From assembly GCA_964642305.1 (NCBI GenBank), contig CAZXOE010000001.1, forward strand, positions 58,917 through 122,916: a stretch of DNA of 64,000 nt, given 5' to 3'. Source of the DNA: an uncultured Candidatus Saccharibacteria bacterium. GTDB taxonomy: Bacteria; Patescibacteriota; Minisyncoccia; Phycocordibacterales; UBA1550. The position numbers were made by a program, and so were the translations under genes. Every line of letters starts with the position of its first letter. The stretch's first letter is position 1. Positions 1-64,000 of the stretch are shown one piece after another. The notes below the pieces were generated by a model. The model was not told the origin of the DNA. It did no database searches and saw nothing but the letters and a program-made list of their open reading frames with translations.

Positions 1-349
1 ATGTTGATGGAATGACGGCTTTGAGCATGCCACTGGTGTCAAGGAGCAGTACATCATCTATATACGGGAGCATAGCTGTGGGTCCAGACAGATTTTTAGC
101 AACTTCATCCCATTGTCCGTTTCCCATTGCCTGATAGACCATGGCGCGCGAAGCAAGAGATGTTCCAACATCAATGATACTGTCAAATTTTTCATGAATG
201 AGCATCGCTCCCAGTTTTGCAATAGAATCTCTGCGTTCCAGAGCAACCCGTGTTTGGTGTTCAAACTCACTATTAACCAAATATGCTCCAATCAAAGAGA
301 ACGGAAATGCCACAAGTATCAGCGAGGTGAATAATGGTGATCTTTTCAT
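1..349 (-). CDS. N-terminal fragment of a membrane sensor protein (TM helix + extracytoplasmic sensing region); gene continues beyond window start
   Basis: Reverse-strand ATG at 349 opens an uninterrupted frame down to position 1 (MKRSPLFTSLILVAFPFSLIGAYLVNSEFEHQTRVALERRDSIAKLGAML...). A hydrophobic helix is followed by a region resembling the sensing domains of the kinases at 519 and 40660. Absent from the ORF track because no stop lies inside the window. Confidence 0.45.
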   Translation of the reverse strand, partial: MKRSPLFTSLILVAFPFSLIGAYLVNSEFEHQTRVALERRDSIAKLGAMLIHEKFDSIIDVGTSLASRAMVYQAMGNGQWDEVAKNLSGPTAMLPYIDDVLLLDTSGMLKAVIPST

Positions 350-518
350 TTCATTTTCTTATAACAAACACTGATGCCTCAACCGCAGCGACACCAGTGT
401 GTTTTCTTTCATTGTTAATATGTCTATAATTGTACACTCATTGCATACTATATAGTAGTGTGTTTATCCACAGTTATATTATTATCTATTCTTCTTCATT
501 AGGTGTAAAATATAATTA

Positions 519-2858
519 ATGAAACTTCGCACAAAATCTATTTTATTTTTTGGAACATTCCTTTTTGTTATAGCGCTTTGCGTTTCTTTTTATGCGCAGT
601 ACGTAGTGGGGAATATTTTTAAGCGCCAAGCAGTGAGCAATCTACGCATTATTGCCGAGCAGAGCGAGAGCGCGTATCTTGCTTTTTTGGGAACAATGAA
701 AACGCGTGTAATAGACTGGACATCAGACACAGGTATGCGAAATATGGCAAAGGCTGTGATGAACGCTCCAAAGGATTCAATTGAAAGGAACAAGGCCTCA
801 AAGGAATTTGGAGATTACGTGTTAAACAAAAAAATGCCTTTTGATGAGACCATCATCATCACAGATCTCCTTGATAAGGATGGAGTTGTTATAGCCTCCT
901 CAAAAAACGAACGCATCGGAAAAAACGAATTGGAGGAGGAAACTGAGCACGGGAAAGTGCATAACATAGAGGACACGCTTAACTCAAAATTTGGCGAGGC
1001 TTTTTTTGGTACGATTGTTCTTGGCGGAGATGAGTATGAAAACCCAACATTCAATGTAACAGTAAGATTTTTTGAGCCAGACGCTCTCGGTGTGAGGGAG
1101 CCACTTGATCTAGTGCTTCTTGTATATTATTCAAATGTTATGCAGATTGCTGAAGTTCTCGGTTCTGGAATTGGCGCCTATGCAGGACTGCCAACTTTTA
1201 TGGGAAGGCTTACGCAGGCCGCGCACCTCGATGAATACGAAACATCAGAGCTTTACTTGGTAAATAATGACAGATATATGGTCACACCATCGCGCTCGGT
1301 GCGAGATGTAACAGTGAAACAAAAGGTTGACACATTGCCAGTACGTGAATGCCTAGAAAATGGAAATGAAATAAATGAGGAATACGACAACTATCTAGGT
1401 GTACGCGTGCTGGGGGCATCAATGTGCTTCCAAGATGAAGGCGTTGTTGTTTTGGTTGAAATTGAAAAAGAAGAAATTTTCGCGCCAATAACAACACTTA
1501 TTCAATCAACCATAATAGGTCTTGCCATCGCCATTATACTAGGATTAGCGATAATTACTTTTTTTATTCGACGCCCGCTTGAGCGCATCAACAATGTCGT
1601 TTTAGTTGCAAAACAGGTTTCAAAGGGCGACATGAACGCGCAGGTAGCAACAGAAGAAAAAGACGAAATAGGGTATCTTGCTACCTCTTTCAACGCAATG
1701 ATTGCGACAATTCGCAATTCACAAAAAGAACTTCGCGCGTCAAAGCACATAGTTGAGAAAGAAAAAGCAAAGGACGAGGCGCTCCTTGCAAGTTTGGGTG
1801 AAGGAATGATTGCCACCGACAAATCGGGGAATATTATCGCAATAAACCGCATGGCAGAAAATATGCTTGATATAACCTCTGCAGAGGTTATCGGGAAAAA
1901 GGCAGTTGATGTAGTGGACGCATTGGACGAAAATGGAGAAGAAATCCCGCCTGAACAACGCTCGTTTTCGTTGGCAACGACAGAGGGGTCAGCAACATCG
2001 GGAACACTGCAATATCGGCGAAAAAACGACGGCTACTTTCCAGTGGCTGTTACCACAACCCCTGTTTTGCTTGAAGAGAAAGTTATTGGCTCCATTAACA
2101 TATTCCGCGACATCACAAGAGAAAAAGAATTGGAAAAAACTCGGATGGACCTTCTTTCACTTGCTTCACACCAGCTACGCACTCCACTCTCTGGCACAAA
2201 GTGGCTCATTGAAACATTAAAAAAAGGTATCCACGGACCTCTCACAGAAGGACAAACAGAGTACATAGATGAACTTTATAAAATTAACGAGCGTATGACT
2301 GGGCTTGTGCATGATATGCTCGGTGTGCTTCGCATGGAAGGAGGCGACACAAAAATAAAAACTGAAAATGTTTCAGTAAAAGCGCTTTTTGCAGATATTT
2401 TTGAAACCGTGCGTGGAGTTGCCGAAAGTAAACATATAAATATAAAGGATTCAATTAGCGAGGATTATAATATAGTAACAGATCCTGTTCTTCTACGAAA
2501 TATTCTTGAAAGTTTGGTTGGTAATGCGATAAATTATTCAAAGTCTGGGAGCGATGTTGAGGTCTTAATTGAGCAAAAACCGTCAGAAATAGTATTCGCC
2601 GTAAAAGATTACGGCATCGGGATTCCAAAAGCAGAACAGAGGCAAATTTTTGAGCGATTCTATCGCGCATCAAACGCAAAAACTTATGATACTCGTGGAA
2701 GCGGCCTCGGGCTGTACATAGCCGCGATGCTCGCAAAGAAAATCGGGGCACGCCTTTCATTTGAATCCGAAGAAGGCAAAGGTTCCACATTTTATGTGCA
2801 CCTTCCTTCTCCACAGGAGGGGGTATTGCCAGGGAATACTACTAGTGTATATAACTAG
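519..2858 (+). CDS. sensor histidine kinase (TM, HAMP, PAS, HisKA, HATPase_c)
   Basis: N-terminal TM helix and large extracytoplasmic region; second TM + HAMP (RPLERINNVVLVAKQVSKGDMNAQV); PAS (GEGMIATDKSGNIIAINRMAENML); H-box LASHQLRTPLSG; ATP-binding G-boxes (DYGIGIP, GSGLGLYIAAMLA). Confidence 0.9.
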   Translation: MKLRTKSILFFGTFLFVIALCVSFYAQYVVGNIFKRQAVSNLRIIAEQSESAYLAFLGTMKTRVIDWTSDTGMRNMAKAVMNAPKDSIERNKASKEFGDYVLNKKMPFDETIIITDLLDKDGVVIASSKNERIGKNELEEETEHGKVHNIEDTLNSKFGEAFFGTIVLGGDEYENPTFNVTVRFFEPDALGVREPLDLVLLVYYSNVMQIAEVLGSGIGAYAGLPTFMGRLTQAAHLDEYETSELYLVNNDRYMVTPSRSVRDVTVKQKVDTLPVRECLENGNEINEEYDNYLGVRVLGASMCFQDEGVVVLVEIEKEEIFAPITTLIQSTIIGLAIAIILGLAIITFFIRRPLERINNVVLVAKQVSKGDMNAQVATEEKDEIGYLATSFNAMIATIRNSQKELRASKHIVEKEKAKDEALLASLGEGMIATDKSGNIIAINRMAENMLDITSAEVIGKKAVDVVDALDENGEEIPPEQRSFSLATTEGSATSGTLQYRRKNDGYFPVAVTTTPVLLEEKVIGSINIFRDITREKELEKTRMDLLSLASHQLRTPLSGTKWLIETLKKGIHGPLTEGQTEYIDELYKINERMTGLVHDMLGVLRMEGGDTKIKTENVSVKALFADIFETVRGVAESKHINIKDSISEDYNIVTDPVLLRNILESLVGNAINYSKSGSDVEVLIEQKPSEIVFAVKDYGIGIPKAEQRQIFERFYRASNAKTYDTRGSGLGLYIAAMLAKKIGARLSFESEEGKGSTFYVHLPSPQEGVLPGNTTSVYN

Positions 2859-2971
2859 GTACAATATACACTGCGTTCGTTCGGAAATTCAAATAAAAAA
2901 TGGAAATACCCATTTTATTTGATTTCTCTCACTCACTTGTGTATAATTAAAACACATAACCTTAATATATT

Positions 2972-3364
2972 ATGAACCACGTATTAGTTGTTGAAGATGA
3001 AGATTTCTTGGTTAGGGCGCTAAAGGATAACCTAATTTCAGAAGGGCACAGTGTGTCTGTTGCCACCGACGGTGAGCAAGTTTTTGAGGAGCTAAGAAAA
3101 AAGACACCGAGCCTTATTTTGCTTGACCTTTTACTACCAAAGAAAAACGGGTTTGATGTGCTGAAGGAAATTCGCCAAAGCCCTGAGTGGCAATTAATTC
3201 CAGTAGTAATACTCTCTAATCTCGGCGAGGACTCTGAAATAAAGCGCGCGCTAGAACTAGGCGCAAACGATTACTTCGTAAAGTCACAGCACCCTATTCA
3301 GGAGGTTGTTGAGAAAGTGCGCGAATATTTGCAGGGTAAAGGTTCGACGAAGGCAGGTTTGTAA
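2972..3364 (+). CDS. single-domain response regulator (CheY-like receiver)
   Basis: VLVVEDEDF, phospho-acceptor Asp in LILLDLLLP, conserved T/S and K (VVILSNLG, GANDYFVK). 130 aa, no output domain. Highly similar to the receiver at 39884..40261. Confidence 0.9.
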   Translation: MNHVLVVEDEDFLVRALKDNLISEGHSVSVATDGEQVFEELRKKTPSLILLDLLLPKKNGFDVLKEIRQSPEWQLIPVVILSNLGEDSEIKRALELGANDYFVKSQHPIQEVVEKVREYLQGKGSTKAGL

Positions 3365-3369
3365 AAATA

Positions 3370-3408
3370 GAGGAATGGGGCGAGGGCAAAGCCCTCGCCC
3401 CATTCCTC
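3370..3408 (+). terminator. perfect 18-bp stem-loop (GAGGAATGGGGCGAGGGC aaa GCCCTCGCCCCATTCCTC) right after the receiver gene
   Basis: Perfect inverted repeat seen directly. The downstream T-run is weak (TTGCATAC), so it may be a terminator or an attenuator. Confidence 0.45.
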
Positions 3409-3449
3409 TTGCATACAAGAACCTTCGCAATGTATACTTACATTTAAGT

Positions 3450-6029
3450 ATGCTCTCCTTTTTATCAAAACGAACCACAAAATTTGTTGCTGTCGTTTTT
3501 ATTGTAGTAGGGTTTTTTATTGCTCAAAACATTTCTATTGCCGCAACAGAAACCAGATGGGCAAGCTCGCACATTACAGGTACTTTTACTAACCCAAATA
3601 ATGCGCTTGGCGTGACTAACGGGGTCTGGGCTGGGCAGTTAAATACCAATACGAATCAAACATCGAGGTGGGCAATGGAAAACCCATCGACGTCAATCAC
3701 TGGTACACAAACTATTAATGTCATTGCTCGTAAAGGCTCCAACTCTGCCAATCCTACTATTGCAATCAACCTTTATGAAAATGGGTCGCTAATTCAGTCG
3801 GTTGCTGGAGCAACCTCTATCACCTCTACAACAGGGCAAACCGTTTCTGGAACATTTGACGCTTCAGTAATTACCACACCGGCCAACGTAGAAATCGAGG
3901 TCGTAGGGACTGGCGTAGGAGGAAATGCTTCAACAAGAAACTCAGCTCAAATTGACTCTATAGAGTGGGTTGTAAACCTTGCTCCTACTCCTGTTGTCCC
4001 CACTGTCACCACTCCCACTGTGACATCCATCACCACCACGGGCGCGACACTCGGAGCCAATGTGACATCGCTCGGAATCCCGGCTTCCATCTCGGCGCGC
4101 GGAACTTGCTGGGGAACATCTCCTGCGCCAACAACAAACTGCCTCGTTGCGGGAGGTACTACGACGGGTGTGTTCACGCATGCGAGAACAGGGATGAGCC
4201 CAGGTACCTTTTACTACTACCGTGGCTACGCGACAAACTCCACTGGCACAGGATATTCAGCTGACGGAACATTCACAACAACTGCCAGCGCTTCCGGCTC
4301 AGTCTCCGCATCCCCAAACACCTGTACCATTTCTTCTGGCGCAAGTACGTGTACAGTGCCTTTTACATGGAGCATATCCAACGCAACCTCGCCAAATCTT
4401 TACAACTCCACAACAGCTAACACATATTCAACATCTGCGTCTGGCACGGGGGTTTCGTATCCAATTACAAATGGAGTGAATACTGTGCAAGTGAGAGACA
4501 GCAGCACGGTACTCAACTCAACAACAGCGACGGGAAGTTGTATCACGGGGACGACATGGAACGGGAGTATCTGCGCAGTTGTTGTTATTTATTACGACAT
4601 CTTCGCATCTTCAGGCGCAAACGGAAGTGTCACACCTACCGCCACCACGTCTGTTGCGCAGGGCGGGTCTCAAATTTATTCTATTACTCCTAGCTCTGGA
4701 TACGAGGTCTCGACACTGCTAATAGACAGTAGCCCTATTACAGCATCAACAACCTACACATTCACAAATGTGCAGGCAAACCACACCATCAGCGCGACAT
4801 TCAGTCTCCTGCCTGTCACACACACTATCACTTCGAGCGCAGGTTCAAACGGAACCATTAGCCCGCTCGGAGCCACAGTAGTCGCAGACGGCGCGAATCA
4901 AACATTCAACATTATTCCTGATAGTGGTTTTTATATTTCTACACTAGTGGTTGACGGTAGCGGAATTGCAACATCTACTTCGCACACATTCACAAATGTC
5001 ACGGCAAATCACACGATTTCCGCGACATTCGCTCTTATACCTCCCCCGTCTGGCTCTTTCACAATCATTGCAAACCAAAACCCAAACGGCACAGTGGCGC
5101 CAAGTGGTTCAACTGTTGTGACAGAGGGGTCATCGCAAACATACACAATCACTCCAAGCTCCGGATACGACGTCGGATCAATCATTATTGACAGCACTCC
5201 CCTTTCTTCAACATCCACAAGCTACACATTTACAAACGTCACTGCCGACCACACCATAGAGGCTACATTCACAGCCTTGCCTGGAGCCACTCCAATAATC
5301 AGAGTCCGTAGGCTCGCAAGCATAACATTCCAAGGAAAAGCATTTCCAGAGGGTAAAATTTCTATTGTTCAAAAATCTATTGAAACAGAAACGATCACAG
5401 ACCGCGAAGAAAGAACAGACGCTACAGGATTTTTCCAAATAAGATTCACCGACCTTCAAACTGGCGCGCACAGCTTTGGGTTGCTTATTAAGGATCCGGA
5501 CGGCAGAACATCTCAAACAAAATTCTTTGTTGTTGATGTGAGCAGGGGTGACGAAATTTTTAAGGACATAGTCGCTCCACCTACTGTTGATATTCTGAAC
5601 GGTCAGGTATCAAGGGGTGGAAATCTAAAGGTTTTTGGTTATGCATCACCAAGCCATACCATTCGTGTATATATTAATGATATACTGTCTAAAGAGGCGC
5701 TTGCTGGGCGCGGAGGGGTGTACTCTTTTGACATACCTACAGGAGCGTTGCCATTTGGACAGCACAAGGTTAGGGTAAAACAAATTAACCTTGATGGTGG
5801 GAAGGAAAGCGATTTTTCAACAGAAAGAACATTTATGGTTTCAAAGCTCACGGTTGTGAAAGCCGACTTCTCAGGCGATGGTAAAATTGATATCAGGGAT
5901 TGGAGTATCTTTCTCGCTCGCTGGGGCGCAAAAAACTCCCTAGGAAGAGAGAGCATTGATCTTAACAGCGATGGGAAGATTGATATATCAGACTTTAGCA
6001 TATTCATTAAAACAATTAGAAAAAAATAA
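3450..6029 (+). CDS. large secreted Thr/Ser-rich surface protein with Fn3-like region, three InlB-B-repeat-like Ig domains, Big-like domains and a C-terminal type-I dockerin
   Basis: ORF-track start at 3306 overlaps the receiver gene. The ATG at 3450 (MLSFLSKRTTKFVAVVFIVVGFF) gives a signal/anchor peptide. Three ~65-aa repeats end in YTFTNV(T/Q)A(N/D)HTI(S/E)ATF. The C-terminus DFSGDGKIDIRDWSIFLARW...DLNSDGKIDISDFSIFIKTI is two calcium-loop dockerin segments (D-x-N/S-x-D-G-K-I-D-x-x-D). Confidence 0.8.
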   Translation: MLSFLSKRTTKFVAVVFIVVGFFIAQNISIAATETRWASSHITGTFTNPNNALGVTNGVWAGQLNTNTNQTSRWAMENPSTSITGTQTINVIARKGSNSANPTIAINLYENGSLIQSVAGATSITSTTGQTVSGTFDASVITTPANVEIEVVGTGVGGNASTRNSAQIDSIEWVVNLAPTPVVPTVTTPTVTSITTTGATLGANVTSLGIPASISARGTCWGTSPAPTTNCLVAGGTTTGVFTHARTGMSPGTFYYYRGYATNSTGTGYSADGTFTTTASASGSVSASPNTCTISSGASTCTVPFTWSISNATSPNLYNSTTANTYSTSASGTGVSYPITNGVNTVQVRDSSTVLNSTTATGSCITGTTWNGSICAVVVIYYDIFASSGANGSVTPTATTSVAQGGSQIYSITPSSGYEVSTLLIDSSPITASTTYTFTNVQANHTISATFSLLPVTHTITSSAGSNGTISPLGATVVADGANQTFNIIPDSGFYISTLVVDGSGIATSTSHTFTNVTANHTISATFALIPPPSGSFTIIANQNPNGTVAPSGSTVVTEGSSQTYTITPSSGYDVGSIIIDSTPLSSTSTSYTFTNVTADHTIEATFTALPGATPIIRVRRLASITFQGKAFPEGKISIVQKSIETETITDREERTDATGFFQIRFTDLQTGAHSFGLLIKDPDGRTSQTKFFVVDVSRGDEIFKDIVAPPTVDILNGQVSRGGNLKVFGYASPSHTIRVYINDILSKEALAGRGGVYSFDIPTGALPFGQHKVRVKQINLDGGKESDFSTERTFMVSKLTVVKADFSGDGKIDIRDWSIFLARWGAKNSLGRESIDLNSDGKIDISDFSIFIKTIRKK

Positions 6030-6030
6030 A

Positions 6031-7701
6031 ATGTTACGAATACCACTTACAATCATATTAGGAGTTATCTTATTTTTTGCAGGCACAGCTCAAGCTGCCA
6101 CACTTTTTTTTACGCCTGGAACCGGCGAATTTGGTCTAGACAAAGAAATCGTTGTTGATTTAAAAATTGACAGCGAGAGTGTGGGTGTGAACGCGGGCCA
6201 GGCAACGATCCGCTTTCCAAAGGAAATGCTTGAAGTAAAGTCCGTGGATAAAACAGACTCTGTATTCAACTTTTGGCTTGAAGAACCGTCATTTTCAAAC
6301 ACTGACGGCGTGATAACATTTGTTGGCGGGACTCCATACGGCATTTCTGGGGCATCTATCAATGTTCTTCGTATTACTTTTACAACAAAAAGCACTGGTA
6401 CTGCCGTGCTATCATTTGCAGATAGCGCTGTTACAGCGTCCGACGGAAGCGGAACCAATGTGTTGTCCAAATCAAAAGAGGCTGGATTCACAATTACGGG
6501 AGAAACTGTTCCTCCCGTGATCACGCCTCCAACACAAATCAAAAGGGAACCAGCGCCTGCAGTCGGATTGCCAGCAAAACCTGTAGTAAGCGTGTCACTT
6601 TATTCCAACCCAGCGGAATGGTATGGTCATTCCAATGCCTTCACCACAACATGGGCGCTTCCATTAGATGTTTCTTATGTGGCTACTGCTCTAAATAAAC
6701 AACCAAATTATACTCCATCTGTAAAAGAGGGACTCTTTGACAACAAGATGTATCAAGCGCTTTCTGACGGTATTTGGTATCTTCATGTGCGGTTCCAAAA
6801 CGACATTGGATGGGGTCCCACCACCCACTACCGCCTGGCAGTGGACACAAAAACTCCGCTTCCTTTTGAGATTACCTCAAACGAAAGTGAAACAACTGAT
6901 AATCCAACACCAGAGTTTGTTTTTAAAACAAACGACGCTCTGTCTGGTATGCGTGAATATAGAGCGCGAGTTGACAACGAAAACTGGATAACAATTCCCG
7001 CAAAGGACTTCAAGGGGTCATACAAGCTAGCACCACAAAATCCGGGAAAACACCATTTAACAATCCGAGCGGTAGACAACGCAGGTAATAGTATAGAAAA
7101 TACATTTGACTACGAAACGATTCCGCTCGCATTGCCAACCTTTACTTTTGTTACTGACAAACTTTTCTCGGACACCACGGCAGGATTGTCATTCAATGGA
7201 ACAGCGTTGCCATCCACTGAAATACTCTTTGTGCTTAAAAAAGGAGATGCTGTTATTACAAACAACACGATAAAGGTAGACAGTAGCGGTAACTGGGCGT
7301 TCACATATGGCGAGTCACTCCGCAATGGTCGCTACATTGCAACAATTCAAAACATGGACGCTCGCGGAGCGCTTTCACTTATTATCATGGCGCCGGAGAT
7401 TGTAGTTACAGGAAGGTACACCACTGCAGTAACAACCTTAGTTATCATACTTATTGGCGCGCTTTTTGGAGGGTTTTGGTTTTATGAGCGACGTCGTGAG
7501 CGAACAAAACTTCGCATTCAAGTAGCAGAGAGAGACGCTGCAAATGTATTTAACATGATTAAGACTGACGTTGAAAAACTTGAGGACGCGCAGAAAACGT
7601 CTACTCCCGCTGATGATCAGTTCATTGCAGACAAACTGAAAAAGAACGTAGATAAAATGGGTTCGTATGTGAAGGACACGATTGGCAGGGCGAGGGAGTA
7701 G
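6031..7701 (+). CDS. cell-surface protein with N-terminal cohesin-like domain, signal peptide and C-terminal TM anchor
   Basis: ATG at 6031 (MLRIPLTIILGVILFFAGTAQA) is 2 nt after the upstream stop. Residues ~30-150 (GEFGLDKEIVVDLKIDSESVGVNAGQATIRFPKEMLEVKSV...DGVITFVGGTPYGISGASINVLRITFTTKSTGTAVLSF) match the cohesin beta-sandwich pattern. C-terminal hydrophobic helix AVTTLVIILIGALFGGFWFY precedes a charged tail. Confidence 0.75.
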   Translation: MLRIPLTIILGVILFFAGTAQAATLFFTPGTGEFGLDKEIVVDLKIDSESVGVNAGQATIRFPKEMLEVKSVDKTDSVFNFWLEEPSFSNTDGVITFVGGTPYGISGASINVLRITFTTKSTGTAVLSFADSAVTASDGSGTNVLSKSKEAGFTITGETVPPVITPPTQIKREPAPAVGLPAKPVVSVSLYSNPAEWYGHSNAFTTTWALPLDVSYVATALNKQPNYTPSVKEGLFDNKMYQALSDGIWYLHVRFQNDIGWGPTTHYRLAVDTKTPLPFEITSNESETTDNPTPEFVFKTNDALSGMREYRARVDNENWITIPAKDFKGSYKLAPQNPGKHHLTIRAVDNAGNSIENTFDYETIPLALPTFTFVTDKLFSDTTAGLSFNGTALPSTEILFVLKKGDAVITNNTIKVDSSGNWAFTYGESLRNGRYIATIQNMDARGALSLIIMAPEIVVTGRYTTAVTTLVIILIGALFGGFWFYERRRERTKLRIQVAERDAANVFNMIKTDVEKLEDAQKTSTPADDQFIADKLKKNVDKMGSYVKDTIGRARE

Positions 7702-7757
7702 TTGCGACAAAGTCGCACATGTGACAATTAACAATTGACATTTGACTTGAATACAAA

Positions 7758-7790
7758 AGAGAGGGTTTGCGCGAAGCGCAAACCCTCTCT
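7758..7790. terminator. bidirectional hairpin (AGAGAGGGTTTGCGC gaa GCGCAAACCCTCTCT) between convergent cohesin and SET genes
   Basis: Perfect 15-bp inverted repeat followed by TTTGTCAGTTGTTAGTTGTTTTTCC on +. An A-rich tract precedes it on +, which reads as T-rich for the minus-strand gene. Confidence 0.55.
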
Positions 7791-7793
7791 TTG

Positions 7794-8210
7794 TCAGTTG
7801 TTAGTTGTTTTTCCACACGGCTCGCACCTGCATCCATACGGCTTGATATACTCATCAAAGTACTCCTCGCCATAGTCATAGTTGAGCTCCTCCCCTGCTT
7901 CTATTCGTTTTATTGATTTTATAAACACACGCCCTCCTATAATATCCACCTCGCAGTTTGGCTTGCAGGAGTGGTTTATATACCTCGCAGTGTTTGAGCG
8001 CGCGCTGCCGTCAATCATTCTTACAGCGCTTGTTTCAAACAAATACTTATTCTCCGGGTACTCTTCAACCTCTTTTCTCCCGTTTATAAGCTTGCCAACG
8101 TATTCAATAATCCAAGTTCCTCGTTTAATAGGTTCCTCGGCAAAGAGCCCAAGCCCAGCTTTTGACTTCTTTACTTTGTATTTAACATTCCCTATTTTTG
8201 GAATTGGCAT
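7794..8210 (-). CDS. SET-domain protein (putative protein-lysine methyltransferase) with post-SET Cys cluster
   Basis: GLGLFA (GxG), RYINHSCKPNCEV (NHSCxPN), EELNYDYG (ELxxDY), and CRCEPCGK post-SET. 138 aa. Confidence 0.85.
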   Translation of the reverse strand: MPIPKIGNVKYKVKKSKAGLGLFAEEPIKRGTWIIEYVGKLINGRKEVEEYPENKYLFETSAVRMIDGSARSNTARYINHSCKPNCEVDIIGGRVFIKSIKRIEAGEELNYDYGEEYFDEYIKPYGCRCEPCGKTTNN

Positions 8211-8259
8211 AATTAGTCAGCATTGTACCAAAAGTCTAATATGAAGTAAACTAGAGGAA

Positions 8260-9576
8260 ATGAAAAAGGAAATTACTTGTGACGTCTGTGTAATAGGTGG
8301 CGGACCTGCGGGGATGATGTCGGCAATCCAAGCAAGTGAGTCCGGAGGCTCCGTCGTACTAATTGAGAAAAACAAAACGCTCGGCAAAAAGCTCCTCATC
8401 ACAGGCGGAGGTAGGTGCAACGTTACCAACGCCATCTTTGACAACCGCGCTCTCGCGAATAAATATGGAAAAAAGGGGAAATTTCTGCTATCCCCTTTTT
8501 CAAAGTGGAGCGCGAAGGACACAATTGATTTTTTTGAGTCGCGTGATATGCCTATAAAAATTGAGGCTGAGGGTCGTGTTTTTCCAAAAAGCAACTCCTC
8601 ACAAAGCGTGTTGGAAGTTTTAGTGGATGAAATGAAAGACAGAGGAGTAAAAGTTCTCGTAGGCTTCCCTGTCACCAGAGTAAACTCCTCAAAAAATATC
8701 ATTACGAGCGTGGAAACTGACGACGCTGTGATTTCAGCAAAGGCATTCATCTTCACCACAGGTGGCACAGCGCGTCCTGAAACAGGCTCATCTGGCGACG
8801 GCTTCAAGTGGTTGGGAAAGCTTGGACACTCTATTAACACACCGAGTTCTGCCCTCGTGCCCGTCAAAACTAAGGAGGAATGGTCTCACAGACTACAAGG
8901 CCTCTCACTTTCAAATGTAAAAATAACTCTCGTTGACGCAAAGTCGCGTGGTGAGTCGCGTATTGGAAAAATTCTTTTTACGCACTTTGGACTTTCAGGC
9001 CCACTCGTTCTTGGCCTTAGTCAGACTATCGGCGAATCACTAAAAGACCTGCCCGCCACTGCTTCATCGCTCAATAAGGAAACAGTCGGGCGATGGCAGG
9101 CGGGAGGTACGCCGACTCTTGAATTGGATTTATTCCCCACTCTTGATCAAACTATGCTTGATGAAAAGCTTCGCGAGCATCTAGCCAGGGTACAAAACAA
9201 AAAATGGGCAAACGCTCTCACGGGATTTGTATCTCCCCTTCTTGCTCCTGTGCTTGTAGAACTCTCTGGCATTAGCCCAACAATTCCAGTTAACAAAATC
9301 CCTCGCACAGCGCGCCTAGTATTTTTGAGAAAGCTTAAAGCATTGACTCTCACTCCAACAGGGCTCCTGGGAGCAGAGAAAGCTGTCGTTTCTTCCGGTG
9401 GTGTAGCCCTAGAGGAAATAGACTTTAAAACAATGCGTTCACAAAAAATTGACAACCTTTTCCTAGCTGGCGACATACTAGACTTTGAGCGTCCATCAGG
9501 GGGTTTTAGTCTACAAATATGTTGGGCAACTGGATCTATTGCGGGAAAAAACGCAGGAGTGTACAATGTTAGTTAG
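8260..9576 (+). CDS. FAD-dependent flavoprotein, HI0933/BaiN (YhiN) family
   Basis: N-terminal dinucleotide fold DVCVIGGGPAGMMSAIQASESGGSVVLIEK, GRCNVTN motif; 438 aa typical for the family. Confidence 0.85.
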   Translation: MKKEITCDVCVIGGGPAGMMSAIQASESGGSVVLIEKNKTLGKKLLITGGGRCNVTNAIFDNRALANKYGKKGKFLLSPFSKWSAKDTIDFFESRDMPIKIEAEGRVFPKSNSSQSVLEVLVDEMKDRGVKVLVGFPVTRVNSSKNIITSVETDDAVISAKAFIFTTGGTARPETGSSGDGFKWLGKLGHSINTPSSALVPVKTKEEWSHRLQGLSLSNVKITLVDAKSRGESRIGKILFTHFGLSGPLVLGLSQTIGESLKDLPATASSLNKETVGRWQAGGTPTLELDLFPTLDQTMLDEKLREHLARVQNKKWANALTGFVSPLLAPVLVELSGISPTIPVNKIPRTARLVFLRKLKALTLTPTGLLGAEKAVVSSGGVALEEIDFKTMRSQKIDNLFLAGDILDFERPSGGFSLQICWATGSIAGKNAGVYNVS

Positions 9577-9594
9577 CATCTACGAAATCAATCT

Positions 9595-10851
9595 ATGGAA
9601 GACATAAAAAAATCGCACAAGATAAAATCCCATCTGCAAAAGGTGCAGCAAAAGAAACCTGTTACAAAAAAGACGATTATTTTAATATCCGCGGTCATTG
9701 TCATTTTAGGTATTGGCTCTTCATTCTATTTCACAAGCAAAATTGAGAAATTCTTTTGGAGCGCGCACACTGCGTCTGTCGCAGATATTGTGCACGAGCT
9801 CACAATTCACAGTCTCCAAAATGGAGACGTAAAAAATTGGCAGAACCCTGAAGCAAACGCTCGCTTGTCGTATTTTGCGAAGGAGATGAAGGAATACATT
9901 CCGAACACGATGGCTATGAAAATTTTCACTGTCGATGGAGTTCTTGCGTGGACTGACCTAGCTAGCAAGCAAGCAGGATACCAAAAACCTGAAAGTGACG
10001 GCCAAATGGCTCAAGTCAGAGCAAATAAGTATATGATATTGCCTGCTAGCGATTCCACAAAAAACGAACTCAATGTATATACCCTGCTTGAGGTTTGGTC
10101 TGCTATGGATATGCGAGACGGGGAAACATTAGGATACATTGAAATATATTTTAACACTGCCTACATTCAGTCATTCATCACTGATATACAATATTCTATT
10201 TGGGCTTCTATTCTTGTAATGCTCGTTATTGTGCTCTTTTTTGTCAGGCTCGCGTTCAAGGAGCAGGACTTACGAATTATTGAGCAATCGGAATATTTAA
10301 ATGGCATCATTGACCAATCACCTATTGGCATCTACACCATAAATACAAGTGGATTCATTGAAAGCTACAATCCAGCTATGATGAGAATATCGGGAATCAC
10401 TGACGCGAGTGAAACAATAGGAAAAAATGTTTTTGACGCTGTGGCTTATCAAAAAAATGGACTAGATAAACTCTTAATGAGCGGTATCGGTGGAGTTCCT
10501 TTTGAAACTGAGGTTGAGGTTGATTCCTCGCTGGGAGATCACAAAAAATCATACCGACACTACTACGGTGTTCCACTGAGAGATCAAGCAGGCGATGTTG
10601 ACCACCTGCTAGTGATGGTTGAGGATATCACTAAAAGAAAAGAGCTTGAAAATGAAGTTGTTTTGCGCGCTGGTGACCTAGAGCAAAAGATTAACGAGCG
10701 CACAAAGTCAATCCAAGATAAGGTTGACGATCTAGAAAGATTTCAGAGACTCACTGTTGACCGCGAACTTCGTATGACGGAGCTCAAGCAGGAAATAGAA
10801 AGAATGCGAGCTAAGCTAGAAGAATTGGGTTATAAATCTAATACAGTCTAA
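9595..10851 (+). CDS. membrane-anchored PAS-domain protein with C-terminal coiled coil (no kinase domain)
   Basis: TM helix LISAVIVILGIGSSFYF, a second TM (ASILVMLVIVLFFV), then PAS (IDQSPIGIYTINTSGFIESYNPAMMRISG...LLVMVEDITKRKELE) and a heptad-rich tail. No H-box or HATPase motifs. Confidence 0.65.
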   Translation: MEDIKKSHKIKSHLQKVQQKKPVTKKTIILISAVIVILGIGSSFYFTSKIEKFFWSAHTASVADIVHELTIHSLQNGDVKNWQNPEANARLSYFAKEMKEYIPNTMAMKIFTVDGVLAWTDLASKQAGYQKPESDGQMAQVRANKYMILPASDSTKNELNVYTLLEVWSAMDMRDGETLGYIEIYFNTAYIQSFITDIQYSIWASILVMLVIVLFFVRLAFKEQDLRIIEQSEYLNGIIDQSPIGIYTINTSGFIESYNPAMMRISGITDASETIGKNVFDAVAYQKNGLDKLLMSGIGGVPFETEVEVDSSLGDHKKSYRHYYGVPLRDQAGDVDHLLVMVEDITKRKELENEVVLRAGDLEQKINERTKSIQDKVDDLERFQRLTVDRELRMTELKQEIERMRAKLEELGYKSNTV

Positions 10852-10980
10852 TATTTAGCAAGATGAATCCCGTTAGAGACCCTCATGTTATTTTTTGGTA
10901 ATATAAACATATGTTGAATAAATATTATTGGCAGTATAATGTAATTAGACACGGAGATTTTATCTCCTGTCTCAAACGGG

Positions 10981-12846
10981 ATGAACGGCGGACACTTTAA
11001 TTTTAAAAGGGCGCTTCGTTTTGAAATATCTCTTGTTGTTCTTTTTCTTGTAACATTCGCTCTTTATGTTGGAGATTTTCTGCCAGTAAAATTTGAGGGT
11101 CAAATTCTTGGAATTGTTGGTTTCATTGGAATCGTCCCAGTTGCTCGTAGCGCGTATCGCTCATTGCGAGAAAAGAAAATAAATGTAGATTTACTCGCGA
11201 CAATAGCGCTCTTTTTCTCATTCATTAGCGCGGAGTGGAGCTCAATGCTTTTTATAAACATAATGCTTGCAGGCGCGCGAGTTCTTGATCTTTACACAAA
11301 AAGACGCGTGCGTATATCGCTTGAGAGTCTTGTTAAACTAAAACCCTCAAAAGCGCGAGTAGCGCGTGTTAAAGAAACTTTGGAGATCCCACTTGAGGAT
11401 GTGCGCAAGGGAGACTTTGTGGTGGTTAATTTAGGAGAGCAAATACCTGTAGACGGAGAAGTCATCAAAGGCTCCGCCACTGTAAATCAAGCGTCTCTCA
11501 CGGGTGAATCAATCCCTGTGCTTAAAGATATTGGCTCCACTGTTTTGTCTGCTACTGTTGTTGTTTCTGGAAATATTATCATCCGCGCGCAGCGTATTGG
11601 CACAGAAACCACATTTGAGCGAATGATAAATCTTGTCGAATCTTCGCATGACGCAAAAACGAGAATGCGAACATCTGCAGAAAGATTTTCAAGCTGGTAC
11701 ATTGGCATTATGCTTTTGGTCGCTATTGTTCTCTATATGGTTACAAAAGACACACGACTTGTTCTTGCTGTTGTGCTCGTGGTGTGCGCAGACGACATCG
11801 CTATCGCGGTTCCTCTTGCATATATTGTGGCGATAGGAACTGCAGCGCGCAGAGGTATCATAATAAAAAGCGCGGACTTCCTGGAGCTTGCTGGAAAGAT
11901 AAACACGCTTGTTGTGGACAAAACTGGCACACTGACATTTGGAAAACTCTCAGTTGAAAATGCGCGCGCTATTGGAGGATCAACTATGGAACAAGTACTA
12001 GAGATATCTGGAGCAATATGCGCGCGCTCAAACCACCCTGTCTCAAAAGCAATAATGGAATACTCCAGAGAAAAAGGTTGCGCTTGCACACCACCGGAAA
12101 ATTTTAAAGAAGTTGAAGGTAGGGGCATAATCGGCAATGATAATAGCAACAAAGAAATAACCATCGGTAGAGCTGAGTTTCTAAATGAGAAAGGAATTAG
12201 ATTTTCTAATGAAGTGGAGAGCACACATTCAGAGTGGGTGACAAATGGAAACAATGTGACTCTTGTTGCGTTAGATGGAAAAATAATCGGGATGTTTGCT
12301 CTCGCGGACGAACTGCGAGAAGGTGTCGCAGGCGCTATAAAAACCCTAAAGCAAACTGGCGTCAACGAGGTGGTGATGCTCACAGGTGACAACGATGGTG
12401 TCGCAAAAAAGATAGCCGACCGTCTTGGAATAGATAAATACTATTCAAAACTCCTCCCAGATCACAAGGTTTACGTTCTCAGAGACTACCTCGGCAAGCA
12501 CGACCGCGTAATAGCAATGGTTGGAGACGGAGTAAATGATGCGGCAGTGCTTGCTCGTGCGGATGTAGGAATAGCCATGGGTAGCATTGGATCGGATGTC
12601 GCTATAGAATCCGCTGATATTGTTTTAATGCAGGATAATTTTGAGAAAATACTTGACCTTCGTGGTATATCTAAAAAAGTTTCCTCTGTAGTGCGTGGAA
12701 ATTTTATAATATGGGGCGTGGTCAATACATTAGGTCTTTACCTCGTATTCACTCATACCATAGGACCATCTGGGGCCGCCGCCTACAACTTTGTCACAGA
12801 CTTCATTCCAATAGCAAATTCGCTTCGCCTTTTCCGCTATCGCTAA
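10981..12846 (+). CDS. P-type cation-transporting ATPase (P1B-like architecture, atypical TM6 motif)
   Basis: TGES (ASLTGESIPV), phosphorylation site DKTGTLT, hinge GDGVNDAAVLARADVGIAMG. 621 aa with no N-terminal heavy-metal-binding domain. TM6 reads VVCADDIA instead of CPC/SPC. Confidence 0.85.
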   Translation: MNGGHFNFKRALRFEISLVVLFLVTFALYVGDFLPVKFEGQILGIVGFIGIVPVARSAYRSLREKKINVDLLATIALFFSFISAEWSSMLFINIMLAGARVLDLYTKRRVRISLESLVKLKPSKARVARVKETLEIPLEDVRKGDFVVVNLGEQIPVDGEVIKGSATVNQASLTGESIPVLKDIGSTVLSATVVVSGNIIIRAQRIGTETTFERMINLVESSHDAKTRMRTSAERFSSWYIGIMLLVAIVLYMVTKDTRLVLAVVLVVCADDIAIAVPLAYIVAIGTAARRGIIIKSADFLELAGKINTLVVDKTGTLTFGKLSVENARAIGGSTMEQVLEISGAICARSNHPVSKAIMEYSREKGCACTPPENFKEVEGRGIIGNDNSNKEITIGRAEFLNEKGIRFSNEVESTHSEWVTNGNNVTLVALDGKIIGMFALADELREGVAGAIKTLKQTGVNEVVMLTGDNDGVAKKIADRLGIDKYYSKLLPDHKVYVLRDYLGKHDRVIAMVGDGVNDAAVLARADVGIAMGSIGSDVAIESADIVLMQDNFEKILDLRGISKKVSSVVRGNFIIWGVVNTLGLYLVFTHTIGPSGAAAYNFVTDFIPIANSLRLFRYR

Positions 12847-12863
12847 AACGCGCGAATTGTTTT

Positions 12864-13844
12864 CTACGCGGGGAAACTCTTAATCATTACCGACGCAACT
12901 GTAAAATAAATAGTAATTCCGAGAATATCTCGCACAACTGTCGCAAGAGGTCCAGTCGCTATCGCGGGGTCAATTTTAGTTCGCATGAAAATCCACGGGA
13001 TAAGAAGCGCCACCGCAATCGAGGCAATAATCGTGATAAAAAAAGAAACTCCAAGAATTATTGCTAGTATCTTTGGCTCCCACCAAATGAACGATATGGC
13101 GCCTATCAACAAACTCAAAAACAACGCGATGGCTGTTCCAGTCGTGATTTCTCTAATCAAATATTTTTTGATTCCCATTACAGGATCAATTGCGAGACTT
13201 CGAATAAAAATTGTTTGTGATTGAGAGCCCACTGCGTCAGACATATAAACAATTGCTGGTATGAACGCGGCAAGTGTCAGCATTTCTTTTATAGCGTCCT
13301 CAAATGCTCCCAATATAGAAGCAACAAGCACACCCCCTAGAAGCCCTAGAACGAGCCATGGGATGCGCTTATTAAAATAGATTAATGGAGATGCAGAAAT
13401 AATGCTTTTAGCTGGGTCTCCAGAAATAACGACTCCAGCAGAACGCAAAAGGTCTTCACTATGCTCTTCGTGAAGGATTTGTAATATTACATCTGATGGA
13501 ACAACGCCAAGCAGATGGTCGTCCTTGTCAGTAACTGGTATCGCTTTTAGGTTGTGTTTTATCGCCAAATTTGCAACCTTTTCTTGATGAACCCCCAAGT
13601 GAACCTTCACTAGTTTTGTTTGCATCAGGTCACCTAATGCAAATTTTTTATTAGCTCGAAAGATCTCCTTCAAGGAAACAACACCTACTAGATGATTTTC
13701 ATTGTCAGTTACATATATATAATTTATAGTCTCAAACTTCTTTGCGTCTCGCACAAGCAACTTTTCAATCTCCCCCACCGTATCATCCGGCTTTGCGTTT
13801 GGAAACATTTTTATCATTCTATTTCCCGCAGTAAGTGCTTTCAT
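12864..13844 (-). CDS. MgtE-like divalent cation transporter (CBS pair + MgtE TM domain)
   Basis: CBS-like region (IYVTDNENHLVGVVSLKEI...AIPVTDKDDHLLGVVPSDVIL) followed by 5 TM helices (IPWLVLGLLGGVLVASILGAF...). ORF track gives 13916; the ATG at 13844 (MKALTAG...) avoids overlap with the gene at 13911. Confidence 0.75.
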   Translation of the reverse strand: MKALTAGNRMIKMFPNAKPDDTVGEIEKLLVRDAKKFETINYIYVTDNENHLVGVVSLKEIFRANKKFALGDLMQTKLVKVHLGVHQEKVANLAIKHNLKAIPVTDKDDHLLGVVPSDVILQILHEEHSEDLLRSAGVVISGDPAKSIISASPLIYFNKRIPWLVLGLLGGVLVASILGAFEDAIKEMLTLAAFIPAIVYMSDAVGSQSQTIFIRSLAIDPVMGIKKYLIREITTGTAIALFLSLLIGAISFIWWEPKILAIILGVSFFITIIASIAVALLIPWIFMRTKIDPAIATGPLATVVRDILGITIYFTVASVMIKSFPA

Positions 13845-13910
13845 ATATAAATTATAGCAATATTCAACATATGGGTCAAAAATATGGTATGATATATAAA
13901 CATCTAAGAT

Positions 13911-15179
13911 ATGCAAATAAAAAAACAGAAAATTAAAAGCGTAGTGAAGGTCGCTTTTTTTATTGCTCTAAAAAACATTCAGAGAGGATCAATAGCAGTG
14001 AAAATTGTTACTGTTTCAATACTTCTACTTACGTTTTTAAATCTGACAGTTGTCGGTGGCCTTCTAAACGGTATTGTTGATGATATTAGCCTAAAAATTA
14101 AAAACTCGCTTTTTGCTGATGTTGTTATTCAGCCAAGCAAAGAATACTCATATATCCAGAACCCTGGAGAAGTAATGGACAATCTCAAAAATAATCCAGA
14201 TATTGCTGGATATTCTGAAAGATTATTGTCAGGCGTGATTTTGGAATCTAGATACAAGGAGGTTAGCGGGAGCGAGATCCCACAGCGTATGGGAGCCTCA
14301 GTGGCGGGTATTACTGTGGCGCACGAAAACCAAACAACCGACATCTCAAAAAAAATAATTGCTGGAAGATTTCTGGTTGATTCTGATTGGAATGCTATAG
14401 TTCTAGGATCATCATTGGTTGATGGGTACACCAAAAAAACAGCGAGCGGAGATACTACTCTTGGACACGTTCTAGTTGGAGAAAAAGTAAGAGTGAGATT
14501 TAGCAATGGAGTGGTGCGAGAATTTACAGTTGTTGGAATATTAAATACTAAATCATCAGTTGTAGATCAGCGCGCCTATGTACAATACAAGGAATTGCGT
14601 CAAGTGCTTGCTCTGCCAGAAAACAAGTATTCTGAAATAGCTATTGCTTCATCTGCAACATCAGCATCCGGCTACTTATCTGAATACCTAAGAGCAAATG
14701 ATATAAACAAAAAAAATGACGTTAAAACACTAAACGAGGCTACTCCGTCAGGTGTGTCAGATGTAAAGGTTGCATTTGCAATGATAGGCAATATTGTTGC
14801 TGCTATCGCTGTGCTTGTCGGACTAGTTACAGTGTTCGTAATTATATTTGTTAACGCATCTAGCAGGAGAAGGTATCTTGGAATTTTGAAGGCTCAGGGT
14901 ATTGATCCATCCGCTCTTATTTTTTCCTATGTTCTACAGGCATTGTTTTATACGATAATTGGTATTTCGCTAGGAGCTCTTGTGCTCTTTGGTTTTTTGC
15001 AGGGATATTTTGATAAGCACCCCCTATCTCTTCCAATGGCAGACGGACGACTAATGCTTGATGCCTCATACCTTAGTGTTCGCGTAGCAGTTTTGATGGT
15101 ATCAACACTAATATCAGCGTTTGTGCCGGCGTGGTTTATCATTAGGCAAAACACACTTAATGCTATTCTAGGCAGATAA
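13911..15179 (+). CDS. ABC transporter permease, FtsX/MacB-like
   Basis: N-terminal TM helix, large extracytoplasmic domain, C-terminal FtsX-type 3-TM bundle (IGNIVAAIAVLVGLVTVFVIIFVNASSRRRYLGILKAQG). Confidence 0.75.
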   Translation: MQIKKQKIKSVVKVAFFIALKNIQRGSIAVKIVTVSILLLTFLNLTVVGGLLNGIVDDISLKIKNSLFADVVIQPSKEYSYIQNPGEVMDNLKNNPDIAGYSERLLSGVILESRYKEVSGSEIPQRMGASVAGITVAHENQTTDISKKIIAGRFLVDSDWNAIVLGSSLVDGYTKKTASGDTTLGHVLVGEKVRVRFSNGVVREFTVVGILNTKSSVVDQRAYVQYKELRQVLALPENKYSEIAIASSATSASGYLSEYLRANDINKKNDVKTLNEATPSGVSDVKVAFAMIGNIVAAIAVLVGLVTVFVIIFVNASSRRRYLGILKAQGIDPSALIFSYVLQALFYTIIGISLGALVLFGFLQGYFDKHPLSLPMADGRLMLDASYLSVRVAVLMVSTLISAFVPAWFIIRQNTLNAILGR

Positions 15180-15183
15180 ATAT

Positions 15184-15888
15184 ATGATTAATGTAAAAAA
15201 TATTACAAAAGATTTTACAAGCGGAACAGTTGTCACTCATGTTTTGCGTGGAGTAGATTTAGAAATACCTGACGGTCAGTTTGTAGCGATAGTTGGACCA
15301 TCTGGCGCTGGAAAATCCACATTAATGTACCAAATGGGGCTTCTAGACACACCAAGTAGTGGTTCTATTTTTGTTGATGAGATAGAGGTTAGCGCTCTTA
15401 ACGATGCAGATGCGATTCAGTATCGACTAGATAACTACGGTTTTGTTTTTCAAGATTACGCGCTTATACCCGAGCTAACAGCTTTGGAAAATGTAACATT
15501 GCTGGGCCTTATGCAGGGTATTGATTACGAAACCGTAAAAAAAGAAGCAGTTGCAATCCTAGAGTCATTCAATTTAAAAAATCAAGTTCATCATCTTCCG
15601 AGTCAGCTTTCAGGGGGTGAGCAACAGCGTGTCAGCGTTGCTAGGGCTATCATTAAGAAACCAAAAATATTGTTTGCTGACGAACCCACTGCAAGCCTAG
15701 ATAGCGATATGTCTGCTCAGGTGATGAAAGTCTTTCTAGATTTGAATAAAAACGGTCAAACGATTGTTATGGTTACTCACGAAGAAGAATACGCAATGAT
15801 GGCTGACAGAATAGTAAGAGTCAAGGACGGCAAGGTCGTAGACGACAAAATGCTACCAAAGAAACATCAGGCGGAAATGAACCTATAA
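15184..15888 (+). CDS. ABC transporter ATP-binding protein (MacB/LolD-type)
   Basis: Walker A GPSGAGKST, signature LSGGEQQRVSVARAI, Walker B ILFADEPTASLD, H-loop VTHEE. Confidence 0.9.
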   Translation: MINVKNITKDFTSGTVVTHVLRGVDLEIPDGQFVAIVGPSGAGKSTLMYQMGLLDTPSSGSIFVDEIEVSALNDADAIQYRLDNYGFVFQDYALIPELTALENVTLLGLMQGIDYETVKKEAVAILESFNLKNQVHHLPSQLSGGEQQRVSVARAIIKKPKILFADEPTASLDSDMSAQVMKVFLDLNKNGQTIVMVTHEEEYAMMADRIVRVKDGKVVDDKMLPKKHQAEMNL

Positions 15889-15971
15889 ACTAACGCATAT
15901 GCTTGAGTATAAAATACAAACGAGCTATAATTAGTTTATTGAAACGCTACATTTAACATCAATTAATATTT

Positions 15972-17480
15972 ATGCAACTATCTAAAAAACAAATCATCTG
16001 GGGCAGTATAGTACTCGCGGTCGTCATAATAGTATTTTTTGTTGTAAGAGGCGGAAATGACTCTACTATCCCAAACACCACAACTATCAAACGCGGTGAT
16101 GTGATACAAGAAGTAAGTGTTACTGGACGCGTGCAGTCCACCTCTGCGGTTGACCTTGGTTTTGAAAAAAGCGGGCGCGTGGCGGGCGTATACACAAGTA
16201 TAGGCAAACACGTGGAAGCAGGGTCGCTTCTAGCCGAGGTTGAGTCCTCAAGCGCTCGCGGAAGCCTCATGGAGGCTGAAGCGCGTCTTTCAGAGCTACA
16301 GCGAGGATCTCGCCCAGAGGAGCTTGATGTAAAAAGAGCAGAACTTGCAAAATACAAGCAGGATCTGGACAATGCCTATAACGGTGTTACTGACATTCTA
16401 AATGACACATTTACAAAAGCAGATGACGCTCTGCACACAAAAACAACTGGAATTTTTTCCGGCTACAAGAACACTTCATACAAATATACATTTTCCGTTT
16501 GTGATAGTCAGCTTGCAGGCAAAGGTGAGTTTGCGAGACAAGAAGCCGAGCTTGATTTTGACAAATGGCGAGAGGGAAATGGGGCATTCCCGATTTCACC
16601 ATCAAAAACCGATCTATCAAATGCTCTCAATCGCGCAAGCACCCACCTTGAGGGGCTACTGTCACTTTTTGAATCTATAGGACGCACACTATCTCTGGAC
16701 TGCACTGTTACAAACACAGCTCTGGACACATATCGCACAAACATAAACACTGCGCGCGCTAACATTACAACAGCGCTGTCTAACATAAACTCAAAAAAAC
16801 AATCAATCCTAACATTGACACTTACTCTCGCAAAAGCAAATAACGAGCTTGCATTACTTGAGGCAGGGACAGCAAGCGAGGTGTTGTCAGCGCAGGAGGC
16901 GCGTGTGCTTTCTGCTCGCGGAGAACTCGCAAAATATCGCGTCACGTCCCCTATCTCTGGCGTTGTGACAAGGGTAGACATAAAAGCAGGTGAAACATCT
17001 TCGATCGGAAAAACAGTATTTTCTGTTATCTCTGACACATCTTTTGAAATTGAAGCTTACGTTCCTGAGGCCGATATTGCTAAAATTAAAATTGGCAATA
17101 TGGCGCGTATCACGCTTGATGCGTACGGCTCTGATGTTCCATTTCCAGGAAAGGTTACGGCTATAGGCCCAGCAGAGACTATTATAGACAATGTTCCAAC
17201 ATACAAAACGACTCTGCATTTCACAAAAAGTGACCCTCGCATCAAATCTGGAATGACGGCCAATATAGACATAGCGACCGCTTCGCGAGCAAATGTGCTT
17301 TTTGCTCCTGAGCGCGCTGTAATCACACGCGACAATAGCAAATATATTCGCGCAGTAGATTCCGACAAATCCACAACAGATGTGCCTGTCACTGTGGGGT
17401 TAAAGGGTTCCGATGGCTCCATTGAAATCCTGTCTGGAGTTACAGAAGGAGCTACTATCATCATGTCGCCAAAGGACTAA
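15972..17480 (+). CDS. HlyD/MacA-family periplasmic adaptor (membrane fusion protein)
   Basis: N-terminal TM anchor, lipoyl-like beta segments (IKRGDVIQEVSVTGRVQS...), long coiled-coil middle, C-terminal beta-barrel (IPVTVGLKGSDGSIEILSGVTEG). Confidence 0.8.
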   Translation: MQLSKKQIIWGSIVLAVVIIVFFVVRGGNDSTIPNTTTIKRGDVIQEVSVTGRVQSTSAVDLGFEKSGRVAGVYTSIGKHVEAGSLLAEVESSSARGSLMEAEARLSELQRGSRPEELDVKRAELAKYKQDLDNAYNGVTDILNDTFTKADDALHTKTTGIFSGYKNTSYKYTFSVCDSQLAGKGEFARQEAELDFDKWREGNGAFPISPSKTDLSNALNRASTHLEGLLSLFESIGRTLSLDCTVTNTALDTYRTNINTARANITTALSNINSKKQSILTLTLTLAKANNELALLEAGTASEVLSAQEARVLSARGELAKYRVTSPISGVVTRVDIKAGETSSIGKTVFSVISDTSFEIEAYVPEADIAKIKIGNMARITLDAYGSDVPFPGKVTAIGPAETIIDNVPTYKTTLHFTKSDPRIKSGMTANIDIATASRANVLFAPERAVITRDNSKYIRAVDSDKSTTDVPVTVGLKGSDGSIEILSGVTEGATIIMSPKD

Positions 17481-17614
17481 TCATGAGTCAAAAGGGCGAT
17501 AAAGTCACCAAGTTCATAAAGAGATGCGAAGATTTGAATTTACTTTACAAACTTTAAAAACTTCGAATCAGCTGATTCGTGTCTTGGACATAAACACTTT
17601 GGAAATTCATCAAC

Positions 17615-18337
17615 ATGCCCCTCATTGAAGCTAAAAACCTTACAAAAGTATATGTAAACGAGGAGGTAGAGACTCCGGTTCTTAATGGTGTTTCGTTTTC
17701 CATTGACCAAGGAGAGTTTGTAGCTATTATGGGTCCATCTGGCTCTGGTAAGTCCACACTTCTTCACGTGCTTGGATTTCTAGACAGCTACACAAACGGC
17801 TCCTACAGATTTGAGGACAAGGAAGCAAAGACTTACGATGGTGACGCAATGGCTCATATTCGCAATAGGAAACTCGGTTTTATTTTTCAATCATTCAATC
17901 TACTTCCCCACTCAAGCGTTTTTGAAAACGTGCGTTTGCCTCTTTTTTATTCTGATATTCCAGAGGTTGAATGGGATGAGCGCGTAAAAAATGCGGTGGA
18001 GGAAGTTGGGCTCACACATAGAACTGAATACGATGTTACGCGTCTCTCTGGTGGAGAACGTCAGAGAGTAGCAATTGCGCGCGCATTGGTATGTAGTCCG
18101 GAAATTATTTTTGCGGATGAGCCGACAGGCAACCTTGATTCAAAGTCTGGTGGTGGCGTTATGCAGACCCTTCAAGAACTCAACGAAAAGCACGGGCACA
18201 CTATTATTCTCATCACGCACGAGACATACACAGCCGAACATGCAAGGCGAATTATTCACATTAAAGACGGCCTAATTGAAAGCGATGAAAAAGTCAGCTC
18301 GCGTCGTCATACAAATGGAGGAATATTAATAAAATAA
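17615..18337 (+). CDS. ABC transporter ATP-binding protein (MacB-type)
   Basis: GPSGSGKSTLLHVLGFLD, LSGGERQRVAIARAL, IFADEPTGNLD, ITHE. Confidence 0.9.
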   Translation: MPLIEAKNLTKVYVNEEVETPVLNGVSFSIDQGEFVAIMGPSGSGKSTLLHVLGFLDSYTNGSYRFEDKEAKTYDGDAMAHIRNRKLGFIFQSFNLLPHSSVFENVRLPLFYSDIPEVEWDERVKNAVEEVGLTHRTEYDVTRLSGGERQRVAIARALVCSPEIIFADEPTGNLDSKSGGGVMQTLQELNEKHGHTIILITHETYTAEHARRIIHIKDGLIESDEKVSSRRHTNGGILIK

Positions 18338-18339
18338 CC

Positions 18340-19575
18340 ATGCTTTTTAAACACAACCTTAAAACAGCATATAGAGGATTAGAGCAAAACAAGGCTCGCT
18401 CTTTCCTTACTATTCTTGGAATAGTCATTGGGGTTACAGCAATCATTCTCGTGATGTCACTTGGGCAGGGCGCTCAAGATCTTATTCTTGATCAGGTAAA
18501 AGGAATGGGGACTCGTACCATTATAGTAGGCGCTGGGCGTGAACCGACAGGGCCGTCTGATGCGGGGCAGATATTTAATGATTCACTCAAAAAACGCGAC
18601 CTTGATCTTCTTGGACGCAGAGAGAATACACCGAGCTTAAAAGATGTTATGCCACTTGCTTTTGGAGTTGCGAGCGCCTCATACAAAAGCGATACATTCA
18701 GTCTCACCATTTATGGTACTTCTCCCATTATGGAGGATATTTTTACAATGTCACTTAAAGACGGTTCGTTCTTTACCGACGAGGATGTGCGCGCGCGAGC
18801 GAAATATGTCGTGATCGGAAACAAGGTAAAAAACGAACTTTTTGGCGCCGACGATGCAGTAGGAAATATAATCAAAATGAAAGGATATAATTTTCGTGTC
18901 ATTGGAGTCATCTCTGAAAGAGGACAAGACATGCTCGGCTTCGATGAAGCGGCAATTATTCCCTACACCACAGCGCAGGATTATGTGCTTGGCATCAAGC
19001 ACTTTCAGCGCATTATTGCCGAGGCGCGAAGTGAAGAGCTTCTCGACCAAGCCGCAGAGGAGATCAAGCTCACTTTGCGGGAAGCCCACGATATTACCGG
19101 CAATGAAAAAGATGATTTCTTTGTAATCACTCAGGTGCAGGTTGCAGAAAGCCTCTCAACCATTACAAACGTTCTTACTATATTTCTAGCTGCTGTTGCT
19201 GCAATATCACTCATAGTTGGAGGCATTGGCATCATGAATATAATGCTCGTATCAGTGACAGAAAGAACAAAAGAAATTGGCCTTCGCAAGGCTCTTGGCG
19301 CAACATATAAAAATATTCTTACACAATTTCTCTTAGAGGCAGTTATTCTCACAGGCGTTGGTGGAGTAATAGGAATTCTCCTAGGTGCATTCCTGTCCTG
19401 GTCAATAGCGACCAGTATCACAAACTTCACAAATATCGCATGGACGTTTACATTCCCTGTAACTGCTGCAATCCTTGGAATCGGCGTTTCCGCCGCCATA
19501 GGACTCATTTTTGGTCTTTATCCGGCCCGCACAGCCGCAAACAAGAGCCCGATCGACGCTTTACGTTACGAATAA
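18340..19575 (+). CDS. ABC transporter permease, MacB/FtsX family (periplasmic MacB_PCD + FtsX)
   Basis: N-terminal TM (ILGIVIGVTAIILVMSLG), periplasmic core domain, C-terminal FtsX helices (FLAAVAAISLIVGGIGIMNIMLVSVTERTKEIGLRKALGA). Confidence 0.85.
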   Translation: MLFKHNLKTAYRGLEQNKARSFLTILGIVIGVTAIILVMSLGQGAQDLILDQVKGMGTRTIIVGAGREPTGPSDAGQIFNDSLKKRDLDLLGRRENTPSLKDVMPLAFGVASASYKSDTFSLTIYGTSPIMEDIFTMSLKDGSFFTDEDVRARAKYVVIGNKVKNELFGADDAVGNIIKMKGYNFRVIGVISERGQDMLGFDEAAIIPYTTAQDYVLGIKHFQRIIAEARSEELLDQAAEEIKLTLREAHDITGNEKDDFFVITQVQVAESLSTITNVLTIFLAAVAAISLIVGGIGIMNIMLVSVTERTKEIGLRKALGATYKNILTQFLLEAVILTGVGGVIGILLGAFLSWSIATSITNFTNIAWTFTFPVTAAILGIGVSAAIGLIFGLYPARTAANKSPIDALRYE

Positions 19576-19616
19576 CCGACTTCTTGAGTCGTGCTCTTTA
19601 CCACATCAGCGTTCAA

Positions 19617-19675
19617 TATAAATCTCACCCAATAATAAGGTAGCGACCGCTACCTTATTATTGGGTGAGATTTAT
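19617..19675. repeat. family-1 long palindrome, copy a (ATAAATCTCACCCAATAATAAGGTAGCG acc CGCTACCTTATTATTGGGTGAGATTTAT)
   Basis: Perfect 28-bp arms. Second copy at 20319..20367. The two copies bracket the PaaX-like gene at 19720..20304. Confidence 0.8.
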
Positions 19676-19719
19676 AACTATGAAGTTTAAATAGGTAATA
19701 AGTATGATTGTGGGTTTTA

Positions 19720-20304
19720 CTACTTAAGCTCAAAATATTTCCTTACCCATTTGTCATTTTCTATAGAATCCGCGATTATGTACAAAATCTCCTTCCCTAT
19801 TTTATAGTCTGCCTTAATAAGCGTTATAATCTCCTCACAGTTATATGGGAATACCCACACGCTGTTTTGTAACTTAAGGAAGCCTATTTGCTGAAGTTTT
19901 TTTCTAAATTTCTCGCGAGTTCCTTTCCTTTTTTCGCGAATATCAAATATTATTATTCGCCATTTTCCATCCCACTTCCTAGGTTTAATAGACTTAAATT
20001 CATTTCGCTCAATAAGCCTGAGTGTTCGCTCGCCACCCTCGGTTAATCTCAAAAAAACACCTTTTTCTGTTTCCTTCCACGCAACCAGTCCTTTGTCGCG
20101 TAATCTCTTGATTGCATTATTTACTGCGTATCTTCTATTTTCACTATCTTTTTTATTTGGATCAATATGCCTCAATACAGAGAGAACGTTAGGCATTGCC
20201 AATGCGATGCTGATCACTCCTACAGTATACAGAGAAGTCAATACAGCCCTCTGAATTTTTGAGTTACGCATCCTCTTTTTCAGTTTTTCCTCAGCTGTAT
20301 GCAT
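19720..20304 (-). CDS. PaaX-family-like transcriptional regulator paralog (wHTH + Cas2-like C-terminal region)
   Basis: N-terminal hydrophobic stretch (VLTSLYTVGVISIALAM) then wHTH-like segment (AIKRLRDKGLVAWKETEKGVFLRLTEGGERTL). C-terminal WDGKWRIIIFDI...LQNSVWVFP resembles the PaaX C-terminus and the Cas2 core. Paralog at 35152..35703. Confidence 0.55.
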   Translation of the reverse strand: MHTAEEKLKKRMRNSKIQRAVLTSLYTVGVISIALAMPNVLSVLRHIDPNKKDSENRRYAVNNAIKRLRDKGLVAWKETEKGVFLRLTEGGERTLRLIERNEFKSIKPRKWDGKWRIIIFDIREKRKGTREKFRKKLQQIGFLKLQNSVWVFPYNCEEIITLIKADYKIGKEILYIIADSIENDKWVRKYFELK

Positions 20305-20318
20305 TCATAAATTCTATC

Positions 20319-20367
20319 ACACCTCCCAATAATAAGGTAGCGGTCGCTACCTTATTATTGGAGGGTG
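20319..20367. repeat. family-1 long palindrome, copy b (CACCTCCCAATAATAAGGTAGCG gtc GCTACCTTATTATTGGAGGGTG)
   Basis: Shares the core CCAATAATAAGGTAGCG..CGCTACCTTATTATTGG with copy a. Sits immediately upstream of the PaaX-like gene start. Confidence 0.8.
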
Positions 20368-20428
20368 AGTAAGTTGATAATTAAATACTTATTATAAATA
20401 ATAATAAATAATATTTTTCTAACCTAAA

Positions 20429-20974
20429 TTAGTTGGTGACTTCGCTCCACGCGGAACCGGTGATTTCACCGTCAGAGTTCAATGTAACGACAACCTGCAA
20501 TGTTCGCTTATTGGCATTCATTATTCCTTTTGATGTTATGGTCTTTGAGGTAGCGTCGCCAGTCACCTGCACCTTTGCGCAATCTTTAGACAGGGTGCAT
20601 CCATTCGTACTGAAATCAACTGAATAACAATCGGTAGTCGCGCAAAGATATGTTTTATTGCGAGCGATTTTAATAAGCGCGTCTCGAGCGCCGGACTCTG
20701 CGTAAAAATGCGCACGTGACGACTGCGCGCTTCCCTGTGAAATAAAAAGCTCGGTAAAAGAAAGCGTGGTGATGCTCACGGCAACCACTAGCGCCATCAC
20801 ACCAAGAAGCATGACTGTTGGGAGAGTTGCGACACCGCGGGAGCGCAAAGCACTACAACTGACCACTGACAGCAGACCACTGACAGCAGATTTTCGCTTC
20901 GCGAAAATCTGCTGGTTTGTTTGAGTAGTCGCGTAAGTTGTAAGTTGTAAGTTGTAAGTTGTCATTTGTTTCAT
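20429..20974 (-). CDS. pseudopilin-like protein (prepilin-type N-terminus lacking Glu5)
   Basis: ALRSRG|VATLPTVMLLGVMALVVAVSITT resembles a class-III signal with minor-pilin features. Start is ambiguous: ATG at 20974, or in-frame GTG/TTG giving leaders MVSCSALRSRG / MRSRG. The 5' end carries 4x GTAAGTT heptamers and the palindrome at 20884..20914. Confidence 0.55.
   Translation of the reverse strand: MKQMTTYNLQLTTYATTQTNQQIFAKRKSAVSGLLSVVSCSALRSRGVATLPTVMLLGVMALVVAVSITTLSFTELFISQGSAQSSRAHFYAESGARDALIKIARNKTYLCATTDCYSVDFSTNGCTLSKDCAKVQVTGDATSKTITSKGIMNANKRTLQVVVTLNSDGEITGSAWSEVTN
20884..20914 (-). promoter_or_regulatory. 31-nt hairpin CAGCAGATTTTCGC gaa GCGAAAATCTGCTG flanked by inverted ACAACT(G/T)AC heptamer arms, in the 5' region of the pseudopilin gene
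   Basis: Same palindrome occurs at 43253..43279 upstream of pilM, in the same orientation relative to the gene. Arms: 20851..20883 and 20933..20960 (4 perfect GTAAGTT units). Confidence 0.5.
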
Positions 20975-20976
20975 CT

Positions 20977-21555
20977 CTACCTAAGCGTTACTGTCGTGCG
21001 AAGCGAATCTTCGTATGTCCAATCGCTACTCTCTGCATTGTATCTCATTGTCATCAGTACCTGAACCGCTGTAGTAGTGGCAAGAAGCACTGAGTTGTAG
21101 TTTTCAATACGTGTAAACGTTGGCACATCCACTGTAACATAGCTTCCAGTAACAGCATCCGGCGCGCCGGCATTAACCTTTCGACGCAGAGTCCCGTCCA
21201 ACATATCGTAAAAAATAGTATCCCCTGACACAGTGAGCGACAGCGTGCTACCTGGAGCGCCAAGCGTGGGCGCAGAAATAGCTGTGGCATTCTTTACATC
21301 CTGCTTGATGAGCTCGCCTGCAAAGCGAATCGCGGAGTTTATCTCGCTCCGCGCTTCTGACTGCCCGCGTCCCTTTGAAAGCATTATAAACGCGTCAGAA
21401 ACAATCACCATAAGACCGGACAAGAGAGCAATGTAAATCAGAAGCTCCAGGAGAGAGATACCGCGAGTACGCGAACAACTTACAACTGACAACTTACAAC
21501 TTACAACTGACCCAAAAATACTATTCGATGCTTTTGTTAAATATTTTCTATTCAT
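20977..21555 (-). CDS. prepilin-type N-terminal cleavage/methylation domain protein (pseudopilin)
   Basis: RTRG|ISLLELLIYIALLSGLMVIV is a class-III signal peptide with Glu5. The track start at 21561 is a TTG; the ATG is at 21555 (MNRKYL...). An in-frame TTG gives the shorter leader MSVVSCSRTRG. Five GT(A/C)AGTT heptamers lie within the leader-coding region. Confidence 0.75.
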   Translation of the reverse strand: MNRKYLTKASNSIFGSVVSCKLSVVSCSRTRGISLLELLIYIALLSGLMVIVSDAFIMLSKGRGQSEARSEINSAIRFAGELIKQDVKNATAISAPTLGAPGSTLSLTVSGDTIFYDMLDGTLRRKVNAGAPDAVTGSYVTVDVPTFTRIENYNSVLLATTTAVQVLMTMRYNAESSDWTYEDSLRTTVTLR

Positions 21556-21632
21556 AGTCAATTATCACTCTTGTTCTTATTGTATCTTGTATTCTGTTAG
21601 TTGTCAGTTGTTTGTCGTTAGTTGTTCTCCCA

Positions 21633-22925
21633 CTACGGCGCCCAGTTTACCACCACATCCTCTACTGTTGGCGTATATGTTCCGGCGTCTGTACAGTTAT
21701 TTGAGCAAATGCGAATCTTGTAGCGGAAGTATCGTTTATTGTTCCATGCAGACCGGCATAGCTCAGCGTCTGTAGCTAATAATCCCACAAGCTCAACAGG
21801 GGTGCCAGGAGTAGGCGCATCAAACCAGTCTCCCGACGCGCATGTTGCGCCTCCAATATATGTCCATGGCCCCCCTGCACTATCAGAAGCAGAGAACTGA
21901 AAACCAACCTTCCCCTCATTTGAGCCAGGTCCACCGAGTGTTCCCTTCCACATTACCGAGTTGTACCCTGCCCCATCGGCGCTTCCTGTTGAGTCAAAAA
22001 CTGCTGAAGTAAGTATGCCGAAAGCAGGCATACCTCCACACGCTGGCGGTTTGTACCTGTGCGTCTCAGTCATTTTGATTCCAAGTCCATAGATCGTCAC
22101 ACCTGAAGGGTTGAAGTTGAGAGTGTATGAATATGTTCCAGCAGAGATTGGTGCGATTTTCCCGCTCGTGTCTTTATAGTCCAATTCAAACGGAGTCGGT
22201 GTGGCTCCGACATTGGGTAACGTAAATGTTTTTGATGTCCCTGCATCAGCATCAATCATAAATGTAATACTTCCGGTTCCCGTGTAAACGCCTGACGCAG
22301 TGAAATGAAGTGATTTCACTGGATTTGGAACACCGGTTAGATTGTCACCAATGTAGAGATTGAATAGGTATGACTGGTTTGTAGAGACTATCACGTTAGA
22401 ATTTGCCACAAGAGTTTCGGTGGTTTTTATTTTTTCATTTGATGGAGAGCCGTCTGCGCATGCCGGAGGTACATACCGATGCGACTCTGTCATCCTTACG
22501 CCCAATCCATAAATTGTTACCCCTGAAGGGTTGAAGTTGAGAGTGTATGAATATGTTCCAGCAGAGATTGGTGCGATTTTCCCGCTCGTGTCTTTATAGT
22601 CCAATTCAAACGGAGTCGGTGTGGCTCCGACATTGGGTAACGTAAATGTTTTTGATGTCCCTGCATCAGCATCAATCATAAATGTAATACTTCCGGTTCC
22701 CGTGTAAACGCCTGACGCAGTGAAATGAAGTGATTTCACTGGATTTGGAACACCGGTTAGATTGTCACCAATGTAGAGATTGAATAGGTATGACTGGTTT
22801 GTAGAGACTGCGGTATCGGAGCTACCAATAATACTTTCTGTGGTTTTAACCTGATCAGCGGCAAAAGCCGCGTAGCTAATGAGACCAAAACCAAGTATTG
22901 AAAAAAGTATATGAAAAATCTTCAT
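21633..22925 (-). CDS. secreted protein with two tandem 140-aa repeat domains
   Basis: Signal peptide MKIFHILFSILGFGLISYAAFA. Protein segments ...STNQSYLFNLYIGDNLTGVPNPVKSLHFTASGVYTGTGSITFMIDADAG... occur twice. DNA 22103..22389 is identical to 22523..22809. Confidence 0.7.
   Translation of the reverse strand: MKIFHILFSILGFGLISYAAFAADQVKTTESIIGSSDTAVSTNQSYLFNLYIGDNLTGVPNPVKSLHFTASGVYTGTGSITFMIDADAGTSKTFTLPNVGATPTPFELDYKDTSGKIAPISAGTYSYTLNFNPSGVTIYGLGVRMTESHRYVPPACADGSPSNEKIKTTETLVANSNVIVSTNQSYLFNLYIGDNLTGVPNPVKSLHFTASGVYTGTGSITFMIDADAGTSKTFTLPNVGATPTPFELDYKDTSGKIAPISAGTYSYTLNFNPSGVTIYGLGIKMTETHRYKPPACGGMPAFGILTSAVFDSTGSADGAGYNSVMWKGTLGGPGSNEGKVGFQFSASDSAGGPWTYIGGATCASGDWFDAPTPGTPVELVGLLATDAELCRSAWNNKRYFRYKIRICSNNCTDAGTYTPTVEDVVVNWAP
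22103..22809. repeat. intragenic tandem direct repeat, period 420 bp, 287 bp identical in both copies
   Basis: Lines beginning 22101 and 22521 are identical through ...ggtttgtagagact, and weaker similarity extends ~60 bp further 5'. Confidence 0.85.
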
Positions 22926-22934
22926 AAAATATGA

Positions 22935-23594
22935 TTAGCGGACGGGAACAGACACCGTTCCGTTTGAACTGGTAATCACGTACCCCCACCTCTTGCCGTC
23001 TTCATTGTAGGCAAAGCTAAGTCCGGAGATTGTTGATTTACTAAACTGGGGAAGATTCTGGATGGACCTGATGGCCTCTACGCCATCGTACCAATCGGAA
23101 GGCAACTCATAACCATACGATTGTATATCTACTGTTCCCTTCTCTACAACAGCTCCATTTGTAATATATACTGAGTATCCTTGATTCATCTCCTTTGACC
23201 CAAACACGACAACCCAACCACTTGATGTCCCGTCAACAGTAACTGTTCCAAGTGATTTTATATAAACAAGCTTCACGTCCTCAGACCAGGTTTTTGCAAT
23301 ATTCTCAGCAAATAAATATGCCTCCTTTGGGGTAGTCCCTCCCGCAATAACTACATGCTCCCTGCTAACGAGTTCAATTGGCTCACCGGTACTACCAGCG
23401 TATTTGCCATCTAGAGCCGAGGTCGAATCCATAATGTGAACAGTTGGAGTTTCGGTGATTATTCTCTCTCCACTAAAAACAGCTGTTCGTACTTTGTTGT
23501 AACCGCCATAATACACAACAGCACCGGCACAAATAGCGAGGAGAAGCGCGACAGCAAAAATAAAGACCTTTTTGTTTTGTAATATTTCTTTCAT
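22935..23594 (-). CDS. N-terminally membrane-anchored hypothetical protein
   Basis: TM helix VFIFAVALLLAICAGAVVYY followed by a ~190-aa soluble domain. Operonic: 1-nt gap to the giant gene and 9-nt gap to the downstream gene. Confidence 0.6.
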   Translation of the reverse strand: MKEILQNKKVFIFAVALLLAICAGAVVYYGGYNKVRTAVFSGERIITETPTVHIMDSTSALDGKYAGSTGEPIELVSREHVVIAGGTTPKEAYLFAENIAKTWSEDVKLVYIKSLGTVTVDGTSSGWVVVFGSKEMNQGYSVYITNGAVVEKGTVDIQSYGYELPSDWYDGVEAIRSIQNLPQFSKSTISGLSFAYNEDGKRWGYVITSSNGTVSVPVR

Positions 23595-23595
23595 A

Positions 23596-26500
23596 TTATG
23601 GTGTATAGGAATAGGTATTCAATATCTTCGATGACAAAACATACATACTCACACCGCTTGGAGTAACAACAATGTTATTACAAAGAGGCGGCGTACCAGG
23701 AACTACTGCTCCAGAACAAGGAGCTTCGTCGTTTAAATTTAAATTTGTCTCCGTACCAGGCGAAGGAATTTGATAGAGGAAACGATAAAACGTTGGGTTT
23801 GTCGCGCTCACATCATACGCGCGCGATAGAGCGCCGTTTGCTTTTACTGTGACCGTACCAACACCTCCTGAAACAACACCAAATACTTCAATGTATGCAT
23901 TTTGTATCGTTGGAGCGGTCTCGGGGATACTTACTGTGAAGTAGTATGTTGTCGCACCTGAAACAAGCCCTGTTGCTCCATTTATGTAAGACTTGGTTGT
24001 TTTTGCGGGCTTAGTGACAGCTTGAGTCAAAAAATTATATGTCGTGCTAATCGTTTCATTCCCCGCCGTGTCCATAGAACGCACACGATAATAATACGTA
24101 GTACCAGAACCTAGATTTGAAAGTGGCACACTATGGCTATTTACCATAGGCGAAGTATCAGTGAGAGCTGTACACTCGCTAGTCCCTGCACAGTTGTACC
24201 CACCACTAAATGCCTCTGTGGTGTTGTATTCAACTCGCGACGAACCGAGCTCGCTTGCGGTACTCCATGTGATTGTCGCACTGTTGCTTCCTGGGCTTCC
24301 TGACGACACGAGGGTTACAGCAGGCGGAGTTGTATCAATTTTGAAATCTGTTGCAGTTTCAGGGTTCACGTCATCAAACGAAATCCACGGACCATAGTAA
24401 TCAACTGCAGTCTTGTTAAATCTTATACGCGCTTGCCAATGGTACACATCATCTGACGGAGAGATCGCAATTGAACAATTATTTGCAGGATTGCTACAAT
24501 CTGTTGGGCCGGGAGCGGCGCCTGCGCTCAACCCTTCTACCGCAGACCCGCATGCCGTTTGAGCAACACAGGTAAAGGCTGTACCGATCGGCTTGTATTC
24601 AATTTGCGGATACATCGTTCCACCAGTGATACCAGTATTGGCTACCGTCATAGTGAGATAAATTGGAGTTGAGCTTGCAGAACCACCGATTGAAATAGCG
24701 TTCGTAAGCCCTGCATTTGTAAATTGATTTAGGTTCGTAGGCGCATTTGGAACATTAGAAATAACCACAAAATTTTTATCATTGGAGGTGAGTGCATTTG
24801 AAGTCACGAACACGTTACCCGTTGAAGCACCTACGGGGACAGCAGTGACGATTGCTGTTGCGGACCAGCTCGTAAAAACTGTCGCATCCACACCAGACAT
24901 AAATGTTACTTTGTTACTAGCGCTAAATGAAGCGGGGCAGCTCACGCCCTGACAGAAGTGGTTGCCGTTTACGGTCACTGGGTTACCTTCTGCTTCACTC
25001 GCAGGAGTAAACCCTGTAATACGCGGAAGAATCCTTAGAGTATTTATGTATGTATATGTTTTACTATTTGTGCCGGTCCCTTGTGTCATTGAAATACTCC
25101 CAGTATTCACAGAGTCTACAATAGTCGTTGGCACTTGAACTTCAATCGCAGTGTTTGTCCACGAGTTTACTGATCCAGTTTGCGCGACAATTGTTACCGA
25201 CCCAGATCCTTGAGAAGACCCAAAGCGTGTTCCGTTCAAAGTTATTACACCATCGGTATCTCCTGCATCGTACTCACGCGCTGTGTCTTGAGAAAAACCG
25301 ACCGGCTGTGTTACTGATGTGATCTGTGGATATATATAGAAGTTTTTTCCCGTAGAACCCGCTCCGGCTGCGGTAACAACCAGCGCACTCGCTCCACCAA
25401 AATTAACACCCCAATCAGTATCCGTATCCCCCGCTATCGCAGAGTCTGTTAAAAAAGTAATAGATGTTGGTGTCCATGCAGTAACATTTGCATCTGCTAT
25501 TTGATGTGTGCCGATTTTAATATTGTTCGTCGCAGTAGACCTGTTCCCCGCTGTCACTGTACCAAAACCAACACCAGTGATCGTAATGGACTGCCTAAAA
25601 CCTGCTCCATTGCCAATACGCGCGCCACACGTTGTGCAAGCGGCAGAATAATCAAGCGCTGGTTCTGTAGTGTTTGTATACGTAGTTACGCTTATAAGTA
25701 GTATTGGTGTAAATGTTCCTATAAGAACTCCCACATCATAATTCCCCCTTGTGTCTCTTTGGAAAACTTTGTATGTATATGCCTGACCGTTTGTAAGCGC
25801 TGTTGTCGTACACCCAACGCTTCCTCCAGTACCGTCAATCTTAGTTTCAGCTGTTGATACTGCGCTCGAGATCACGCAAGCAACTGTTGCTGTACCAATC
25901 GTGTTCCCTGCGACATATGCGCTATTCCCCTCTACTGGAACCTCTGCACCTGCAGATGCGCTTGTCCACCTAAGGACTACCGAGCCATTCGTCGTATCAA
26001 AATCAGCGCTACTTGAAGTGGTCCAATTTAAAGTATTTGCGGTGTCTTCCGGAGAACCACTGACTGAAGTTCCTCCATTAGGGGACAGGTTGTCTACGGT
26101 TACTGTGGCACTACTTGAATCAGTGCCTCCCTGTGTATTCGTGCTTGTAAAAGCAGTAACTGTTCCTGTAGTTGCATACTGAGCGCCAGGCGGAACCGCC
26201 ATATTTGCGTGAGTCTTTGGCGTAATACGCACCTTGTATGTAGTCACGCCTGTTGTAACAGGAATCCCGCCATTTGAAGTACAGGTGTTAAAAACTATTG
26301 TATTGCTTGCAGGATTTGTTACCGCAGTACACCGAGCAAGGTTTGCGTTGTCGGTGATATCAACCTGCGCAATGTTGTTGAAAGCTCCAGCAGGCCCGAG
26401 CGTAACGGTAACAGCCGTGACTGTATCTGTGCCTTCTGTTGTTGTGAGAGTAAATGCGTCTAAATCAGTAATTGGACCACTTGGTGCAATTATCGTATTA

Positions 26501-28314
26501 CCTGGATTTGTTCCATTTCCTATGTTGGTTGTCGCTGCCCCATAGCGCCAGGAAACTTGCTCCACCGCCGCCATTACGTTGCTTCCTGTTGAACCGAGAT
26601 TTATAGTGTAAGCGCCGTTGCCGACAATTTCGTTTGCGAGATTTTTATCAAAGAATAGCAACCACTGATACTCGCCCGTGGAGTTCCAGTTATATGTATT
26701 TGGAGGGGTTGGATCAACAGAAATAGAAGCAACCCTGTCCAATGTCACACCATTTACTGAATTTGCCCATGTGTATGACCGATAGCTTCCAGACACAGGA
26801 CTACCTGCTATGTTGATGTTCACAACAGGCGTCCCTGTTGTTCCGTATGCAGTTTGCTGTTCAGCCCAAAATGTTGCGGCGCCGGATTGTATAGGTGAAG
26901 TTTTCGGGAATGAATACGTAATAACTGCTTGTGCTGCGCGTGAGGACATTGTTCCGGTAAATGTAGCAGAAATAACATTGTCGCCTTGTACCATAGAACC
27001 AAGGTCATTTATATCATCAGACAATACCCAGAAATTGTTCATCACCTCGGTTGAAGCAGTATACGCATAATTTGTAACAGGAGTAGGGAGTGAGATTCCT
27101 TGCTGTGCGGCAAGCCCAAATGTGCCATTTAACGCGGCGTGACCTGTGCCACGCAAATACACATTTTTGATAGAAATAGTATTTTCTGGAAGTGTAATAG
27201 TGTCTAAAACATCCAGAGGTGTAGCTGAAGCCTTATTCCCATCAGAACCCAACATAATTTCAGATGTCTGCATTAGAAGCGTTGAGGCTGAGTAGTTGAA
27301 TTTATATGTAAGCACCTGCTCTGCCGAGACAAGGTTCATCTGATATCCTGCGGTAGCGGCAACCTTCAGATTGTGCGTAGCGTTAAGCGAAATAGCGGTT
27401 TTCGGATGTAAAATATAAATCGCTTGACTATCGGTACTTCCTGCATTGTCTAAGTAATAATTGGATACAGCATCAGCATCATAGTTGACTGTGAAAGTGC
27501 TATCTACTGTGCCTGTAGCAGGAACATGCCCACGAATTTCCGACCATGCTGATACGACAACTGGTGTATTTTCCGTAACCGTCATTGTTGGACTGGTAAA
27601 TGTCACTCCTGTTGCACCTACTGCAACGTTGCCGGGAGCCTGCCCGATGCGATATTTAATCGTGGTAATTTGCGTAGGAGCAGTATCGTCATAGTCATAG
27701 GTAATGAACATTTTCGCATTTTCCATTTTTCTTGGAACACCTGCGACGTTTGCTCTAAAAGTAATGCTCTTTGTTCCAGCAGTTTGCATTGCAGCTTGCA
27801 TTGCTGCTGTAAAATCTGGCTTTACGCGAATCGTGTAGTTTTCTGTTGAGGACAAATAAGACGCTGAAGTAAATACTGTTTCTGAAAATCCTGAGGGGGT
27901 AAGACCGAGAGTGACTACGCCTGGCGCAGCAGTTGAGGCGCCTTGAAAGGTATAATCAATCCACGCGGATTTAATCATTGTCGGTGAAGTAATAGCGTCT
28001 GGAAGGTCTACAGTAAAGACGAAGTTCTTGTTCGCAGCGGCAGCAACCCCAGTGCCTGACGTTTGATCCTGCCCTACAAAAAATTCAATAGTTTTTGTTT
28101 TTGTTCCGGCTGCATGAGCAACCGGAACATTAAAAAATTGCGGGTACTTCAACGCAAGTTGTTTTGAAATGAATGTGTTCGTGGCTGGCAACACTGGCGA
28201 GAACGTGAATGCTAATATAAAAACAGAAACAACTACTCGCTTTAAAAAAGGAAGTATCTTAAAACACAAAACGCTTTTCAAAAAATTACTAAAATAAATG
28301 ATCATTTTAAACAA
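23596..28314 (-). CDS. giant (1572 aa) Thr/Ser/Gly-rich extracellular protein with Ig-like, IPT/TIG-like and Fn3-like domains; putative adhesin
   Basis: N-terminal signal/anchor (VVVSVFILAFTFSPVLPA). IPT-like segments (RITGFTPASEAEGNPVTVNGNHF..., ITITGVGFGTVTAGNRS...). Fn3-like segment (ATITWSTASELGSSRVEYNTTEAF...TTYYYRVRSMDTAGNE). Low-complexity T/S/G/N composition throughout. Confidence 0.8.
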   Translation of the reverse strand: MFKMIIYFSNFLKSVLCFKILPFLKRVVVSVFILAFTFSPVLPATNTFISKQLALKYPQFFNVPVAHAAGTKTKTIEFFVGQDQTSGTGVAAAANKNFVFTVDLPDAITSPTMIKSAWIDYTFQGASTAAPGVVTLGLTPSGFSETVFTSASYLSSTENYTIRVKPDFTAAMQAAMQTAGTKSITFRANVAGVPRKMENAKMFITYDYDDTAPTQITTIKYRIGQAPGNVAVGATGVTFTSPTMTVTENTPVVVSAWSEIRGHVPATGTVDSTFTVNYDADAVSNYYLDNAGSTDSQAIYILHPKTAISLNATHNLKVAATAGYQMNLVSAEQVLTYKFNYSASTLLMQTSEIMLGSDGNKASATPLDVLDTITLPENTISIKNVYLRGTGHAALNGTFGLAAQQGISLPTPVTNYAYTASTEVMNNFWVLSDDINDLGSMVQGDNVISATFTGTMSSRAAQAVITYSFPKTSPIQSGAATFWAEQQTAYGTTGTPVVNINIAGSPVSGSYRSYTWANSVNGVTLDRVASISVDPTPPNTYNWNSTGEYQWLLFFDKNLANEIVGNGAYTINLGSTGSNVMAAVEQVSWRYGAATTNIGNGTNPGNTIIAPSGPITDLDAFTLTTTEGTDTVTAVTVTLGPAGAFNNIAQVDITDNANLARCTAVTNPASNTIVFNTCTSNGGIPVTTGVTTYKVRITPKTHANMAVPPGAQYATTGTVTAFTSTNTQGGTDSSSATVTVDNLSPNGGTSVSGSPEDTANTLNWTTSSSADFDTTNGSVVLRWTSASAGAEVPVEGNSAYVAGNTIGTATVACVISSAVSTAETKIDGTGGSVGCTTTALTNGQAYTYKVFQRDTRGNYDVGVLIGTFTPILLISVTTYTNTTEPALDYSAACTTCGARIGNGAGFRQSITITGVGFGTVTAGNRSTATNNIKIGTHQIADANVTAWTPTSITFLTDSAIAGDTDTDWGVNFGGASALVVTAAGAGSTGKNFYIYPQITSVTQPVGFSQDTAREYDAGDTDGVITLNGTRFGSSQGSGSVTIVAQTGSVNSWTNTAIEVQVPTTIVDSVNTGSISMTQGTGTNSKTYTYINTLRILPRITGFTPASEAEGNPVTVNGNHFCQGVSCPASFSASNKVTFMSGVDATVFTSWSATAIVTAVPVGASTGNVFVTSNALTSNDKNFVVISNVPNAPTNLNQFTNAGLTNAISIGGSASSTPIYLTMTVANTGITGGTMYPQIEYKPIGTAFTCVAQTACGSAVEGLSAGAAPGPTDCSNPANNCSIAISPSDDVYHWQARIRFNKTAVDYYGPWISFDDVNPETATDFKIDTTPPAVTLVSSGSPGSNSATITWSTASELGSSRVEYNTTEAFSGGYNCAGTSECTALTDTSPMVNSHSVPLSNLGSGTTYYYRVRSMDTAGNETISTTYNFLTQAVTKPAKTTKSYINGATGLVSGATTYYFTVSIPETAPTIQNAYIEVFGVVSGGVGTVTVKANGALSRAYDVSATNPTFYRFLYQIPSPGTETNLNLNDEAPCSGAVVPGTPPLCNNIVVTPSGVSMYVLSSKILNTYSYTP

Positions 28315-28465
28315 TATGTTAGTTTAATTGTAGCATTCTCACAGCACTTATCAAAGAAATATGTGGATAAAATTACTGTAATTTAAGCGAACCGCCAGCA
28401 GTATCTTTAGTATCTGCTGGTGAAATTGACTCATCGAGAGCAGACTGATGAAGCCACTCAACAGA

Positions 28466-29992
28466 CTACTTTCCTCTGATGTCATCCTGCCTGATGCGGA
28501 TAGCAAGACGAAATAGCTTCTCATATTCCTTCGCGGAATGTTCCCACGAAAAATCCTCCTTCATACAATTTTTAACGATTGCTCTCCAGCTCGCGGGATG
28601 TTGCCATATTGCAAAAGCCTTCGTGAGGGCGATAAGAAACGCTATAGGGTCCGAGTCATCAAACAAAAAACCATTTCCCGTTTTTTTCTCTGGGGAATAC
28701 TCCTTGACGCTGTCGGCTAGACCGCCTATACGACGCGCAATAGGCACAGCTCCATAGCGCATCGCCTCCATTTGTGTAAGACCACACGGCTCAAAAGAAG
28801 AAGGAATTAGAACGGCATCCGCTCCTGCGAATATTTCACGCGGAATTGTGCCGTCAAACTGCAAGTGCGAGCGTAACTGAAGTGGGTATTTTTTTTCAGC
28901 ATCTCTAAAAAACTGCATTATTTCTGGCTCTCCTGTGCCAACGACAACAAGCTGTGAGCCGGTTGACTTAAAAAATTGATCAATGATTGGTATGAGCAAA
29001 TTAAATCCTTTTTGCTTAGTAAGGCGAGCCACAATACCTATGAGAAAAACATTCTCATCTCTAGGTAGCCCAAAACGATCCTGAAGTGCCCGCTTGTTTT
29101 CCGCGCGTGCATTTATGTTCTTGACGCTGAAATTCTTTGCAAGCACATTGTCTGTTGATGGATCATTTGTGCTGTAATCTATGCCATTTAGGATTCCGTA
29201 TAGTCGGTCTCGTCGTTCTGTTAGAAGTCCTTCTACGCCTTCGCCAAATTCTTCTGTCAGTATCTCCTTGGCATGTGTTGGAGAAACAGTATTGATGACA
29301 TCGGCATGCAAAATACCTCTGCGAACGCTGTTTGTAAAATCGATTCTAGGACTGAATAAATCGGGAATCTCTCCAAAGCCGTCGTCGCGGTCGCCTTCAG
29401 GGATAAACCTATGATGCATTCTCATTCCTTGATTTCCGCCTATATTATGTATGGAGTAAACAGTTGCTATTTTTGAAAGACGAGGATCGCTTTGATATTC
29501 TGTACGCAGAATATTCAAAACCCATCCAGTAATCCAATCAGCCCCAACAATCACGTCTGGAATCCAATCACTCTTTTGAGCTAAAAAAGTAAGCGCTCCG
29601 CGCGAAAGCAAGGCGAAACGAATACGGTCATCCATATAACCGTATACATTGGAACGCATTTCATAATATTCCTGATTTTCTAGAAAATATGTTGGCGCGT
29701 TTTCATTGTGATTGCCATTCGGGACCGACAACAATACATTACAAATAATATTTTTCTTTGGGTTACGTATCGCCGATGGAACCTCAAGCCCTTCACAAAC
29801 CATCGTTAATTTATGTTGTTCTGGATTGATAGACGCGTATCGTGGCATAAAAACACGGGCATCGTGCCCTATCTCACGAAGCGCTCGTGGCAAAGAAAAC
29901 ATCACTTCTCCAAGTCCCCCAATCTTTGCAAAACCTGTTTGCTCTGACGAGACAAACAAAATTTTAAGCCCCTTTTTTTTCCTAGAAATCAT
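28466..29992 (-). CDS. glgA: glycogen/starch synthase (GT5, ADP-glucose type)
   Basis: KILFVSSEQTGFAKIGGLGEVMFSLPRAL (KxGGL motif), GT-B C-terminal domain (LIPSSFEPCGLTQMEAMRYGAVPIARRIGGLADSV). Confidence 0.9.
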   Translation of the reverse strand: MISRKKKGLKILFVSSEQTGFAKIGGLGEVMFSLPRALREIGHDARVFMPRYASINPEQHKLTMVCEGLEVPSAIRNPKKNIICNVLLSVPNGNHNENAPTYFLENQEYYEMRSNVYGYMDDRIRFALLSRGALTFLAQKSDWIPDVIVGADWITGWVLNILRTEYQSDPRLSKIATVYSIHNIGGNQGMRMHHRFIPEGDRDDGFGEIPDLFSPRIDFTNSVRRGILHADVINTVSPTHAKEILTEEFGEGVEGLLTERRDRLYGILNGIDYSTNDPSTDNVLAKNFSVKNINARAENKRALQDRFGLPRDENVFLIGIVARLTKQKGFNLLIPIIDQFFKSTGSQLVVVGTGEPEIMQFFRDAEKKYPLQLRSHLQFDGTIPREIFAGADAVLIPSSFEPCGLTQMEAMRYGAVPIARRIGGLADSVKEYSPEKKTGNGFLFDDSDPIAFLIALTKAFAIWQHPASWRAIVKNCMKEDFSWEHSAKEYEKLFRLAIRIRQDDIRGK

Positions 29993-30036
29993 CTTATTTT
30001 CATGATAACACGATTGACTCTCTCAACAAAGCGTTA

Positions 30037-30789
30037 TTATTGGAGTTTAATTGATCCACCTGTCGTATCTATCTCCGTGCCGATTGGGCCAATGGATTCA
30101 TCGCCGGTGCCTGTCCACGATGTTTGATTTGTGACTTTGTTCCTCCAGCGAATGAAGTAGTCGCTAATTGTCACGGGGCTTCCCGACCCCTGCCACGATA
30201 CAGTAACAGTAACTTTTTGTGTGGATGGATCAAACGCGCCAGTGCTTGTTGTGCAGGTGGTTGCTGTACCGTCTGTGTCGGTAATACCAGTAACATTTCT
30301 CACGCCTGCCGTTGTGTCGCGACAAATATTTTGGACTACAATATACCTCGTAAAACTTCCAGTATTGAGGGCGATGAGCTCGCTTCCTGTGGATGTCGCC
30401 CACTTGGTGCCAGACTGAGTAAAGTGATACTGCGAACCCTTTGTAAGATCATAAATATTTTGCCACTTTTCGTCCGCTACAGAGCGCGACTGCTCTAGCG
30501 CCTCACCAGCAAGACCCATAGCAGTATCGCTCTCGCCTGAAACCTTTCCGCTTTGCATACTCACAAACACCGACTGCGCGCCGATGGAAAGTATAACCGC
30601 GAGGATTGATGTTACAATAAGAAGCTCCAGAAGTAGCGCTCCTTTTTGGGAGGAATGTGGAAACTTATAAGAAGCCTCCAGTTGTTTGCCATATTTGTCA
30701 TAATATTTTTTGAATGATGGATTTTTTAATTTATTCTCCAAATATTTCTGAAAATCAAATGTATACTTCTTTTTATTTATTTCCTCCAT
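30037..30789 (-). CDS. pilin-like protein with unusually long (50 aa) leader before a prepilin-type helix
   Basis: SSQKG|ALLLELLIVTSILAVILSIGA. ATG at 30789 verified (ATGGAGGAA). No in-frame alternative start lies closer to the cleavage motif. Confidence 0.6.
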   Translation of the reverse strand: MEEINKKKYTFDFQKYLENKLKNPSFKKYYDKYGKQLEASYKFPHSSQKGALLLELLIVTSILAVILSIGAQSVFVSMQSGKVSGESDTAMGLAGEALEQSRSVADEKWQNIYDLTKGSQYHFTQSGTKWATSTGSELIALNTGSFTRYIVVQNICRDTTAGVRNVTGITDTDGTATTCTTSTGAFDPSTQKVTVTVSWQGSGSPVTISDYFIRWRNKVTNQTSWTGTGDESIGPIGTEIDTTGGSIKLQ

Positions 30790-30807
30790 ATTTTATATTG
30801 TACTCTA

Positions 30808-30835
30808 TTGACACATTTTTTGTTAGGTGTATACT
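30808..30835 (+). promoter_or_regulatory. sigma70-like hexamers TTGACA-16 nt-TATACT on plus strand
   Basis: ctattgacaCATTTTTTGTTAGGTGtatact. There is no plus-strand gene downstream, only the hairpin at 30853..30893. It may be fortuitous or drive a tiny RNA. Confidence 0.25.
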
Positions 30836-30852
30836 GTGCACATCACCACGAA

Positions 30853-30893
30853 AAGTCCCCCGTAGGGTTCCGTACCTATGGGGTCCTTTTTTT
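30853..30893. terminator. hairpin GUCCCCCGUAGG-loop-CCUAUGGGGUCC followed by T7 on plus (A-run/UUUU on minus); terminator at the 3' end of the NYN gene region
   Basis: 12-bp stem with one mismatch and one GU pair, then ttttttt at 30887..30893. On the minus strand the stem is followed by UUUUCG. Confidence 0.45.
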
Positions 30894-31379
30894 ATATTCT
30901 AGTTTGTCTTTTAATTCATTCATAAAATCCAATTGTTTACGTCCAAATCTCTTCAAAAGCGCTGAATATTTAAAATAGTTTGGAATAATAACTCGCTCAA
31001 ATTTATTTTTTTCTATAAGGTATTGTATTAGGCAATAAAAATCTCCATCGCCAGTTACAATCACAGCTTTGTCGTAGTTTGGGTATTCTATCATTGCGCG
31101 AAGCACCAACTCGGCATCACAATTACCCTTTGTCGTGCCATCCTTATATTCAAGCGTAGGCTTGAATATACAAAGGAACCCTGCTGATTGTAAGGAGAGG
31201 TATAAATCATTATTACTTTCAACGTAACCAACAAATAAAAAGGCCTTCTTTACACCATATCTTTCTCTAAGATGGACACGAAAACGAGCAAAGTCCAATT
31301 TCCACCCGAGCGAACGGATGGCCAAATTCACATTTTGGCTATCAATGAATGCGTAATTATTCCTAGAAATTTTTTCCAT
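30876..31379 (-). CDS. NYN-domain (LabA-like) putative RNase
   Basis: YAFIDSQNV...DAELVLRAM...AVIVTGDGDFYCL carries the acidic residues of the PIN-like NYN fold. Sits inside the pilus gene string. Confidence 0.75.
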   Translation of the reverse strand: MEKISRNNYAFIDSQNVNLAIRSLGWKLDFARFRVHLRERYGVKKAFLFVGYVESNNDLYLSLQSAGFLCIFKPTLEYKDGTTKGNCDAELVLRAMIEYPNYDKAVIVTGDGDFYCLIQYLIEKNKFERVIIPNYFKYSALLKRFGRKQLDFMNELKDKLEYKKRTP

Positions 31380-31381
31380 AT

Positions 31382-31828
31382 CTAGTATATCGTTCCGATA
31401 GCTGAAACAGTCGTTGTTGCTGTTGTGTCCTCTAGAGTAACGCTCGTTGTGGTTGCTGTGGGTATTGTGCCGGTGATTTTGTTGAAAATTATTTCCTTGT
31501 ACCCCGATGCTGGGTCAGAAAATGTGACACCAGATGAAAGTGTGGTTGTGGCAGTGGTTGTGGAGTTTGTACCGTCTGTTGAGAATGTAATGTAATAGTC
31601 CCCTTGAGCGTCCTTCACAAAGCGTACGCCCCATTTGTATCCGCTCTCCCCTGCCATTGACTTTGCGCGCATCTGTCGCAAGTCGCTCGCAATTATTTTT
31701 GAAGTAGACTGAAGCTCCACATTTTTTGCAAACCCTCTATAAAACCCTGCTCCAATGGCAGCAAGAATTGCCATAATCGCGATTACAATTAGCAGTTCCA
31801 GAAGCGAAAATCCGCGAGAATTTTTCAT
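31382..31828 (-). CDS. type IV pilin / pseudopilin (prepilin-type N-terminal methylation domain)
   Basis: MKNSRG|FSLLELLIVIAIMAILAAIGA is a classic class-III signal with Glu5. Thr-rich C-terminus. Confidence 0.8.
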   Translation of the reverse strand: MKNSRGFSLLELLIVIAIMAILAAIGAGFYRGFAKNVELQSTSKIIASDLRQMRAKSMAGESGYKWGVRFVKDAQGDYYITFSTDGTNSTTTATTTLSSGVTFSDPASGYKEIIFNKITGTIPTATTTSVTLEDTTATTTVSAIGTIY

Positions 31829-31830
31829 AC

Positions 31831-33048
31831 TTATGTGAAGTGCCCAACAAGCTGATAAATTGGCAAAATGATTGAGAATGCAATAGAACCAACAAGGAGC
31901 CCCATTATCAATAGCAATATTGGCTCTAGCACAGCAGTGAGGCCCTTGAGTTTGTTGTCAACATCCTCTTCGTAGAAATCTGAAAATGTAATGAGAATTT
32001 CAGAAAGGCTTCCTGTGCGTTCACCCACAATAACAAGGCTCACGAGAAGTCTAGGAAAGAGCTCTGGAAATTTTGCGATCGCGTCCGAAATCGAGAGTCC
32101 GTTTTTCACATTATCAACAATCGCCTTGATTGCTATTTCATATTTTTGATTACCAATAGACTGGGCTGCGGATTCTAGCGAACCCACAGCAGAAAGCCCA
32201 CTCGCCATCAGATTGCCCAATGTGCGCGTAAAACGCACGAGCGCAACTTTTTTTATTAGCTCGTTCGCGACAGGGATATGAGATATGAGAAAGAAAAAGA
32301 ATTTCTTACCCATATTTGTTTTTCTGAAGTATAGGAAAAACCAAACTGTGAAAAAAAGAATTATGCCGTCCAAAATAAAACTATATGTGAGCATTCCCGA
32401 CAGCCCGAGAAAGAACTTTGTTACCCATGGAAGTTCCACTCCGCTGGACGCAAAAGCTTTAGTAAGACGCGGGAGCACAAAGATGAGCAAGAGCGACACA
32501 ACACCAATAGATGCGACGAGAAGGATTATCGGGTATGTAAGCGCGCTCTTTACCTTTGCGCGAAGAGCGTACTCTTTTGAAAGATACTGCCCGAGCTCTG
32601 TGAGCGTGCGTTCAAGCTGGCCAGAAGCCTCGCCCGCGCGAAGCATACCCAGAAATACTGGTGGAAATTGATTTGCAAAGTTCGCAAATCCAGCAGAAAG
32701 CGGTTGCCCGTTTTTTACCAATGCCTGCACCTCCCTCAAGATATTTTTCATCATCTTTTTTTCTGTGTCTGCAATCAGAATATCCAGAGCCTCCACCACA
32801 GAGAGCCCTGCCTTTACAGTCGCCGAGAGATTGCGTACCAAAAACAAAATATCAACAGAAGTAACTTTTTCAAAAAGTGAAATAGATAAATCTAAACCTC
32901 TCTTGCCTCCGCGAAGCGCCTCGACAGAAATAGGGGTTAGGTCGCGCCTAAGCAAATACTGCACAACCTCCTCGCGTGTTAGAGCTTCGTACTCGCCTCG
33001 TACTATTGCCCCGTCTTTATTGTAAACTTCGTAAATAAATATGCTCAT
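31831..33048 (-). CDS. pilC: type IV pilus assembly platform protein PilC (T2SS F family)
   Basis: Two GspF-type repeats, 3 TM helices, 405 aa; adjacent to pilB. Confidence 0.9.
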   Translation of the reverse strand: MSIFIYEVYNKDGAIVRGEYEALTREEVVQYLLRRDLTPISVEALRGGKRGLDLSISLFEKVTSVDILFLVRNLSATVKAGLSVVEALDILIADTEKKMMKNILREVQALVKNGQPLSAGFANFANQFPPVFLGMLRAGEASGQLERTLTELGQYLSKEYALRAKVKSALTYPIILLVASIGVVSLLLIFVLPRLTKAFASSGVELPWVTKFFLGLSGMLTYSFILDGIILFFTVWFFLYFRKTNMGKKFFFFLISHIPVANELIKKVALVRFTRTLGNLMASGLSAVGSLESAAQSIGNQKYEIAIKAIVDNVKNGLSISDAIAKFPELFPRLLVSLVIVGERTGSLSEILITFSDFYEEDVDNKLKGLTAVLEPILLLIMGLLVGSIAFSIILPIYQLVGHFT

Positions 33049-33136
33049 GATTTCTTATATGTGACCTTATCGTAATTATACAACAGTTTTTGTTTTTATT
33101 TGAATTTTTGCACCCAAACTTAGAGCGAGCGCACCT

Positions 33137-33248
33137 CTTTTTGACAGGGTCCGCAGGTGCTTTGCTTGGCTCGGGCGGTACCCCGCACGAAAAGCACCGA
33201 GGATTAGCGAGCCTTCCGCAGGAGAAGGCGTGGCGCCCTGTCAAAAAG
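33137..33248. ncRNA. 112-nt structured intergenic element between pilB and pilC (candidate cis-regulatory RNA or small ncRNA)
   Basis: Closing stem CTTTTTGACAGGG / CCCTGTCAAAAAG (13 bp). Internal hairpins: GGTGCTTT...AAAGCACC (enclosing GCGG-tacc-CCGC) and GCCTTC-cgcagga-GAAGGC. The sequence is GC-rich relative to its surroundings. Strand is undetermined. Confidence 0.35.
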
Positions 33249-33265
33249 ACGATGCCGAGCGACCT

Positions 33266-34984
33266 TTATTCGTTGACTACTCTAAGTATCTCCTCTATTG
33301 TTGTTACTCCGCGTTCCACCTTATCCAAACCATCTTCAAACATAGTTGTCATTCCATCATCTACCGCTTTTTTTCGTATCTCCCCTACGGTTGCCTCTCG
33401 GAGTATTAGCTCACGAATGGCATCAGTAACTCTGAACAATTCAAAAATACCAATCTGCCCCTGAAACCCAGAATTTCCGCACACCTTGCAACCGCGTCCG
33501 CGATAGAGAGTGTTTGGAATTGCTGAATCCTTGTTTCCAGAAAGCGCCATCTGCGCCTTAATAATACGCACAATCTCTGGGCTAGCAGGATAAGACTCTG
33601 TGCACGAGGAGCAAATGCGACGCACAAGACGCTGAGCGATTACAATATTTACAGTAGAGGAAAGCAAAAATGCCGGCGCGCCCATATCTAGAAGTCTTGG
33701 TAATGCAGAGGTTGCGTCGTTGGTGTGAAGAGACGACAATACAAGGTGCCCCGTAAGCGCGGCGTGGATAGCTATCTCAACCGTTTCATTGTCGCGAATT
33801 TCCCCTATCATAATAATGTCAGGGTTTTGACGAAGTAACGCGCGAAGGCCATTTGCAAATGTAATTCCGGCCTTTGGATTTACTTGAGTTTGATTAACGC
33901 GAGGAAATTCATATTCAACAGGATCCTCAATGGTAGTGATGTTAACAGATGGAGTATTAAGTATTTGAAGTATTGCATAAAGCGATGTTGTCTTGCCGTG
34001 ACCTGTGGGGCCAGTAACAAGGATCATTCCATGGGGTTTTTTAATTTCATTTTGAAGTATCGCTATGCCATCGTTTGAAACTCCAAGATCCTTGAGGGTA
34101 AGCGGGCGCGCGGCTCCTTTCAAAATACGCATTTCAACTTTTTCTCCATGAAAGACAGGCATTATATTTACACGCACATCTACAGAACCGCCATCTTCCA
34201 TATCAAAACGAAAACGACCATCTTGAGGAACGCGATGCTCGTCTATTTGCATTCCAGCGAGGATTTTCACGCGCGCGACAAGCACAGGGGCGATAGTTTG
34301 CGGCAAGCTAACGATCTCCTGCATAATTCCGTCAATGCGATAACGCACAAGGAGTTCCTTGTCCAGAGGTTCAAAATGAATATCAGACGAGTTTAGAGAA
34401 ACTGCGTGATCAATAACATTGTCTAGTATACTAACGATTGGCACTGCGGCAGCGAGCTTTGCGACATCTGCATCTCCACTAACCGCGAGTGACTGCTCTA
34501 CGTTTTCGGAAATAATTTGATCAAAATTGATGCCTACTTTTTTCTTATACTGCTTGAGGCCATATCGCAAACTTGGAACCGTTGTAATGTATACGTCTAC
34601 CCATACATTTAGTTTTGCGCGCACGTATTCAATAGTTTCGTAATCAAATGGGTCAAGCATTGCAAGCTTTGCGCGACCTTGCTTTTTGTCGTAATCAAAC
34701 AAAACTACATTTTTTGCTTTAGCATACGCTTCTGGAATGAGCGCAAGCACGTCTGGGTTGATGGTTTCCGAACCCTCTTTTTTAAGATTAATTATTGGCG
34801 TGCCATAATACGGACTCAAAAGCTCTGCAAAATAATCCTCGGGAATTTTCCCTCTTCCTATTAAAATATTTTGGATAGACTGCCCAGAACGACGAGACTC
34901 TTCCACAGCAACACCAAAATCCTCATCAGTCACAAGTCCCGACTCAATTACAATCTCTTTTAATTTCTCTTTTGCGATGTGCAT
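33266..34984 (-). CDS. pilB: type IV pilus assembly ATPase PilB (GspE family)
   Basis: Walker A LVTGPTGHGKTT, Asp box, His box, C-terminal tetracysteine (CSSC...CKVC); N-terminal GspII_E-like domain. Confidence 0.9.
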   Translation of the reverse strand: MHIAKEKLKEIVIESGLVTDEDFGVAVEESRRSGQSIQNILIGRGKIPEDYFAELLSPYYGTPIINLKKEGSETINPDVLALIPEAYAKAKNVVLFDYDKKQGRAKLAMLDPFDYETIEYVRAKLNVWVDVYITTVPSLRYGLKQYKKKVGINFDQIISENVEQSLAVSGDADVAKLAAAVPIVSILDNVIDHAVSLNSSDIHFEPLDKELLVRYRIDGIMQEIVSLPQTIAPVLVARVKILAGMQIDEHRVPQDGRFRFDMEDGGSVDVRVNIMPVFHGEKVEMRILKGAARPLTLKDLGVSNDGIAILQNEIKKPHGMILVTGPTGHGKTTSLYAILQILNTPSVNITTIEDPVEYEFPRVNQTQVNPKAGITFANGLRALLRQNPDIIMIGEIRDNETVEIAIHAALTGHLVLSSLHTNDATSALPRLLDMGAPAFLLSSTVNIVIAQRLVRRICSSCTESYPASPEIVRIIKAQMALSGNKDSAIPNTLYRGRGCKVCGNSGFQGQIGIFELFRVTDAIRELILREATVGEIRKKAVDDGMTTMFEDGLDKVERGVTTIEEILRVVNE

Positions 34985-35083
34985 TGCCTTTATATTATAT
35001 CATGCAAAAAATAAATATGCTCTGTGTATAACCATACAGCGTACATATACGGCAACCAAGTGGCCCACAAATAGCCGATAAAC

Positions 35084-35123
35084 CACAGCTATCCCCATTT
35101 TCTACCTATAGGTAGAAAATGGG
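35084..35123. repeat. family-2 palindrome copy 1 (CTATCCCCATTTTCTACC tata GGTAGAAAATGGGGATAG)
   Basis: Perfect 18-bp arms. Further copies at 35733..35772 and 38113..38154. Copies 1 and 2 bracket the PaaX-like paralog. Confidence 0.8.
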
Positions 35124-35151
35124 GATAGTGAACGGCATACTATACGCTCAA

Positions 35152-35703
35152 TTACGAGAGTCCGAAGTACTCCTTAAGCTTGCCCACACCTTCGATCTCT
35201 TTTGCCTTAATATAAATGATGTGGTCTCTTACTCCGAAAAATTCTCCGACGAAATCAATTTCGTTCTTACAAAGATATGGCGACACAAAAACAGATTTCT
35301 GAATCGGATATAGTCCAAGGTCTTTTATCTTTCGACTTACTGCGCTCCGTGCTAGTTTTTTCGACTCTGGAATATCAAACATCACAATGCGCCAAAAGCC
35401 ATCCCATTTTTTTGGCGTCTTAAGCTTCATATCATCAAGGTTGTATTCAAGAACTTTTTTCTTGCCTGCTTTTGTTATTTCCACAACTTCATTACCATTA
35501 TGTGTATAAATATTTATTAACTTCTTTTCATGAAGCCCTTTAATTGCCCTCTTAACGCGATACCTATCCCGCGCGCTTTCTGGTTTAAATAAAGGAACGA
35601 TTTTTGTGAGTCCAGGCATAGCAAGGCACGCAACAAGAAATCCGCCGAGTGCTAGACCTATTAATATCTCTTTGGCAAGCTCTCCATTTTTATAATCCTT
35701 CAT
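35152..35703 (-). CDS. PaaX-family-like transcriptional regulator paralog
   Basis: Same architecture as 19720..20304: hydrophobic N-term (ILIGLALGGFLVACLAM), wHTH-like segment (AIKGLHEKKLINIYTHNGNEVVEITKAGKKKVL), and WDGFWRIVMFDIPE...IQKSVFVSP. Confidence 0.55.
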   Translation of the reverse strand: MKDYKNGELAKEILIGLALGGFLVACLAMPGLTKIVPLFKPESARDRYRVKRAIKGLHEKKLINIYTHNGNEVVEITKAGKKKVLEYNLDDMKLKTPKKWDGFWRIVMFDIPESKKLARSAVSRKIKDLGLYPIQKSVFVSPYLCKNEIDFVGEFFGVRDHIIYIKAKEIEGVGKLKEYFGLS

Positions 35704-35732
35704 AATATATACTCATGTACTATTGTATCATA

Positions 35733-35772
35733 CTATCCCCAAATTCTACCTATAGGTAGAAAATGGGGATAG
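35733..35772. repeat. family-2 palindrome copy 2 (CTATCCCCAAATTCTACC tata GGTAGAAAATGGGGATAG)
   Basis: Two arm mismatches relative to copy 1. Confidence 0.8.
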
Positions 35773-35816
35773 TATGACACCAGAATATATTACTTTGAAT
35801 TACTAAACTCTGGTTT

Positions 35817-35910
35817 CTCGTCATTGTGAGAAAGTACTCTTGCGAAGCAACCCAGTGTTTCTCGCGCATAATCCTGGATTGCTTCACTTCGCTCGCAAAG
35901 ACAATGCAGG
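35817..35910. repeat. imperfect-palindromic MITE/REP-like element, copy A
   Basis: gtcattgtgag...gcgaagcaacccag...ctggattgcttcac...gctcgcaaagacaatg; arms pair (cattgt/acaatg, gaagcaacccag/ctggattgcttc). Related copy at 39753..39829. Confidence 0.6.
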
Positions 35911-36010
35911 AATATTGGAGTTTCGTAATTCAAGGTATATTAGGTGGCGAAATATATCAACTGAATACTATTATCCAAATTGAATCCGATGTTCTCATTA
36001 ACAAACAAAC

Positions 36011-36715
36011 CTAGAGCTTGAGGAGCGGGTAGAGATTTAGGGCGGTGAGGATTGGAATGGCGTAGATTAACGCGACTGGAGACGCGAGAAGAAATGATGG
36101 AGGGAGAGGGATGCGTTCAATACCGTAAATGAAGCGAGCACCGATTGAGAGTAAAATTGCAGAAATAAGCCCTATAGGCAAAAGCACAATGACTCCGGGC
36201 CACCCAGAAATAAGCATTGCAAGCACGATTAGCATAATATCCCCTTCCCTAAAATTGATTGGGTGTGTTTTAGAACGCACTATAAGGAATAGCAAAAACA
36301 ACCCTACAACAATGAGTAACGCAATAGTGCTTAAGAAAAAATGTTGAAATGAATAGAACGCAAAGTATCCATTGGGTCCATCAAACAAAGGACGAAGAAA
36401 TTCAAAGTACGACGGAAACGGGACTTCTTTTGTAAGCGGTGATGAAAGAAATACTTTTGTAAACTCACTCTTGCTCCACACAATATACTGTCCACAGGTG
36501 GCAACTATGCCATATAAAATGTGCAGTCCTATAGCAATACCAGCTAGCCAATTATATGAAATGTTTTTTACCCAAAGCGGGCGCATATAACGAACAGCAA
36601 CAATAAAAAAGAATATTGTCCAAACAACCAATTCAATTGTATTTAGGTTTGCGAAGATGAAATTTAACAACATATTGGGCCGAATATTGAATATAAGATT
36701 TAGATATATTAACAA
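36011..36715 (-). CDS. polytopic membrane protein, A24 prepilin-peptidase-like (GDxxL motif); possible PilD/TadV analogue
   Basis: Six or more TM helices. FREGDIMLIVLAMLISGWPG resembles the second catalytic Asp motif (GDVKLLAALG) of type IV prepilin peptidases. The first Asp motif is not evident. Confidence 0.45.
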   Translation of the reverse strand: MLIYLNLIFNIRPNMLLNFIFANLNTIELVVWTIFFFIVAVRYMRPLWVKNISYNWLAGIAIGLHILYGIVATCGQYIVWSKSEFTKVFLSSPLTKEVPFPSYFEFLRPLFDGPNGYFAFYSFQHFFLSTIALLIVVGLFLLFLIVRSKTHPINFREGDIMLIVLAMLISGWPGVIVLLPIGLISAILLSIGARFIYGIERIPLPPSFLLASPVALIYAIPILTALNLYPLLKL

Positions 36716-36807
36716 AAAACTACCTCCTGCGCCAATTTTGTTTTGGTTTTTTCCATAGGTTTAACCTATGGAAACTTTTGGACGTTGGACGTCCAAGAAT
36801 AATTGGC

Positions 36808-37020
36808 TCAATAAAAGCCGTGCAAGCGCTCATGAGCCATTCGTGACATTATCCAGAGATTACTCTTCCTAAAATTTCTTTTATTACCATCTATATGGTG
36901 AACAACCATCCCTGGGAAAATTCTCCCACCGACCATATTGGCCGCTACGGTTCTATGAACCAGGATATTGCTGTCTTTCCATCTAGGATATCCTTTTTTA
37001 TCTATATATTTATTATCCAC
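36808..37020 (-). CDS. small HNH endonuclease
   Basis: VHHIDGNKRNFRKSNLWIMSRMAHERLH is an HNH motif with an His-Asn...His triad. 70 aa. Confidence 0.7.
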   Translation of the reverse strand: MDNKYIDKKGYPRWKDSNILVHRTVAANMVGGRIFPGMVVHHIDGNKRNFRKSNLWIMSRMAHERLHGFY

Positions 37021-37073
37021 AGTTTTGGTACCCTACACTAAAATACTGATTATGTCAAGTCGTGCGTAATGGT

Positions 37074-37981
37074 TCAATAGCTTGGACGCGATACAATAAA
37101 TATCATGTCATACACAACAAACCCCAACATGCCTAAAGTTCGCCGTGATGCGGCGCAAATGGTGTACAAAGGATATTCAAAAGCAGAGGTCGGGAGAAGG
37201 TTCGGTGTAGGGTCCAGCACCATTTGTAAGTGGGTAAAGAAAGCAGAGAAGTATGGATATTACCCAATCCCTACTCTTTCCTCTCGACCCAGACACCACC
37301 CCAAGGAACTTCCAAGTGATCTTGTGTGGAAAATCTTTGGGCAGAGAGTTAAGAGTAAGCGCTGCGCGGAAGTAGTGCATCAAGAACTCAAGAATGATGG
37401 AGTTGAAGTTTCGCTGTCATCGGTAAAGCGTGTGCTTGATCGTGCAGGACTTACGAAGAAGAGGAGCCCTTGGAAGCGCTACCATCCGCACGTAGATCGT
37501 CCACTTCCTAAAAACCCTGGTGATTTGGTCGAAATGGACACCATTCACCTAATGGTAGACAAGAAGAAGCGCATCTACGTCTTTGTGCTCATTGATGTTT
37601 ACTCCCGCTGGGTATATGTAAAAGCGTATGAACACATGAACAGCCTCCAGATGCTTCGGTTTGTGCGTGAGGCACAAAGAGCTGCGCCGTTTCATTTCTC
37701 GATGCTCCAGAGCGACCACGGACCAGAGTTTGGCAAATTGTTCGTCTCTCGTATAAAAAAGGATCATCGGTTTACCCGTATTGGCAAACCAAATGACAAT
37801 GCCCATGTCGAACGGTTCAACCGCACTATCCAGGAGGAATGTTTAGACAGAGTGGATAGTAATGTGCCAGTGCTTAACAAAGCGATTAAGAAGTATGTGC
37901 ATTACTACAACCACACACGCCTCCACATGGGAATTGCATTTTTAGCGCCGATACAATTAATTAATCGCGTCCAAGCTATTG
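37074..37981 (+). mobile_element. IS481-like insertion sequence (~0.9 kb) with 19-bp terminal inverted repeats
   Basis: Left TIR TCAATAGCTTGGACGCGAT (37074..37092) is the exact reverse complement of ATCGCGTCCAAGCTATTGA (37963..37981). Encloses a single transposase ORF. Confidence 0.65.
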
Positions 37982-37986
37982 ACTAG
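37105..37986 (+). CDS. DDE transposase (HTH + rve integrase core), IS481/IS3 superfamily
   Basis: N-terminal HTH (GYSKAEVGRRFGVGSSTICKWV). Catalytic core VEMDTIHL...DHGPEF...NDNAHVERFNRTIQEE carries the DDE residues. Confidence 0.8.
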   Translation: MSYTTNPNMPKVRRDAAQMVYKGYSKAEVGRRFGVGSSTICKWVKKAEKYGYYPIPTLSSRPRHHPKELPSDLVWKIFGQRVKSKRCAEVVHQELKNDGVEVSLSSVKRVLDRAGLTKKRSPWKRYHPHVDRPLPKNPGDLVEMDTIHLMVDKKKRIYVFVLIDVYSRWVYVKAYEHMNSLQMLRFVREAQRAAPFHFSMLQSDHGPEFGKLFVSRIKKDHRFTRIGKPNDNAHVERFNRTIQEECLDRVDSNVPVLNKAIKKYVHYYNHTRLHMGIAFLAPIQLINRVQAID

Positions 37987-38112
37987 AATACGGTCGTGCG
38001 TTCCCTGCATAATCCTACATAGGGTAACCCTATGTAAAATATGCGCGAGATCTATGGGAGATAACTGAGCTTGCCTAGGACGGTCCTAGGTAAATAGGTG
38101 AGTCCTATGGAG

Positions 38113-38154
38113 ACTATCCCCAAATCCTACCTATAGGTAGGATTTGGGGATAGT
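38113..38154. repeat. family-2 palindrome copy 3 (ACTATCCCCAAATCCTACC tata GGTAGGATTTGGGGATAGT, perfect)
   Basis: Arm differences relative to copies 1 and 2 are compensatory (AAATC/GATTT versus ATTTT/AAAAT). Confidence 0.8.
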
Positions 38155-38218
38155 GGGTGACGAAAACAAAAAACACCCGGCTTTTGGGGAGCTGGGTGTT
38201 TTTGGGAGAATACTTAGG

Positions 38219-38944
38219 CTAGAAGTTTGTTGTAGTTGGTAGAAGGTTTAGACTATTTCCTGTCTCATAGTAGCTATCATTGTCGCCACCATCTTTTGCC
38301 ATTTTTAGCTCGTCAGTTTTGTATGCCTGACTTTCAAGAACTGCATTTATTTCAAAAATATATGACGGCTTTCCTGCTGCTGAAGAACCATTTTGGCAGG
38401 CATAACGATAAACTAAATCATCCAAGTCCGTTGCGGACAGCGTCCCAATGGCATTAGTTGGATCTATTGGAAAACTTGAAATTGGTGTTCCACCTGTTAA
38501 TGCTTTTAGGTTTACAGGAATCCAACCAGTACCATCAACCTTTCCAGCGGTTGAAGAGATGGATCCTGGGCTAGTAAAAGTAGACCCTGTAATTGCATCC
38601 CCACCTGTGGTAGCTGGAGTTGGCGGTGTCGCCCATGTTGGCGCAGACGCACTACTGTACGCGATTTTTCCAGCTCTAGCAACACCGTCAGCTGCAGTAA
38701 GGCACAGTGTCCCGAAGTTATCCAAACTTGGTGTTGAGGACGCTGTGAGCATGATGCCGAGGGCTGTCTTAACAGACTTAAGGTCGGAGATGCGTTGCGC
38801 GTCGCGAGCTTTTTTCAAAGTTTCTGCGGGGTTTAGCATGAACACGAGCGCGATTGAGAGAATAGCGATGATTGCGATAACGATGAGGAGCTCAAGCAAT
38901 GTGAACCCTCCTTCGCGCTTTTTCATATTTGTAAATGAAATCAT
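38219..38944 (-). CDS. type IV pilin (major-pilin-like)
   Basis: MKKREGG|FTLLELLIVIAIIAILSIALVFM. The track start at 38944 is probably too far upstream; the short leader is the likely one. Ala/Thr/Gly-rich globular part. Confidence 0.8.
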   Translation of the reverse strand: MISFTNMKKREGGFTLLELLIVIAIIAILSIALVFMLNPAETLKKARDAQRISDLKSVKTALGIMLTASSTPSLDNFGTLCLTAADGVARAGKIAYSSASAPTWATPPTPATTGGDAITGSTFTSPGSISSTAGKVDGTGWIPVNLKALTGGTPISSFPIDPTNAIGTLSATDLDDLVYRYACQNGSSAAGKPSYIFEINAVLESQAYKTDELKMAKDGGDNDSYYETGNSLNLLPTTTNF

Positions 38945-38967
38945 AATGATAATGTTAGTTAATAATG

Positions 38968-39666
38968 CTAGAAGTCAGTTCCAGTGCCAAGAATCTTCAA
39001 ATTAGTACCAATCTCATAAAGATTTGAGTTGTTTCCGCCATCTTTTGTAAGCTTGTTATCAGTTCCAGTAGTGTATGTGGTACTTTCTAGGACTGCATTA
39101 ATTTCGAATGCAAGTGGTGTGATAGAGCATGCGTAACGGTAGACATAATCTCCATTATCTACTGCATCGAGGGCTCCAATTGTGTTTACAGGGTCAACAG
39201 GAAGATTTGAAATTGGTGAACCACCGATAAGTGAATCAAAGTTTACGGGGACCCAGCCTGTTCCGTCTGTGAGAGTGTAATATGTCGATGAAGTTGTTGA
39301 TGCTACAGTGGCTCCAGTGGCACCATCAAGATTTGCATCCGTAATAGCACTAGTGACAGAGTAAAATATTTTTGGTGCAAGAGAACCATCCCACGCAGCT
39401 GCAGGGGTTAACTTACAACCATTATTATTGGTAAGTCCTCCAATATACGGCGTTGTTGTGCTCGTTGTATACAACGCAATTGCAGTCTTCATTGTGCTTA
39501 AGTCTGACATACGCTGAGAATCGCGAGACTTTTTCAATGTTTCTGCAGGGTCCAAAACAAGCACAAGAGCTACTGACAAAATTGCGATAATGGAAACCAC
39601 GATGAGGAGCTCAAGGAGAGTGAACCCTGCCTCACGCTTCTCTTTTATATTCATATTCAAATTCAT
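38968..39666 (-). CDS. type IV pilin (major-pilin-like)
   Basis: MNLNMNIKEKREAG|FTLLELLIVVSIIAILSVALVLV. The ORF-track extension to 39840 runs through a repeat element and is rejected. ATG at 39666 (or 39654). Confidence 0.8.
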   Translation of the reverse strand: MNLNMNIKEKREAGFTLLELLIVVSIIAILSVALVLVLDPAETLKKSRDSQRMSDLSTMKTAIALYTTSTTTPYIGGLTNNNGCKLTPAAAWDGSLAPKIFYSVTSAITDANLDGATGATVASTTSSTYYTLTDGTGWVPVNFDSLIGGSPISNLPVDPVNTIGALDAVDNGDYVYRYACSITPLAFEINAVLESTTYTTGTDNKLTKDGGNNSNLYEIGTNLKILGTGTDF

Positions 39667-39752
39667 ATTTATAATTATTAAATTGTTATGGTAATAGTAT
39701 AGCAAACTATATTTAAATAGCACAATGGGGTGTGGATAACTTTTGGGGTGCC

Positions 39753-39829
39753 TGTCATTGCGAGCGGAGCGTGGCAATCCAGAGCAAGCGTGGCGAACTC
39801 CTGGATTGCTTCGTGCCTCGCAAAGACGG
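39753..39829. repeat. imperfect-palindromic MITE/REP-like element, copy B
   Basis: tgtcattgcgagcggagcgtggcaatccag...ctggattgcttcgtgcctcgcaaagacggtg. Shares tcattg(t/c)gag, gcaa(c/t)ccag, ctggattgcttc and ctcgcaaagac with copy A. Confidence 0.6.
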
Positions 39830-39883
39830 TGCGGGCCCATAAATGCACGACCTTGGGCTCAGGATGCGGGCCCATTCAATATT

Positions 39884-40261
39884 CTACGCGAGGTACCCCT
39901 TCACCCTATTCACCACCTCTTGTATCGGATAGTCTACCTTTACCAAATATTCATTGGCCCCAAGCCCAAGCGCGCGGTCTTGGTCGGTCTGTTGCCCTAA
40001 GTTTGAAAGCACGACAACGGGGATGCTTGCGGTCGCTGGATTCTTTTTTATCTGCTCCAGTACTCCAAAACCATCCATTTTTGGAATCATAAGGTCAAGC
40101 AAAATCAAATCTGGCTTTTCTGCGGTGATTTTTGCCACAGCATCCTCGCCATCAACCGCGAGAGAAGTCGCAAATCCCTCCTTTGCAAGTTTAATTTCAT
40201 ACACTTTTGAAATATGCTCGTCGTCCTCCACAATCATCACTTTTTTCTTATTTGTATCCAC
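39884..40261 (-). CDS. single-domain response regulator (CheY-like receiver)
   Basis: VMIVEDDEH, DLILLDLMIP, VVVLSNLG, GANEYLVK. Paralog of 2972..3364. Confidence 0.9.
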   Translation of the reverse strand: MDTNKKKVMIVEDDEHISKVYEIKLAKEGFATSLAVDGEDAVAKITAEKPDLILLDLMIPKMDGFGVLEQIKKNPATASIPVVVLSNLGQQTDQDRALGLGANEYLVKVDYPIQEVVNRVKGYLA

Positions 40262-40273
40262 AGCTATATAATA

Positions 40274-40657
40274 TTATGCGTAGCTCAAAACCTTTTCAAC
40301 AAGCGCTTCTAGCTCGTAGTCGCTTTTTACAAGGTAGTCAGATACACCAAGCTCGCGCGCGATTGATTTTGACTCCTCCCTACCAGAAACAGAGCAGATG
40401 ACTACTTTCAAATCTTTATATTCAGGTTTTTTGCGAACCTCCGCGAGAAACTCAATACCGTTCATGCCTGGGAGCAAGAGATCTAACCAAACTACATCTA
40501 CGGCAGGGTGCTCCACATTCAGCACATCAAGAGCCTCTTCTGCGCGCATTGTTGAAATAACACGATGCCCTTTTTGCCCAAGCTTCAACACAATCGCGCG
40601 ATTTAGAGCGTTGTCGTCTTCAAGAAGTAGTACTGTTTTTTGAGTTTGTTCAGTCAT
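40274..40657 (-). CDS. single-domain response regulator (CheY-like receiver)
   Basis: VLLLEDDNA, DVVWLDLLLPGMNG, VVICSVSG, VSDYLVK. Confidence 0.9.
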   Translation of the reverse strand: MTEQTQKTVLLLEDDNALNRAIVLKLGQKGHRVISTMRAEEALDVLNVEHPAVDVVWLDLLLPGMNGIEFLAEVRKKPEYKDLKVVICSVSGREESKSIARELGVSDYLVKSDYELEALVEKVLSYA

Positions 40658-40659
40658 TC

Positions 40660-43143
40660 TTAGTTTGTTCCGTTCATTTTAGCATGTTCAGAAATATCAG
40701 CAACCTTTGTTGTCAAAGGAACCGTAAAGAAAAATGTTGAGCCTTGCCCTTCGGCAGTGTCAAACCAAATCTTTCCACCCCATGACTCCACGAGCTCCTT
40801 TACCAAAGCAAGTCCTAAACCAGAGCCGTCTGGCACCTGTGAACGAGCGTTTTCCGCGCGGAAAAACTTTGAAAAAATACGAGGTCTGTCCCTTTCTGGG
40901 ATACCAATACCATTGTCGTGAACCATATACACAACCTCCCTACCCTCATCACCCATCCACCATTTTATTTCAATGAGGCCCTTCTCGTTTGTGTAACGAA
41001 TTGCATTAGAAACAAGATTTAGAACAACCTGACGCAGTGTGAGAGAGTCTAGCCAGACGATCACTGACTCACGGTCAGGCGGAATCACAGAGAGCGACAG
41101 ACTCTTCATATCAATCTGCGACCTTAACTCCTTTGTAATTTCGTTTGTAAACGCGCCAACGTCTATTGGCGTCCTTTCCATTTTGAGCTTCCCGCTTTCA
41201 ACGCGCGAAATACCGAGCAACAAGTCTACTGTTTGATACAAACGTTCCGCGCCCCCGTGGATCTCATTCATAAAATCTTTTTGCGAATCATTAAGTGGCC
41301 CCGCGTCTTGCGATAAGAGCATTTCTGAATACCAGCGAATAGAAGTGAGCGGCGTACGAAGCTGATGTGAAGCAACAGATATGAAGCCGGACTTTGCCTC
41401 ATCTAGCTCGCGATCTCGCGTTGCGTCACGGAAAATTATAACGACACCAGCATTTTCAACACCCAATGGCGCAAACGAAAAGACTATCGGGATTCTCTCT
41501 GGGTGCTTTTCTGTGGAAAGAGAAATGTTGTCCTCAAGTGTTCCAGTGATGATTTTTTTTGTTAATAATACTTCCTCTATAGGCCACGAACTTGGCGGTA
41601 TCACATCCTTGTTCTTTCTCCACAGCGTCACAATAGAGCGCAAATCCTGCCCAAGTAGTTCACTTTCTGTCATCCCAAACATTCGCGATGCAGTGGGGTT
41701 TACTAGAGCCACGTGATACGAACCATCTATAAGAATAAGTCCATCTCCAATAGACGAAATAATAGTTTGCAGTTTGTTGCTCTCTTCTGCAAGCGCCTCC
41801 TTTGCCTTCCACGAATCCTCAAGTAAATTAAGTGTCGCCCTTTTTGACTCCTCAAGAAATTGCTCTTGCTTCTTGTGCTCCTCCACGTCTTTTTCAAGAG
41901 CTGTTGATTTCTCTTCTAGCACAACCATAGATTCGCTCAATGCCTTTTGACTGGCGCGAATCGACCCAACCATTGTGTTGAACATAACAGAAAGGTCTCC
42001 AATTTCATCTTTACTTTTTACATCAACCAAAACATTCAGATCGCCATCGGTAACACGTTTTGCGACCCGAACAATATTATCCAAATGCGAAAGCGGGCGT
42101 CGAACAAAAAATATCGCAATTAGCAAACCAGAAACAACCACTGTGATACCGCCTGCGATAGTCGCGCGGGTAAGAGTAGCAAGTGGAGCAAAAATTTCAT
42201 CTTGGTGCACCTCTACCAAAAGCACTAGACCCTTATCCTTGAAACACATCGAGGCGCCGAGTACGCGAATTCCTTGATAATTTTCGTACTCCTCGCTTAT
42301 TTCTTTTCCGTTATCAAGACATTCTAGCACAGGCAATGTCTCAACCTTTTGCTTAAGTTGTACATTTTTCATAAAACGCGAGGGCGTGACCATTGTATAA
42401 TCACGATTCACAAAATACATATCGGAGGTTTTGTAACTTTCAAGAAATGCCTGCCTTGAAACACGGCTAATTGTTTTAATATCTATTTCCCTTTCTCCTA
42501 TACCAAGCGAGTCTGCAATCTCATTTGTATTATCAAAGTAAACAAGAAGCACTGCATCTATAGGACTGAATTCATTGCTCCCAATGGGCTCCGAAAGTCT
42601 CACAGTGGCGCTAACATACGGTTTAGAACTTTCGTATCCAAACTCCATACCGCTAAAATAAACCTCGTTTTGAGATGAGTTGATCGTACTAGCAAAATTG
42701 TGTATCTTGCGTCCACTAACCTCCTCGTTTGCCTCGTCCTTGCCAATACGGCCTGGTTGGGTTGAAGCTATAACTACGCCATTTTTATCCAACAAATCTG
42801 TGACAATAATCGTACTATCATAAGGCATCTTTTTTTCGCGAATATATTTCGCAAATTCACTTGCATAACGCGAACGCTCTAACGACCCATCGGGGGTAAG
42901 AATTAATTTTTTTGATAGCTCTTGGATTGTATTGTCCGATGTCCAGCCCACAACACGTTTTTTCATTCCGCCCAAATATGAGAGATAAATGCCTTCGCTT
43001 TGTTCTGCAATTGTTCGAAAATTGTGCTGTGTTTGTTTTTTGAATGCACCGATTACAGAATAATCAATATATAGTACAATTGTAGATGTAACTGCAACAA
43101 AAAATATTATAAAGAAGATGGAAGTTTTTGTACGAAGCTTCAT
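40660..43143 (-). CDS. sensor histidine kinase with extracytoplasmic sensing domain, HAMP, two PAS domains, HisKA, HATPase_c
   Basis: Paralog of 519..2858 (NFRTIAEQSEGIYLSYLGGMKKRVVGWTSD vs NLRIIAEQSESAYLAFLGTMKTRVIDWTSD). H-box VASHQLRTPLTS, G-boxes DNGIGIP / GSGLGLALV. Start set at the ATG at 43143 (MKLRTKTSIFF), in frame with the track start at 43173. Confidence 0.9.
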   Translation of the reverse strand: MKLRTKTSIFFIIFFVAVTSTIVLYIDYSVIGAFKKQTQHNFRTIAEQSEGIYLSYLGGMKKRVVGWTSDNTIQELSKKLILTPDGSLERSRYASEFAKYIREKKMPYDSTIIVTDLLDKNGVVIASTQPGRIGKDEANEEVSGRKIHNFASTINSSQNEVYFSGMEFGYESSKPYVSATVRLSEPIGSNEFSPIDAVLLVYFDNTNEIADSLGIGEREIDIKTISRVSRQAFLESYKTSDMYFVNRDYTMVTPSRFMKNVQLKQKVETLPVLECLDNGKEISEEYENYQGIRVLGASMCFKDKGLVLLVEVHQDEIFAPLATLTRATIAGGITVVVSGLLIAIFFVRRPLSHLDNIVRVAKRVTDGDLNVLVDVKSKDEIGDLSVMFNTMVGSIRASQKALSESMVVLEEKSTALEKDVEEHKKQEQFLEESKRATLNLLEDSWKAKEALAEESNKLQTIISSIGDGLILIDGSYHVALVNPTASRMFGMTESELLGQDLRSIVTLWRKNKDVIPPSSWPIEEVLLTKKIITGTLEDNISLSTEKHPERIPIVFSFAPLGVENAGVVIIFRDATRDRELDEAKSGFISVASHQLRTPLTSIRWYSEMLLSQDAGPLNDSQKDFMNEIHGGAERLYQTVDLLLGISRVESGKLKMERTPIDVGAFTNEITKELRSQIDMKSLSLSVIPPDRESVIVWLDSLTLRQVVLNLVSNAIRYTNEKGLIEIKWWMGDEGREVVYMVHDNGIGIPERDRPRIFSKFFRAENARSQVPDGSGLGLALVKELVESWGGKIWFDTAEGQGSTFFFTVPLTTKVADISEHAKMNGTN

Positions 43144-43252
43144 GGCGTTTAATAAATGATGTACTGTTAACAACTATTGTAGCATGCAAAGAATTATCTT
43201 GGTATACTATTTGAGTACAAACATGTGACATTTAACCATTGACATGTGACTC

Positions 43253-43279
43253 GCAGATTTTCGCGAAGCGAAAATCTGC
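43253..43279 (+). promoter_or_regulatory. hairpin GCAGATTTTCGC gaa GCGAAAATCTGC with flanking inverted TGACA(A/T)TT repeat arms, upstream of pilM
   Basis: Same palindrome as 20884..20914. Arms at 43220..43250 (ACATGTGACATTTAACCATTGACATGTGAC) and 43280..43311 (TGTCAATTGTCAAATGTTAATTGTCAATTGTC). A related arm sequence also occurs at 7717..7749. Confidence 0.5.
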
Positions 43280-43319
43280 TGTCAATTGTCAAATGTTAAT
43301 TGTCAATTGTCCCAAATCA

Positions 43320-44834
43320 ATGAACCTATTAAGCCTACTTACAAAAGAAAAGCGCGTAGCTGGAATTGAGATCAGCGACTCTGTTGTTCGTGTTGCTTTT
43401 TTAAATACAAATCTTAAGAAGAAAAACCAAGTTACCATAAAACCAAAGGATGATAATATGGGGAATGAAAATACTAGTGTTTCATCAGAAAATAATGAGG
43501 ATTACGAACTTATTCTTATTGAGGAGCCTATTGCATCAAATATAATTGCCGATGGTGTGGTAATTGACATTGATCTTCTTGCAAACACACTAAAGAAAAT
43601 ATGGGAAAAGGCAAACCTTGGCACAGACTATGCTATTGTTGCAATCCCTGACGACAAAATATACTCAAGAATTTTTTCATTTCCAAAGTCAGTCACAGAT
43701 GAGCGCTTAAACGAGGCGATGCGTCTCGCTATCAGTTTTCAAATACCTATAAAAATTGAAGACGCGTATCTAGACTGGGAACGCACAAAGGGAACAAATA
43801 CTACAAATGAGATCTTGCTCTCAACGATTCCACGCAAAGTCGCAGAGGGTTATGTGCAAGCGCTTGAGAGAGCCGGTATTAAAACACTCGCTCTTGAAAG
43901 TCATCTAGCGGGGATCTCTCGTTCCGTAAAGCTTGAAGACGGTGTTACAACTATTTTTCTAAAAAAGACCCCTGACGGAGCGACAATCTTTGCCATCAGA
44001 GAGGGTGTCTTGCATTTTTCACGGACGCTCCCTCTTAGTTTTGTTCCTGAAGCAAATCTTCACAATGAAATTCAAAAAGTTAAAGATGCGATTGCGTCTG
44101 AAACAAAAGGAGAGATTAACGAGATAGAGCTTCTGAATGCAACAGTGTGTGACGAATATGCAAATCGCATGGAAATTTCAGAGCCAAAGTCAAAATGGCT
44201 TATTGCTCTTGGGTCAGCTATGCGCGGGAGAATCCCTGAAGGCAATGATAACCTGATCTCACTTTTGCCAGTTGGAACAGAAGAAGCATATTCGTACCAG
44301 CGCGCGACAACATTTATTGTGCTAATGAGAAACCTTATAATTAGCATTTCTATATTTTTTGTGTCTGTGTACACAATAGCGTATGTATCAATGCTATCAA
44401 TGTTGCAAAAGGGAGCCGAGCAAGTAACAACGCTGTCGGCAGGAGCCGTGCCACCAGAATTGGCTGAGAAAGAAAAACTGATAAAGGATGTGAACGCGAT
44501 TACTGAAACAGGAGCAATATTCCTATCAGAGATGCCGATATGGAGCGCTGTGTTAACAGAACTCGTAGCGAGAACACCAGATGGAATCACAATCTCCGCA
44601 TTTTCAGCGCCCAATTTTACAGATAGGTTCTCTTTGGTCGGTAATGCACGGAGCAGGACAACGCTTAATAATTACAAAAAAACGTTGCAAGAATCAGAGA
44701 TGCTTTCTGACATTGAGCTCCCTTTAACAAATCTTGATAAAGAAGAGAATATACCATTCAGCATATCGTTTCGCTTGAAGGATCCTAGTACGCTATACTA
44801 TACTCAAGCGACTGAGAGAACTACAAATATATGA
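43320..44834 (+). CDS. pilM: type IV pilus assembly protein PilM fused to PilN-like C-terminal domain
   Basis: Actin-like ATPase N-term (VAGIEISDSVVRVAFL...), central TM (IVLMRNLIISISIFFVSVYTIAYV), PilN-like periplasmic tail. The track start at 43239 is a TTG inside the repeat element; the ATG at 43320 is preferred and 43293 is possible. Confidence 0.7.
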   Translation: MNLLSLLTKEKRVAGIEISDSVVRVAFLNTNLKKKNQVTIKPKDDNMGNENTSVSSENNEDYELILIEEPIASNIIADGVVIDIDLLANTLKKIWEKANLGTDYAIVAIPDDKIYSRIFSFPKSVTDERLNEAMRLAISFQIPIKIEDAYLDWERTKGTNTTNEILLSTIPRKVAEGYVQALERAGIKTLALESHLAGISRSVKLEDGVTTIFLKKTPDGATIFAIREGVLHFSRTLPLSFVPEANLHNEIQKVKDAIASETKGEINEIELLNATVCDEYANRMEISEPKSKWLIALGSAMRGRIPEGNDNLISLLPVGTEEAYSYQRATTFIVLMRNLIISISIFFVSVYTIAYVSMLSMLQKGAEQVTTLSAGAVPPELAEKEKLIKDVNAITETGAIFLSEMPIWSAVLTELVARTPDGITISAFSAPNFTDRFSLVGNARSRTTLNNYKKTLQESEMLSDIELPLTNLDKEENIPFSISFRLKDPSTLYYTQATERTTNI

Positions 44835-44898
44835 TTTGTAGTTCCGAGCGAGTGTGGAGTATATAGTAATCTATATAAGTAAGACAACAAAAATCGCC

Positions 44899-45459
44899 AT
44901 GTTCACAACAAAAAATCTTTTTGCTCATTTTGGAAAACATATATTAATAGCTCTAGCTATTATGAGTGTTTCTATTGGTGCTATTATGTTTATTTCTGGC
45001 AAGATTACAAAAATGGCATATGAAACTGCGACTAGTCGTCATCTTGCCGCAACACTTAGCGAGCGTACTTCCCTGCTATCTAGCCTTAAGCACGAGACGG
45101 ACATCATCGGCCCAAATGCGACAACTATAATACAGGCGTTCATTCCGTCAAACAACATTCTTGACTTTGTAGCTATCATAAAAAGTATTGCTCTCAAGAA
45201 CGGCATCACACAATCTCTTAATTTCTCATCTCCAACACCAACATCACTTGGTACGGAATTCAATGTTGCAACAATCTCATATCAAAACACAATATCGTCA
45301 GCAAATGTTTCAATATTTATCAATTATCTCAAAGATTTTGAGAGGCTTCCATACTTCACAAAAATTAATTCCCTAAACATCTCTTCTGGGAGCGCGGACT
45401 GGCGGAATACTTCAAATATATCCTATAGCGCTACTGTTGTAGCTCAAACAGTAGAATAA
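44899..45459 (+). CDS. PilO-like bitopic membrane protein
   Basis: TM LIALAIMSVSIGAIMFISG followed by a ~150-aa periplasmic domain. Position after pilM/N fits the pilMNO order. Confidence 0.45.
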   Translation: MFTTKNLFAHFGKHILIALAIMSVSIGAIMFISGKITKMAYETATSRHLAATLSERTSLLSSLKHETDIIGPNATTIIQAFIPSNNILDFVAIIKSIALKNGITQSLNFSSPTPTSLGTEFNVATISYQNTISSANVSIFINYLKDFERLPYFTKINSLNISSGSADWRNTSNISYSATVVAQTVE

Positions 45460-45463
45460 AAAT

Positions 45464-46063
45464 ATGATCAAATTTATTGATAAAATCAAAGATCTAGTTT
45501 CAGACGTAAATCCAAAAGATTTAATTTATCCTGGAATTTTATTTTTGTTTGCTATTATTGTGGGTTTTATTTTTATCCTTGCTACTGGATTTATAGCAAA
45601 AAACATAGACACAGCGTTTTCAGGCGACACAGGAGAAGGTGCAAGCTCTCTCAATATGCAAAATTACACTGTTGTGGCAAAGAAGCTTGGCATAAGCATG
45701 GATGCAAAAAGGGAAACCACTGAAACGCCCGCAGCGGCTATTCCATCTGCAGAAACCGCTACAACTACGCCAGCAGAGGTTCTGGACAAGAAAGCGTTTA
45801 CACTTAGCATATTAAACAGCACCTCTAAAAGCGGGATCGCGGGCGCGCTGGCAACATCACTAGAGTCAGCAGGGTTTGCAAAAGCAAAAACTGGGAACGA
45901 GAAAACCCTGTATGCCACCACAACAGTTGCAATAAAGGAAGGTAAATCTGCTATTGCTCAATCTCTCCTTGAGATAGTCTTAAAATCCTACCCAGACGCA
46001 GTGTCCACCACAGCCCCAGAAACCGCCTTGTTTGACGCGACCATCACAATTGGCACAAAGTAA
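45464..46063 (+). CDS. membrane-anchored LytR_C-domain protein
   Basis: TM (ILFLFAIIVGFIFILATGFIA); C-terminal FTLSILNSTSKSGIAGALATSLESAGFAKAKTGN...TTVAIKEG matches the LytR C-terminal domain. Confidence 0.65.
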   Translation: MIKFIDKIKDLVSDVNPKDLIYPGILFLFAIIVGFIFILATGFIAKNIDTAFSGDTGEGASSLNMQNYTVVAKKLGISMDAKRETTETPAAAIPSAETATTTPAEVLDKKAFTLSILNSTSKSGIAGALATSLESAGFAKAKTGNEKTLYATTTVAIKEGKSAIAQSLLEIVLKSYPDAVSTTAPETALFDATITIGTK

Positions 46064-46197
46064 CGGTATTGCAATTTTATATAATTATGCTATAATAAAT
46101 AAATCCTCAGTAAAATCCTTGGATTTAAAGGGGTTAGTGGAAGGCGCCTTTGGGCGTTTTCTTATTTAGAAGTAGTTCTTTTTAGAGGGAGTGAAAA

Positions 46198-46782
46198 TTG
46201 ATTACAAAAATTCTTAAGGTGTTTGCGGGTGAAGAAAGAACTCGTTTCGTAAGCAATAGCCCTGGATTGCCTGCAAGGAAGGTTATTTCTACACCGTTTA
46301 TCGGCACGCGATCGCGTGGCAATAACACCGAGTGTGGTCTTGGTGTGGAATACCATAGCAGTCTCGCAGGCAATACGGAATTTGGCCACGTCTTTGTGGC
46401 GCTGGAAACAAGTAATCCGAAAGAATACCTGCGGGCTCTTAGTATTCTGAATCGCATGGAAAGGATTGATCTGGACATTCTCGAATCTTGCGCGCATGCC
46501 GGCAAGAAACGTGTTGGGCGAGACGATCATTCATTCCACCTGCTGAAAAAATACCAACCAGCTCAAATTGAGGTAATCCTTGAAAAACGGGCTGTTGTTT
46601 TTGAGCAAACACTCGATCAAGAATCCATCACGGCAATCATCGATGGATTTCTAGAGTGTGGATTCAAGGTTAATAACCCGCTTGTTCACGACAAAATAAC
46701 AAATGGTGTGGCAAATTACTCGAAAGAAGCCACTTCGGGGACAGCAGTCAAGAAAAAAGTATCAGAATCGCTCACAGTGTAA
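46198..46782 (+). CDS. hypothetical protein (GC-richer than its surroundings; weak call)
   Basis: 194-aa frame with a TTG start per the track; no recognisable motifs. Followed by a strong terminator, so the locus is transcribed on plus. Confidence 0.3.
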   Translation: MITKILKVFAGEERTRFVSNSPGLPARKVISTPFIGTRSRGNNTECGLGVEYHSSLAGNTEFGHVFVALETSNPKEYLRALSILNRMERIDLDILESCAHAGKKRVGRDDHSFHLLKKYQPAQIEVILEKRAVVFEQTLDQESITAIIDGFLECGFKVNNPLVHDKITNGVANYSKEATSGTAVKKKVSESLTV

Positions 46783-46800
46783 TCGAACACAACATATCGA

Positions 46801-46832
46801 AGCTCCACCGTAATTGGTGGAGCTTTTTTTTG
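46801..46832 (+). terminator. rho-independent terminator (AGCTCCACC gtaatt GGTGGAGCT + T8)
   Basis: Perfect 9-bp GC-rich stem followed by tttttttt. Confidence 0.8.
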
Positions 46833-46895
46833 TTGCTAAACCCGCAATAGCGAGTCGCCCGAGCATTTTGAAGACAAAATGCTTTAGGGTACAAT

Positions 46896-48557
46896 ATGTC
46901 TCATATGAAAAAAAATATTGAAACTGCGGAGACTATTCGCAAGGCCGGTTTTGAAGGCGAGATTATCTCCGATGTAGCGAATCTCATTAAATACGAAAAC
47001 GACACGAGCCTATTTGAGCTTCGTCCGGAACTCGCGGTCAAACCAAAAGACGTTTCTGATATTAAAAAATTAGTTTCCTTTGTTGCTGACAAAAAAGACG
47101 AGGACTCAACACTGTCTCTCACCGCTCGAGCTGCAGGAACAGGGATGGCAGGAGGCGCGCTCAACGACTCTATTATTGTAGATGTTGCAAACTTAAATCA
47201 TATTAAAAGTGCAAGTACTGAAAGAGTCGTTGTTGAGCCTGGTGTTTATTATCGCGATATGGATACTGAAACAAGAAAGCTTGGCGTTATTATGCCGTCA
47301 TTCCCCGCTTCGCGAAATCTGTGCGCAGTGGGTGGAATGGTAGGTACAAATGCGTCAGGCGAAATGACACTCTCTTATGGAAGCACCGAAAACTGGGTAA
47401 GGCGTCTTAAGGTTGTGCTTTCTGACGGTAATGAATACGAACTTGGGCCATTAACAGAGAGCGAGCTTGCTTTAAAGAAAAACATCAAAGGTTTTGAAGG
47501 AGAGATTTATCGTCGTATGCACGAGCTTGTTGAAGAAAATTACGACATAATTAAACGCGCAAAACCAAAGGTTTCAAAAAACTCCACAGGTTACGCTCTT
47601 TGGAATGTGTGGGACAGAAAAACCTTTGATCTTACAAAGCTATTCACTGGATCTGAGGGTACACTTGGGATTTTTACAGAAATTGAATTTGCTTTGATAA
47701 AACCAAAGGAACATCGTAAGCTAGTTGTGATATTTTTGACTGATTTTAACAAACTATCAGAGGTCGTCACGCAGGTGCTTAAACATAAACCAGAAACATT
47801 TGAATCGTACGACGATCACACGTTTCAATTTGCAATTCGTTTTTTCCCAGATATTGTGAAGTCACTAAAAACAGGGATAGTGAAGCTTGGGCTTTCATTT
47901 ATTCCTGAAGCATTTATGGTGCTACGTGGCGGGTTCCCAAAGCTTGTGCTCCTTGCTGAGTTTACAGGTGATACGGAGGAAGAAGCGATGGGAAAAGCAC
48001 AAATCGCGTATGACGACCTTAAACAATTCCGCGCGCAGATTGAGATAATGAAAACAGAAAAGGATGCTGAAAAGTTTTGGACAATACGACACGAAAGTTT
48101 CAATTTGCTTAGAAAGCACGGTGGAAAAGACAAGACTGCTCCTTTTATAGACGACATAATTGTTGCCCCAGAAAAGCTTCCAATGTTTTTACCAAAACTT
48201 GCCGAGGTGATGAAGGAGTACAAGCTTACATACACTATCGCTGGACACATTGGCGATGGTAATCTGCACATTATTCCCCTGATGAACCTAAGGAACGCTC
48301 GTGACCGCGATATTGTGATGGAGCTTTCACAAAAAGTATTTAACCTCGTGTTTGAATTTGGCGGTTCAATGTCAGCAGAGCACAACGATGGACTCGTTCG
48401 CACTGCGTACCTAAAACAGATGTATGGCGAAAAAATCTATCATTTATTTGAGGAAACAAAAAATATTTTTGACCCTAAAAATATTTTTAACCCTGGCAAA
48501 AAAGTTTATGGACACGACCTTGAATACATCAAGGAACATATTGATAAGGTGTACTAG
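46896..48557 (+). CDS. FAD-linked oxidase (GlcD / D-lactate dehydrogenase family; FAD_binding_4 + FAD-oxidase_C)
   Basis: FAD-binding PCMH region (TARAAGTGMAGGALNDSIIVD, GGMVGTNASG), C-terminal oxidase domain. 553 aa. Confidence 0.85.
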   Translation: MSHMKKNIETAETIRKAGFEGEIISDVANLIKYENDTSLFELRPELAVKPKDVSDIKKLVSFVADKKDEDSTLSLTARAAGTGMAGGALNDSIIVDVANLNHIKSASTERVVVEPGVYYRDMDTETRKLGVIMPSFPASRNLCAVGGMVGTNASGEMTLSYGSTENWVRRLKVVLSDGNEYELGPLTESELALKKNIKGFEGEIYRRMHELVEENYDIIKRAKPKVSKNSTGYALWNVWDRKTFDLTKLFTGSEGTLGIFTEIEFALIKPKEHRKLVVIFLTDFNKLSEVVTQVLKHKPETFESYDDHTFQFAIRFFPDIVKSLKTGIVKLGLSFIPEAFMVLRGGFPKLVLLAEFTGDTEEEAMGKAQIAYDDLKQFRAQIEIMKTEKDAEKFWTIRHESFNLLRKHGGKDKTAPFIDDIIVAPEKLPMFLPKLAEVMKEYKLTYTIAGHIGDGNLHIIPLMNLRNARDRDIVMELSQKVFNLVFEFGGSMSAEHNDGLVRTAYLKQMYGEKIYHLFEETKNIFDPKNIFNPGKKVYGHDLEYIKEHIDKVY

Positions 48558-48617
48558 GAAGCAAGTAAAAATGCCCAGCCACACTAGTGTGGCTGGGCAT
48601 TTTTACTTGCTTCCTAG
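48554..48617. terminator. 64-bp perfect palindrome (CTAGGAAGCAAGTAAAAATGCCCAGCCACAC tag GTGTGGCTGGGCATTTTTACTTGCTTCCTAG) between convergent genes
   Basis: Overlaps both stop codons (the oxidase ends at 48557 and nirK ends at 48614). Internal TTTTT/AAAAA runs make it a bidirectional terminator. Confidence 0.6.
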
Positions 48618-49858
48618 TGTCCCATCTTTTCTGTCATTTCTGGCGTAGGAATTACGCCCTCATATATTTCTTTATTCTCTGAGCCAGTAACACTTATGAC
48701 CCCCCATGCTCCGCGATCAAGACGCGCGAGCGCGTGATCAACGAGGATATAGTTGCCTGGAACATCGAATTTCATCTCAACGATTGCGGCACCTCCAGCT
48801 GGAACTATCGTTGTCTGCACATTTTCAAAAATCGCAGAATTAGGACCCATGGCCGCCTCTGGATATACTCTGTCAAAAATTTCACCAATCACATGAAATG
48901 ATGAGATAAGATTAACTCCGCCATTCCCTACATAAATGCGCGCTGTCTCTCCTACTTTTGCCGACATATTCCCAACAGTACCTTTCACACGACCGTTGAA
49001 TACGATGTACTCCGGATGTCCGTCAAGAAGCTTGTGAGCATCCATAATCTGAAGACCCTTTGTACCCATTTTACCACTTGGATAAAATTCTCCCTGCACC
49101 ACGTAGAATTCCTTATCAACCTTTGGAAGACCCTCTTTTGGCTCAACCAATATGAGTCCGTACATACCATGCGCCATGTGGTTCCCCACATTTGCATGCG
49201 CGCAGTGATAAATATAAAGGCCAGGGTTAAGCATCTTAAAGCTCGCCTTTTTTGTCTCGCCAGGAGCAATGTTTGTCACTACAGCTCCACCTCCAGGGCC
49301 AGTTACAGCGTGGAAATCTATATTATGTGGAGCAACACTCGTGAGATCGTTCGTGATAGTTAAATCAATGGTGTCCCCTTCACGTACGCGCACCATAGGG
49401 CCTGGAACTGTTCCGTTAAAAGTCCAGTAATCTATAAAAACACCTGGAGCAATTTCAGAAATAATATCCTTTGTGACTAAGTCAAGTTTTACACGAGCTG
49501 GTTCCGTGCGGTTGATTGGAGGGGGGACATCGTTTGGGTCGCGGGCAATATCAGATGCTCGCTCAATAGTTTTAAATTTCTTAAAAAAATCAGTGATGTT
49601 TGCAAGCGGTAGCGAGGGATTGGCGCCTGGTCCGTACGTCGTTATTCCAAATGGATATTCAAGTTGATTTGGAAACGCGCGGGGAGAAAAAACGAATACC
49701 ACGATACCAAAAAATACAACAGAAAGCCATATTGCAGTCTTGAGTGAATGAATTTTGCGAAGAACAATAAAAATAAAAAGTCCACCAGCAGCGAGCGCTA
49801 TAAAGAAACCAAATGTTTGAAAAATGACAAACTTAGTAAAATAAAAAAATTCAATCAT
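48614..49858 (-). CDS. nirK: copper-containing nitrite reductase NirK (two-domain multicopper oxidase)
   Basis: Type-2 Cu site HNIDFHAVTGPGGG. Type-1 Cu ligands in YIYHCAHANVGNHMAHGMYGLILVEP (Cys-His-Met). N-terminal TM/signal anchor. Confidence 0.85.
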   Translation of the reverse strand: MIEFFYFTKFVIFQTFGFFIALAAGGLFIFIVLRKIHSLKTAIWLSVVFFGIVVFVFSPRAFPNQLEYPFGITTYGPGANPSLPLANITDFFKKFKTIERASDIARDPNDVPPPINRTEPARVKLDLVTKDIISEIAPGVFIDYWTFNGTVPGPMVRVREGDTIDLTITNDLTSVAPHNIDFHAVTGPGGGAVVTNIAPGETKKASFKMLNPGLYIYHCAHANVGNHMAHGMYGLILVEPKEGLPKVDKEFYVVQGEFYPSGKMGTKGLQIMDAHKLLDGHPEYIVFNGRVKGTVGNMSAKVGETARIYVGNGGVNLISSFHVIGEIFDRVYPEAAMGPNSAIFENVQTTIVPAGGAAIVEMKFDVPGNYILVDHALARLDRGAWGVISVTGSENKEIYEGVIPTPEMTEKMGH

Positions 49859-49932
49859 ATAATATTCAGTATGTTAGTAAACTGATTAATAATTTATGAT
49901 AACACAGAGCTCCCATTAACACAATTCATTAA

Positions 49933-50730
49933 TTACTTTTTTGCAAAGACTAAAGAGATAAGAAAAATAATAAGAGCAATCATTACTATTGCGCCTCCTG
50001 ACGCAATATCATAATAGTACGAGGAGATCAATCCAAGAATTACCGAGATTAGCGAAAAAATAACTGACAAAATAAGCGTATAACGGAACCCTCGTCCGTA
50101 TTGCATTGCTGAAATGACAGGGATAACCATAAGCGCCCCAACAAGAAGCACACCAACAATGCTGATAGAAATCGCTACAGCCACTGCAGTCATTGTGACC
50201 ATTGTAATATTAATCATTTTTACAGGAAGACCGCTTGCTTGTGCAAGCTCTGTATCATATGAAGTGAAGAATAATTCCTTATAAAGAAAAAGGACATCCA
50301 AAATTACAACAATTGAGAGTGTAATGATTACAATAAGCTCTGTTGTTGAGACAGTTGAAATGCTACCAAATAGATAGCTGAATAAATTCGCATTGAATCC
50401 CTCCGATAGAGAAAGAATTATCACAGCAATAGCAAGCGAACCCGAAAGAAACAGCGCAAGAATTGAATCGCCAAAAAGACGACGAGAAGACCGTAAGTAC
50501 TCAATACCAAACCCAGCGACAACGGAAAGTCCTATGGCAGTAAAAATTGGATTTATTTTTAAAAGTAGACCAATTGCAACTCCTGCAAACGACACATGAG
50601 CGAGAGTGTCTGCCATTAATGAGTACCTTCTTACAACAAGAAAAATGCCAATGAGAGGAGCAACAATACCTATTGCTATTCCTGCCTCAAATGCGCGTAT
50701 CATAAAATCGTATTGAAAAATTTCTGGCAT
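49933..50730 (-). CDS. metal (Zn/Mn) ABC transporter permease, ABC-3 family
   Basis: 8 TM helices, 265 aa; operonic with the ATPase and binding protein. Confidence 0.85.
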   Translation of the reverse strand: MPEIFQYDFMIRAFEAGIAIGIVAPLIGIFLVVRRYSLMADTLAHVSFAGVAIGLLLKINPIFTAIGLSVVAGFGIEYLRSSRRLFGDSILALFLSGSLAIAVIILSLSEGFNANLFSYLFGSISTVSTTELIVIITLSIVVILDVLFLYKELFFTSYDTELAQASGLPVKMINITMVTMTAVAVAISISIVGVLLVGALMVIPVISAMQYGRGFRYTLILSVIFSLISVILGLISSYYYDIASGGAIVMIALIIFLISLVFAKK

Positions 50731-50732
50731 AT

Positions 50733-51500
50733 TTATTTGTTATTATGTGGCACGCGTTTTGAATGGCTGCCATATAGACGCTCCAAAATGTGTTCGTTTA
50801 AGAGATCCTGCGGAAGCCCGTGACACACTAGGTTGTGGTTTAGGCAGAGCACCGTCTTTGTCTCCTGGGAAACTGCATCAACGTCGTGTGATATAAAAAT
50901 GATTGTGAGATGATGTTCGCTGTTGAGCTTTGATAGAAATTCATAGAATGTCTTTTGCGCGCCTATATCCACGCCGACTGTCGGCTCATCTAAAATAAGA
51001 ATGTCTGGCTCGCTAGCAAGTGCGCGAGCGATGAACACGCGCTGGCGTTCTCCACCGGAAAGCTTACCCACAAGTGTGTCGCGGTATTTCGCAATGCCAG
51101 AAATCTCCATCGCGCGCTCCACAGCGGTGGTATCTTTTTTTGTAAATCTCTCAAAAAAGCCTAGTCTCGCAATGCGACCTGTTCGCACGACCTCAAAAAC
51201 AGTGGCTGGAAAATTTTTATCTGCTTGTGCTACTCTCTGTGGGACATAACCTATTCTATATTTTTCCTTGAAATCGTGGTGATCCTTTCCAAAAAGCATC
51301 ACAGAACCCTCTTTTGGATGAAGGAGTCCAAGAATTATTTTGATAAGAGTTGTTTTACCTCCACCATTTGGTCCAATGATTCCAAGATACTCGCCTTTTC
51401 GCACGGTAAAAGTGAGGTTCTCTATAACTGGAGTGTGGTCGTATGAAAAGCTTACATTATTGAGCTCAATGTACGGTTCTGAAATCATATTTAATTGCAT
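50733..51500 (-). CDS. metal ABC transporter ATP-binding protein (ZnuC-like)
   Basis: GPNGGGKTTL, LSGGERQRVFIARAL, ILILDEPTVGVD, ISHD. Confidence 0.9.
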   Translation of the reverse strand: MQLNMISEPYIELNNVSFSYDHTPVIENLTFTVRKGEYLGIIGPNGGGKTTLIKIILGLLHPKEGSVMLFGKDHHDFKEKYRIGYVPQRVAQADKNFPATVFEVVRTGRIARLGFFERFTKKDTTAVERAMEISGIAKYRDTLVGKLSGGERQRVFIARALASEPDILILDEPTVGVDIGAQKTFYEFLSKLNSEHHLTIIFISHDVDAVSQETKTVLCLNHNLVCHGLPQDLLNEHILERLYGSHSKRVPHNNK

Positions 51501-52429
51501 TGCATTGCTATTTGCAGATTGTTTAGATTCATCTCCATAATAGAAAAGTAATCTTCTCCTGATTGTACCTCATCTGGTCTTAGACTTTCAATAGGGTTCA
51601 ACACAAGTGTTGCACCGCCAATCTCACGAGCAATAAGCTCTGAAAACTTTGGGCTTGCGACTGTTTCAAAGAAAATATGTTTAACACCTTTTTCTCGCGC
51701 TAGATTGATTATGCGCGCAAGCTCTTTTGGCGATGGTTCATCATCTGGAGAAATTCCTTCTATTGAAGTTGCCTTAATACTGTATCGGCTTGCTGGATAG
51801 TTGAACGCCTCATGCAAAACTATAATATCTCGCAATACACATGATGATAGTCCAACACGAAAATGTTCGTCAAGGAGGTCAAGCGCGCTAGTGTAGCGCC
51901 TTGCGTTTTCAGTGAACAAATCCTTGTGTGAGGGATCTATCTCTATGAGTAAATCACGGATGATAGCTACCTCGCTTTTCATTATTACTGGGTCAAGCCA
52001 AAAATGAGGATCGGTAGCGCCGTCTTTTGTAAACAAAACTACCGCTTGTTTCTTTAGCGTCTCTGCCATATTGACAGTATTTTTTGGCTTAGGAGTATTG
52101 CCCTTTTCCCATTTAGCTATCCATGCTTCTAATGAGGCGCCATTGTAAATGAGTGCGTCAGCATTTCCTATTTCCACCAAATCGCGAGGTGATGGCTCAA
52201 AGTCATGCGCTTCCACGCCAGCTGGGACAAGATTAGTTACAGATACAAGGTTGCCACCAATAGCGCTTGCTATATTTGAAAGTGGGTAAAAACTTGTAAC
52301 AATGTGAATTCTTTCGTTGCTTGTGCTAATTTTTGGCACGCGCGAGGACAGCATCATTAATGACGTCAATACAACAACAATAACAGCAGTTAGAAAAACA
52401 AATTTGTAGTTGATAATTATTTTTAGCAT
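51491..52429 (-). CDS. metal ABC transporter substrate-binding protein (ZnuA/TroA cluster A-I)
   Basis: Signal anchor, IHIVTSFYPLSNIASAIGG, metal-ligand His/Asp/Glu positions (HDFEPSP, DPHFWLDP). Confidence 0.85.
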   Translation of the reverse strand: MLKIIINYKFVFLTAVIVVVLTSLMMLSSRVPKISTSNERIHIVTSFYPLSNIASAIGGNLVSVTNLVPAGVEAHDFEPSPRDLVEIGNADALIYNGASLEAWIAKWEKGNTPKPKNTVNMAETLKKQAVVLFTKDGATDPHFWLDPVIMKSEVAIIRDLLIEIDPSHKDLFTENARRYTSALDLLDEHFRVGLSSCVLRDIIVLHEAFNYPASRYSIKATSIEGISPDDEPSPKELARIINLAREKGVKHIFFETVASPKFSELIAREIGGATLVLNPIESLRPDEVQSGEDYFSIMEMNLNNLQIAMQCN

Positions 52430-52458
52430 CTTGTTTTGTTATAAAATTAAGCGATTAA

Positions 52459-52875
52459 CTACTGACACCTCGCGCACAGCCCAAAAAATTCAAGAGAATG
52501 ATCAAAAACTTTAAATGATTTCTTTTTCATAATATTTCTTTCATAGGCAATCATATCATTTTCCATATGAATATCTTCAATGCAATCACATTTTGTGCAA
52601 ATAAGATGATGATGATGTCCAAGCGACGTGACTTCATACACTCGGCGATCCAACCCAAGCTGAACCTCCTTAATAAATCCACCCGCGCGCAACGTATCCA
52701 GCTCACGATATATTGTTGTCTTGTTTGGATATAATTTTTTCCTAGCAAGGTTCTTAATCAGGCCTTCAGCAGAAATAGGCTTTGCTTCATCTACAAAAGT
52801 CTCAAGAACAGCCTTGCGAGTGCTGGTTATACGGTAACCCTTTTCCCTAAGTACGCGAAGTGTATCGTCAATCAT
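52459..52875 (-). CDS. Fur-family metalloregulator (Zur-like by context)
   Basis: DNA-binding helix (ITSTRKAVLETF), HHHH...C..C metal sites (GHHHHLICTKCDC, C-terminal CARC). Confidence 0.85.
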   Translation of the reverse strand: MIDDTLRVLREKGYRITSTRKAVLETFVDEAKPISAEGLIKNLARKKLYPNKTTIYRELDTLRAGGFIKEVQLGLDRRVYEVTSLGHHHHLICTKCDCIEDIHMENDMIAYERNIMKKKSFKVFDHSLEFFGLCARCQ

Positions 52876-52958
52876 TAATATATACTAACGCAACTGAGTT
52901 GCATTTGTCAAATGGCTATGTTAGGATATCTCAAGATCACCAACAAAAGGAGTGTATT

Positions 52959-53327
52959 GTGAAAATTCTTAATGGTAGACATAACGGTAATGGTTCTCTT
53001 GGAAGAAGCTTAACTCATACGATTCTTTCAATTCCATGGTGCTGTGTTGTTTCGCTCAGTATTGCATTATTTACCACTACAGGCTCGCTGATTGGGTTCT
53101 TTTTTGACGAATTGATGCACGATGTAATACCGTTTCTTGTTGTATTTCACATTTACGGTATTTTCAGATATTTTCGTCATCCAGAGAAAACAAGAGGGCG
53201 GACATTGTTTCTTGTCGTCACAACCCTACTGTTCTTTGTGTCTGTTGGTTTTCATTTTACCGACCTTCATGACGACATTCTTGGTTATGATCATGATCAC
53301 GAAGAACATGGCCATGACCACTACTAA
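52959..53327 (+). CDS. small membrane protein with His-rich C-terminus (HDDILGYDHDHEEHGHDHY)
   Basis: AGGAG 7 nt upstream of the GTG at 52959. The track ATG at 52860 would overlap the Fur gene. Two or three TM helices. Confidence 0.45.
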   Translation: MKILNGRHNGNGSLGRSLTHTILSIPWCCVVSLSIALFTTTGSLIGFFFDELMHDVIPFLVVFHIYGIFRYFRHPEKTRGRTLFLVVTTLLFFVSVGFHFTDLHDDILGYDHDHEEHGHDHY

Positions 53328-53355
53328 CAAACAGCGCCCAAATAGGCGCTGTTTT

Positions 53356-53943
53356 CTATTTGATTGCCTGTTCTAATACTTCTAGAAGATCTTCACGACC
53401 CTTGCTAACACGTGCAGAGTATGGAAACGCCTGAACCCCAAGAGCAGCTTCAATTGCTTTTAAACTCTGTGAACGCTCTGTTTGATTTAGTCGGTCTATT
53501 TTATTCGCCACAACAACAAACGGAATATTTTCAGCACGAAGAATATCTGCCATTTCTTTATCATATGCCATTGGTCTAACAACTGAATCCACAATAAGCA
53601 CCACAAAATCCACATGAGCCTCTCCGCTTCCTAAATACCACAAAATAAGTTTGCGGATTTTTTCTGCGCCTTTTGCGCCCATGCGAGCAAAGCCGTATCC
53701 AGGGAGATCTACAAAGTAGAACTTTTTGTTAATTAAAAAAAAATTTATCTCTCTCGTTTTGCCAGGCATTGAGCTAGACTTTACAAGATTTTTCCTCATA
53801 AGAAGCGAGTTGATAACACTGGATTTTCCAACATTTGAGCGCCCAACAAACGCAATATTATGGTGCTTTTCCTTCAAAATTGGGTCTGTGCCGAGGATTC
53901 CCTTTACGAATTCTGCGCTAGTAATGTTCATACTTGTATTCAA
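53356..53943 (-). CDS. engB: ribosome-biogenesis GTPase EngB (YsxC/YihA)
   Basis: G1 GRSNVGKSS, G3 DLPGYG, G4 NKIDRL. Confidence 0.9.
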   Translation of the reverse strand: MNTSMNITSAEFVKGILGTDPILKEKHHNIAFVGRSNVGKSSVINSLLMRKNLVKSSSMPGKTREINFFLINKKFYFVDLPGYGFARMGAKGAEKIRKLILWYLGSGEAHVDFVVLIVDSVVRPMAYDKEMADILRAENIPFVVVANKIDRLNQTERSQSLKAIEAALGVQAFPYSARVSKGREDLLEVLEQAIK

Positions 53944-54013
53944 GCATAATGGAGGTGAAATTCAAAGTCTGTGATATACTACTACTACTTAATAAGTTTA
54001 ATATAAAAAAAAT

Positions 54014-54712
54014 ATGGAAGGAGAAAATACAACAACACAACCAGTACCACAGAATTATGCAATCCCATTTGCAATCGTTATCGCAGGACTTGCTATCGCA
54101 GGAGCAGTTTACTTTGGGGACGGGAGACAGCAGGCTGCAGTTGCGGGTATTCCAACCAGCTCAGTTGATGCTGTAAATTCTGATGACCATATTATAGGAA
54201 ACCCAAATGCGAAAATTGTTATTGTGGAGTACTCGGACACCGAGTGTCCTTTCTGTAAATCTTTTCATCCAACGATGCAAAAAATAATGAATGACTACGG
54301 TAACGATGGCAAAGTTGCGTGGGTCTATCGTCACTTCCCTCTCCCTTTCCACGCGAAGGCTCCGAGAGAAGCTGAGGCAACAGAGTGCGCAAATAAGCTT
54401 GGCGGAAATGCAAAATTTTGGGAATACCTTAATAACGTATTCCAAATAACGACTGGTAATGATAATCTTGACCTAGCCGAGCTTCCAAAAATTGCAGGAT
54501 CTATTGGTCTTGATATTGATGCATTCAATAAGTGTCTTGATAGTGGCGAGATGAAGGCAACAGTAGATAAACACATTGCAGGTGGTAAAAAAGCAGGAGT
54601 AAGTGGTACACCCTTTTCAATAATTCTTGTCAACAAAAAACCTGTATCAAGCATAAACGGCGCGCAACCATACGAACAGGTAAAGGCGCAGATTGATGCG
54701 CTTCTCAAATAA
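54014..54712 (+). CDS. DsbA-like thiol:disulfide oxidoreductase, membrane-anchored
   Basis: TM (IPFAIVIAGLAIAGAVYF), thioredoxin-fold CPFC active site (YSDTECPFCKSFHP). Confidence 0.8.
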   Translation: MEGENTTTQPVPQNYAIPFAIVIAGLAIAGAVYFGDGRQQAAVAGIPTSSVDAVNSDDHIIGNPNAKIVIVEYSDTECPFCKSFHPTMQKIMNDYGNDGKVAWVYRHFPLPFHAKAPREAEATECANKLGGNAKFWEYLNNVFQITTGNDNLDLAELPKIAGSIGLDIDAFNKCLDSGEMKATVDKHIAGGKKAGVSGTPFSIILVNKKPVSSINGAQPYEQVKAQIDALLK

Positions 54713-54764
54713 ACTCGTTCCTCTACACATAAAAACCTCCCCCCAAGGCGGTTTTTATAAGGTA

Positions 54765-54793
54765 TTGACAAAGAAGCTCCTTTTGTGTAAAAT
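54765..54793 (+). promoter_or_regulatory. sigma70-type promoter TTGACA-17 nt-TAAAAT
   Basis: ggtaTTGACAaagaagctccttttgtgTAAAATtaagg; consensus -35 and spacing. Confidence 0.5.
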
Positions 54794-54843
54794 TAAGGGG
54801 TTCTAATTTAGAGTTTGTTCTTTAACTTTTTTGGAGAAATGAA

Positions 54844-54990
54844 ATGAAATCAGTCCCCATCTATGTACGTATTGAGGCGTACAACATTGCCTTAAAAAGG
54901 GCGTTGATCAGAGCAGCTAAAGAGAGCATTACATGCCAGCTTCTCTTATTGCTCATGATCGGCACTGTTGTGTGCGAATTTCTGAAATAA
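54844..54990 (+). CDS. 48-aa small ORF (MKSVPIYVRIEAYNIALKRALIRAAKESITCQLLLLLMIGTVVCEFLK) with RBS GGAGA
   Basis: Lies between the promoter at 54765 and the terminator at 55049. Predicted amphipathic N-terminus plus one TM helix. Too short for the ORF track. It could instead be a non-coding sRNA. Confidence 0.35.
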   Translation: MKSVPIYVRIEAYNIALKRALIRAAKESITCQLLLLLMIGTVVCEFLK

Positions 54991-55048
54991 TGAAATAAGG
55001 GGAGCGCTAGCAGCCCATGCAATGATGTTCTTCACTGACAACCCAAAA

Positions 55049-55076
55049 GGCGGACACGCAGGTGTCCGTCTTTTTT
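55049..55076 (+). terminator. rho-independent terminator (CGGACAC gcag GTGTCCG + T6)
   Basis: aaaaggCGGACACgcagGTGTCCGtctttttt. Confidence 0.6.
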
Positions 55077-55119
55077 ACTTTCTCGTAAGGACATTACTAA
55101 TTATTGTGTGAGGCTCATT

Positions 55120-55215
55120 GAGACACAACTTTTTATGGGGTTGCGAGTGTGTCGACACGAGCATTTCAGGATTTTTTAAGCTTCAAAAAATCCGTACCGT
55201 AAAAAGTTGTGTCTC
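55120..55215. other. 96-nt element closed by a perfect 16-bp inverted repeat (GAGACACAACTTTTTA ... TAAAAAGTTGTGTCTC), downstream of rpoD
   Basis: Interior contains the palindrome GTGTCGACAC and the hairpin GGATTTTTT-aagcttc-AAAAAATCC. It is either the rpoD terminator region or a small structured RNA. Confidence 0.4.
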
Positions 55216-55238
55216 AAAAAGAGCCTGACCCTCAAAAA

Positions 55239-56525
55239 CTAGTAATTCCGCAACTTATCCACCTTGTCGTGCGCGCGGATTTTCTCTATCGCCTTCGCTT
55301 CAATTTGCCTAATTCGCTCACGAGTCACTTGGAACTCGCGACCGACTTCCTCAAGTGTATGTACTACGCCATCCACAAGTCCATGGCGAAGCTCAAGAAT
55401 CTTTCTCTCCTTTTCTGAAAGGTCGTTTAGGATTTCTTTCACTTGGTCTGAAAGAATTCGCTGAGCTGAATCCTGCGCAGGAGAAAGAATTTTATCATCT
55501 GCAATAAACTCGCCAAGTGTGGACTTATCATCATCATCACCGATAGGCTTTTCCAAAGACACCGTATCTTGGTCAATCTTTTTGATATTATAAATCTTTT
55601 CAACATCAAGACCCATCTCTGTAGCTACCTCTCCTGGAAGCGGTTCGCGCCCTAGGTCCTGCGACAAACGACGAACAACCTGCTTGTACTTTGAAATAGT
55701 TTCCACCATGTGCACAGGGATGCGAATTGTGCGCGACTGATCCGCAAGCGCGCGTGTAATTGCCTGACGAATCCACCAAGTCGCGTATGTTGAAAACTTG
55801 TAACCTTTTTCCCAATCAAACTTCTCTACCGCTTTAAATAGACCAATGTTCCCCTCCTGAATAAGGTCGAGCAAGGTAAGATCCGCGCTTCTGCCAACGT
55901 ACTTTTTTGCAATAGACACAACAAGACGAAGGTTTGCGCGCGCCAAAAGGTTCTTGCCCTCTTCGTCCCCCGCCTGAATACGCTGAGCGAGATCACGCTC
56001 TTCACTAGCAGAAATGAGCGGGTACTGACCAATCTCTTTCAAATACATTTGGATAGAATCGTATGATGAATCACCACTTTTATATGTATATTTTTTGTGC
56101 GTCAAAACCTCTTCTGGTTCAAGCTCCAGAAGTCCACCACTTTCCAAAATGTCCACTCCTGCATCACCAAGCTTTTCATACAATGTGTCAAGAAAAATAA
56201 CATCCTGCTCTACAGAGGGAAACTCCTTGAGAATTTCATTGTATGTGATGAAACCGCGACCACGACCCTTGAGTATCAAAAGTTGAGCCTTCTCTTCCCA
56301 GCCTTCAGTTGATTTTTTCTTTGTTGCGGGTTTTTTTGAAGCAGTCTTCTTTGCCAGCACTTTTTTAGGCGCTACTTTTTTTGTAGTCTTCTTTGCTGTT
56401 TTTGGAAGTTTCTTGACGACAGCTTTCGAACTAGCAAGTTCGCGTCTTGGACGTAAACTTACTTGCTTCTTGGCTGATTTCTTTGCTGGTTTATTACTTT
56501 TCTTTGTAGTTGTTTTTTTCGGCAT
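55239..56525 (-). CDS. rpoD: RNA polymerase sigma factor RpoD (sigma-70)
   Basis: Lys/Ala-rich N-terminus. Region 2 ([13 protein letters not shown]), region 3, region 4.2 ([23 protein letters not shown]). The ATG at 56525 (MPKKTT) lies 8 nt past the dnaG stop; the track start at 56582 would overlap dnaG. Confidence 0.9.
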
Positions 56526-56533
56526 GATAGATT

Positions 56534-58249
56534 TTAAATATTTTTTGTTAGCTCGTGTAACTCTTTTGAAATTGTCTGACACTCTGCGAGTATTTTGCCT
56601 GCCTTAGTAACATCCCCTTCTGTTTCTGCTTGCTTCAACTCTGCCATCTTTGTCGTAAACTTTTCTTGAAGTATCTCCTCATTTAAAGTTTTTAAAAGGT
56701 CATTTAGTTCATCTTCTATGTGCTCGCTACCATGTAGTCGCGCTTCTGCTTCAAAAATAAGCTCATCTCCTAAAACTACATCAACAGGCGGTGAACCTTC
56801 AAGCAGTTTTGCATAGCGAACACGATAATCTTCTATATTGCTGATGGATTTTTCTTTTAATCCTTCCTGCCATCGTAACACACCCTCTATGACGCGAATA
56901 ATGCGTATGATCCTGGAAAGTGGCGGATTTAAGTATGCCAGTTTTTCAGTCTCTTGAACTACGTTCGCCATTGTTCCGCTTTTTTTTACTTCATCCCATA
57001 CTGGCTCCTCTTTTATCCCCAGAATTTTTGCTATTTCTCCAACATAATGACCCTGATCAATTGGGCTTTTCAACAACGCAACAAAAGGCACAACAATCTC
57101 TGTAACTTTTTTGCGAAGCTCTGCCTTGTCTTTATGTAGCGACGGCAATAGTTCCAAATACAAATCTATCACCTGTTTTGCGTCCTTTACAGCCGACACC
57201 CAATGCGAAGGATCATTGAGAGCAACATCAGCAGGATCCATTCCTTTTGGAAGACGGGCAATTCGTACTGACATATTTTGCTCTAGCGCGAGCACTACTG
57301 CGCGATGCGCCGCAGAAATTCCAGCGTCGTCTGCGTCAAACGCGAGCACAATATTTTTTGTGAAGCGTTTTATCATCTCTAAGTGTTCTGATGTTAAAGC
57401 AGTCCCCGATGATGCAACTGTGTTCTTTACACCTGCTTGATGTGAAAGAATAAGATCCATTTGCCCCTCCACAAGCACGCATGAATCTCCGTCACGAATA
57501 GCATCACGCGCTTGCGAAAGACCAAAAAGCGCGCGTGACTTGTGAAAGACCTCAGTCTCAGGACTGTTTACATACTTTGCCGAAGCAGAAGCGCCGAGTG
57601 TCTTCCCTGCTTCTTCTTTTAGAATTCGTCCAGAGAATGCGATAACGCGCCCCGAGCTATCCGTAATAGGAAACATCACACGCCCTCGAAACCTGTCATA
57701 GAATCCTTTCGGTGAACGCACAATAAGCCCAGCTCTCTCCATCACCTCTTCTTGTATGCCTTTCTTTGTAAGAAAGTCCCCTAGCGAGCGCCATTCGTCT
57801 GGAGCGAACCCAACACGAAAACTTTTTATAGTTTCTGGTGTCAGCCCGCGACTTGTGAGATACGAAACTGCCTCTCCGAACTTTGGCAGTACAGCCTCGT
57901 AAAACTTTGTAGCAAGCTCAAGCGCCGAAAAGATAGCGTCTCGCTCGTCTCTTGCTCCTGGCTTTTCACGAGTGAGTGTCACTCCAGCTCGGTCTGCAAG
58001 GAGCTTCAGCGCTCCCTGAAAATCAAGGCCTTCTATTTCCTCCACAAAAGAGATTACATCTCCACCCTTATTGCACCCAAAACAATGATATGTTTGGCGT
58101 GAAGACGAAATGAAAAATGAAGGTGTACGCTCGTGATGAAATGGGCAACACGCCTTGAAATTCCCCCCAGCTTTTTCAAGCTTGAGATATCCGCCGGCAA
58201 CATCAACAATGTTGAGTCGTGATTTTATATCTTCGATGATTGATGACAT
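56534..58249 (-). CDS. dnaG: DNA primase DnaG
   Basis: Zinc ribbon [11 protein letters not shown]...CFGC, RNA-polymerase domain, TOPRIM (VLVEGQMD...DADDAG). Confidence 0.9.
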
Positions 58250-58292
58250 GCGATTTTGTATATATTACCGCGCACTCACCGAACACGACGTG

Positions 58293-61200
58293 CTACGCTA
58301 CTTCTTCTGCTACCTCTCCTGGTAGTTCGCGCACTCCGCCATTCTTTCCGAATCCTGTTCCAGCTGGAATAAGGTGACCAATGATAACATTTTCCTTAAG
58401 ACCACGAAGCGTGTCAACTCCACCCTGAATTGCAGTGTCAATGAGAACACGTGTTGTGTTTTCAAACGACGCTGCCGACAACCAGCTCTTTGTAGTAAGA
58501 GCAACCACCGAGATACCAAGCACAACAATCTCTCCCTTTGCCTTTTCTCCACCCATTTTTTCCACACGCTCATTTTCGTGAGCAAGCTCCCCCTGCTCTA
58601 CAACCTCCCCGAGGTTGAACATCGTATCACCAGAATCCTTAATCTTTCTACGTGAGAACATTTGGCGAATGATCACCTCAATATGCTTTCGTGAGATTGA
58701 CGCGCCCTGAAGCTCATAAATCTTTAGAACCTCGGTAATAATGTAGTTTTCAGCAGCGTCTTTTCCAGCATATTGGAACACCTCCGCAATATCCGCTGAA
58801 CCGTCTGAAAGATGTTGCCCCTTTGAAACAGCATCTCCAACTTTTACAAACGGTGAACGCTTTGCAGATGTCTCGTACTCTATTGCCTCGCCTTTCTTTT
58901 TACCCTCTCCTTCAGAAGGAAGCACCTTGATAATGAGCTCCTTTTCATTTCTAATTACCTCGGTAATTACACCATTTGTGTGAGAAATAATCGCAAGACT
59001 CTTTGGCTCACGTTTCTCAAAGATTTCTTCAACGCGAGGAAGACCCATAGTGATGTCACCTCCAGCAGACGCAATACCTCCAGAGTGGAAAGTACGCATA
59101 GTAAGCTGTGTTCCAGGCTCACCAATAGCTTGCGCCGCGATAATACCCACTGCCTCACCGATTTCTACAAGCTCGTTTCTACCAATATCAAGACCGTAAC
59201 ACGTACGACAAATGCCGTGTGAAGTCTTGCATGAAAGTGGGGAACGAACATGCGCCTCAGTAACACCACGGGATTCAGCATCCTTTGCATCTGCCTTGGA
59301 CATCAAGTGACCTTTTTTATAAATTACTGTGCCATCAGCAAGAGCCATATCACGTACAAGCACGCGCCCTTTCAAGTTGCGTGAAAGAAGGATGTCAAAT
59401 CCAACTAGGTTCTCTTTGCGAATGATTTTACCCTCCTTGTCTCCACAATCCTCTTCTGTGATGATAGCGTCCTGCGCAACATCAACAATACGACGAGTAA
59501 GGTAACCTGCCTTTGCTGTTTGAAGAGCGGTGTCAGCAAGACCTTTACGCGAACCGTGAGTTGTAATGAAGTATTCCACTGGAGACAAACCTTCCTTGCT
59601 TGATGGAATAATTGGGAAGTCAATCGTGCGTCCTGCAGTATTGATAATCATACCCATCATACCTCCCATCTGGAGAATCTGCGCAATGGAACCGCGAGCT
59701 CCTGACTTCAACATGTCTTCCACTGAACCATTCTTATCAAGTGTTCCTGGCATAAACTTTTCAATCTCTCCGCGAGCTCCCTGCCAACACTCAATGGTGC
59801 GACGATAACGCTCGTCTTCAGAAAGAAGGCCGTCGTTAAACTCAGAACGAATTTCTTCAGCCTCTATTCTTGCCTTAGCAATGATTCCCTTTTTCTCAGC
59901 AGGAATCTTGATTTCATCAATACCCCAAGTGATGCCAGCTTTTGTAACGTACTTGAAACCAAAGTCCTTGATCTTGTCCAAAATTGGAGGAGTTGCGTCA
60001 ATGCCGTATTTATTAATGATCTCATCAATAATCGCCTCAAGTTCTTTTTGCGTAATCTCCTTGTTCACATATGTGAAATCAGAAGGAAGCACGCTGTTAA
60101 AGAGTAGGCGCCCTACTGTAGTTTCAAAAGGCTTGCCTTCAAAAACTGCATACTTTTGAGAATCAGTACCCATAACTTTAATCTTTGCGCGATAGCTCAC
60201 TGCGTCAAAGTCGTACGCTGTAATAGCGCTGTTTGGTGTAGGGAAAATTTTACCCTCTCCCTTTGCGCCTTCTACAATCTTTGTCATTGAGTAGCAACCA
60301 AGTGGAATATCAAGTTTTGGCTTTACAATAGGATCGCCGTTGCCTGGCCCGAGAAGGTTCTTGTTTGCGGCCATAAGCTTCCCTGCTTCTTCTTGAGCAG
60401 ATTTTGAAAGTGGCACGTGTACCGCCATTTGGTCTCCGTCGAAGTCCGCGTTAAATGCGGCACATACGAGTGGATGCACCTGAATAGCGTTTCCTTCAAT
60501 AAGTACTGGGTGGAACGCTTGGATGCCGAGTCGGTGAAGAGTTGGCGCGCGGTTCAAAAGAACATACTTGCCCTTAATCACTTCCTCAAGAATAGCCCAG
60601 ACCTCAGCGACACTGTCGTCAATAAGTTTGTTTGCTCCGCGAATGTTATACGCAAGTTCGCGCTCAATAATTTTTGAAACTATGAATGGACGGAAGAGCT
60701 CTAGCGCCATGTGCTTTGGAAGACCGCACTGGTCTAAGCGAAGACGCGGGCCAACCACAATTACCGAGCGGCCCGAGTAGTCTACGCGCTTACCGAGGAG
60801 GTTTTGACGAAAGAGACCTTGCTTGCCTTTCAATGTGTCAGCGAGAGACTTCAATGTGCGCTTCTGCGCAGCGTTCATAGCCACAGACTGCACGCGACGG
60901 ATTGAATTGTCTATTAGAGAGTCTACCGCTTCCTGGAGAATACGCTTTTCATTACGGAGGATAACATCCGGCGCGCCGATAGCCATAAGTTTTTTCAAAC
61001 GATTGTTGCGGTTTATTACGCGACGATAAAGGTCGTTTAAGTCAGATGTCGCATGCCTACCACCCTCAAGCGCTACCATCGGGCGAAGCGCTGGTGGAAT
61101 AATTGGAATGACCGAGATGAACATCCACTCAGGACGCACACCAGAGTTAATGAGTGACTTCACTATACCCAATCGCTTATGAAGCTTCGCGCGCTCAACA

Positions 61201-61931
61201 GCGCCTGCCTTTTCAAGCTCAGACTGAAGCTTCTCGCGAAACTTTACCAAATCAATCTTCTTGAAAATATTGTAGATTGCCTCTGCGCCAATACCTGCTT
61301 CAAATGCTGTTCCGTACTTTAGAGCAAACTTATGGTAAGTCATTTCATCAAGAACCTTGCCTTCAACAAGAGATTCAAGCTCGCGCTTTGTGCTAAGAAG
61401 AAGCTCCTTCAATTTTTCCTTTCCATTTTCATCAGTGAGCGTCTTTGATTTATTTTTGTACTCCTGGTCAAGCTCCTTTAGGAAGTTGTCGCGCTCTGTT
61501 GTGTTTACACTTGTAATAATGTATCCAGCAAAGTAAATAACTTTCTCAAGATCAACAATAGGAAGATTGAGAAGAAGCCCCATGCGTGACGGAATAGAAC
61601 GAAGGAACCAAATGTGCGCGACAGGTGAAGCAAGCTCTATGTGCCCCATTCTCTCGCGACGAACAATAGAGCGAGTAACCTCAACTCCGCATTTCTCACA
61701 AATAATATTCTTGTAACGAATGCGCTTGTATTTTCCACAGTAACATTCGAAGTCCTTTTCTGGCCCGAAGATACGCTCGTCAAAAAGACCTCCACGCTCG
61801 CTTCTCTGTGTGCGATAGTTGATAGTCTCCGGCTTTGTAACCTCGCCGTAAGACCATTCCTTGATGCGTTCAGGAGATGCAAGCTTGAGAACGATTTCGT
61901 CGAAATTCTGTAATTCGCGTAGTGTTTTCAT
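58293..61931 (-). CDS. rpoC: DNA-directed RNA polymerase subunit beta' (RpoC)
   Basis: Zn-binding CYCGKY...CEKCG. Catalytic [14 protein letters not shown]. Trigger loop and C-terminal conserved blocks. 1212 aa. Confidence 0.95.
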
Positions 61932-61932
61932 A

Positions 61933-64000
61933 TTATTTTTTCTTATTGAGCGAAATGTCGAGTGAGAGCCCGCGTAGATAATTTAGTAATACATTGAACG
62001 ACTCAGGAATGTTTGTGCTTGTGATGTCGTTGCCTTTCACAATTGCATCAAATGCCTCCGAACGACCTGAAATATCGTCTGATTTAATAGTGAGCATTTC
62101 GCGAAGTACGTGCGACGCGCCGTAACCTTCCAAAGCCCACACTTCCATTTCTCCAAAACGCTGACCTCCACCTTGCGCCTTTCCGCCAAGTGGCTGTTGC
62201 GTGATGAGAGAGTACGGCCCGATGGAACGCATATGAATCTTGTCCTCAACCATGTGGTTAAGTTTCAAAATGTACATATAACCAACCGCAATGTCTTGAT
62301 CGAAACTGTCGCCAGTGCGTCCGTCAAAGAGTGGCATCTTTCCATCTTCACGATAACCAGCTTTCACAAGCTCGCCTTTTATCTCATCCACTGTTGCTCC
62401 CATAAATGGAGGGACGATAGCCTGGTAGCCAAGAGTGTAAGCCGCGAGACCAAGGTGAAGCTCAAGAATCTGTCCCAAGTTCATACGAGAAGGCACACCA
62501 AGCGGTGTAAGAACCACATCCACAGGAGTACCGTCTGCCATATATGGCATATCCTCTTCAGGAAGAATCACCGAGATAACACCTTTGTTACCGTGGCGTC
62601 CTGCGAGCTTGTCGCCAACAGAAATGTTACGCACTTGCGCAACTTCAATGTGAATCTTCTTTATAATACCGCTGTCTAGCGCGTCACCTTTTTCACGAGA
62701 GAAAACTTTTACACCAATAACACGACCACGCTTGCCGTGATCCATACGAAGTGAAGTGTCTTTTACATCACGAGCTTTGTCTCCAAAAATACTGCGGAGG
62801 AGTCGCTCTTCTGGTGTGAGTTCTGTCTCGCCCTTTGGTGTAATCTTTCCAACCAAAATATCGCCTGAGTGAACCTCTGCTCCGATACGGATAATTCCGT
62901 CCTCGTCCAAGTCCTTCAATTTCAATTCTCCGACGTTTGGAATATCGTGAGTTGTCACCTCGGGCCCGAGCTTTGTGTCACGAACGTTCACAACAAACTC
63001 ATCCATGTGAATAGATGTAAACTTGCTGTCCTTTACGAGACGCTCAGAAAGAATAATAGCGTCTTCGTAGTTGGAACCTGCCCACGACATAAATGCCACA
63101 AGAGCGTTTTGTCCGATAGCAATCTGACCCTTGTCCGACGATGAGGTGTCTGCAAGCACTGCGCCCTTTTTAACCTTGTCGCCCACATTTACAATAGGAC
63201 GCTGATGGAACGCTGTGAAGCCGTTTGTGCGTGAGAATGTTACGAGGTTGTTTACATGCTCCTTGCCCTTCTCATCCTTCAAAATAATCTTTTTTGAGTC
63301 TGAGTGTGTGATAGTACCGTCTACTTCTGCAATGACGAGACGCCCTGTGTCGCGAGCAGCCATTCCCTCCATACCAGTAGCAACTAGCGGAGCCTCTGGT
63401 ACAACAACAGGGATAGCCTGTTTCTGCATGTTGGAACCCATGAGCGCGCGGTTCGCGTTATCGTGTTCCAAAAATGGAATCATAGATGTAGCCACAGAGT
63501 ATGCTTGGTTTGCGGCGATGTCCATATAGTGCACATCTGCGCGATCTACAAGCTCAGGGTGTCCAGCGCGGCGCACTTCCACTTTCTCTTCAACGATTTG
63601 GTCGCCGTCCATCTTTAGAGACGCGTGCGCGATGTTATACTGCTCTTCCTCTAGAGCGTCCATGTACACGATTTCCTTTGTGATTTTGCCCTTAGTTACC
63701 TTTACATAAGGAGTTTCAATCATTCCGAAATCATTGATACGAGCGTAGCAAGAAAGGCGGAGAATAAGACCAATGTTTGGACCTTCTGGTGTGTGAATAG
63801 GGCAAAGGCGTCCGTAGTGCGAAGTGTGCACGTCACGAACTTCAATACCTGCTCGCTCGCGAGTGAGACCACCTGGCCCAAGCGCTGAGAAAGTACGAAG
63901 AAGCTCAATCTCAGAAAGCACGTTGTACTGACTCATAAACTGTGAGAGCTGGTTTGTCGCAAAAAATTCCTTTAGTCGCGCCTGAAGCGGACGAGGGGAA
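61933..64000 (-). CDS. rpoB: DNA-directed RNA polymerase subunit beta (RpoB), 3' portion; gene continues past window end
   Basis: The frame stays open upstream of the first Met ([20 protein letters not shown]...[13 protein letters not shown]). Conserved blocks [26 protein letters not shown] and the C-terminal [17 protein letters not shown]-like segment. The stop abuts the rpoC start. Confidence 0.95.
   Translation of the reverse strand, partial: [688 protein letters not shown]

Follow-up and report, generated by a model that had tools for sequence, protein, structure and literature searches.

The window, i.e., the whole 64-kb stretch of DNA analyzed, contains two genes that encode small PaaX-like proteins (genes A and B), and palindromes bracket both of them. 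The neighbors of gene A encode type IV pilus proteins and a MacB-like ABC transporter. The main features are as follows:

19617–19676, no strand: P1a, the downstream site of gene A, a 60-bp perfect palindrome
19720–20304, minus strand: gene A, encoding a 194-aa mini-PaaX protein (Pfam PaaX_M plus a predicted winged helix)
20311–20319, minus strand: an inferred extended -10 element, TGaTAGAAT, ending 6 nt before the ATG at 20304
20320–20367, no strand: P1b, the upstream site of gene A, with a perfect core at 20326–20361
35089–35128, no strand: P2a, the downstream site of gene B, a 40-bp perfect palindrome (halves CTATCCCCATTTTCTACCTA and TAGGTAGAAAATGGGGATAG)
35152–35703, minus strand: gene B, encoding a 183-aa mini-PaaX paralog with 30% identity to A
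35732–35773, no strand: P2b, the upstream site of gene B, with the same outer half-sites and center as P2a
38113–38154, no strand: P2c, an orphan third copy of family 2, a 42-bp perfect palindrome

The product of gene A is a predicted two-domain mini-PaaX that has a winged helix and a Cas2-like domain but lacks PaaX_C. Its Lys/Arg-rich N-terminus is followed by a predicted winged helix-turn-helix (approximately residues 20–100) and a Cas2-like ferredoxin-fold domain (approximately residues 109–182). The latter matches PF20803 PaaX_M, annotated as "PaaX protein central Cas2-like domain," across residues 109–182 (E = 2e-21; 76.3 bits, cutoff 24), whereas the match to Pfam Cas2 (PF09827) is marginal and much weaker (E = 2e-5; 25.1 bits, cutoff 23.8) and that to TIGR01573 is just above the cutoff (29 and 24.5, respectively). 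The PaaX_M and Cas2 matches bear out the Cas2-like C-terminal core described in the original prediction. The accompanying claim that such a core is unusual in a regulator was mistaken, because this core defines the PaaX family (PF20803). In solved PaaX structures, the Cas2-like domain is a dimerization motif. The TIGR02277 alignment (residues 60–167) scored 48.6 bits, far under the cutoff of 264.55. No Pfam match to PaaX_C was found in gene A, and the protein stops 12 residues past the Cas2-like domain. PF07848 was absent from the Pfam matches with E values up to 1, where only weak matches to MarR, HTH_27, and DUF6293_C were seen besides those above. In the AlphaFold model, the Cas2-like part has a beta-alpha-beta-beta-alpha-beta topology (pLDDT 81–93 in 10-residue blocks from residue 111) and the N-terminal half has a helix-helix-helix-wing arrangement at low confidence (pLDDT 43–74). 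The best Foldseek match is E. coli PaaX (8A39; 1.5e-6), and Rv0674 (3KFW) and then 3L09 follow among the PDB sequence/fold matches; the matches for the C-terminal domain include Cas2 structures.

The homologs of gene A number 344, and the source names, where given, are all CPR/Patescibacteria or unclassified bacteria. Most cluster representatives related to gene A are approximately 165–260 aa long, typically 185–200 aa. An Asp at the end of beta-1 (the Cas2-type FDI motif) is conserved, and D121 is invariant in the alignment. Residues 20–38 form a conserved hydrophobic stretch (19-residue Kyte-Doolittle values of 1.6–2.3 in 21/21 sequences) that might form a membrane helix instead of belonging to the winged helix. 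Many relatives are named "Cas2" in databases, and this naming is misleading for mini-PaaX members. A CRISPR link of gene A was considered and rejected; no spaced-repeat array was found in the window, and the 19 neighboring or mid-sized ORFs scanned showed no Cas1 domain. No paa genes were found near gene A in the scanned parts of the window, and no tRNA genes were found in the window.

The two palindromes bracketing gene A lie where they were originally predicted. P1a is located between gene A (ending at 19720) and the convergent MacB-like gene (ending at 19575). Its 29-nt arms are perfect and are separated by a 2-nt center (AC on the plus strand) rather than the 3-nt spacer claimed earlier. 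The family core occupies approximately 19628–19665, and the outer 12 nt of each arm (TATAAATCTCAC / GTGAGATTTATA) are an A/T-flanked extension that is absent from P1b. The last pilin gene (ending at 20429) is 62 nt upstream of P1b, and the end of P1b is 15 nt from the start codon of gene A. P1b has 23-nt arms with 91% complementarity, a perfect stretch of 17 nt per arm, and a GT center; its outer CACCTC and GAGGGTG segments pair imperfectly. The earlier description of perfect 23–28-bp arms in both copies thus applies only to P1a, where perfect arms exceed 20 nt. The 37-nt cores common to P1a and P1b are exact reverse complements of each other because the center is flipped. The 17-mer arm occurs four times in 64 kb, always within P1a and P1b even when three mismatches are allowed, compared with a chance expectation of 0.18, and this count was reached in 0/100 shuffles. 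An identical 2.6-kb region is also present in another assembly. Rfam searches of the whole window found nothing at the gathering score, and only sub-threshold miRNA-hairpin artifacts fell on the palindromes.

Gene B, which also matches PaaX_M (5e-18), has its own palindrome family. P2a begins 23 nt past the stop codon of gene B and approximately 105 nt upstream of the PilB start, and P2b differs from P2a only in the spacer (d9–d10). P2c adjoins a terminator-like hairpin that belongs to a pilin gene, and it is situated 125 nt outside an IS3-like element, which has its own 26-nt terminal repeats that are unrelated to the palindromes. The three family-2 copies vary solely at spacer positions. In total, the window has five sites in 64 kb, and four of these are adjacent to genes A and B.

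This arrangement extends far beyond the window. A comparison set of approximately 85 related CPR loci was compiled, and site positions were counted over 80 of these. A dyad site is present within approximately 150 nt of the start and/or stop codon in 67 of the 80 loci, with 34 having sites on both sides. Palindromes with arms of at least 16 nt occur at 2.64/kb beside the genes and at 0.065/kb in the other 760 kb, which corresponds to a 41-fold difference. Among near-gene palindromes with arms of at least 10 nt, 51/59 have CGGTCG, CGACCG, CTATAG, CGATCG, or CGGCCG as the center, in comparison with 8/104 for palindromes elsewhere. Away from the genes, eight sites of this class were found in approximately 800 kb of these loci and the window (about 0.01/kb). 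Gene-independent, scattered copies are not what was found, although a minority of orphan copies exists. Three exact copies of the family-1 core were found in metagenomes, and all of these are orphans between convergent genes; 19 downstream sites are also located between convergent genes. Such downstream and orphan sites cannot be classical promoter operators because of this location. At locus L028, a RelB/RelE-like pair is bracketed by similar palindromes. Judging from these comparisons, the site-gene-site arrangement is repeated in hundreds of CPR bacteria and is apparently an undescribed but widespread layout; a search of open-access PMC and bioRxiv literature found no paper on PaaX with Cas2, palindromes, or Patescibacteria.

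The sites across the family share a span of 36–40 bp and a conserved center, C(G/T)-RY-(C/A)G. Over 104 sites, which align in a strict and gapless register, the pairing is 1.0–0.8 at d1–5, approximately 0.5–0.8 at d6–9, and 0.85–0.96 at d10–17, and then falls to the background of approximately 0.3 from d20, such that symmetry is gone beyond d19. For 38 sites picked by the center alone, the outer symmetry is likewise 0.74–0.95. The symmetry profile is not a clean protein footprint, because the dip at d6–9 results partly from a -10 hexamer that occupies one arm in one promoter layout. About 60% of the sites, including all of those in the window, are palindromic through the spacer, and 9/104 are palindromic past d19 with sequences that are not in the sister copy. 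P1a is among these; it pairs perfectly for 10 more positions past d19, which is rare in the family.

The outer half-sites differ among paralogs, even inside one genome. A-clade sites have the pattern AATAAGG..CG-RY-CG, B-clade sites have CTATCCC(C)AA..C(C/T)AT(A/G)G, and one MAG (metagenome-assembled genome) has two B-like paralogs with different site pairs. As judged by eye, recognition-helix subfamilies and outer half-sites fall into corresponding groups, and the half-sites seem to vary with the recognition helix, a correlation that is also expected from shared ancestry. Sites diverge in a paired manner among orthologs as well. In an ortholog with 87% identity, the change from CCAATAAT to CCAATTAT was found in the arms recovered from both copies (the upstream site is cut by the contig end). 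Orthologs with 65–68% identity retain the same pilin/gene/MacB context and have diverged yet paired sites; among the syntenic orthologs, GGTAGCG, GGAAGCG, and GGTAACG are each accompanied by the corresponding change in both the opposite arm and the second copy.

These patterns bear on whether the site-gene-site unit is a present or former selfish or mobile cassette, with the palindromes as terminal inverted repeats or as hairpin recombination sites and the Cas2-like domain, with its FDI Asp, as a structure-specific nuclease, by analogy with RAYT/REP or IS200/IS605 ends. Some features fit this explanation. B-like paralogs are found within otherwise conserved operons (after map, and in a glycogen gene cluster) as if inserted, several diverged paralogs are present per genome, D121 is invariant, and the RelB/RelE-like pair at L028 is also bracketed. 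The central dinucleotide is flipped among close relatives, and the bracketing copies are mostly inverted (AC:GT of 14:10 upstream and 9:19 downstream). However, in palindromes such as these, only two central bases, which obey a degenerate and symmetric RY rule, define the inverted orientation. Furthermore, positions are stable in orthologs with 65–87% identity, same-genome paralogs are old (30–80% identity) and have their own diverged sites rather than being recent identical copies, copy number is low (see the window and background counts above), and no target-site duplications were seen by eye at the outer boundaries. Neither Cas2 nor PaaX_M is known as a recombinase. Recent mobility was considered and is opposed by synteny with loci L001–L003 and L090 as well as by the paired divergence of sites. 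The original suggestion of mobile-cassette boundaries finds no support in the retained context and paired sites of the 65–68% identical orthologs, and we regard a cassette of this kind as very improbable.

For the promoter, a position-specific count among orthologs is the basis of inference, as a sigma-70 scan of two regions was uninformative alone. The end of a TANNNT hexamer falls exactly 6 nt upstream of the ATG in 38/61 orthologs, compared with 13 or fewer at any other offset, and a Shine-Dalgarno-like sequence is present in only 4/61. Because the -10 element ends 6 nt before the ATG, the mRNA would be leaderless, and mini-PaaX genes in general look leaderless. The upstream site either contains both the -10 element and the ATG or abuts the -10 element. 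The latter applies to P1b, which spans roughly -22 to -60 relative to the inferred promoter. For sites with the -10 element within the left arm, a sense versus antisense comparison had no clear outcome.

The palindromes may alternatively function mainly as RNA stem-loops that terminate or stabilize transcripts, with the adjacent protein being incidental or hairpin-binding; in that case, P1b would mark the end of the pilus operon, and P1a that of both gene A and the convergent MacB gene. High stability is indeed predicted for the RNA hairpins (between -34 and -45 kcal/mol, with z between -8 and -13), with the transcribed strand of P1a at -44.7 kcal/mol (z = -12.9). In a consensus scan, P1a was scored as terminator-like on the minus strand, with symmetric A/T-rich flanks, and P2a was scored as terminator-like as well. 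Each site in the window is downstream of some gene, copy-specific palindromy extends past the common core in the window, L088, and L090, and among the orphan copies between convergent genes, the family-1 core copy in L084 is flanked by an A-tract and a T-tract. On the other hand, only 5/50 downstream sites are followed by a T-run (at least 4), and the T content past the sites equals the background. Mismatches have no G-U bias (GT:AC of 11:11 at downstream sites and 17:10 at upstream sites) and are mostly of the non-wobble type, and 38 sites hold the center and outer half-sites in strict register with four central-arm positions unpaired. Ordinary terminators are neither sequence-conserved between sites nor tied to one gene family, and they lack a conserved center across phyla-level divergence; canonical ones are present elsewhere in the window, including one directly beside P2c. 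In addition, upstream sites are located at or upstream of the inferred transcription start. The hairpin role that was originally proposed may therefore be a secondary one of the downstream copy in this organism, but it fails as a family-wide explanation given the lack of G-U bias, the rarity of T-runs, and the position of the upstream copy. As the main function, RNA hairpins seem unlikely.

We consider it fairly probable that P1a and P1b are cognate twin operators of protein A that serve autorepression, and the family is most likely a familiar type of self-regulating repressor. The association with the genes, the fixed-spacing bipartite dyad, the paralog-specific half-sites, the promoter overlap, and a span equal to that of the PaaX box all support an operator role. 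The original idea of operator sites for the winged-helix protein has thus gained comparative support, and from these patterns we infer binding by the protein itself, as well as dimerization, repression, looping or roadblock action, and leaderless transcription. A mini-PaaX dimer would recognize the 36–40-bp dyad through a center, C(G/T)-RY-(C/A)G, that is conserved family-wide, with the outer half-sites (d10–17) being the part that varies between paralogs and orthologs. P1a and P1b would be the two cognate sites of protein A, and P2a, P2b, and P2c would be those of paralog B. Occupancy of the upstream site would silence the protein's own gene by promoter occlusion, as at the Px promoter of E. 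coli PaaX, because the site abuts or overlaps the -10 element of an apparently leaderless promoter. The probable role of the downstream site is that of an auxiliary operator, which may form a loop of approximately 600–760 bp or act as a roadblock shielding the gene from neighboring transcription. In this organism, the downstream copy, once transcribed, would also form a very stable, bidirectional-terminator-like hairpin. A protein dimer alone does not explain palindromy through the spacer and beyond d19; this extended palindromy requires either a role of the sites as hairpins or template switching that corrects quasi-palindromes.

A broader possibility, which we consider rather improbable, is a CPR-wide and protein-dependent bracketing mechanism, in which dimers at both ends of a unit bridge or block RNA polymerase and the sites serve these very small genomes as programmable insulators or terminators. 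Units bracketed in this way may comprise the gene encoding the protein, the pilus operon flanked by P2a and P1b, a three-gene operon at L043, and the toxin-antitoxin pair at L028. Perfect palindromy would be kept since the sites also work as hairpins, and in a radical form of this explanation, the Cas2-like domain would cut or process these hairpins.

CPR/Patescibacteria are mostly uncultivated bacteria with small genomes, and their regulation has hardly been studied experimentally. The mini-PaaX family comprises 874 clusters at 50% identity (E ≤ 1e-30), with more than 590 matches in species-representative genomes and several members per genome. If the autorepressor model is true, each member would come with its own predicted operator, promoter, and start site, and the family would provide a ready set of orthogonal repressor-operator pairs. 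It would also allow regulons to be read directly in unculturable organisms, with a possible connection to type IV pili here. Moreover, mini-PaaX offers a view of the PaaX-type DNA-binding core without the sensor domain, and the many natural site variants may inform how a winged helix and a Cas2-like domain read a 40-bp dyad.

Among known systems, the best solved-structure match to gene A is E. coli PaaX, in which a winged helix (predicted in mini-PaaX) likewise precedes a Cas2-like central domain. PaaX_C is reported to bind the inducer. E. coli PaaX is approximately 316 aa with PaaX_C, whereas gene A encodes 194 aa without this ligand-binding C-terminal domain, and mini-PaaX is therefore presumably without phenylacetyl-CoA sensing. 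The E. coli PaaX box (TGATTC-N27-GAATCA) is 39 bp long, and the protein represses its own Px promoter by steric hindrance (PMC9493321); both systems thus have a dyad of approximately 39 bp with widely spaced half-sites over the protein's own promoter (PMC9493321). Unlike the PaaX box, the mini-PaaX site has a conserved center and is often palindromic throughout. Mini-PaaX also differs from E. coli PaaX in lacking neighboring paa genes, in its TIGR02277 score far below the cutoff, in being bracketed by two sites with an apparently leaderless promoter, and in being confined to CPR with several orthogonal paralogs per small genome. CRISPR Cas2 shares the ferredoxin-like beta-alpha-beta-beta-alpha-beta fold and the conserved FDI Asp, but in mini-PaaX the Cas2-like domain is fused to a predicted N-terminal winged helix and matches PaaX_M much more strongly. 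In RAYT/REP systems, a gene likewise lies between two palindromes specific to it, and each paralog has its own palindrome family. However, RAYT is an HUH/Y1 transposase rather than a winged helix plus PaaX_M protein, and REPs are dispersed in tens to hundreds of copies, whereas mini-PaaX palindromes are not and their location is syntenic over long divergence. Finally, LacI (O1/O2), GalR (OE/OI), and DeoR have a near-identical second operator hundreds of bp downstream of the promoter. The second site of mini-PaaX differs in being stereotypically located just past the stop codon, even between convergent genes; these auxiliary-operator repressors provide the simplest precedent for the downstream copy.

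Two paralogous genes for small PaaX-like proteins occupy opposite ends of the window's type IV pilus gene cluster, which lies entirely on the minus strand and extends from PilB (33266-34984) through the pilins (from 20429). The elements concerned are as follows.

19617-19676, P1a, family-1 palindrome downstream of gene A, 29-nt perfect arms and 2-nt centre
19720-20304, minus strand, gene A (194 aa), between P1a and P1b, stop 43 nt from P1a and start 15 nt from P1b
20311-20319, minus strand, inferred -10 of gene A (TGaTAGAAT), in the order P1b, TGaTAGAAT, 6 nt, ATG
20320-20367, P1b, family-1 palindrome upstream of gene A, 23-nt arms with 91% complementarity, perfect core of 17 nt per arm
35089-35128 and 35732-35773, P2a and P2b, downstream and upstream of paralog B, a palindrome different from family 1
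35152-35703, minus strand, paralog B (183 aa), same family as gene A, 30% identity
38113-38154, P2c, orphan third copy of the family-2 palindrome

P1a and P1b were found where the original prediction had placed them, with a measured spacer of 2 nt rather than 3 nt. The long perfect arms claimed for both copies hold for P1a and not for P1b. The 37-nt core common to both copies is exactly reverse-complemented between them, as one has AC and the other GT for its central dinucleotide. Within the 64-kb window, the arm 17-mer is confined to these two sites even with up to three mismatches tolerated (chance expectation 0.18). An IS3-like insertion element (37074-37982; rve-domain transposase ORF 37105-37986, plus strand; 26-nt terminal inverted repeats with 88% complementarity) is situated between the paralog B region and P2c, flanked by small palindromes of another kind (36755-36795 and 38019-38092; CCATAGGTTTAACCTATGG and ACATAGGGTAACCCTATGT; GGACGTTGGACGTCC and CCTAGGACGGTCCTAGG). 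In the pilus cluster, ~140 aa (420 nt) are duplicated almost exactly within a 430-aa ORF (21633-22925, minus strand); its shadow ORFs (22097-22255 and 22517-22675) are one residue apart.

Residues 109-182 of the gene A product match the Pfam domain PaaX_M ("PaaX protein central Cas2-like domain"; 2e-21), and Cas2 matches the same residues far more weakly. Among NCBIfam models, PaaX scores 48.6 bits, below the cutoff of 264, and Cas2 is marginal. The AlphaFold model (21 homologs) has a confident beta-alpha-beta-beta-alpha-beta domain and, at lower confidence, an N-terminal helix-helix-helix-wing. By sequence and fold, the top solved structures are E. coli PaaX (8A39), followed by Rv0674 (3KFW), a Jannaschia PaaX-like protein (3L09), and Cas2 proteins. 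Given the PaaX_M match and PaaX as best structural match, the Cas2-like core, previously called unusual in a regulator, is therefore a defining trait of the PaaX family, in which it is described as a dimerisation motif (PMC9493321). PaaX_C is absent by Pfam, the C-terminus lying 12 residues past the Cas2-like domain; what sets the protein apart is this truncation to two domains, hence the name mini-PaaX. Residues ~20-38 (window ~20191-20247) form a hydrophobic, uncharged stretch that is preceded by a Lys/Arg-rich N-terminus and conserved in 21/21 aligned homologs (19-residue Kyte-Doolittle mean 1.6-2.3). The stretch looks like a transmembrane helix, yet it aligns with the opening helices of the winged helix in PaaX, in a region that the structure model predicts at low confidence.

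The mini-PaaX family is found at no fewer than 593 places in species-representative genomes, with multiple paralogs per genome, and forms 874 clusters at 50% identity (E <=1e-30), mostly of ~165-260 aa and typically 185-200 aa. Among 344 word-index matches to the gene A product, all named sources are candidate-phyla-radiation bacteria (CPR/Patescibacteria) or unclassified bacteria, and many carry the source label "Cas2" or "PaaX".

As to whether the palindromes neighbour PaaX-like genes generally, 79 related loci and the window (~800 kb in total) were scanned. Palindromes with arms of at least 16 nt occur at 2.64/kb near mini-PaaX genes (up to 100 nt upstream or 130 nt downstream) versus 0.065/kb elsewhere, a 41-fold higher density. 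One of five central hexamers (CGGTCG, CGACCG, CTATAG, CGATCG, or CGGCCG) is present in 51 of the 59 near-gene palindromes with arms of at least 10 nt, compared with just 8 of 104 away from these genes. At least one site is present at 67/80 loci, and 34/80 have sites on both sides. The palindromes belong to the mini-PaaX gene family. The central step is purine-pyrimidine in every case, so the seemingly asymmetric AC/GT centre is a degenerate symmetric RY.

When 104 sites were aligned by centre and pairing was scored at each distance d (nt from the centre), symmetry was 1.0-0.8 at d1-5, ~0.5-0.8 at d6-9, and 0.85-0.96 at d10-17, and fell to chance level (~0.3) from d20 outward. The decisive control is a set of 38 sites chosen by centre only, with uninterrupted arms of 9 nt or less: d10-17 symmetry is still 0.74-0.95 in strict gapless register. 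Thus, the conserved unit is a bipartite dyad of 36-40 bp with a family-wide centre and lineage-specific outer half-sites. Its span equals that of the E. coli PaaX box, TGATTC-N27-GAATCA (39 bp; PMC9493321). P2a, P2b, and P2c differ solely at d7, d9, and d10, in the weakly constrained spacer.

Of the 61 orthologs whose start could be aligned securely, 38 have a TANNNT hexamer ending exactly 6 nt upstream of the ATG, with 13 or fewer at any other offset; 28 have a 5-of-6 match to TATAAT at the 6-nt offset, and a Shine-Dalgarno-like sequence is found in just four. The fixed offset and the scarcity of Shine-Dalgarno sequences therefore make mini-PaaX genes look leaderless. In one layout, the site spans the whole core promoter, with the -10 in the right arm at d5-10 and the ATG at d17-19. 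In the second layout, to which both genes of the window belong, the site stops just upstream of the -10; P1b covers about -22 to -60 of the inferred gene A promoter. In the first layout, the -10 constrains one arm only, which accounts in part for the d6-9 dip, so the dip is not read as a pure footprint. In either layout, a bound dimer could exclude RNA polymerase from the mini-PaaX promoter; E. coli PaaX is reported to do so at the promoter of its own gene (PMC9493321). That the palindromes are operators bound by the mini-PaaX protein appears reasonably probable; protein binding would then be their primary family-wide role, and downstream and orphan copies would act as auxiliary operators or roadblocks.

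The closest species-level gene A orthologs in the genome collection (L001-L003; 65-67% identity) share the pilin-pilin-gene context of the window, with a convergent MacB gene in L003 and likewise beside another ortholog (L090; 68% identity). This conserved context indicates that the locus is old and argues against recent mobility. The sites of these orthologs are at the same positions, with centre-adjacent GGTAGCG, GGAAGCG, or GGTAACG, each change being matched in the opposite arm and the sister copy. An 87%-identical ortholog has CCAATTAT in place of the window's CCAATAAT, again with the matching change in the recovered arms of both copies, the upstream site being cut by the contig end. Orthologs of paralog B have CTATCCC(C)AA half-sites, as for paralog B itself, in a map-[gene]-TraG-like context and CACAGAG half-sites in a glycogen-gene context; one metagenome-assembled genome has both types. 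By eye, half-sites group with the predicted recognition helix ("RRQKE" with YMTACAY, "SPRQK" with TGTAC, and "SIN.SR.RL" with AAATAAG). This grouping is consistent with paralog specificity and not decisive, because shared ancestry contributes. The genome containing the closest A and B orthologs also has an orphan site like window family 2 (CTATCCCCAAAC...CTATAG...; L058 10440-10600), upstream of an infB-rbfA operon and with a canonical terminator-like hairpin on either side.

Centres of upstream and downstream sites are 593-764 bp apart, and the next gene beyond the downstream site is co-directional in 29 cases and convergent in 19. That downstream sites are all operators of the next gene is ruled out by P2a, which precedes the PilB -10 by ~100 nt and is too distant for overlap, and by P1a, which lies between convergent genes. 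If transcribed, the window sites have predicted RNA folds of -34 to -45 kcal/mol, and P1a has A/T-rich symmetric flanks and a terminator-like flag. Classical termination is disfavoured as a family-wide role: a T-run follows just 5/50 downstream sites, T content past the sites equals background, and mismatches are mostly non-wobble without G-U bias (GT:AC 11:11 downstream, 17:10 upstream). Searching metagenome contigs for exact matches to the family-1 core recovered three orphan copies, all between convergent genes.

L084 3456-3515, perfect palindrome of 60 nt flanked by A- and T-tracts, between RelA/SpoT-like and ParB-like genes
L085 ~1090-1140, between ApbE-like and HAD-like genes
L086 ~1930-1980, between convergent genes

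In some lineages, including that of the window, downstream and orphan copies would also be shaped into terminator-like hairpins. Palindromy runs through the spacer in ~60% of sites and past d19 in 9/104 (~10 times chance expectation), and the A-clade extensions (window, L088, L090) are palindromic yet unlike between sister copies and relatives. A protein dimer does not by itself account for these features. Perfect symmetry could alternatively be kept by quasi-palindrome correction via template switching, a known mutational bias. Elsewhere in the window, a 66-nt perfect palindrome (48553-48618; 33-nt arms; centre CACTAGTG; inner part AAAAATGCCCAGCC...GGCTGGGCATTTTT) between a convergent ORF (46896-48557, plus strand) and a multicopper-oxidase-like gene (48614-49858, minus strand) looks like a bidirectional intrinsic terminator outside the mini-PaaX site class.

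Other units are also bracketed. Within the window, the pilus cluster lies between P2a and P1b. At L043, a three-gene operon has a third copy with the same arms on its upstream side, and its far end abuts the downstream site of a mini-PaaX gene. At L028 (9385-10132), two palindromes whose CTATAG centre is typical of mini-PaaX sites enclose a RelB/RelE-like toxin-antitoxin pair (ORFs 9542-9814 and 9824-10081), with no adjoining mini-PaaX gene. These few cases suggest a wider insulating role, which we regard as improbable.

No publication on this system was found in the searchable open-access literature. The mechanism class is familiar; the family is large and misleadingly annotated as Cas2, and its predictions can be tested directly for organisms with essentially unstudied regulation. 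We rate the system as an apparently CPR-specific, sensor-less mini-PaaX in which paralog-specific twin putative operators bracket an apparently leaderless gene. Identity with CRISPR Cas2 is rejected: as previously noted, the window shows no CRISPR array, and cas1 was absent from the ORFs scanned. The resemblance to RAYT/REP is in form only. Unlike PaaX proper, mini-PaaX lacks PaaX_C and a paa gene context and scores far under the equivalog cutoff; by analogy, the closest known function would be PaaX autorepression via a long dyad.

Follow-up and report, generated by a model that had tools for sequence, protein, structure and literature searches.

The stretch between positions 20429 and 28314 of the window (the whole 64,000-nucleotide DNA that was analysed) is, on balance, best read as the distal portion of a locus for type IV pili (T4P) in an ultrasmall CPR bacterium of the Parcubacteria type, where a two-piece non-pilin adhesin is encoded among the minor pilins. 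The two pieces would be a giant protein of 1572 residues and a protein of 430 residues, and sequence comparisons suggest that the latter ends in a previously undescribed C-terminal domain (CTD) which holds both at the pilus tip. Host recognition and attachment by CPR bacteria are largely unexplained, and pili, the leading candidate, have so far been investigated in just a few Saccharibacteria grown in culture. If our reading is true, the CTD and its terminal motif provide a sequence marker for pilus-borne adhesins across Parcubacteria genomes, and the swappable heads become candidate host-specificity determinants; terminal-strand anchoring of a tip adhesin would moreover extend to a non-homologous family, including a two-polypeptide version.

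Organization and conservation of the pilus locus

Five open reading frames run in the same direction on the minus strand from 28314 down to 20429, at the coordinates given in the preliminary description and as closely spaced as it had claimed, being separated by 1, 9, 71 and 2 nt (of these, the 71 nt between the genes of the 430- and the 194-residue proteins become 77 nt when the ATG at 21555 is used as the start). Their description as a five-gene unit held only in part, since they do form a pilus minor-pilin module but belong to a larger unit with pil1, pil2, pilB and pilC upstream, making up half of a locus that reads pilB, pilC, pil1, pil2, giant, tm219, 430, pil3 and pilX-like. The upstream half, also on the minus strand, encodes a PilB-type assembly ATPase (T2SSE, 33266..34984) and a PilC-type platform protein (T2SSF, 31831..33048), both recognised from the precomputed Pfam annotation of identical genes in locus L001, followed by the minor pilin pil1 (31382..31828), which is GspH/XpsH-like and reads G/FSLLE around its prepilin site (Pfam N_methyl E 1.2e-9; NCBIfam XpsH and GspH matches), and the minor pilin pil2 (G/ALLLE, 30037..30789), which in relatives adjoins the giant gene on its upstream side. 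Two more prepilin genes (241 and 290 aa; 38219..39840, minus strand; Pfam N_methyl E 2e-8 and 2.5e-7) are candidate major pilins, and a PilM-PilN fusion of the assembly platform is encoded on the plus strand at 43239..44834 (Pfam PilM_2 E 1.1e-13, PilN E 3.4e-6). Neither PilT nor a prepilin peptidase was found among the window genes scanned against Pfam.

Only NYN and glgA genes separate pil1, pil2, pilB and pilC from the five genes, and both are absent from all 3 syntenic relatives examined; a beta-lactamase-like gene lies inside the equivalent locus of relatives. Since unrelated genes of this kind occur within the locus, adjacency alone is weak evidence. In addition, promoter-like sites precede the giant gene (28354-28327) and pil3 (21607-21579), so that several transcription units are possible.

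Conservation was assessed over about 70 related loci, including 66 from metagenomes that the PilX-like pilin served to retrieve (35-91% identity). The order pilB, pilC, pil1, pil2, giant, tm219, (430), pil3, pilX recurs in L004 and L008 as well as in the more distant L007, with start and stop codons that abut or overlap. Homologues of the giant occupy the same slot in these three loci and in 11 metagenome loci, and orthologues of tm219 lie directly 3' of the giant gene in the same three and in 10 metagenome loci. In 51 of the 56 testable loci the PilX-like gene is immediately preceded by pil3, and in 36 of 38 pil3 is in turn immediately preceded by the gene of a protein ending in the CTD.

Both members of this pilin pair agree with the earlier description of two prepilin-type proteins, one with Glu5 and one without. 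The 194-residue pil3 (20977..21561, minus strand) reads RTRG/ISLLELLIYIALLSGLMVIV around Gly34/Ile-Ser-Leu-Leu-Glu39, thus displaying the Gly-1, the Glu5 and the hydrophobic helix (approximately 21382-21462) of a class III signal peptide. Its Pfam N_methyl match is sub-threshold (E 0.007), its family profile matches solved pilins in the PDB (E 3.8e-4), and 3 to 16 of 20 family members match ComGE, ComGF and GspJ models; in terms of the H-I-J-K classes these matches stand beside the GspH/XpsH ones of pil1, with none assigned for pil2. The PilX-like protein (20429..20974, minus strand, 181 aa) reads RSRG/VATLP (Gly47/Val-Ala-Thr-Leu-Pro52), retaining Gly-1 and lacking Glu5, with a mature form of about 134 residues and a conserved YAExGARDAL motif. 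Gly-1 is invariant among 40 relatives, ten of which match Pfam PilX_N (best E 2.7e-5); the window's own protein falls below all Pfam thresholds and has no match in the PDB. An exhaustive phmmer search returned 218 representative clusters for this protein, and its relatives in L038, L044 and L058 are fused to lectin-type modules (Laminin_G or CHB_HEX), which fits a distal, ligand-facing position of this pilin class. The start codons of both genes are uncertain because their 5' parts are unusually long and filled with repeats. The locus thus contains four minor-pilin-like genes, one of them without Glu5, interrupted by non-pilin genes.

Architecture of the giant protein and its neighbours

The giant gene (23596..28314, minus strand, TTG start) corresponds with 100% match to the public gene call P0001, which starts at an ATG three codons in and gives 1569 aa. 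Its product is rich in Thr (15.1%) and Ser (9.4%), begins with a hydrophobic signal-like segment and is divided into a head, a stalk and a terminal module. The Fn3- and TIG-like domains ascribed to it at the outset were recovered, the former above the Pfam cutoff (Pur_ac_phosph_N/fn3, aa 1334-1430, 24025-24315, E 2.5e-10) and the latter only in homologues: in the giant itself TIG reaches 17.3 bits, short of the 20.9-bit cutoff, and it lies well above that score in the giants of L026 (E 7.8e-9, 35.9 bits for the whole protein) and L035 (E 6e-8, 33 bits).

The head or 'N-array' (aa 67-603, 26506..28116) is modelled by AlphaFold2 as four tandem jelly-roll-like beta-sandwich modules (all-beta, pLDDT 82.5, pTM 0.89). 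It has no Pfam match, and a Foldseek search of the PDB with the model returned only low-TM matches to tandem jelly rolls; the folds recovered in the analysis, jelly rolls of a generic kind, are uninformative on function. A variable stalk segment follows (aa 604-870, 25705..26505), which according to alignment occupancy is missing in P0002-P0004 and present in the giants of L026 (47% identity by BLASTP) and L019. The conserved stalk (aa 871-1435, 24010..25704), made of TIG-like repeats and FN3 (Pfam), is 33-62% identical to that of giants with different heads at eight other loci, and its HMM matches giants in 17 loci. The giants of L019, L021, L026, L035 and L059 correspond to this one over aa ~870-1572 and differ from it in their N-terminal part. 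The last module (aa 1436-1572, 23599..24009), ending in ...TYSYTP before the stop codon, is homologous to the repeated module (MOD) of the 430-residue protein (hhalign probability 98.7%, E 1.7e-16, 120 columns) as opposed to its CTD (probability 0.1%).

The gene that follows the giant (tm219, 22935..23594, minus strand) encodes a protein of 219 residues which, as initially described, is membrane-anchored, its sole hydrophobic segment being N-terminal. It has no match in Pfam or the PDB. Its probable role is to retain the giant at the membrane, or to load it there, ahead of pilus extension.

The 430-residue protein (21633..22925, minus strand) also conforms to its initial description as a secreted protein with duplicated domains of about 140 residues: a signal-like N-terminus, putatively a signal peptide, precedes two copies of about 136 residues, MOD1 (aa 25-160, 22446-22853) and MOD2 (aa 165-300, 22026-22433), which share ~285 nt of 100% identity at a 420-bp period. 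AlphaFold2 models the protein as three beta-sandwich domains (pLDDT 86), and more than 220 homologue clusters exist in Parcubacteria-type MAGs, all annotated as 'hypothetical'. The third domain, the CTD (aa 296-430, 21636..22040), is a Cys-containing beta-sandwich of about 130 residues whose last 12 residues are PTVEDVVVNWAP (21636-21671). All 40 distinct CTD tails end in register at P-x-V-x-x-[VI][VI]-V-[NS]-W-[SA]-P followed by the stop, with W-3 and P-12 present in every one and P-1 in 38. The CTD is located at the extreme C-terminus of proteins of up to 2126 aa, marking those encoded beside the pilin pair, and the payloads that precede it comprise CARDB, five CHB_HEX_C/Fn3_assoc repeats, a Kelch propeller, or Laminin_G_3 with DUF2341; these parts, of lectin, Kelch, CARDB or Ig type, are swappable. 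Tip adhesins of the PilC/PilY1 type likewise join a variable front to a conserved end.

The arrangement of the giant and the 430-residue protein varies among loci. In L007, L061 and L071 stalk and CTD belong to one polypeptide, joined without an intervening part; in the L007 giant (P0005) a head and stalk like those described here lead into a CTD (E 2e-51), and this locus has no separate 430 gene, while in L061 and L071 the large CTD proteins include the stalk. Conversely, where the giant has no CTD it ends in a MOD and the neighbouring CTD protein has one or two MODs (11 of 12 loci), and none of the nine CTD proteins of at least 839 aa contains a MOD. The three fusions, taken with the position of the CTD beside the pilin pair, argue for a physical link between giant and pilins, and they indicate, with the MOD that ends the split giants, that the giant is probably a pilus-borne adhesin attached through the 430-residue adaptor. 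The original proposal of the giant as a pilus adhesin is accordingly favoured by the fusions and has to be amended in that the 430-residue protein is the one most tightly coupled to the pilins.

Proposed assembly at the tip and alternative readings

On the basis of these architectures we propose a model in which pil1, pil2, pil3 and the PilX-like pilin would prime and cap the filament, as the GspH-K and PilH-K sets do. The adaptor would dock on the pil3/PilX-like pair through its CTD, its two MODs would pair with the homologous MOD that ends the giant, and the giant would project its Ig/FN3 stalk and four-jelly-roll head outward from the tip, where the head may recognise a ligand presented by a host cell or by a surface.

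A sortase- or S-layer-anchored adhesin was ruled out: inspection of the giant's sequence shows neither a prepilin motif nor an LPXTG or membrane anchor at its C-terminus, the giant (...KILNTYSYTP) and the 430-residue protein (...VVVNWAP) both end without a hydrophobic segment, and Pfam finds no SLH domain in either. The anchoring signals that the preliminary description had named as incompatible with a pilus adhesin were thus sought on the giant and are absent. A different possibility, which we consider unlikely, is that the giant and tm219 constitute an autonomous cell-surface or envelope protein, kept on the wall or membrane independently of pili. The giant does lack a pilin-like N-terminus, the promoter-like site lies just 5' of its gene, and the glgA, NYN and beta-lactamase-like genes are unrelated cargo. 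Moreover, its head family also occurs in stand-alone surface proteins of 723-886 aa, encoded beside LysM/LytR_C proteins and far from pilins, which makes the head a portable binding module rather than a pilus-specific one. Contigs bearing this family, among them ones from Moraniibacteriota, Falkowbacteria and Saccharibacteria, lack any gene for a pilin, a CTD or tm219 over 10 kb around it. The stalk-plus-MOD part, however, was found in the data fetched only within pilus loci, between pil2 and tm219/CTD/pil3/pilX, and both the CTD fusions and the correlated presence of MODs in the giant and the CTD protein speak against independence from the pilus.

It is still less probable that a short type II secretion-like pseudopilus pushes the giant and the 430-residue protein through the envelope, which would make both of them substrates and not tip components. 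In its favour, the minor pilins match GspH, GspJ and XpsH-type models, and the would-be substrates are Sec-type secreted proteins whose genes lie inside the pseudopilin operon. Against it, the genes scanned against Pfam included no secretin, the envelope of CPR bacteria is usually assumed to have a single membrane, and the extra prepilin genes and PilM-PilN are as in true pili. Cultivated Saccharibacteria have also been imaged with pili (PMC11623550). Furthermore, an invariant C-terminal end and head-CTD fusions would be unexpected for mere substrates. A competence (DNA-uptake) pilus with the large proteins as DNA receptors like ComZ of Thermus is highly improbable. It would agree with the ComGE and ComGF matches of pil3 family members, with the reliance of CPR bacteria on nucleotides taken up from outside and with the position of the ComZ gene among those of minor pilins. 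However, Lys and Arg make up only 2.5% and 1.9% of the giant, and its jelly-roll, Ig and FN3 modules, like the lectin, Kelch, CARDB or chitobiase-type payloads elsewhere, point to glycan or protein binding and not to DNA.

Comparison with known pilus adhesins

The pilus-borne adhesin that we favour follows a PilY1-like logic with no homology to PilY1/PilC, so that the PilY1-like operon originally envisaged is retained for the giant's place in the minor-pilin module, which is conserved in relatives, and abandoned as regards descent. A PilC/PilY1 homologue was ruled out since no PF05567/IPR008707 beta-propeller is matched by the giant, the 219- or the 430-residue protein in Pfam/NCBIfam, the 430-residue model consists of three beta-sandwiches and the giant ends in a jelly-roll MOD. 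As with PilC/PilY1 of Neisseria, Pseudomonas and Myxococcus, large non-pilin proteins with a Sec-type signal are encoded among core minor pilins: the giant and the 430-residue protein both have an N-terminal signal-like segment, no G/xxxxE, and a conserved adjacency to pilins. Shared as well are the variable N-terminal and conserved C-terminal parts, the latter finishing in a conserved terminal strand, and a partner pilin set including one member without Glu5. In contrast to PilC/PilY1, there is no vWA domain or beta-propeller and the conserved part is the CTD beta-sandwich, the adhesin gene is upstream and not downstream of the Glu5-less pilin, the adhesin of the studied genome is divided into two polypeptides, and the host is a CPR bacterium, presumably single-membrane.

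PilC/PilY1 and MshQ are anchored where PilJ and PilK meet, their terminal beta-strand being added to the PilK-class pilin (PMC13533445; bioRxiv 10.64898/2026.09.18.752573). The PilC/PilY1 plug corresponds to the last ~10-12 residues. The PilC plug is a disordered tail, whereas the last CTD strand is not disordered but folded in cis within its own domain in the AlphaFold2 monomer model (pLDDT ~83). MshQ of the Vibrio cholerae MSHA pilus, a protein of ~1200 aa unrelated to PilY1 and encoded beside pilI/J/K homologues, resembles our system as a large protein next to minor pilins with a predicted anchor at its extreme C-terminus (PMC13533445), a likeness of description; it differs in being a single polypeptide encoded downstream of the PilK homologue. 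CpaL/TadG of Tad pili is likewise large, belongs to the tip complex and depends on its C-terminal strand for assembly (PMC13533445), but CpaL, which possesses a pilin-like domain, supplies that strand in cis, and no such domain exists here.

Large tip-candidate proteins have been described in Saccharibacteria T4P loci (PMC11623550), and PilX1/PilX2 of TM7x (Nanosynbacter lyticus) and modular pilins such as PilB of Streptococcus sanguinis were proposed as tip adhesins (PMC11623550, PMC8179133). These CPR and Gram-positive T4P loci resemble ours in encoding large proteins with lectin-like or propeller modules, and the PilX-like relatives fused to Laminin_G or CHB_HEX modules are a further parallel; there, however, the binding module resides within a pilin-like protein. 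The giant and the 430-residue protein as modular type IV pilins were ruled out, since neither begins like a pilin; the PilX-like pilin of the window, for its part, is small.

We tentatively suggest that the CTD and its 12-residue end represent a second, independently evolved tip anchor that is free of a propeller and serves in Parcubacteria as a plug-in socket with swappable heads. Anchoring would take place by docking or beta-strand addition on the pil3/PilX-like pair, the head piece of the split version would clip on through MOD-MOD jelly-roll pairing, and lectin, Kelch, CARDB or jelly-roll heads may be host-range determinants of these episymbionts.

One further gene lies next to the pilin pair at 19720..20304 (minus strand), encoding a PaaX_M/Cas2-like protein of 194 residues (Pfam). 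Homologues are located 3' of the PilX-like gene in L021, L022, L063, L026, L027 and L034, and one lies within L071; this recurrent companion downstream of the pilins is possibly a regulator.

The pilus locus

All five minus-strand genes announced in the preliminary description were recovered as open reading frames, separated by intergenic gaps of 1, 9, 71 and 2 nt, with promoter-like sites upstream of the first and the fourth. The first gene (23596-28314) encodes the giant protein of 1572 aa, whose reported richness in threonine and serine was borne out by its composition (15.1% Thr and 9.4% Ser). Regarding the 2 domain types ascribed to it, an FN3-type domain (aa 1334-1430) exceeded the Pfam threshold, whereas the TIG match remained below threshold in this protein, its score being well exceeded in homologous giants. 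At the N-terminus the giant carries a hydrophobic, Sec-type signal-like segment and no prepilin motif, and a check for sortase-type anchoring found neither LPXTG nor a membrane span at its C-terminus. The second gene (22935-23594) encodes a 219-aa protein, tm219, membrane-anchored as described through a single N-terminal hydrophobic segment, and the third (21633-22925) a 430-aa protein in which the proposed secretion and domain duplication correspond to a signal-like N-terminus followed by 2 copies of about 136 aa. The last 2 genes encode the expected prepilin-type proteins: pil3 (20977-21561; 194 aa) is a canonical prepilin reading RG|ISLLE, and the PilX-like pilin (20429-20974; 181 aa) retains Gly-1 without Glu5 and reads RG|VATLP.

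The pilus unit is larger than these five genes. Upstream, also on the minus strand, lie a second Glu5 pilin, pil2 (30037-30789), a GspH-like pilin, pil1 (31382-31828), PilC (31831-33048), PilB (33266-34984) and 2 further prepilins (38219-39840), and a PilM-PilN fusion protein of 531 aa is encoded at 43239-44834. The same order, pilB, pilC, pilin, pilin, giant, ~220-aa anchor protein, (430-type protein), pilin, PilX-like, was found in the syntenic relatives L004 (GCA_030648955.1) and L008 and in the more distant L007. Genes for a glycogen synthase, glgA (28466-29992), and an NYN-domain protein (30876-31379) interrupt the minor-pilin operon here and are absent from all 3 of these relatives, and in 4 surveyed loci (L019, L021, L026 and L035) pil2 and the giant are instead separated by a ~316-aa gene, which in L019 is Beta-lactamase2-type. 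Downstream of the PilM-PilN fusion come a 201-aa ORF and then a LytR_C-domain protein (together 43239-46063). The interval between the PilM-PilN region and the pilins contains a gene for a PAS histidine kinase (40660-43173), and further ORFs there match, by position and size, the 2 response-regulator genes of L004 and L008. A 293-aa plus-strand ORF (37105-37986) sits between the prepilin genes and pilB, and its counterpart in L001, a public assembly of the same genome, is an rve-family integrase/transposase. The names carried by homologues of the 430-aa protein place the lineage among the Parcubacteria, near Nomurabacteria.

Neighbours of the PilX-like pilin and the conserved CTD

An exhaustive phmmer search with the PilX-like pilin matched 218 representative clusters, mostly of 135-170 aa and a few with long C-terminal extensions; Gly-1 is invariant in the family, Pfam PilX_N was reached by 10 of 40 members, and the family profile gave nothing significant against PDB sequences. 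A pattern scan of metagenome contigs, with patterns built on a narrower PilX-like alignment, the broad one being too divergent for this use, yielded 67 loci, with flanks reaching 10 kb at most, which were annotated with HMMs made from the window and its relatives. In 51 of the 56 loci that could be tested, the PilX-like gene has pil3 as its immediate upstream neighbour. A protein ending in the CTD, as we call the C-terminal ~130 residues of the 430-aa protein, in turn immediately precedes pil3 in 36 of 38 testable loci. These CTD proteins range from ~290 to 2126 aa, and the large ones carry diverse payloads, namely CARDB, five CHB_HEX_C/Fn3_assoc repeats, a Kelch propeller, or Laminin_G_3 with DUF2341. 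Their ends are nevertheless alike in all 40 distinct tails (...[ST]-P-x-V-x-x-[VI]-[VI]-V-[NS]-W-[SA]-P), with Trp-3 and Pro-12 invariant.

Direct fusion of the CTD to the PilX-like pilin was ruled out, since the PilX-like proteins with long extensions contain no CTD. Some PilX-like pilins are fused instead to Laminin_G_3 with DUF2341 or to CHB_HEX_C modules (L038, 9896-11497; L044, 749-2395; L058, 4580-5920), and these modular Glu5-less pilins are comparable in idea to PilX1 and PilX2 of TM7x. In L014 and L015 a lone PilX-like gene (9932-10417), 90% identical to that of the window and beside the same ABC-transporter genes, lacks pil3, CTD and giant on its upstream side, and a close relative may here carry a locus that was rearranged or has decayed.

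The giant, its proposed adaptor and known tip adhesins

The preliminary description had proposed the giant as a pilus-tip or pilus-associated adhesin; the outline of this idea holds, but its centre should be the 430-aa protein, the putative adaptor, and not the giant. We lean towards a model in which both proteins form a pilus-borne adhesin made of 2 pieces. Three lines of evidence connect the giant with the group formed by the CTD protein, pil3 and the PilX-like pilin. First, eight other loci encode giants whose sequence is 33-62% identical to the C-terminal ~700 residues of this one (stalk, FN3 and terminal module) but whose N-terminal parts are unlike; all are pilus loci, in which pil2 precedes wherever the upstream flank is visible. 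Second, the orthologous giant of L007 (P0005) shares head and stalk with that of the window and itself ends in the CTD (E 2e-51), with no separate 430-type gene in that locus, and L061 and L071 likewise encode large CTD proteins that contain the stalk. Third, where giant and CTD are separate, the terminal module of the giant is homologous to MOD, the jelly-roll module repeated in the 430-aa protein (over 120 columns hhalign gave a probability of 98.7% and E 1.7e-16; against the CTD it gave 0.1%). With HMMs free of CTD, 11 of 12 giants lacking a CTD were found to end in MOD and to adjoin a CTD protein with one or two MODs, and MOD was found in none of the 9 CTD proteins of at least 839 aa. MOD therefore occurs exactly where one polypeptide became two, and the simplest reading of these sequence patterns is that MOD-MOD pairing would rejoin the pieces.

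A C1q/TNF-like trimer of both MODs of the 430-aa protein and that of the giant was set aside because the adaptor has a single MOD in L004 and L026. According to another alternative, the giant would be an autonomous surface protein, and its main support is the portability of the four-module head (aa 67-603). Profile searches recovered this head from Moraniibacteriota, Falkowbacteria and unnamed contigs, where the proteins measure 723-886 aa; it was also seen in a Saccharibacteria protein of 2649 aa and, preceded by a DUF916-like part, in a further protein. When GTDB representative genomes were scanned with the giant alignment, a single distant locus came up, in Saccharibacteria (L009). Within 10 kb of such head proteins no pilin, CTD, stalk or tm219 genes were seen in any of 6 loci examined, so that the head is a module borrowed by the pilus system and not specific to it. 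Against autonomy of the giant speak the stalk and MOD data, and we retain the two-piece adhesin as the preferred reading. In L010, L012 and L013, on Moraniibacteriota-type contigs, stand-alone head proteins of 730-886 aa (near position 10001 of each) lie beside LysM/LytR_C-domain proteins, which hints at a cell-wall-associated role of the head family outside pilus loci.

Monomer models of the head (four packed all-beta modules; pLDDT 82.5, pTM 0.89) and of the 430-aa protein (three beta-sandwich domains; pLDDT 86) gave in Foldseek searches against the PDB only generic tandem jelly-roll matches (TM-score <=0.29 with either normalisation, TMq <=0.21), including the single-chain C1q head, PNGase F, Cry protoxin domains, capsid jelly rolls and CBM tandems. 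The predicted folds are compatible with glycan or protein binding but do not identify the function.

In the 430-aa gene the modules (22026-22853) share ~285 nt of 100% identical DNA with a 420-bp period, whereas those of relatives have visibly diverged (L008), which suggests that gene conversion or re-duplication took place recently. All 3 public assemblies of the same genome (L001-L003) break within this gene. Looking up the exact 430-aa sequence in the assembly index returned no match. In all 3 relatives, as in 10 metagenome loci, the 219-aa anchor protein comes after the giant; its family profile gave nothing significant against PDB sequences, and a reading of tm219 as 2 PepSY-like domains was dropped, no Pfam match supporting it.

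Two studies from 2026 describe how PilC/PilY1 is held at the pilus tip by its last 10-12 residues, which add a beta-strand to a PilK-class pilin at the PilJ-PilK interface, a terminal-strand principle also used by MshQ, CpaL and GspK (PMC13533445; bioRxiv 10.64898/2026.09.18.752573), and in the Saccharibacteria TM7x the large PilX1 and PilX2 of T4P loci have been proposed as adhesins (PMC11623550). The present system would resemble all of these in logic. A C-terminal end that is conserved and a front that is exchanged, encoded next to the Glu5-less pilin, match the layout of PilC/PilY1-type tip adhesins. The CTD itself is unrelated to PilC/PilY1-type adhesins, and the comparison with PilY1 failed because its defining propeller is absent here. 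Moreover, the large proteins lack a pilin domain, the proposed adhesin is split into two in this genome, and the modelled monomer has the final CTD strand folded in cis into its own domain, in contrast to the disordered PilC plug. A literature search found no published description of the CTD family or of the split arrangement.

Flanking genes and repeats

Two PaaX_M/Cas2-like proteins of 183-194 aa (19720-20304 and 35152-35703; 30% mutual identity) flank the pilus genes, and a long perfect hairpin stands after each of them (19624-19669 and 35089-35128). In L021, L022, L063, L026, L027 and L034 a homologue comes after the PilX-like gene, and L071 also has one; the protein may be a dedicated regulator. 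Farther away, a 907-aa protein (3306-6029) with Flg_new_2 (InlB B-repeat-like) domains and a dockerin is probably another surface protein.

Tandem heptamers (ACAACTT/AAGTTGT) occur at 20933-20962, 21475-21508 and 21595-21626, with further sites at 7722-7746, 7791-7809, 43221-43250 and 43280-43311 (11 occurrences of the motif against 0.24 expected); the motif is nearly absent from the loci of relatives. The 5' parts of both pilin genes contain them, in opposite orientations, which leaves the true start codons uncertain. Pairing of these heptamers would form long leader hairpins with computed dG of -54.7 kcal/mol (z -4.75) and -49.9 kcal/mol (z -3.4), and the repeats could represent phase variation, a structured leader or a small inverted-repeat element.

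Follow-up and report, generated by a model that had tools for sequence, protein, structure and literature searches.

Self-complementary heptanucleotide arrays in the leader-coding regions of two adjacent minor-pilin genes of an uncultured Candidatus Saccharibacteria bacterium: candidate contingency tracts

Introduction

Bacteria of the CPR/Patescibacteria are thought to rely on type IV pili for host attachment and DNA uptake, and to our knowledge almost nothing is known about surface variation or its regulation in this group. In a 64,000-nt stretch of DNA from an uncultured, Yonathbacteria-like groundwater member (referred to here as the window), two adjacent pilin-like genes carry tandem heptanucleotide repeats at their 5′ ends, which raises the question of what these repeats do. 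An initial annotation made from the letters alone took them to be two isolated tracts that might switch expression by slipped-strand mispairing.

Anatomy of the locus

The two pilin-like genes are clustered with genes for PilB, PilC, a major pilin, and PilMN, and the ATG of gene 1 is located 2 nt past the stop codon of gene 2. The features of the locus, in the direction of transcription, are as follows.

21594 to 21634, minus strand: element C, 5′ arm (inverted repeat I3; untranslated)
21512 to 21593, minus strand: element C, apical segment (A/T-rich; includes the ATG at 21553–21555)
21475 to 21511, minus strand: element C, 3′ arm (detected by TRF; five sense-orientation heptamers, putatively translated)
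20977 to 21555, minus strand: pilin-like gene 2, PulG/minor-pilin type (open reading frame, weak N_methyl match, homologues)
20933 to 20966, minus strand: element B, 5′ arm (detected by TRF with 100% matches; putatively translated)
20885 to 20913, minus strand: element B, central hairpin (AGCAGATTTTCGC-GAA-GCGAAAATCTGCT; predicted peptide QIFAKRKSAV)
20850 to 20884, minus strand: element B, 3′ arm (TGTCAGTGGTCTGC TGTCAGTGGTCAGT TGTAGTG; TRF periods 7 and 14)
20429 to 20974, minus strand: pilin-like gene 1, PilX-like (open reading frame, homologues)
20320 to 20367, minus strand: palindrome 3′ of gene 1 (inverted repeat I8; 23-nt arms, 91% complementary)

Both genes are predicted to encode type IV pilins or pseudopilins, each having a G−1 site followed by a hydrophobic N-terminal helix. 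The leader of gene 2 is MNRKYLTKASNSIFGSVVSCKLSVVSCSRTRG, its G−1 codon lies at 21460–21462, and its cleavage site, RTRG/ISLLELLIYIALL (the slash marks the point of cleavage), has the E5 of canonical members. The N_methyl score of gene 2 is 16.3 bits, under the cut-off of 21.2; its 141 homologues have a conserved G/xSLLELLIY in common, and its N-terminus, MN(R/K)K(Y/H)L(T/A)K, is common to P0032 and L094. Gene 1 has a 47-aa leader whose last codon is the G−1 codon at 20834–20836, followed by VATLPTVMLLGVMAL; its cleavage site, RSRG/VATLPTVMLLGV, lacks E5, and the protein is PilX-like. Pfam gave no match to gene 1, for which 255 homologues were collected, some sources calling the relatives PilX.

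In element C, the 3′ arm reads GTCAGTT GTAAGTT GTAAGTT GTCAGTT GTAAGTT in the sense orientation and encodes SVVSCKLSVVSC; TRF reported it at 21475–21508 as an ACAACTT-type array of 4.9 copies with 92% matches. The 5′ arm, ACAACTA ACGACAA ACAACTG ACAACTA ACA, starts directly past the stop codon of the gene at 21633–22925 and was also reported by TRF, as an imperfect array at 21595–21626. That this upstream array is an inverted arm, as initially annotated, was borne out: 21466–21505 and 21595–21634 form arms of 40 nt that are 78% complementary and 89 nt apart, and the RNA of 21455–21645 (minus strand) is predicted to fold with −56.1 kcal/mol (z −5.7). The 5′ arm is homologous to an ATG-bearing 5′ arm, GAACAACTGACATGAAACAACT, of L009, L093, and L180; the ATG has been lost in the window.

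Element B lies wholly within gene 1. Its 5′ arm is (AACTTAC)×4 in the sense orientation—that is, GTAAGTT ×4 on the plus strand, reported by TRF at 20933–20962 with 4.3 copies and 100% matches—and reads TTYNLQLTTY. The central hairpin (29 nt, 13 pairs, 98% paired) and the 3′ arm, which is the inverted partner of the array and reads VSGLLSVVSCS, had been overlooked. The earlier statement that the repeats of both genes read (L)SVVSC(K/S) needs amending for gene 1, where SVVSC comes from the 3′ arm (about 20850–20884) and not from the four perfect units. The RNA of 20845–20985 (minus strand) is predicted to fold with −43.9 kcal/mol (z −3.3).

As had been proposed, the gain or loss of a single unit shifts the reading frame in silico. 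In element C, any one-unit change leads to a stop within about 10 codons, and in element B, changes of +1, −1, and −2 units shift the frame, whereas −3 units preserves it.

The palindrome at 20320–20367 lies outside the heptamer family and is probably the terminator of the pilin operon. Rfam 15 gave zero matches at the gathering threshold over the whole window, and at the E-value threshold on the pilin locus nothing relevant, the sub-threshold matches being confined to this palindrome. An exact look-up of the flanking 430-aa protein gave no record.

A family of heptamer palindromes

With at most one mismatch, the motif GTTGTNAGTTGT was counted 13 times in the window, where 1.4 occurrences were expected, and none of 100 shuffles reached this number; the repeats are genuine and vastly exceed chance expectation. 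Each array forms one arm of a composite palindrome, consisting of a heptamer array, an apical segment or conserved GCGAAGC-type hairpin, and an inverted heptamer array. The window contains four copies: one in each of the two pilin-like leaders, one in the 5′ UTR of pilMN, and one in an intergenic region between convergent genes. The latter two are as follows.

43221 to 43311, plus strand: element D (heptamer arm, 27-nt hairpin core at 43252–43280, TGTCAAT-type arm)
7720 to 7809, no strand assigned: element A (TGACAAT-type arm, hairpin AGAGGGTTTGCGCGAAGCGCAAACCCTCT, arm TTGTCAGTTGTTAGTTGT, then a T-run)

Element D, the only one of the window's elements lying in the 5′ UTR of a gene, ends 9 nt before the start codon (ATG, 43320) of a gene that fuses pilM and pilN (Pfam PilM_2, PilN) and has a predicted fold of −47 kcal/mol (z −8.6). 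Element A is flanked by two genes whose 3′ ends converge on it, one for an Ig-like surface protein and one with a SET domain (Pfam); its predicted folds have −51.8 kcal/mol (z about −8.8) and −47.2 kcal/mol (z about −8.5). The GCAGATTTTCGCGAAGCGAAAATCTGC stem-loop of 20885–20913 is identical at 43252–43280, so that elements B and D have the same 27-nt core 22 kb apart, with arms that differ between the copies.

The same architecture was found at orthologous loci of about 30 related genomes, with different heptamer sequences. In 144 kb from 18 related genomes, 43 arrays of period 7 were counted, compared with zero to two each for periods 5, 6, 8, 9, 10, and 11. Of the 43, 31 fall in the zones of the two pilin leaders, which make up about 7% of this sequence; most of the others are found where Sec signal peptides are encoded, in the leader of a third pilin, or immediately 5′ of start codons, and some copies occupy unrelated intergenic sites. 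Rather than being isolated, the two tracts are members of a widespread family of inverted heptamer arrays. Many of the arrays in relatives are perfect 4-copy tracts of lineage-specific units, which suggests recent slippage or homogenisation.

Several other roles for the heptamers—a programmed-frameshift slippery heptamer, DNA-uptake sequences, arrays of promoter −35 elements, and DNA inversion—were dropped, since the unit sequence is not conserved between lineages. The −35 idea derived from the TTGACA that arises at ACAATTG junctions.

Unit-step variation and a possible frame switch

Independent assemblies of one related species were found to differ by a single unit. L013 and L095 carry four copies of CGTTCCG with the ATG in frame, and L168 carries three; over 3,489 aligned nt, the L013 and L168 sequences show no mismatches and one 7-nt gap. 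The ATG of L168 has thereby fallen out of frame, a TAA lies 54 nt 5′ of G−1 in the pilin frame, and no ATG, GTG, or TTG follows this TAA. Among about 118 unique sites, L168 is the sole one without any in-frame start. This OFF allele could also represent one-way pseudogenisation. The ON and OFF alleles, which coexist in this species across samples, come from neighbouring ENA analysis accessions; an unrelated frameshift of 10 nt affects the mature part in the species as well.

Unit steps were seen at further loci: the unit count of an untranslated array 5′ of the ATG is 3 in L084, 4 in L004, and 5 in L005, and L092 differs from L005 by exactly 21 nt, or three units, in frame. In the strain of the window itself, no copy-number variation was found, three assemblies (one being a contig found in 5 samples) being 100% identical over the region, and exact look-ups retrieved no truncated products of its two pilin-like genes. 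Slipped-strand switching, as first proposed, draws its support from relatives and not from this strain. Six homologues called from M+1 or later (P0064, P0050, P0109, P0284, P0285, and P0300) were rejected as OFF alleles: each has an intact in-frame upstream ATG, by which the late starts are gene-caller choices rather than frameshifts. P0062/L168 is the only truly frame-broken case among homologues called late.

Pilins at least 90% identical bear unrelated leader cassettes, however, which is indicative of recombination or replacement in addition to slippage. At least nine unrelated leaders, including composites, were found on pilin-1 proteins with this identity. Elements are also gained or lost per gene; L009 has an element on pilin 2 and an 8-aa leader on pilin 1, a combination different from that of the window.

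We give about an even chance to the reading that the two arrays are simple-sequence contingency tracts in the cleavable-leader coding regions of adjacent minor-pilin genes. Translation would start at the upstream ATGs (21555 and 20974), read across the heptamer arrays, and so reach the point of prepilin cleavage (RxRG/). Since the unit is 7 nt long, the mature pilin would be out of frame (OFF) once slipped-strand mispairing had added or removed one or two units, and changes of three units would only lengthen or shorten the disposable leader. In addition, each array would serve as an arm of a long imperfect hairpin whose partner is the initiation region or the sequence just 5′ of that region. 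A probable function of such a hairpin is the tuning of translation or of mRNA processing; it may also drive changes in the number of units, as demonstrated for the Haemophilus influenzae hmw heptamer-repeat hairpin. Switching rates may be low, the tracts being short (3–5 units). The reading builds on the anatomy of the elements, the maintained frame, the unit-step polymorphism and single frame-broken allele in relatives, and the predicted folds and central-hairpin covariation described below; the start codons, the reversibility and rate of switching, and the role of the RNA are what we infer. The initial notion that a cleaved leader has an unconstrained sequence is half true, in that frame, start context, and arm complementarity are all maintained. 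Frame switching leaves unexplained the arrays in non-coding 5′ UTRs and intergenic sites, the exclusive period of 7, and the better folding of the antisense strand.

RNA structure and mobility of the elements

The predicted folds of the elements lie between −44 and −56 kcal/mol, and their z-scores between −3.3 and −8.8. In the central stem, five pairs show compensatory double changes among eight copies, a number equalled in none of 500 shuffles. Arm duplexes are more stable for arms of the same locus than across loci (−31.0 versus −24.4 kcal/mol), the own partner being in the top three ranks for 12 of 32; this test is blunt, and supportive on average, since unit families are common to several loci. 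In L098, L102/L019, and L094, non-heptad hairpins occupy the equivalent position. L180 has kept the ATG-bearing 5′ arm, with the hairpin and the 3′ arm absent, which shows that the initiation region of the ancestor is represented by the 5′ arm, to which the 3′ arm was added as a complement.

All of these observations, together with the non-coding position of elements D and A, would fit a cis-regulator acting at the RNA level only. The hairpin would then sequester or present a start region lacking a Shine–Dalgarno (SD) site, or act between cistrons as a site of RNase III processing or of mRNA stability control, with period 7 and its effects on the frame as by-products and the copy number effectively fixed. 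We regard this as unlikely, if the best placed of the alternatives. At 21 of 26 loci it is the antisense strand that gives the better fold, owing to A·C mismatches in the sense strand, which would be odd for a selected mRNA structure. Furthermore, the perfect 4-copy tracts, the unit-step variants, and the exclusive period of 7 would be left unexplained, and “compensatory” changes in a palindrome are also possible by DNA template switching without selection.

The identical 27-nt core at two distant loci, the gain and loss of elements gene by gene, the exchange of leaders on near-identical pilins, and the copies in unrelated intergenic sites could instead reflect selfish or recombining palindromic cassettes of the MITE/REP type or of the in-frame Rickettsia palindromic element (RPE) type, spreading among 5′ regions and tolerated in cleaved leaders and signal peptides when stop-free and in frame, with no adaptive switching. 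RPEs provide a precedent for in-frame palindromic insertions (PMC10969869). However, the presence/absence boundaries in L180 versus L004 and the window showed no recognisable pairing of a terminal inverted repeat with a target-site duplication, and no duplication or sharp boundary. The arm sequences differ among the copies of one genome, yet each pair is still complementary, and the elements show a strong bias to gene 5′ ends and a period of 7 conserved across diverged units. Passive cassettes are judged to be a quite unlikely explanation.

Start codons of the pilin-like genes

Judging from sequence, the arrays are very probably translated, with the true start upstream, as the frame-switch reading requires. 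Both lie inside the ATG-initiated open reading frames 20429–20974 and 20977–21555. Of the five units of element C, only units 1 and 4 could present an in-frame TAA, and precisely those two read TCA. An SD-like motif precedes only 4 of 35 confident starts in the genome, the others being preceded by A/T-rich sequence, like the ATG at 21555. In close orthologues, the nearest in-frame start is 78–153 nt 5′ of G−1 (L010 has only that at −123, L013 only that at −84), so that the 3′ arm must be translated there, and orthologues with G-free (A/C/T-only) 3′ arms have no ATG, GTG, or TTG downstream. Several N-termini are conserved among homologues, namely MKQLT…, MN(R/K)KYL…, and ME(Y/N)RIQN…. Open-frame length was set aside as coding evidence; it is weak, because several units are stop-free in all three frames.

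The repeats could alternatively be 5′ UTR, with initiation at an in-frame TTG or GTG near the cleavage site and the long “leaders” being gene-caller artefacts. Candidate starts for this are present in the window, namely a TTG at 20848 for pilin 1 (MRSRG/) and a TTG at 21492 for pilin 2 (MSVVSCSRTRG/). Canonical leaders of 6–12 aa occur in about a third of the pilin-1 homologues and in distant pilin-2 homologues, element B is largely open in all three frames, and gene callers differ on the starts. Against this stand the avoidance of stops specifically in in-frame units, the orthologues whose A/C/T-only arms leave no start, the conserved N-termini, and the location of the internal candidates in G/T-rich stems, in contrast with the A/T-rich start contexts of the genome. 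An untranslated repeat, an option raised initially with a start just downstream of the array, is thus improbable; for gene 2, the sole in-frame alternative start, TTG at codon 22, lies inside the array. The in-array TTG and GTG codons (codon 22 of pilin 2, codons 37 and 43 of pilin 1) could permit leaky initiation in the OFF state.

Lastly, a DNA inversion switch, in which a recombinase flips the 89-bp ATG-bearing segment between the element C arms, has a fitting geometry of inverted repeats around a start codon but can practically be dismissed, as no inverted-orientation allele was found in any assembly or related locus and no recombinase gene or domain among the neighbouring genes examined, the spacer is very short, and elements B and D are true palindromes that inversion would leave unchanged.

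Comparison with known systems

In the Neisseria opa genes, CTCTT coding repeats are located in the signal-peptide region. Helicobacter pylori oipA is reported to have CT repeats in its 5′ coding region (PMC10564699). In both cases, as proposed for the pilin-like genes, a unit that is not a multiple of three lies in the cleaved N-terminal part of a surface-protein reading frame, and the copy number sets the frame, ON or OFF. The present tracts differ in their 7-nt unit of lineage-dependent sequence, in having only 3–5 copies, in targeting a prepilin (class III) leader, and in the pairing of the tract with an inverted array as a long hairpin; they belong to an uncultured CPR bacterium, and their switching is putative.

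Upstream of the H. influenzae adhesin genes hmw1A and hmw2A, the 5′ UTR contains a hairpin that RNase III processes and whose left arm consists of (ATCTTTC)n repeats; this hairpin and its transcription are required for expression and for repeat-number change (PMC12721329). The likeness lies in heptamer repeats constituting one arm of a long imperfect hairpin, seen here in predicted folds only. The hmw repeats are untranslated, number at least 11, face a non-repetitive G-rich partner arm, and give graded expression, whereas here both arms are heptamer arrays of 3–5 units, the 3′ arms of elements B and C appear to be coding, and the predicted effect is a frameshift.

Streptococcus gallolyticus pil1 has GCAGA repeats in a leader-peptide reading frame coupled to a stem-loop terminator (PMC3894217), so that there, too, repeat number in a leader frame and a nearby RNA stem-loop govern pilus expression. 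However, its leader frame is separate and upstream, regulation is by transcription attenuation, and the pilus is of the sortase type; here, a type IV pilin carries the leader as a fusion, and neither element B nor element C is followed by a terminator T-run. RPEs and intragenic MITEs are palindromes of about 100–150 bp that lie in frame in genes and are translated (PMC10969869). Their sequences are conserved within families and their targets are unrelated metabolic genes, whereas in the present family only the period of 7 and the arm complementarity are conserved, the elements reside at 5′ ends and in cleaved leaders, and no insertion signatures were found. A literature search for simple-sequence-repeat or contingency loci in CPR/Patescibacteria and for repeats in prepilin leaders found no direct precedent in the literature covered.

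Implications for the CPR cell surface

A broader picture, which we advance as a speculation, is that Paceibacteria/Yonathbacteria-like CPR might possess a dedicated and hitherto undescribed class of “heptad cassettes”: self-complementary 7-nt arrays, often around a conserved GCGAAGC-type hairpin, produced and turned over by a specific mechanism (e.g., hairpin- or RNA-dependent repeat change, or template switching) and colonising the start regions, cleaved leaders, and signal peptides of numerous surface-protein genes as structure-plus-frame switches that diversify the surface of the episymbiont.

The heptamer leaders account for the erratic start-site calls and the highly variable “leaders” in database entries for these pilins. 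Because a repeat that shifts the frame and the inverted copy of that repeat share one hairpin, the system connects the classical switch of the opa type to the hmw repeat hairpin, a recent discovery. If the tracts do switch minor pilins and neighbouring secreted proteins, this would be contingency-locus behaviour in CPR, of which no earlier report was found in the literature searched, and the copy number modulo 3 would be a sequence-readable marker of population heterogeneity in metagenomes.

Heptamer Arrays as Arms of Composite Palindromes

The initial annotation reported GT[A/C]AGTT tracts in the leaders of two pseudopilin genes, and these were recovered by TRF and pattern search. Both tracts are single arms of larger composite palindromes, a feature overlooked in that annotation, and four such inverted heptamer-array elements (A–D) occur in the window.

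Pilin genes, heptamer tracts, and composite elements
20429–20974, minus strand: gene 1 (pilin 1), PilX-like
20977–21555, minus strand: gene 2 (pilin 2), PulG/minor-pilin type
20933–20962: GTAAGTT ×4.3 (TRF, 100% matches)
21475–21508: ACAACTT-type array ×4.9 (TRF, 92%)
21595–21626: imperfect array (TRF)
7720–7809: element A, a fourth copy with a related hairpin, between two convergent genes
Gene 1: element B; in sense order ATG, (ACAACTT)×4, spacer, hairpin GCAGATTTTCGC-GAA-GCGAAAATCTGC, and inverted G/T-rich arm (TGTCAGTGGTC...)
Gene 2: element C; 5′ arm starting directly after the upstream stop codon, A/T-rich apical segment of 82 nt including the ATG, and coding 3′ arm of five units
43221–43311: element D; the 27-nt hairpin core of element B with other heptamer arms, 9 nt upstream of the pilMN start

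The product of gene 1 reads MKQMTTYNLQLTTYATTQTNQQIFAKRKSAVSGLLSVVSCSALRSRG↓VATLPTVMLLGV and that of gene 2 reads MNRKYLTKASNSIFGSVVSCKLSVVSCSRTRG↓ISLLELLIYIALL (↓, prepilin cleavage site). The two genes form the end of a type IV pilus cluster that also encodes PilB, PilC, a 1,572-aa surface protein, and a major pilin; elsewhere in the window lies a PilM-PilN fusion gene. With at most one mismatch, GTTGTNAGTTGT was found 13 times in 64 kb versus 1.4 expected occurrences, a count reached in none of 100 shuffles, and period-7 autocorrelation over the whole window detected just three sites, namely the two pilin arrays and 43280–43315.

Element B lies entirely within the gene 1 ORF. Long stems are predicted for all four elements (−44 to −56 kcal/mol; z of −3.3 to −8.8 relative to dinucleotide shuffles), and no family match to them was found in Rfam. 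Conservation of the central hairpin extends across genomes: in eight copies, 5 of its 13 pairs show compensatory double changes, 98% of cells are paired, and none of 500 shuffles reached the observed covariation; this covariation can reflect either selection for structure or DNA template switching between the arms. In 21 of 26 loci, the predicted fold of the leader element was more stable for the antisense than for the mRNA strand (mean advantage 7.6 kcal/mol, up to about 24), sense A·C mismatches being G·U pairs on the antisense strand, with element C of the window as an exception. Removal of ATG triplets in the translated or upstream arms is one possible source of this advantage.

Other Palindromes and Repeats

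A PaaX_M/Cas2-like gene (19720–20304) lies between two near-identical perfect palindromes (19617–19676 and 20320–20367; common core CCCAATAATAAGGTAGCG-CGCTACCTTATTATTGGG), and a second PaaX_M-like gene (35152–35703) lies between palindromes of another family (35089–35128 and 35753–35802; CTATCCCCAwwwyCTACCTA-TAGGTAG...), which recurs at 38113–38154. The palindromes around these genes could be operators, terminators, or cassette boundaries. A further perfect palindrome, with 33-nt arms and no loop, separates convergent genes at 48553–48618, and long perfect hairpins seem to serve as the regular punctuation between genes here. In the 430-aa secreted protein encoded upstream of the pilins (21633–22925, minus strand), a stretch of about 140 aa is duplicated almost perfectly (NQSYLFNLYIGDNLTG...GVTIYGLG twice), and TRF detected a 13-nt repeat in the signal-peptide region of this protein (22893–22918).

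Translation of the Arrays

Several lines of sequence evidence indicate that the heptamer arrays are translated. In the pilin-2 array of the window (GTCAGTT GTAAGTT GTAAGTT GTCAGTT GTAAGTT), the triplet T(A/C)A falls in frame in units 1 and 4 only, and exactly these two units carry TCA rather than TAA. SD-like motifs are rare in this genome, preceding only 4 of the 35 starts assigned with confidence; the others follow A/T-rich sequence. The ATG at 21555 matches this A/T-rich context, unlike the internal TTG/GTG candidates, which are embedded in the G/T-rich arms. Close orthologues have their nearest in-frame ATG, GTG, or TTG 78–153 nt upstream of the cleavage site, and arms composed of A, C, and T only cannot contain a conventional start. 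The alternative proposed in the initial annotation, in which the repeats would form an untranslated 5′ UTR ahead of a downstream start, is thus unlikely in view of the in-frame stop avoidance, the start contexts, and the orthologues without a nearer start.

N-termini are also kept across lineages while the repeat part after them changes (MKQLT..., MN(R/K)K(Y/H)L(T/A)K..., and ME(Y/N)RIQN...). In one related locus (L180), an ATG-bearing 5′ arm (GAACAATTGACATGAAACAATTAAC...) is joined in frame to a short leader, without hairpin or 3′ arm, an arrangement suggesting that initiation ancestrally took place in the 5′ arm, to which the 3′ arm was added later as a complement.

The pilin-1 ATG is located 2 nt past the pilin-2 TAG stop (20974–20979; TAGAGATG), a spacing that suggests translational coupling in a genome without SD sites. 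If the genes are coupled, a frameshift in the pilin-2 leader could lower pilin-1 translation as well.

Arrays and Leaders in Related Genomes

Homologues of pilin 2 (141) and pilin 1 (255) were found in Yonathbacteria, Nomurabacteria, Paceibacterota, and Parcubacteria, and about 160 related loci were fetched for comparison. The mature pilin parts are highly conserved (G↓xSLLELLIY... and G↓VATLPTVM...); the called leaders, of 5 to 82 aa, resemble translated repeats. At orthologous DNA positions, the same architecture occurs with other heptamers (AGAATAT/CATTCAA, CAGAACA/CGTTCCG, AAAAGTT/CTTTCGA, GGAATTT/CCAAATT, GTCACAT, CCAACTT, and CCCATAT), many of these tracts being perfect and four-copy. 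Some lineages have a non-periodic hairpin at the equivalent place (L098, L102, and L094), and others a plain 7–12-aa leader (L009 pilin 1, L017, L019, and L021).

The top autocorrelation period is 7 in most close orthologues. In 144 kb from 18 related genomes, 43 period-7 arrays were counted, versus 0–2 for each of the periods 5, 6, 8, 9, 10, and 11; 31 of the period-7 arrays lie in the leader zones of the two pilins, which make up about 7% of the sequence. The remaining twelve fall into three groups: arrays about 1.3 kb upstream of pilin 2 (L006, L008, L010, and L018) encoding the hydrophobic core of the Sec signal peptide of the 410–430-aa secreted protein (for example, MKNNKIVIGVPVLLSILFSIFYFLPSALA↓FEATS); one array in the leader of a third pilin-like gene (L017 568–614); and arrays immediately ahead of start codons, among them those of ABC-transporter genes (L005 7048, L010 7152, and L012 7043). 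Thus, the phenomenon is not limited to the two pilins.

Completely unrelated leaders occur on pilins that share at least 90% identity, with at least nine on pilin 1, from MRGSSRG to a 57-aa composite, and pilin 2 of the window groups with proteins carrying the AGAATAT/CATTCAA leader. Such leaders on near-identical pilins indicate that the cassettes are replaced or recombined quickly. No insertion signatures were found at the presence/absence boundaries of the elements.

Copy-Number Variation

Contigs from three assemblies encode the pilin-2 protein, and over 20300–21800 each matches the window at 100% identity, repeats included; as far as assemblies tell, no copy-number variation was seen in this strain. 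A natural variant was found in an orthologue. Over 3,489 aligned nt, L013/L095 (Parcubacteria GW2011_GWA1_47_8) and L168 (ENA ERZ27254728) show no mismatches and differ by one 7-nt gap, corresponding to one CGTTCCG unit (four versus three). Four units put an ATG 84 nt upstream into the pilin frame. Three units leave this ATG out of frame; a TAA then occurs in the pilin frame 54 nt upstream of G-1 (the residue before the cleavage site), and no start codon follows it. Among about 118 unique sites, an in-frame start is absent at L168 only. The pilin-1 protein of this species is present on twelve contigs, and ON alleles (mature pilin in frame with the upstream start) come from ERZ27254745 and ERZ27254732, ENA analysis accessions neighboring the OFF sample.

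Elsewhere, the untranslated array upstream of the ATG has three, four, and five units in L084, L004, and L005, respectively; a difference of exactly 21 nt, or three units, within the ORF separates L092 from L005; and the only difference between L164 and its near-identical relatives is a net 18-nt, in-frame change in the repeats of the pilin-1 leader. As read from these alleles, unit changes are free where the frame is irrelevant and 3n where it is relevant, with an occasional frame-broken allele, which is the expected trace, in consensus assemblies, of a contingency tract selected for ON.

A second pilin-2 frameshift allele, independent of the first, occurs in this species: relative to L013, L132/L174 (Ga0209210_1015268) has a 10-nt deletion (GACGGTGTCG) in the mature coding part, about 227 nt from its beginning. 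Loss of the minor pilin may be tolerated or selected, or the deletion may be an assembly error.

Relationship to Known Phase-Variable Systems

The best-supported reading is an opa-type frame switch within a disposable leader, combined with a repeat hairpin, in which a change in unit number would turn the pilin ON or OFF. The slipped-strand phase variation initially proposed is partly supported: it is plausible, with one clean natural example in an orthologue (L168), but unproven for this strain. Slippage alone does not explain the leader swaps, hairpin covariation, antisense folding bias, or exclusive period 7; the last, which extends to non-coding sites, suggests either that the cassettes share an ancestor or that a specific mechanism generates them.

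Among published systems, the Haemophilus influenzae hmw 5′ UTR comes closest: its (ATCTTTC)n repeats make up the left arm of a long, imperfect hairpin that is cleaved by RNase III, and changes in repeat number need transcription, folding, and RNase III (PMC12721329). There are at least 11 hmw repeats, none of them translated, and their pairing partner is a non-repetitive G-rich arm (PMC12721329), whereas the pilin-leader elements have heptamer arrays in both arms, a coding 3′ arm, and a predicted ON/OFF effect. In Streptococcus gallolyticus pil1, a terminator is combined with GCAGA repeats that lie in a separate leader ORF (PMC3894217), and Rickettsia palindromic elements are palindromic repeats able to persist in frame within ORFs (PMC10969869). 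No account of SSR contingency loci in CPR/Patescibacteria turned up in the literature searched. Overall, the element is a modified form of switches already known, occurring in a lineage for which no such report was found, and the larger phenomenon is that of heptad cassettes at many gene starts.
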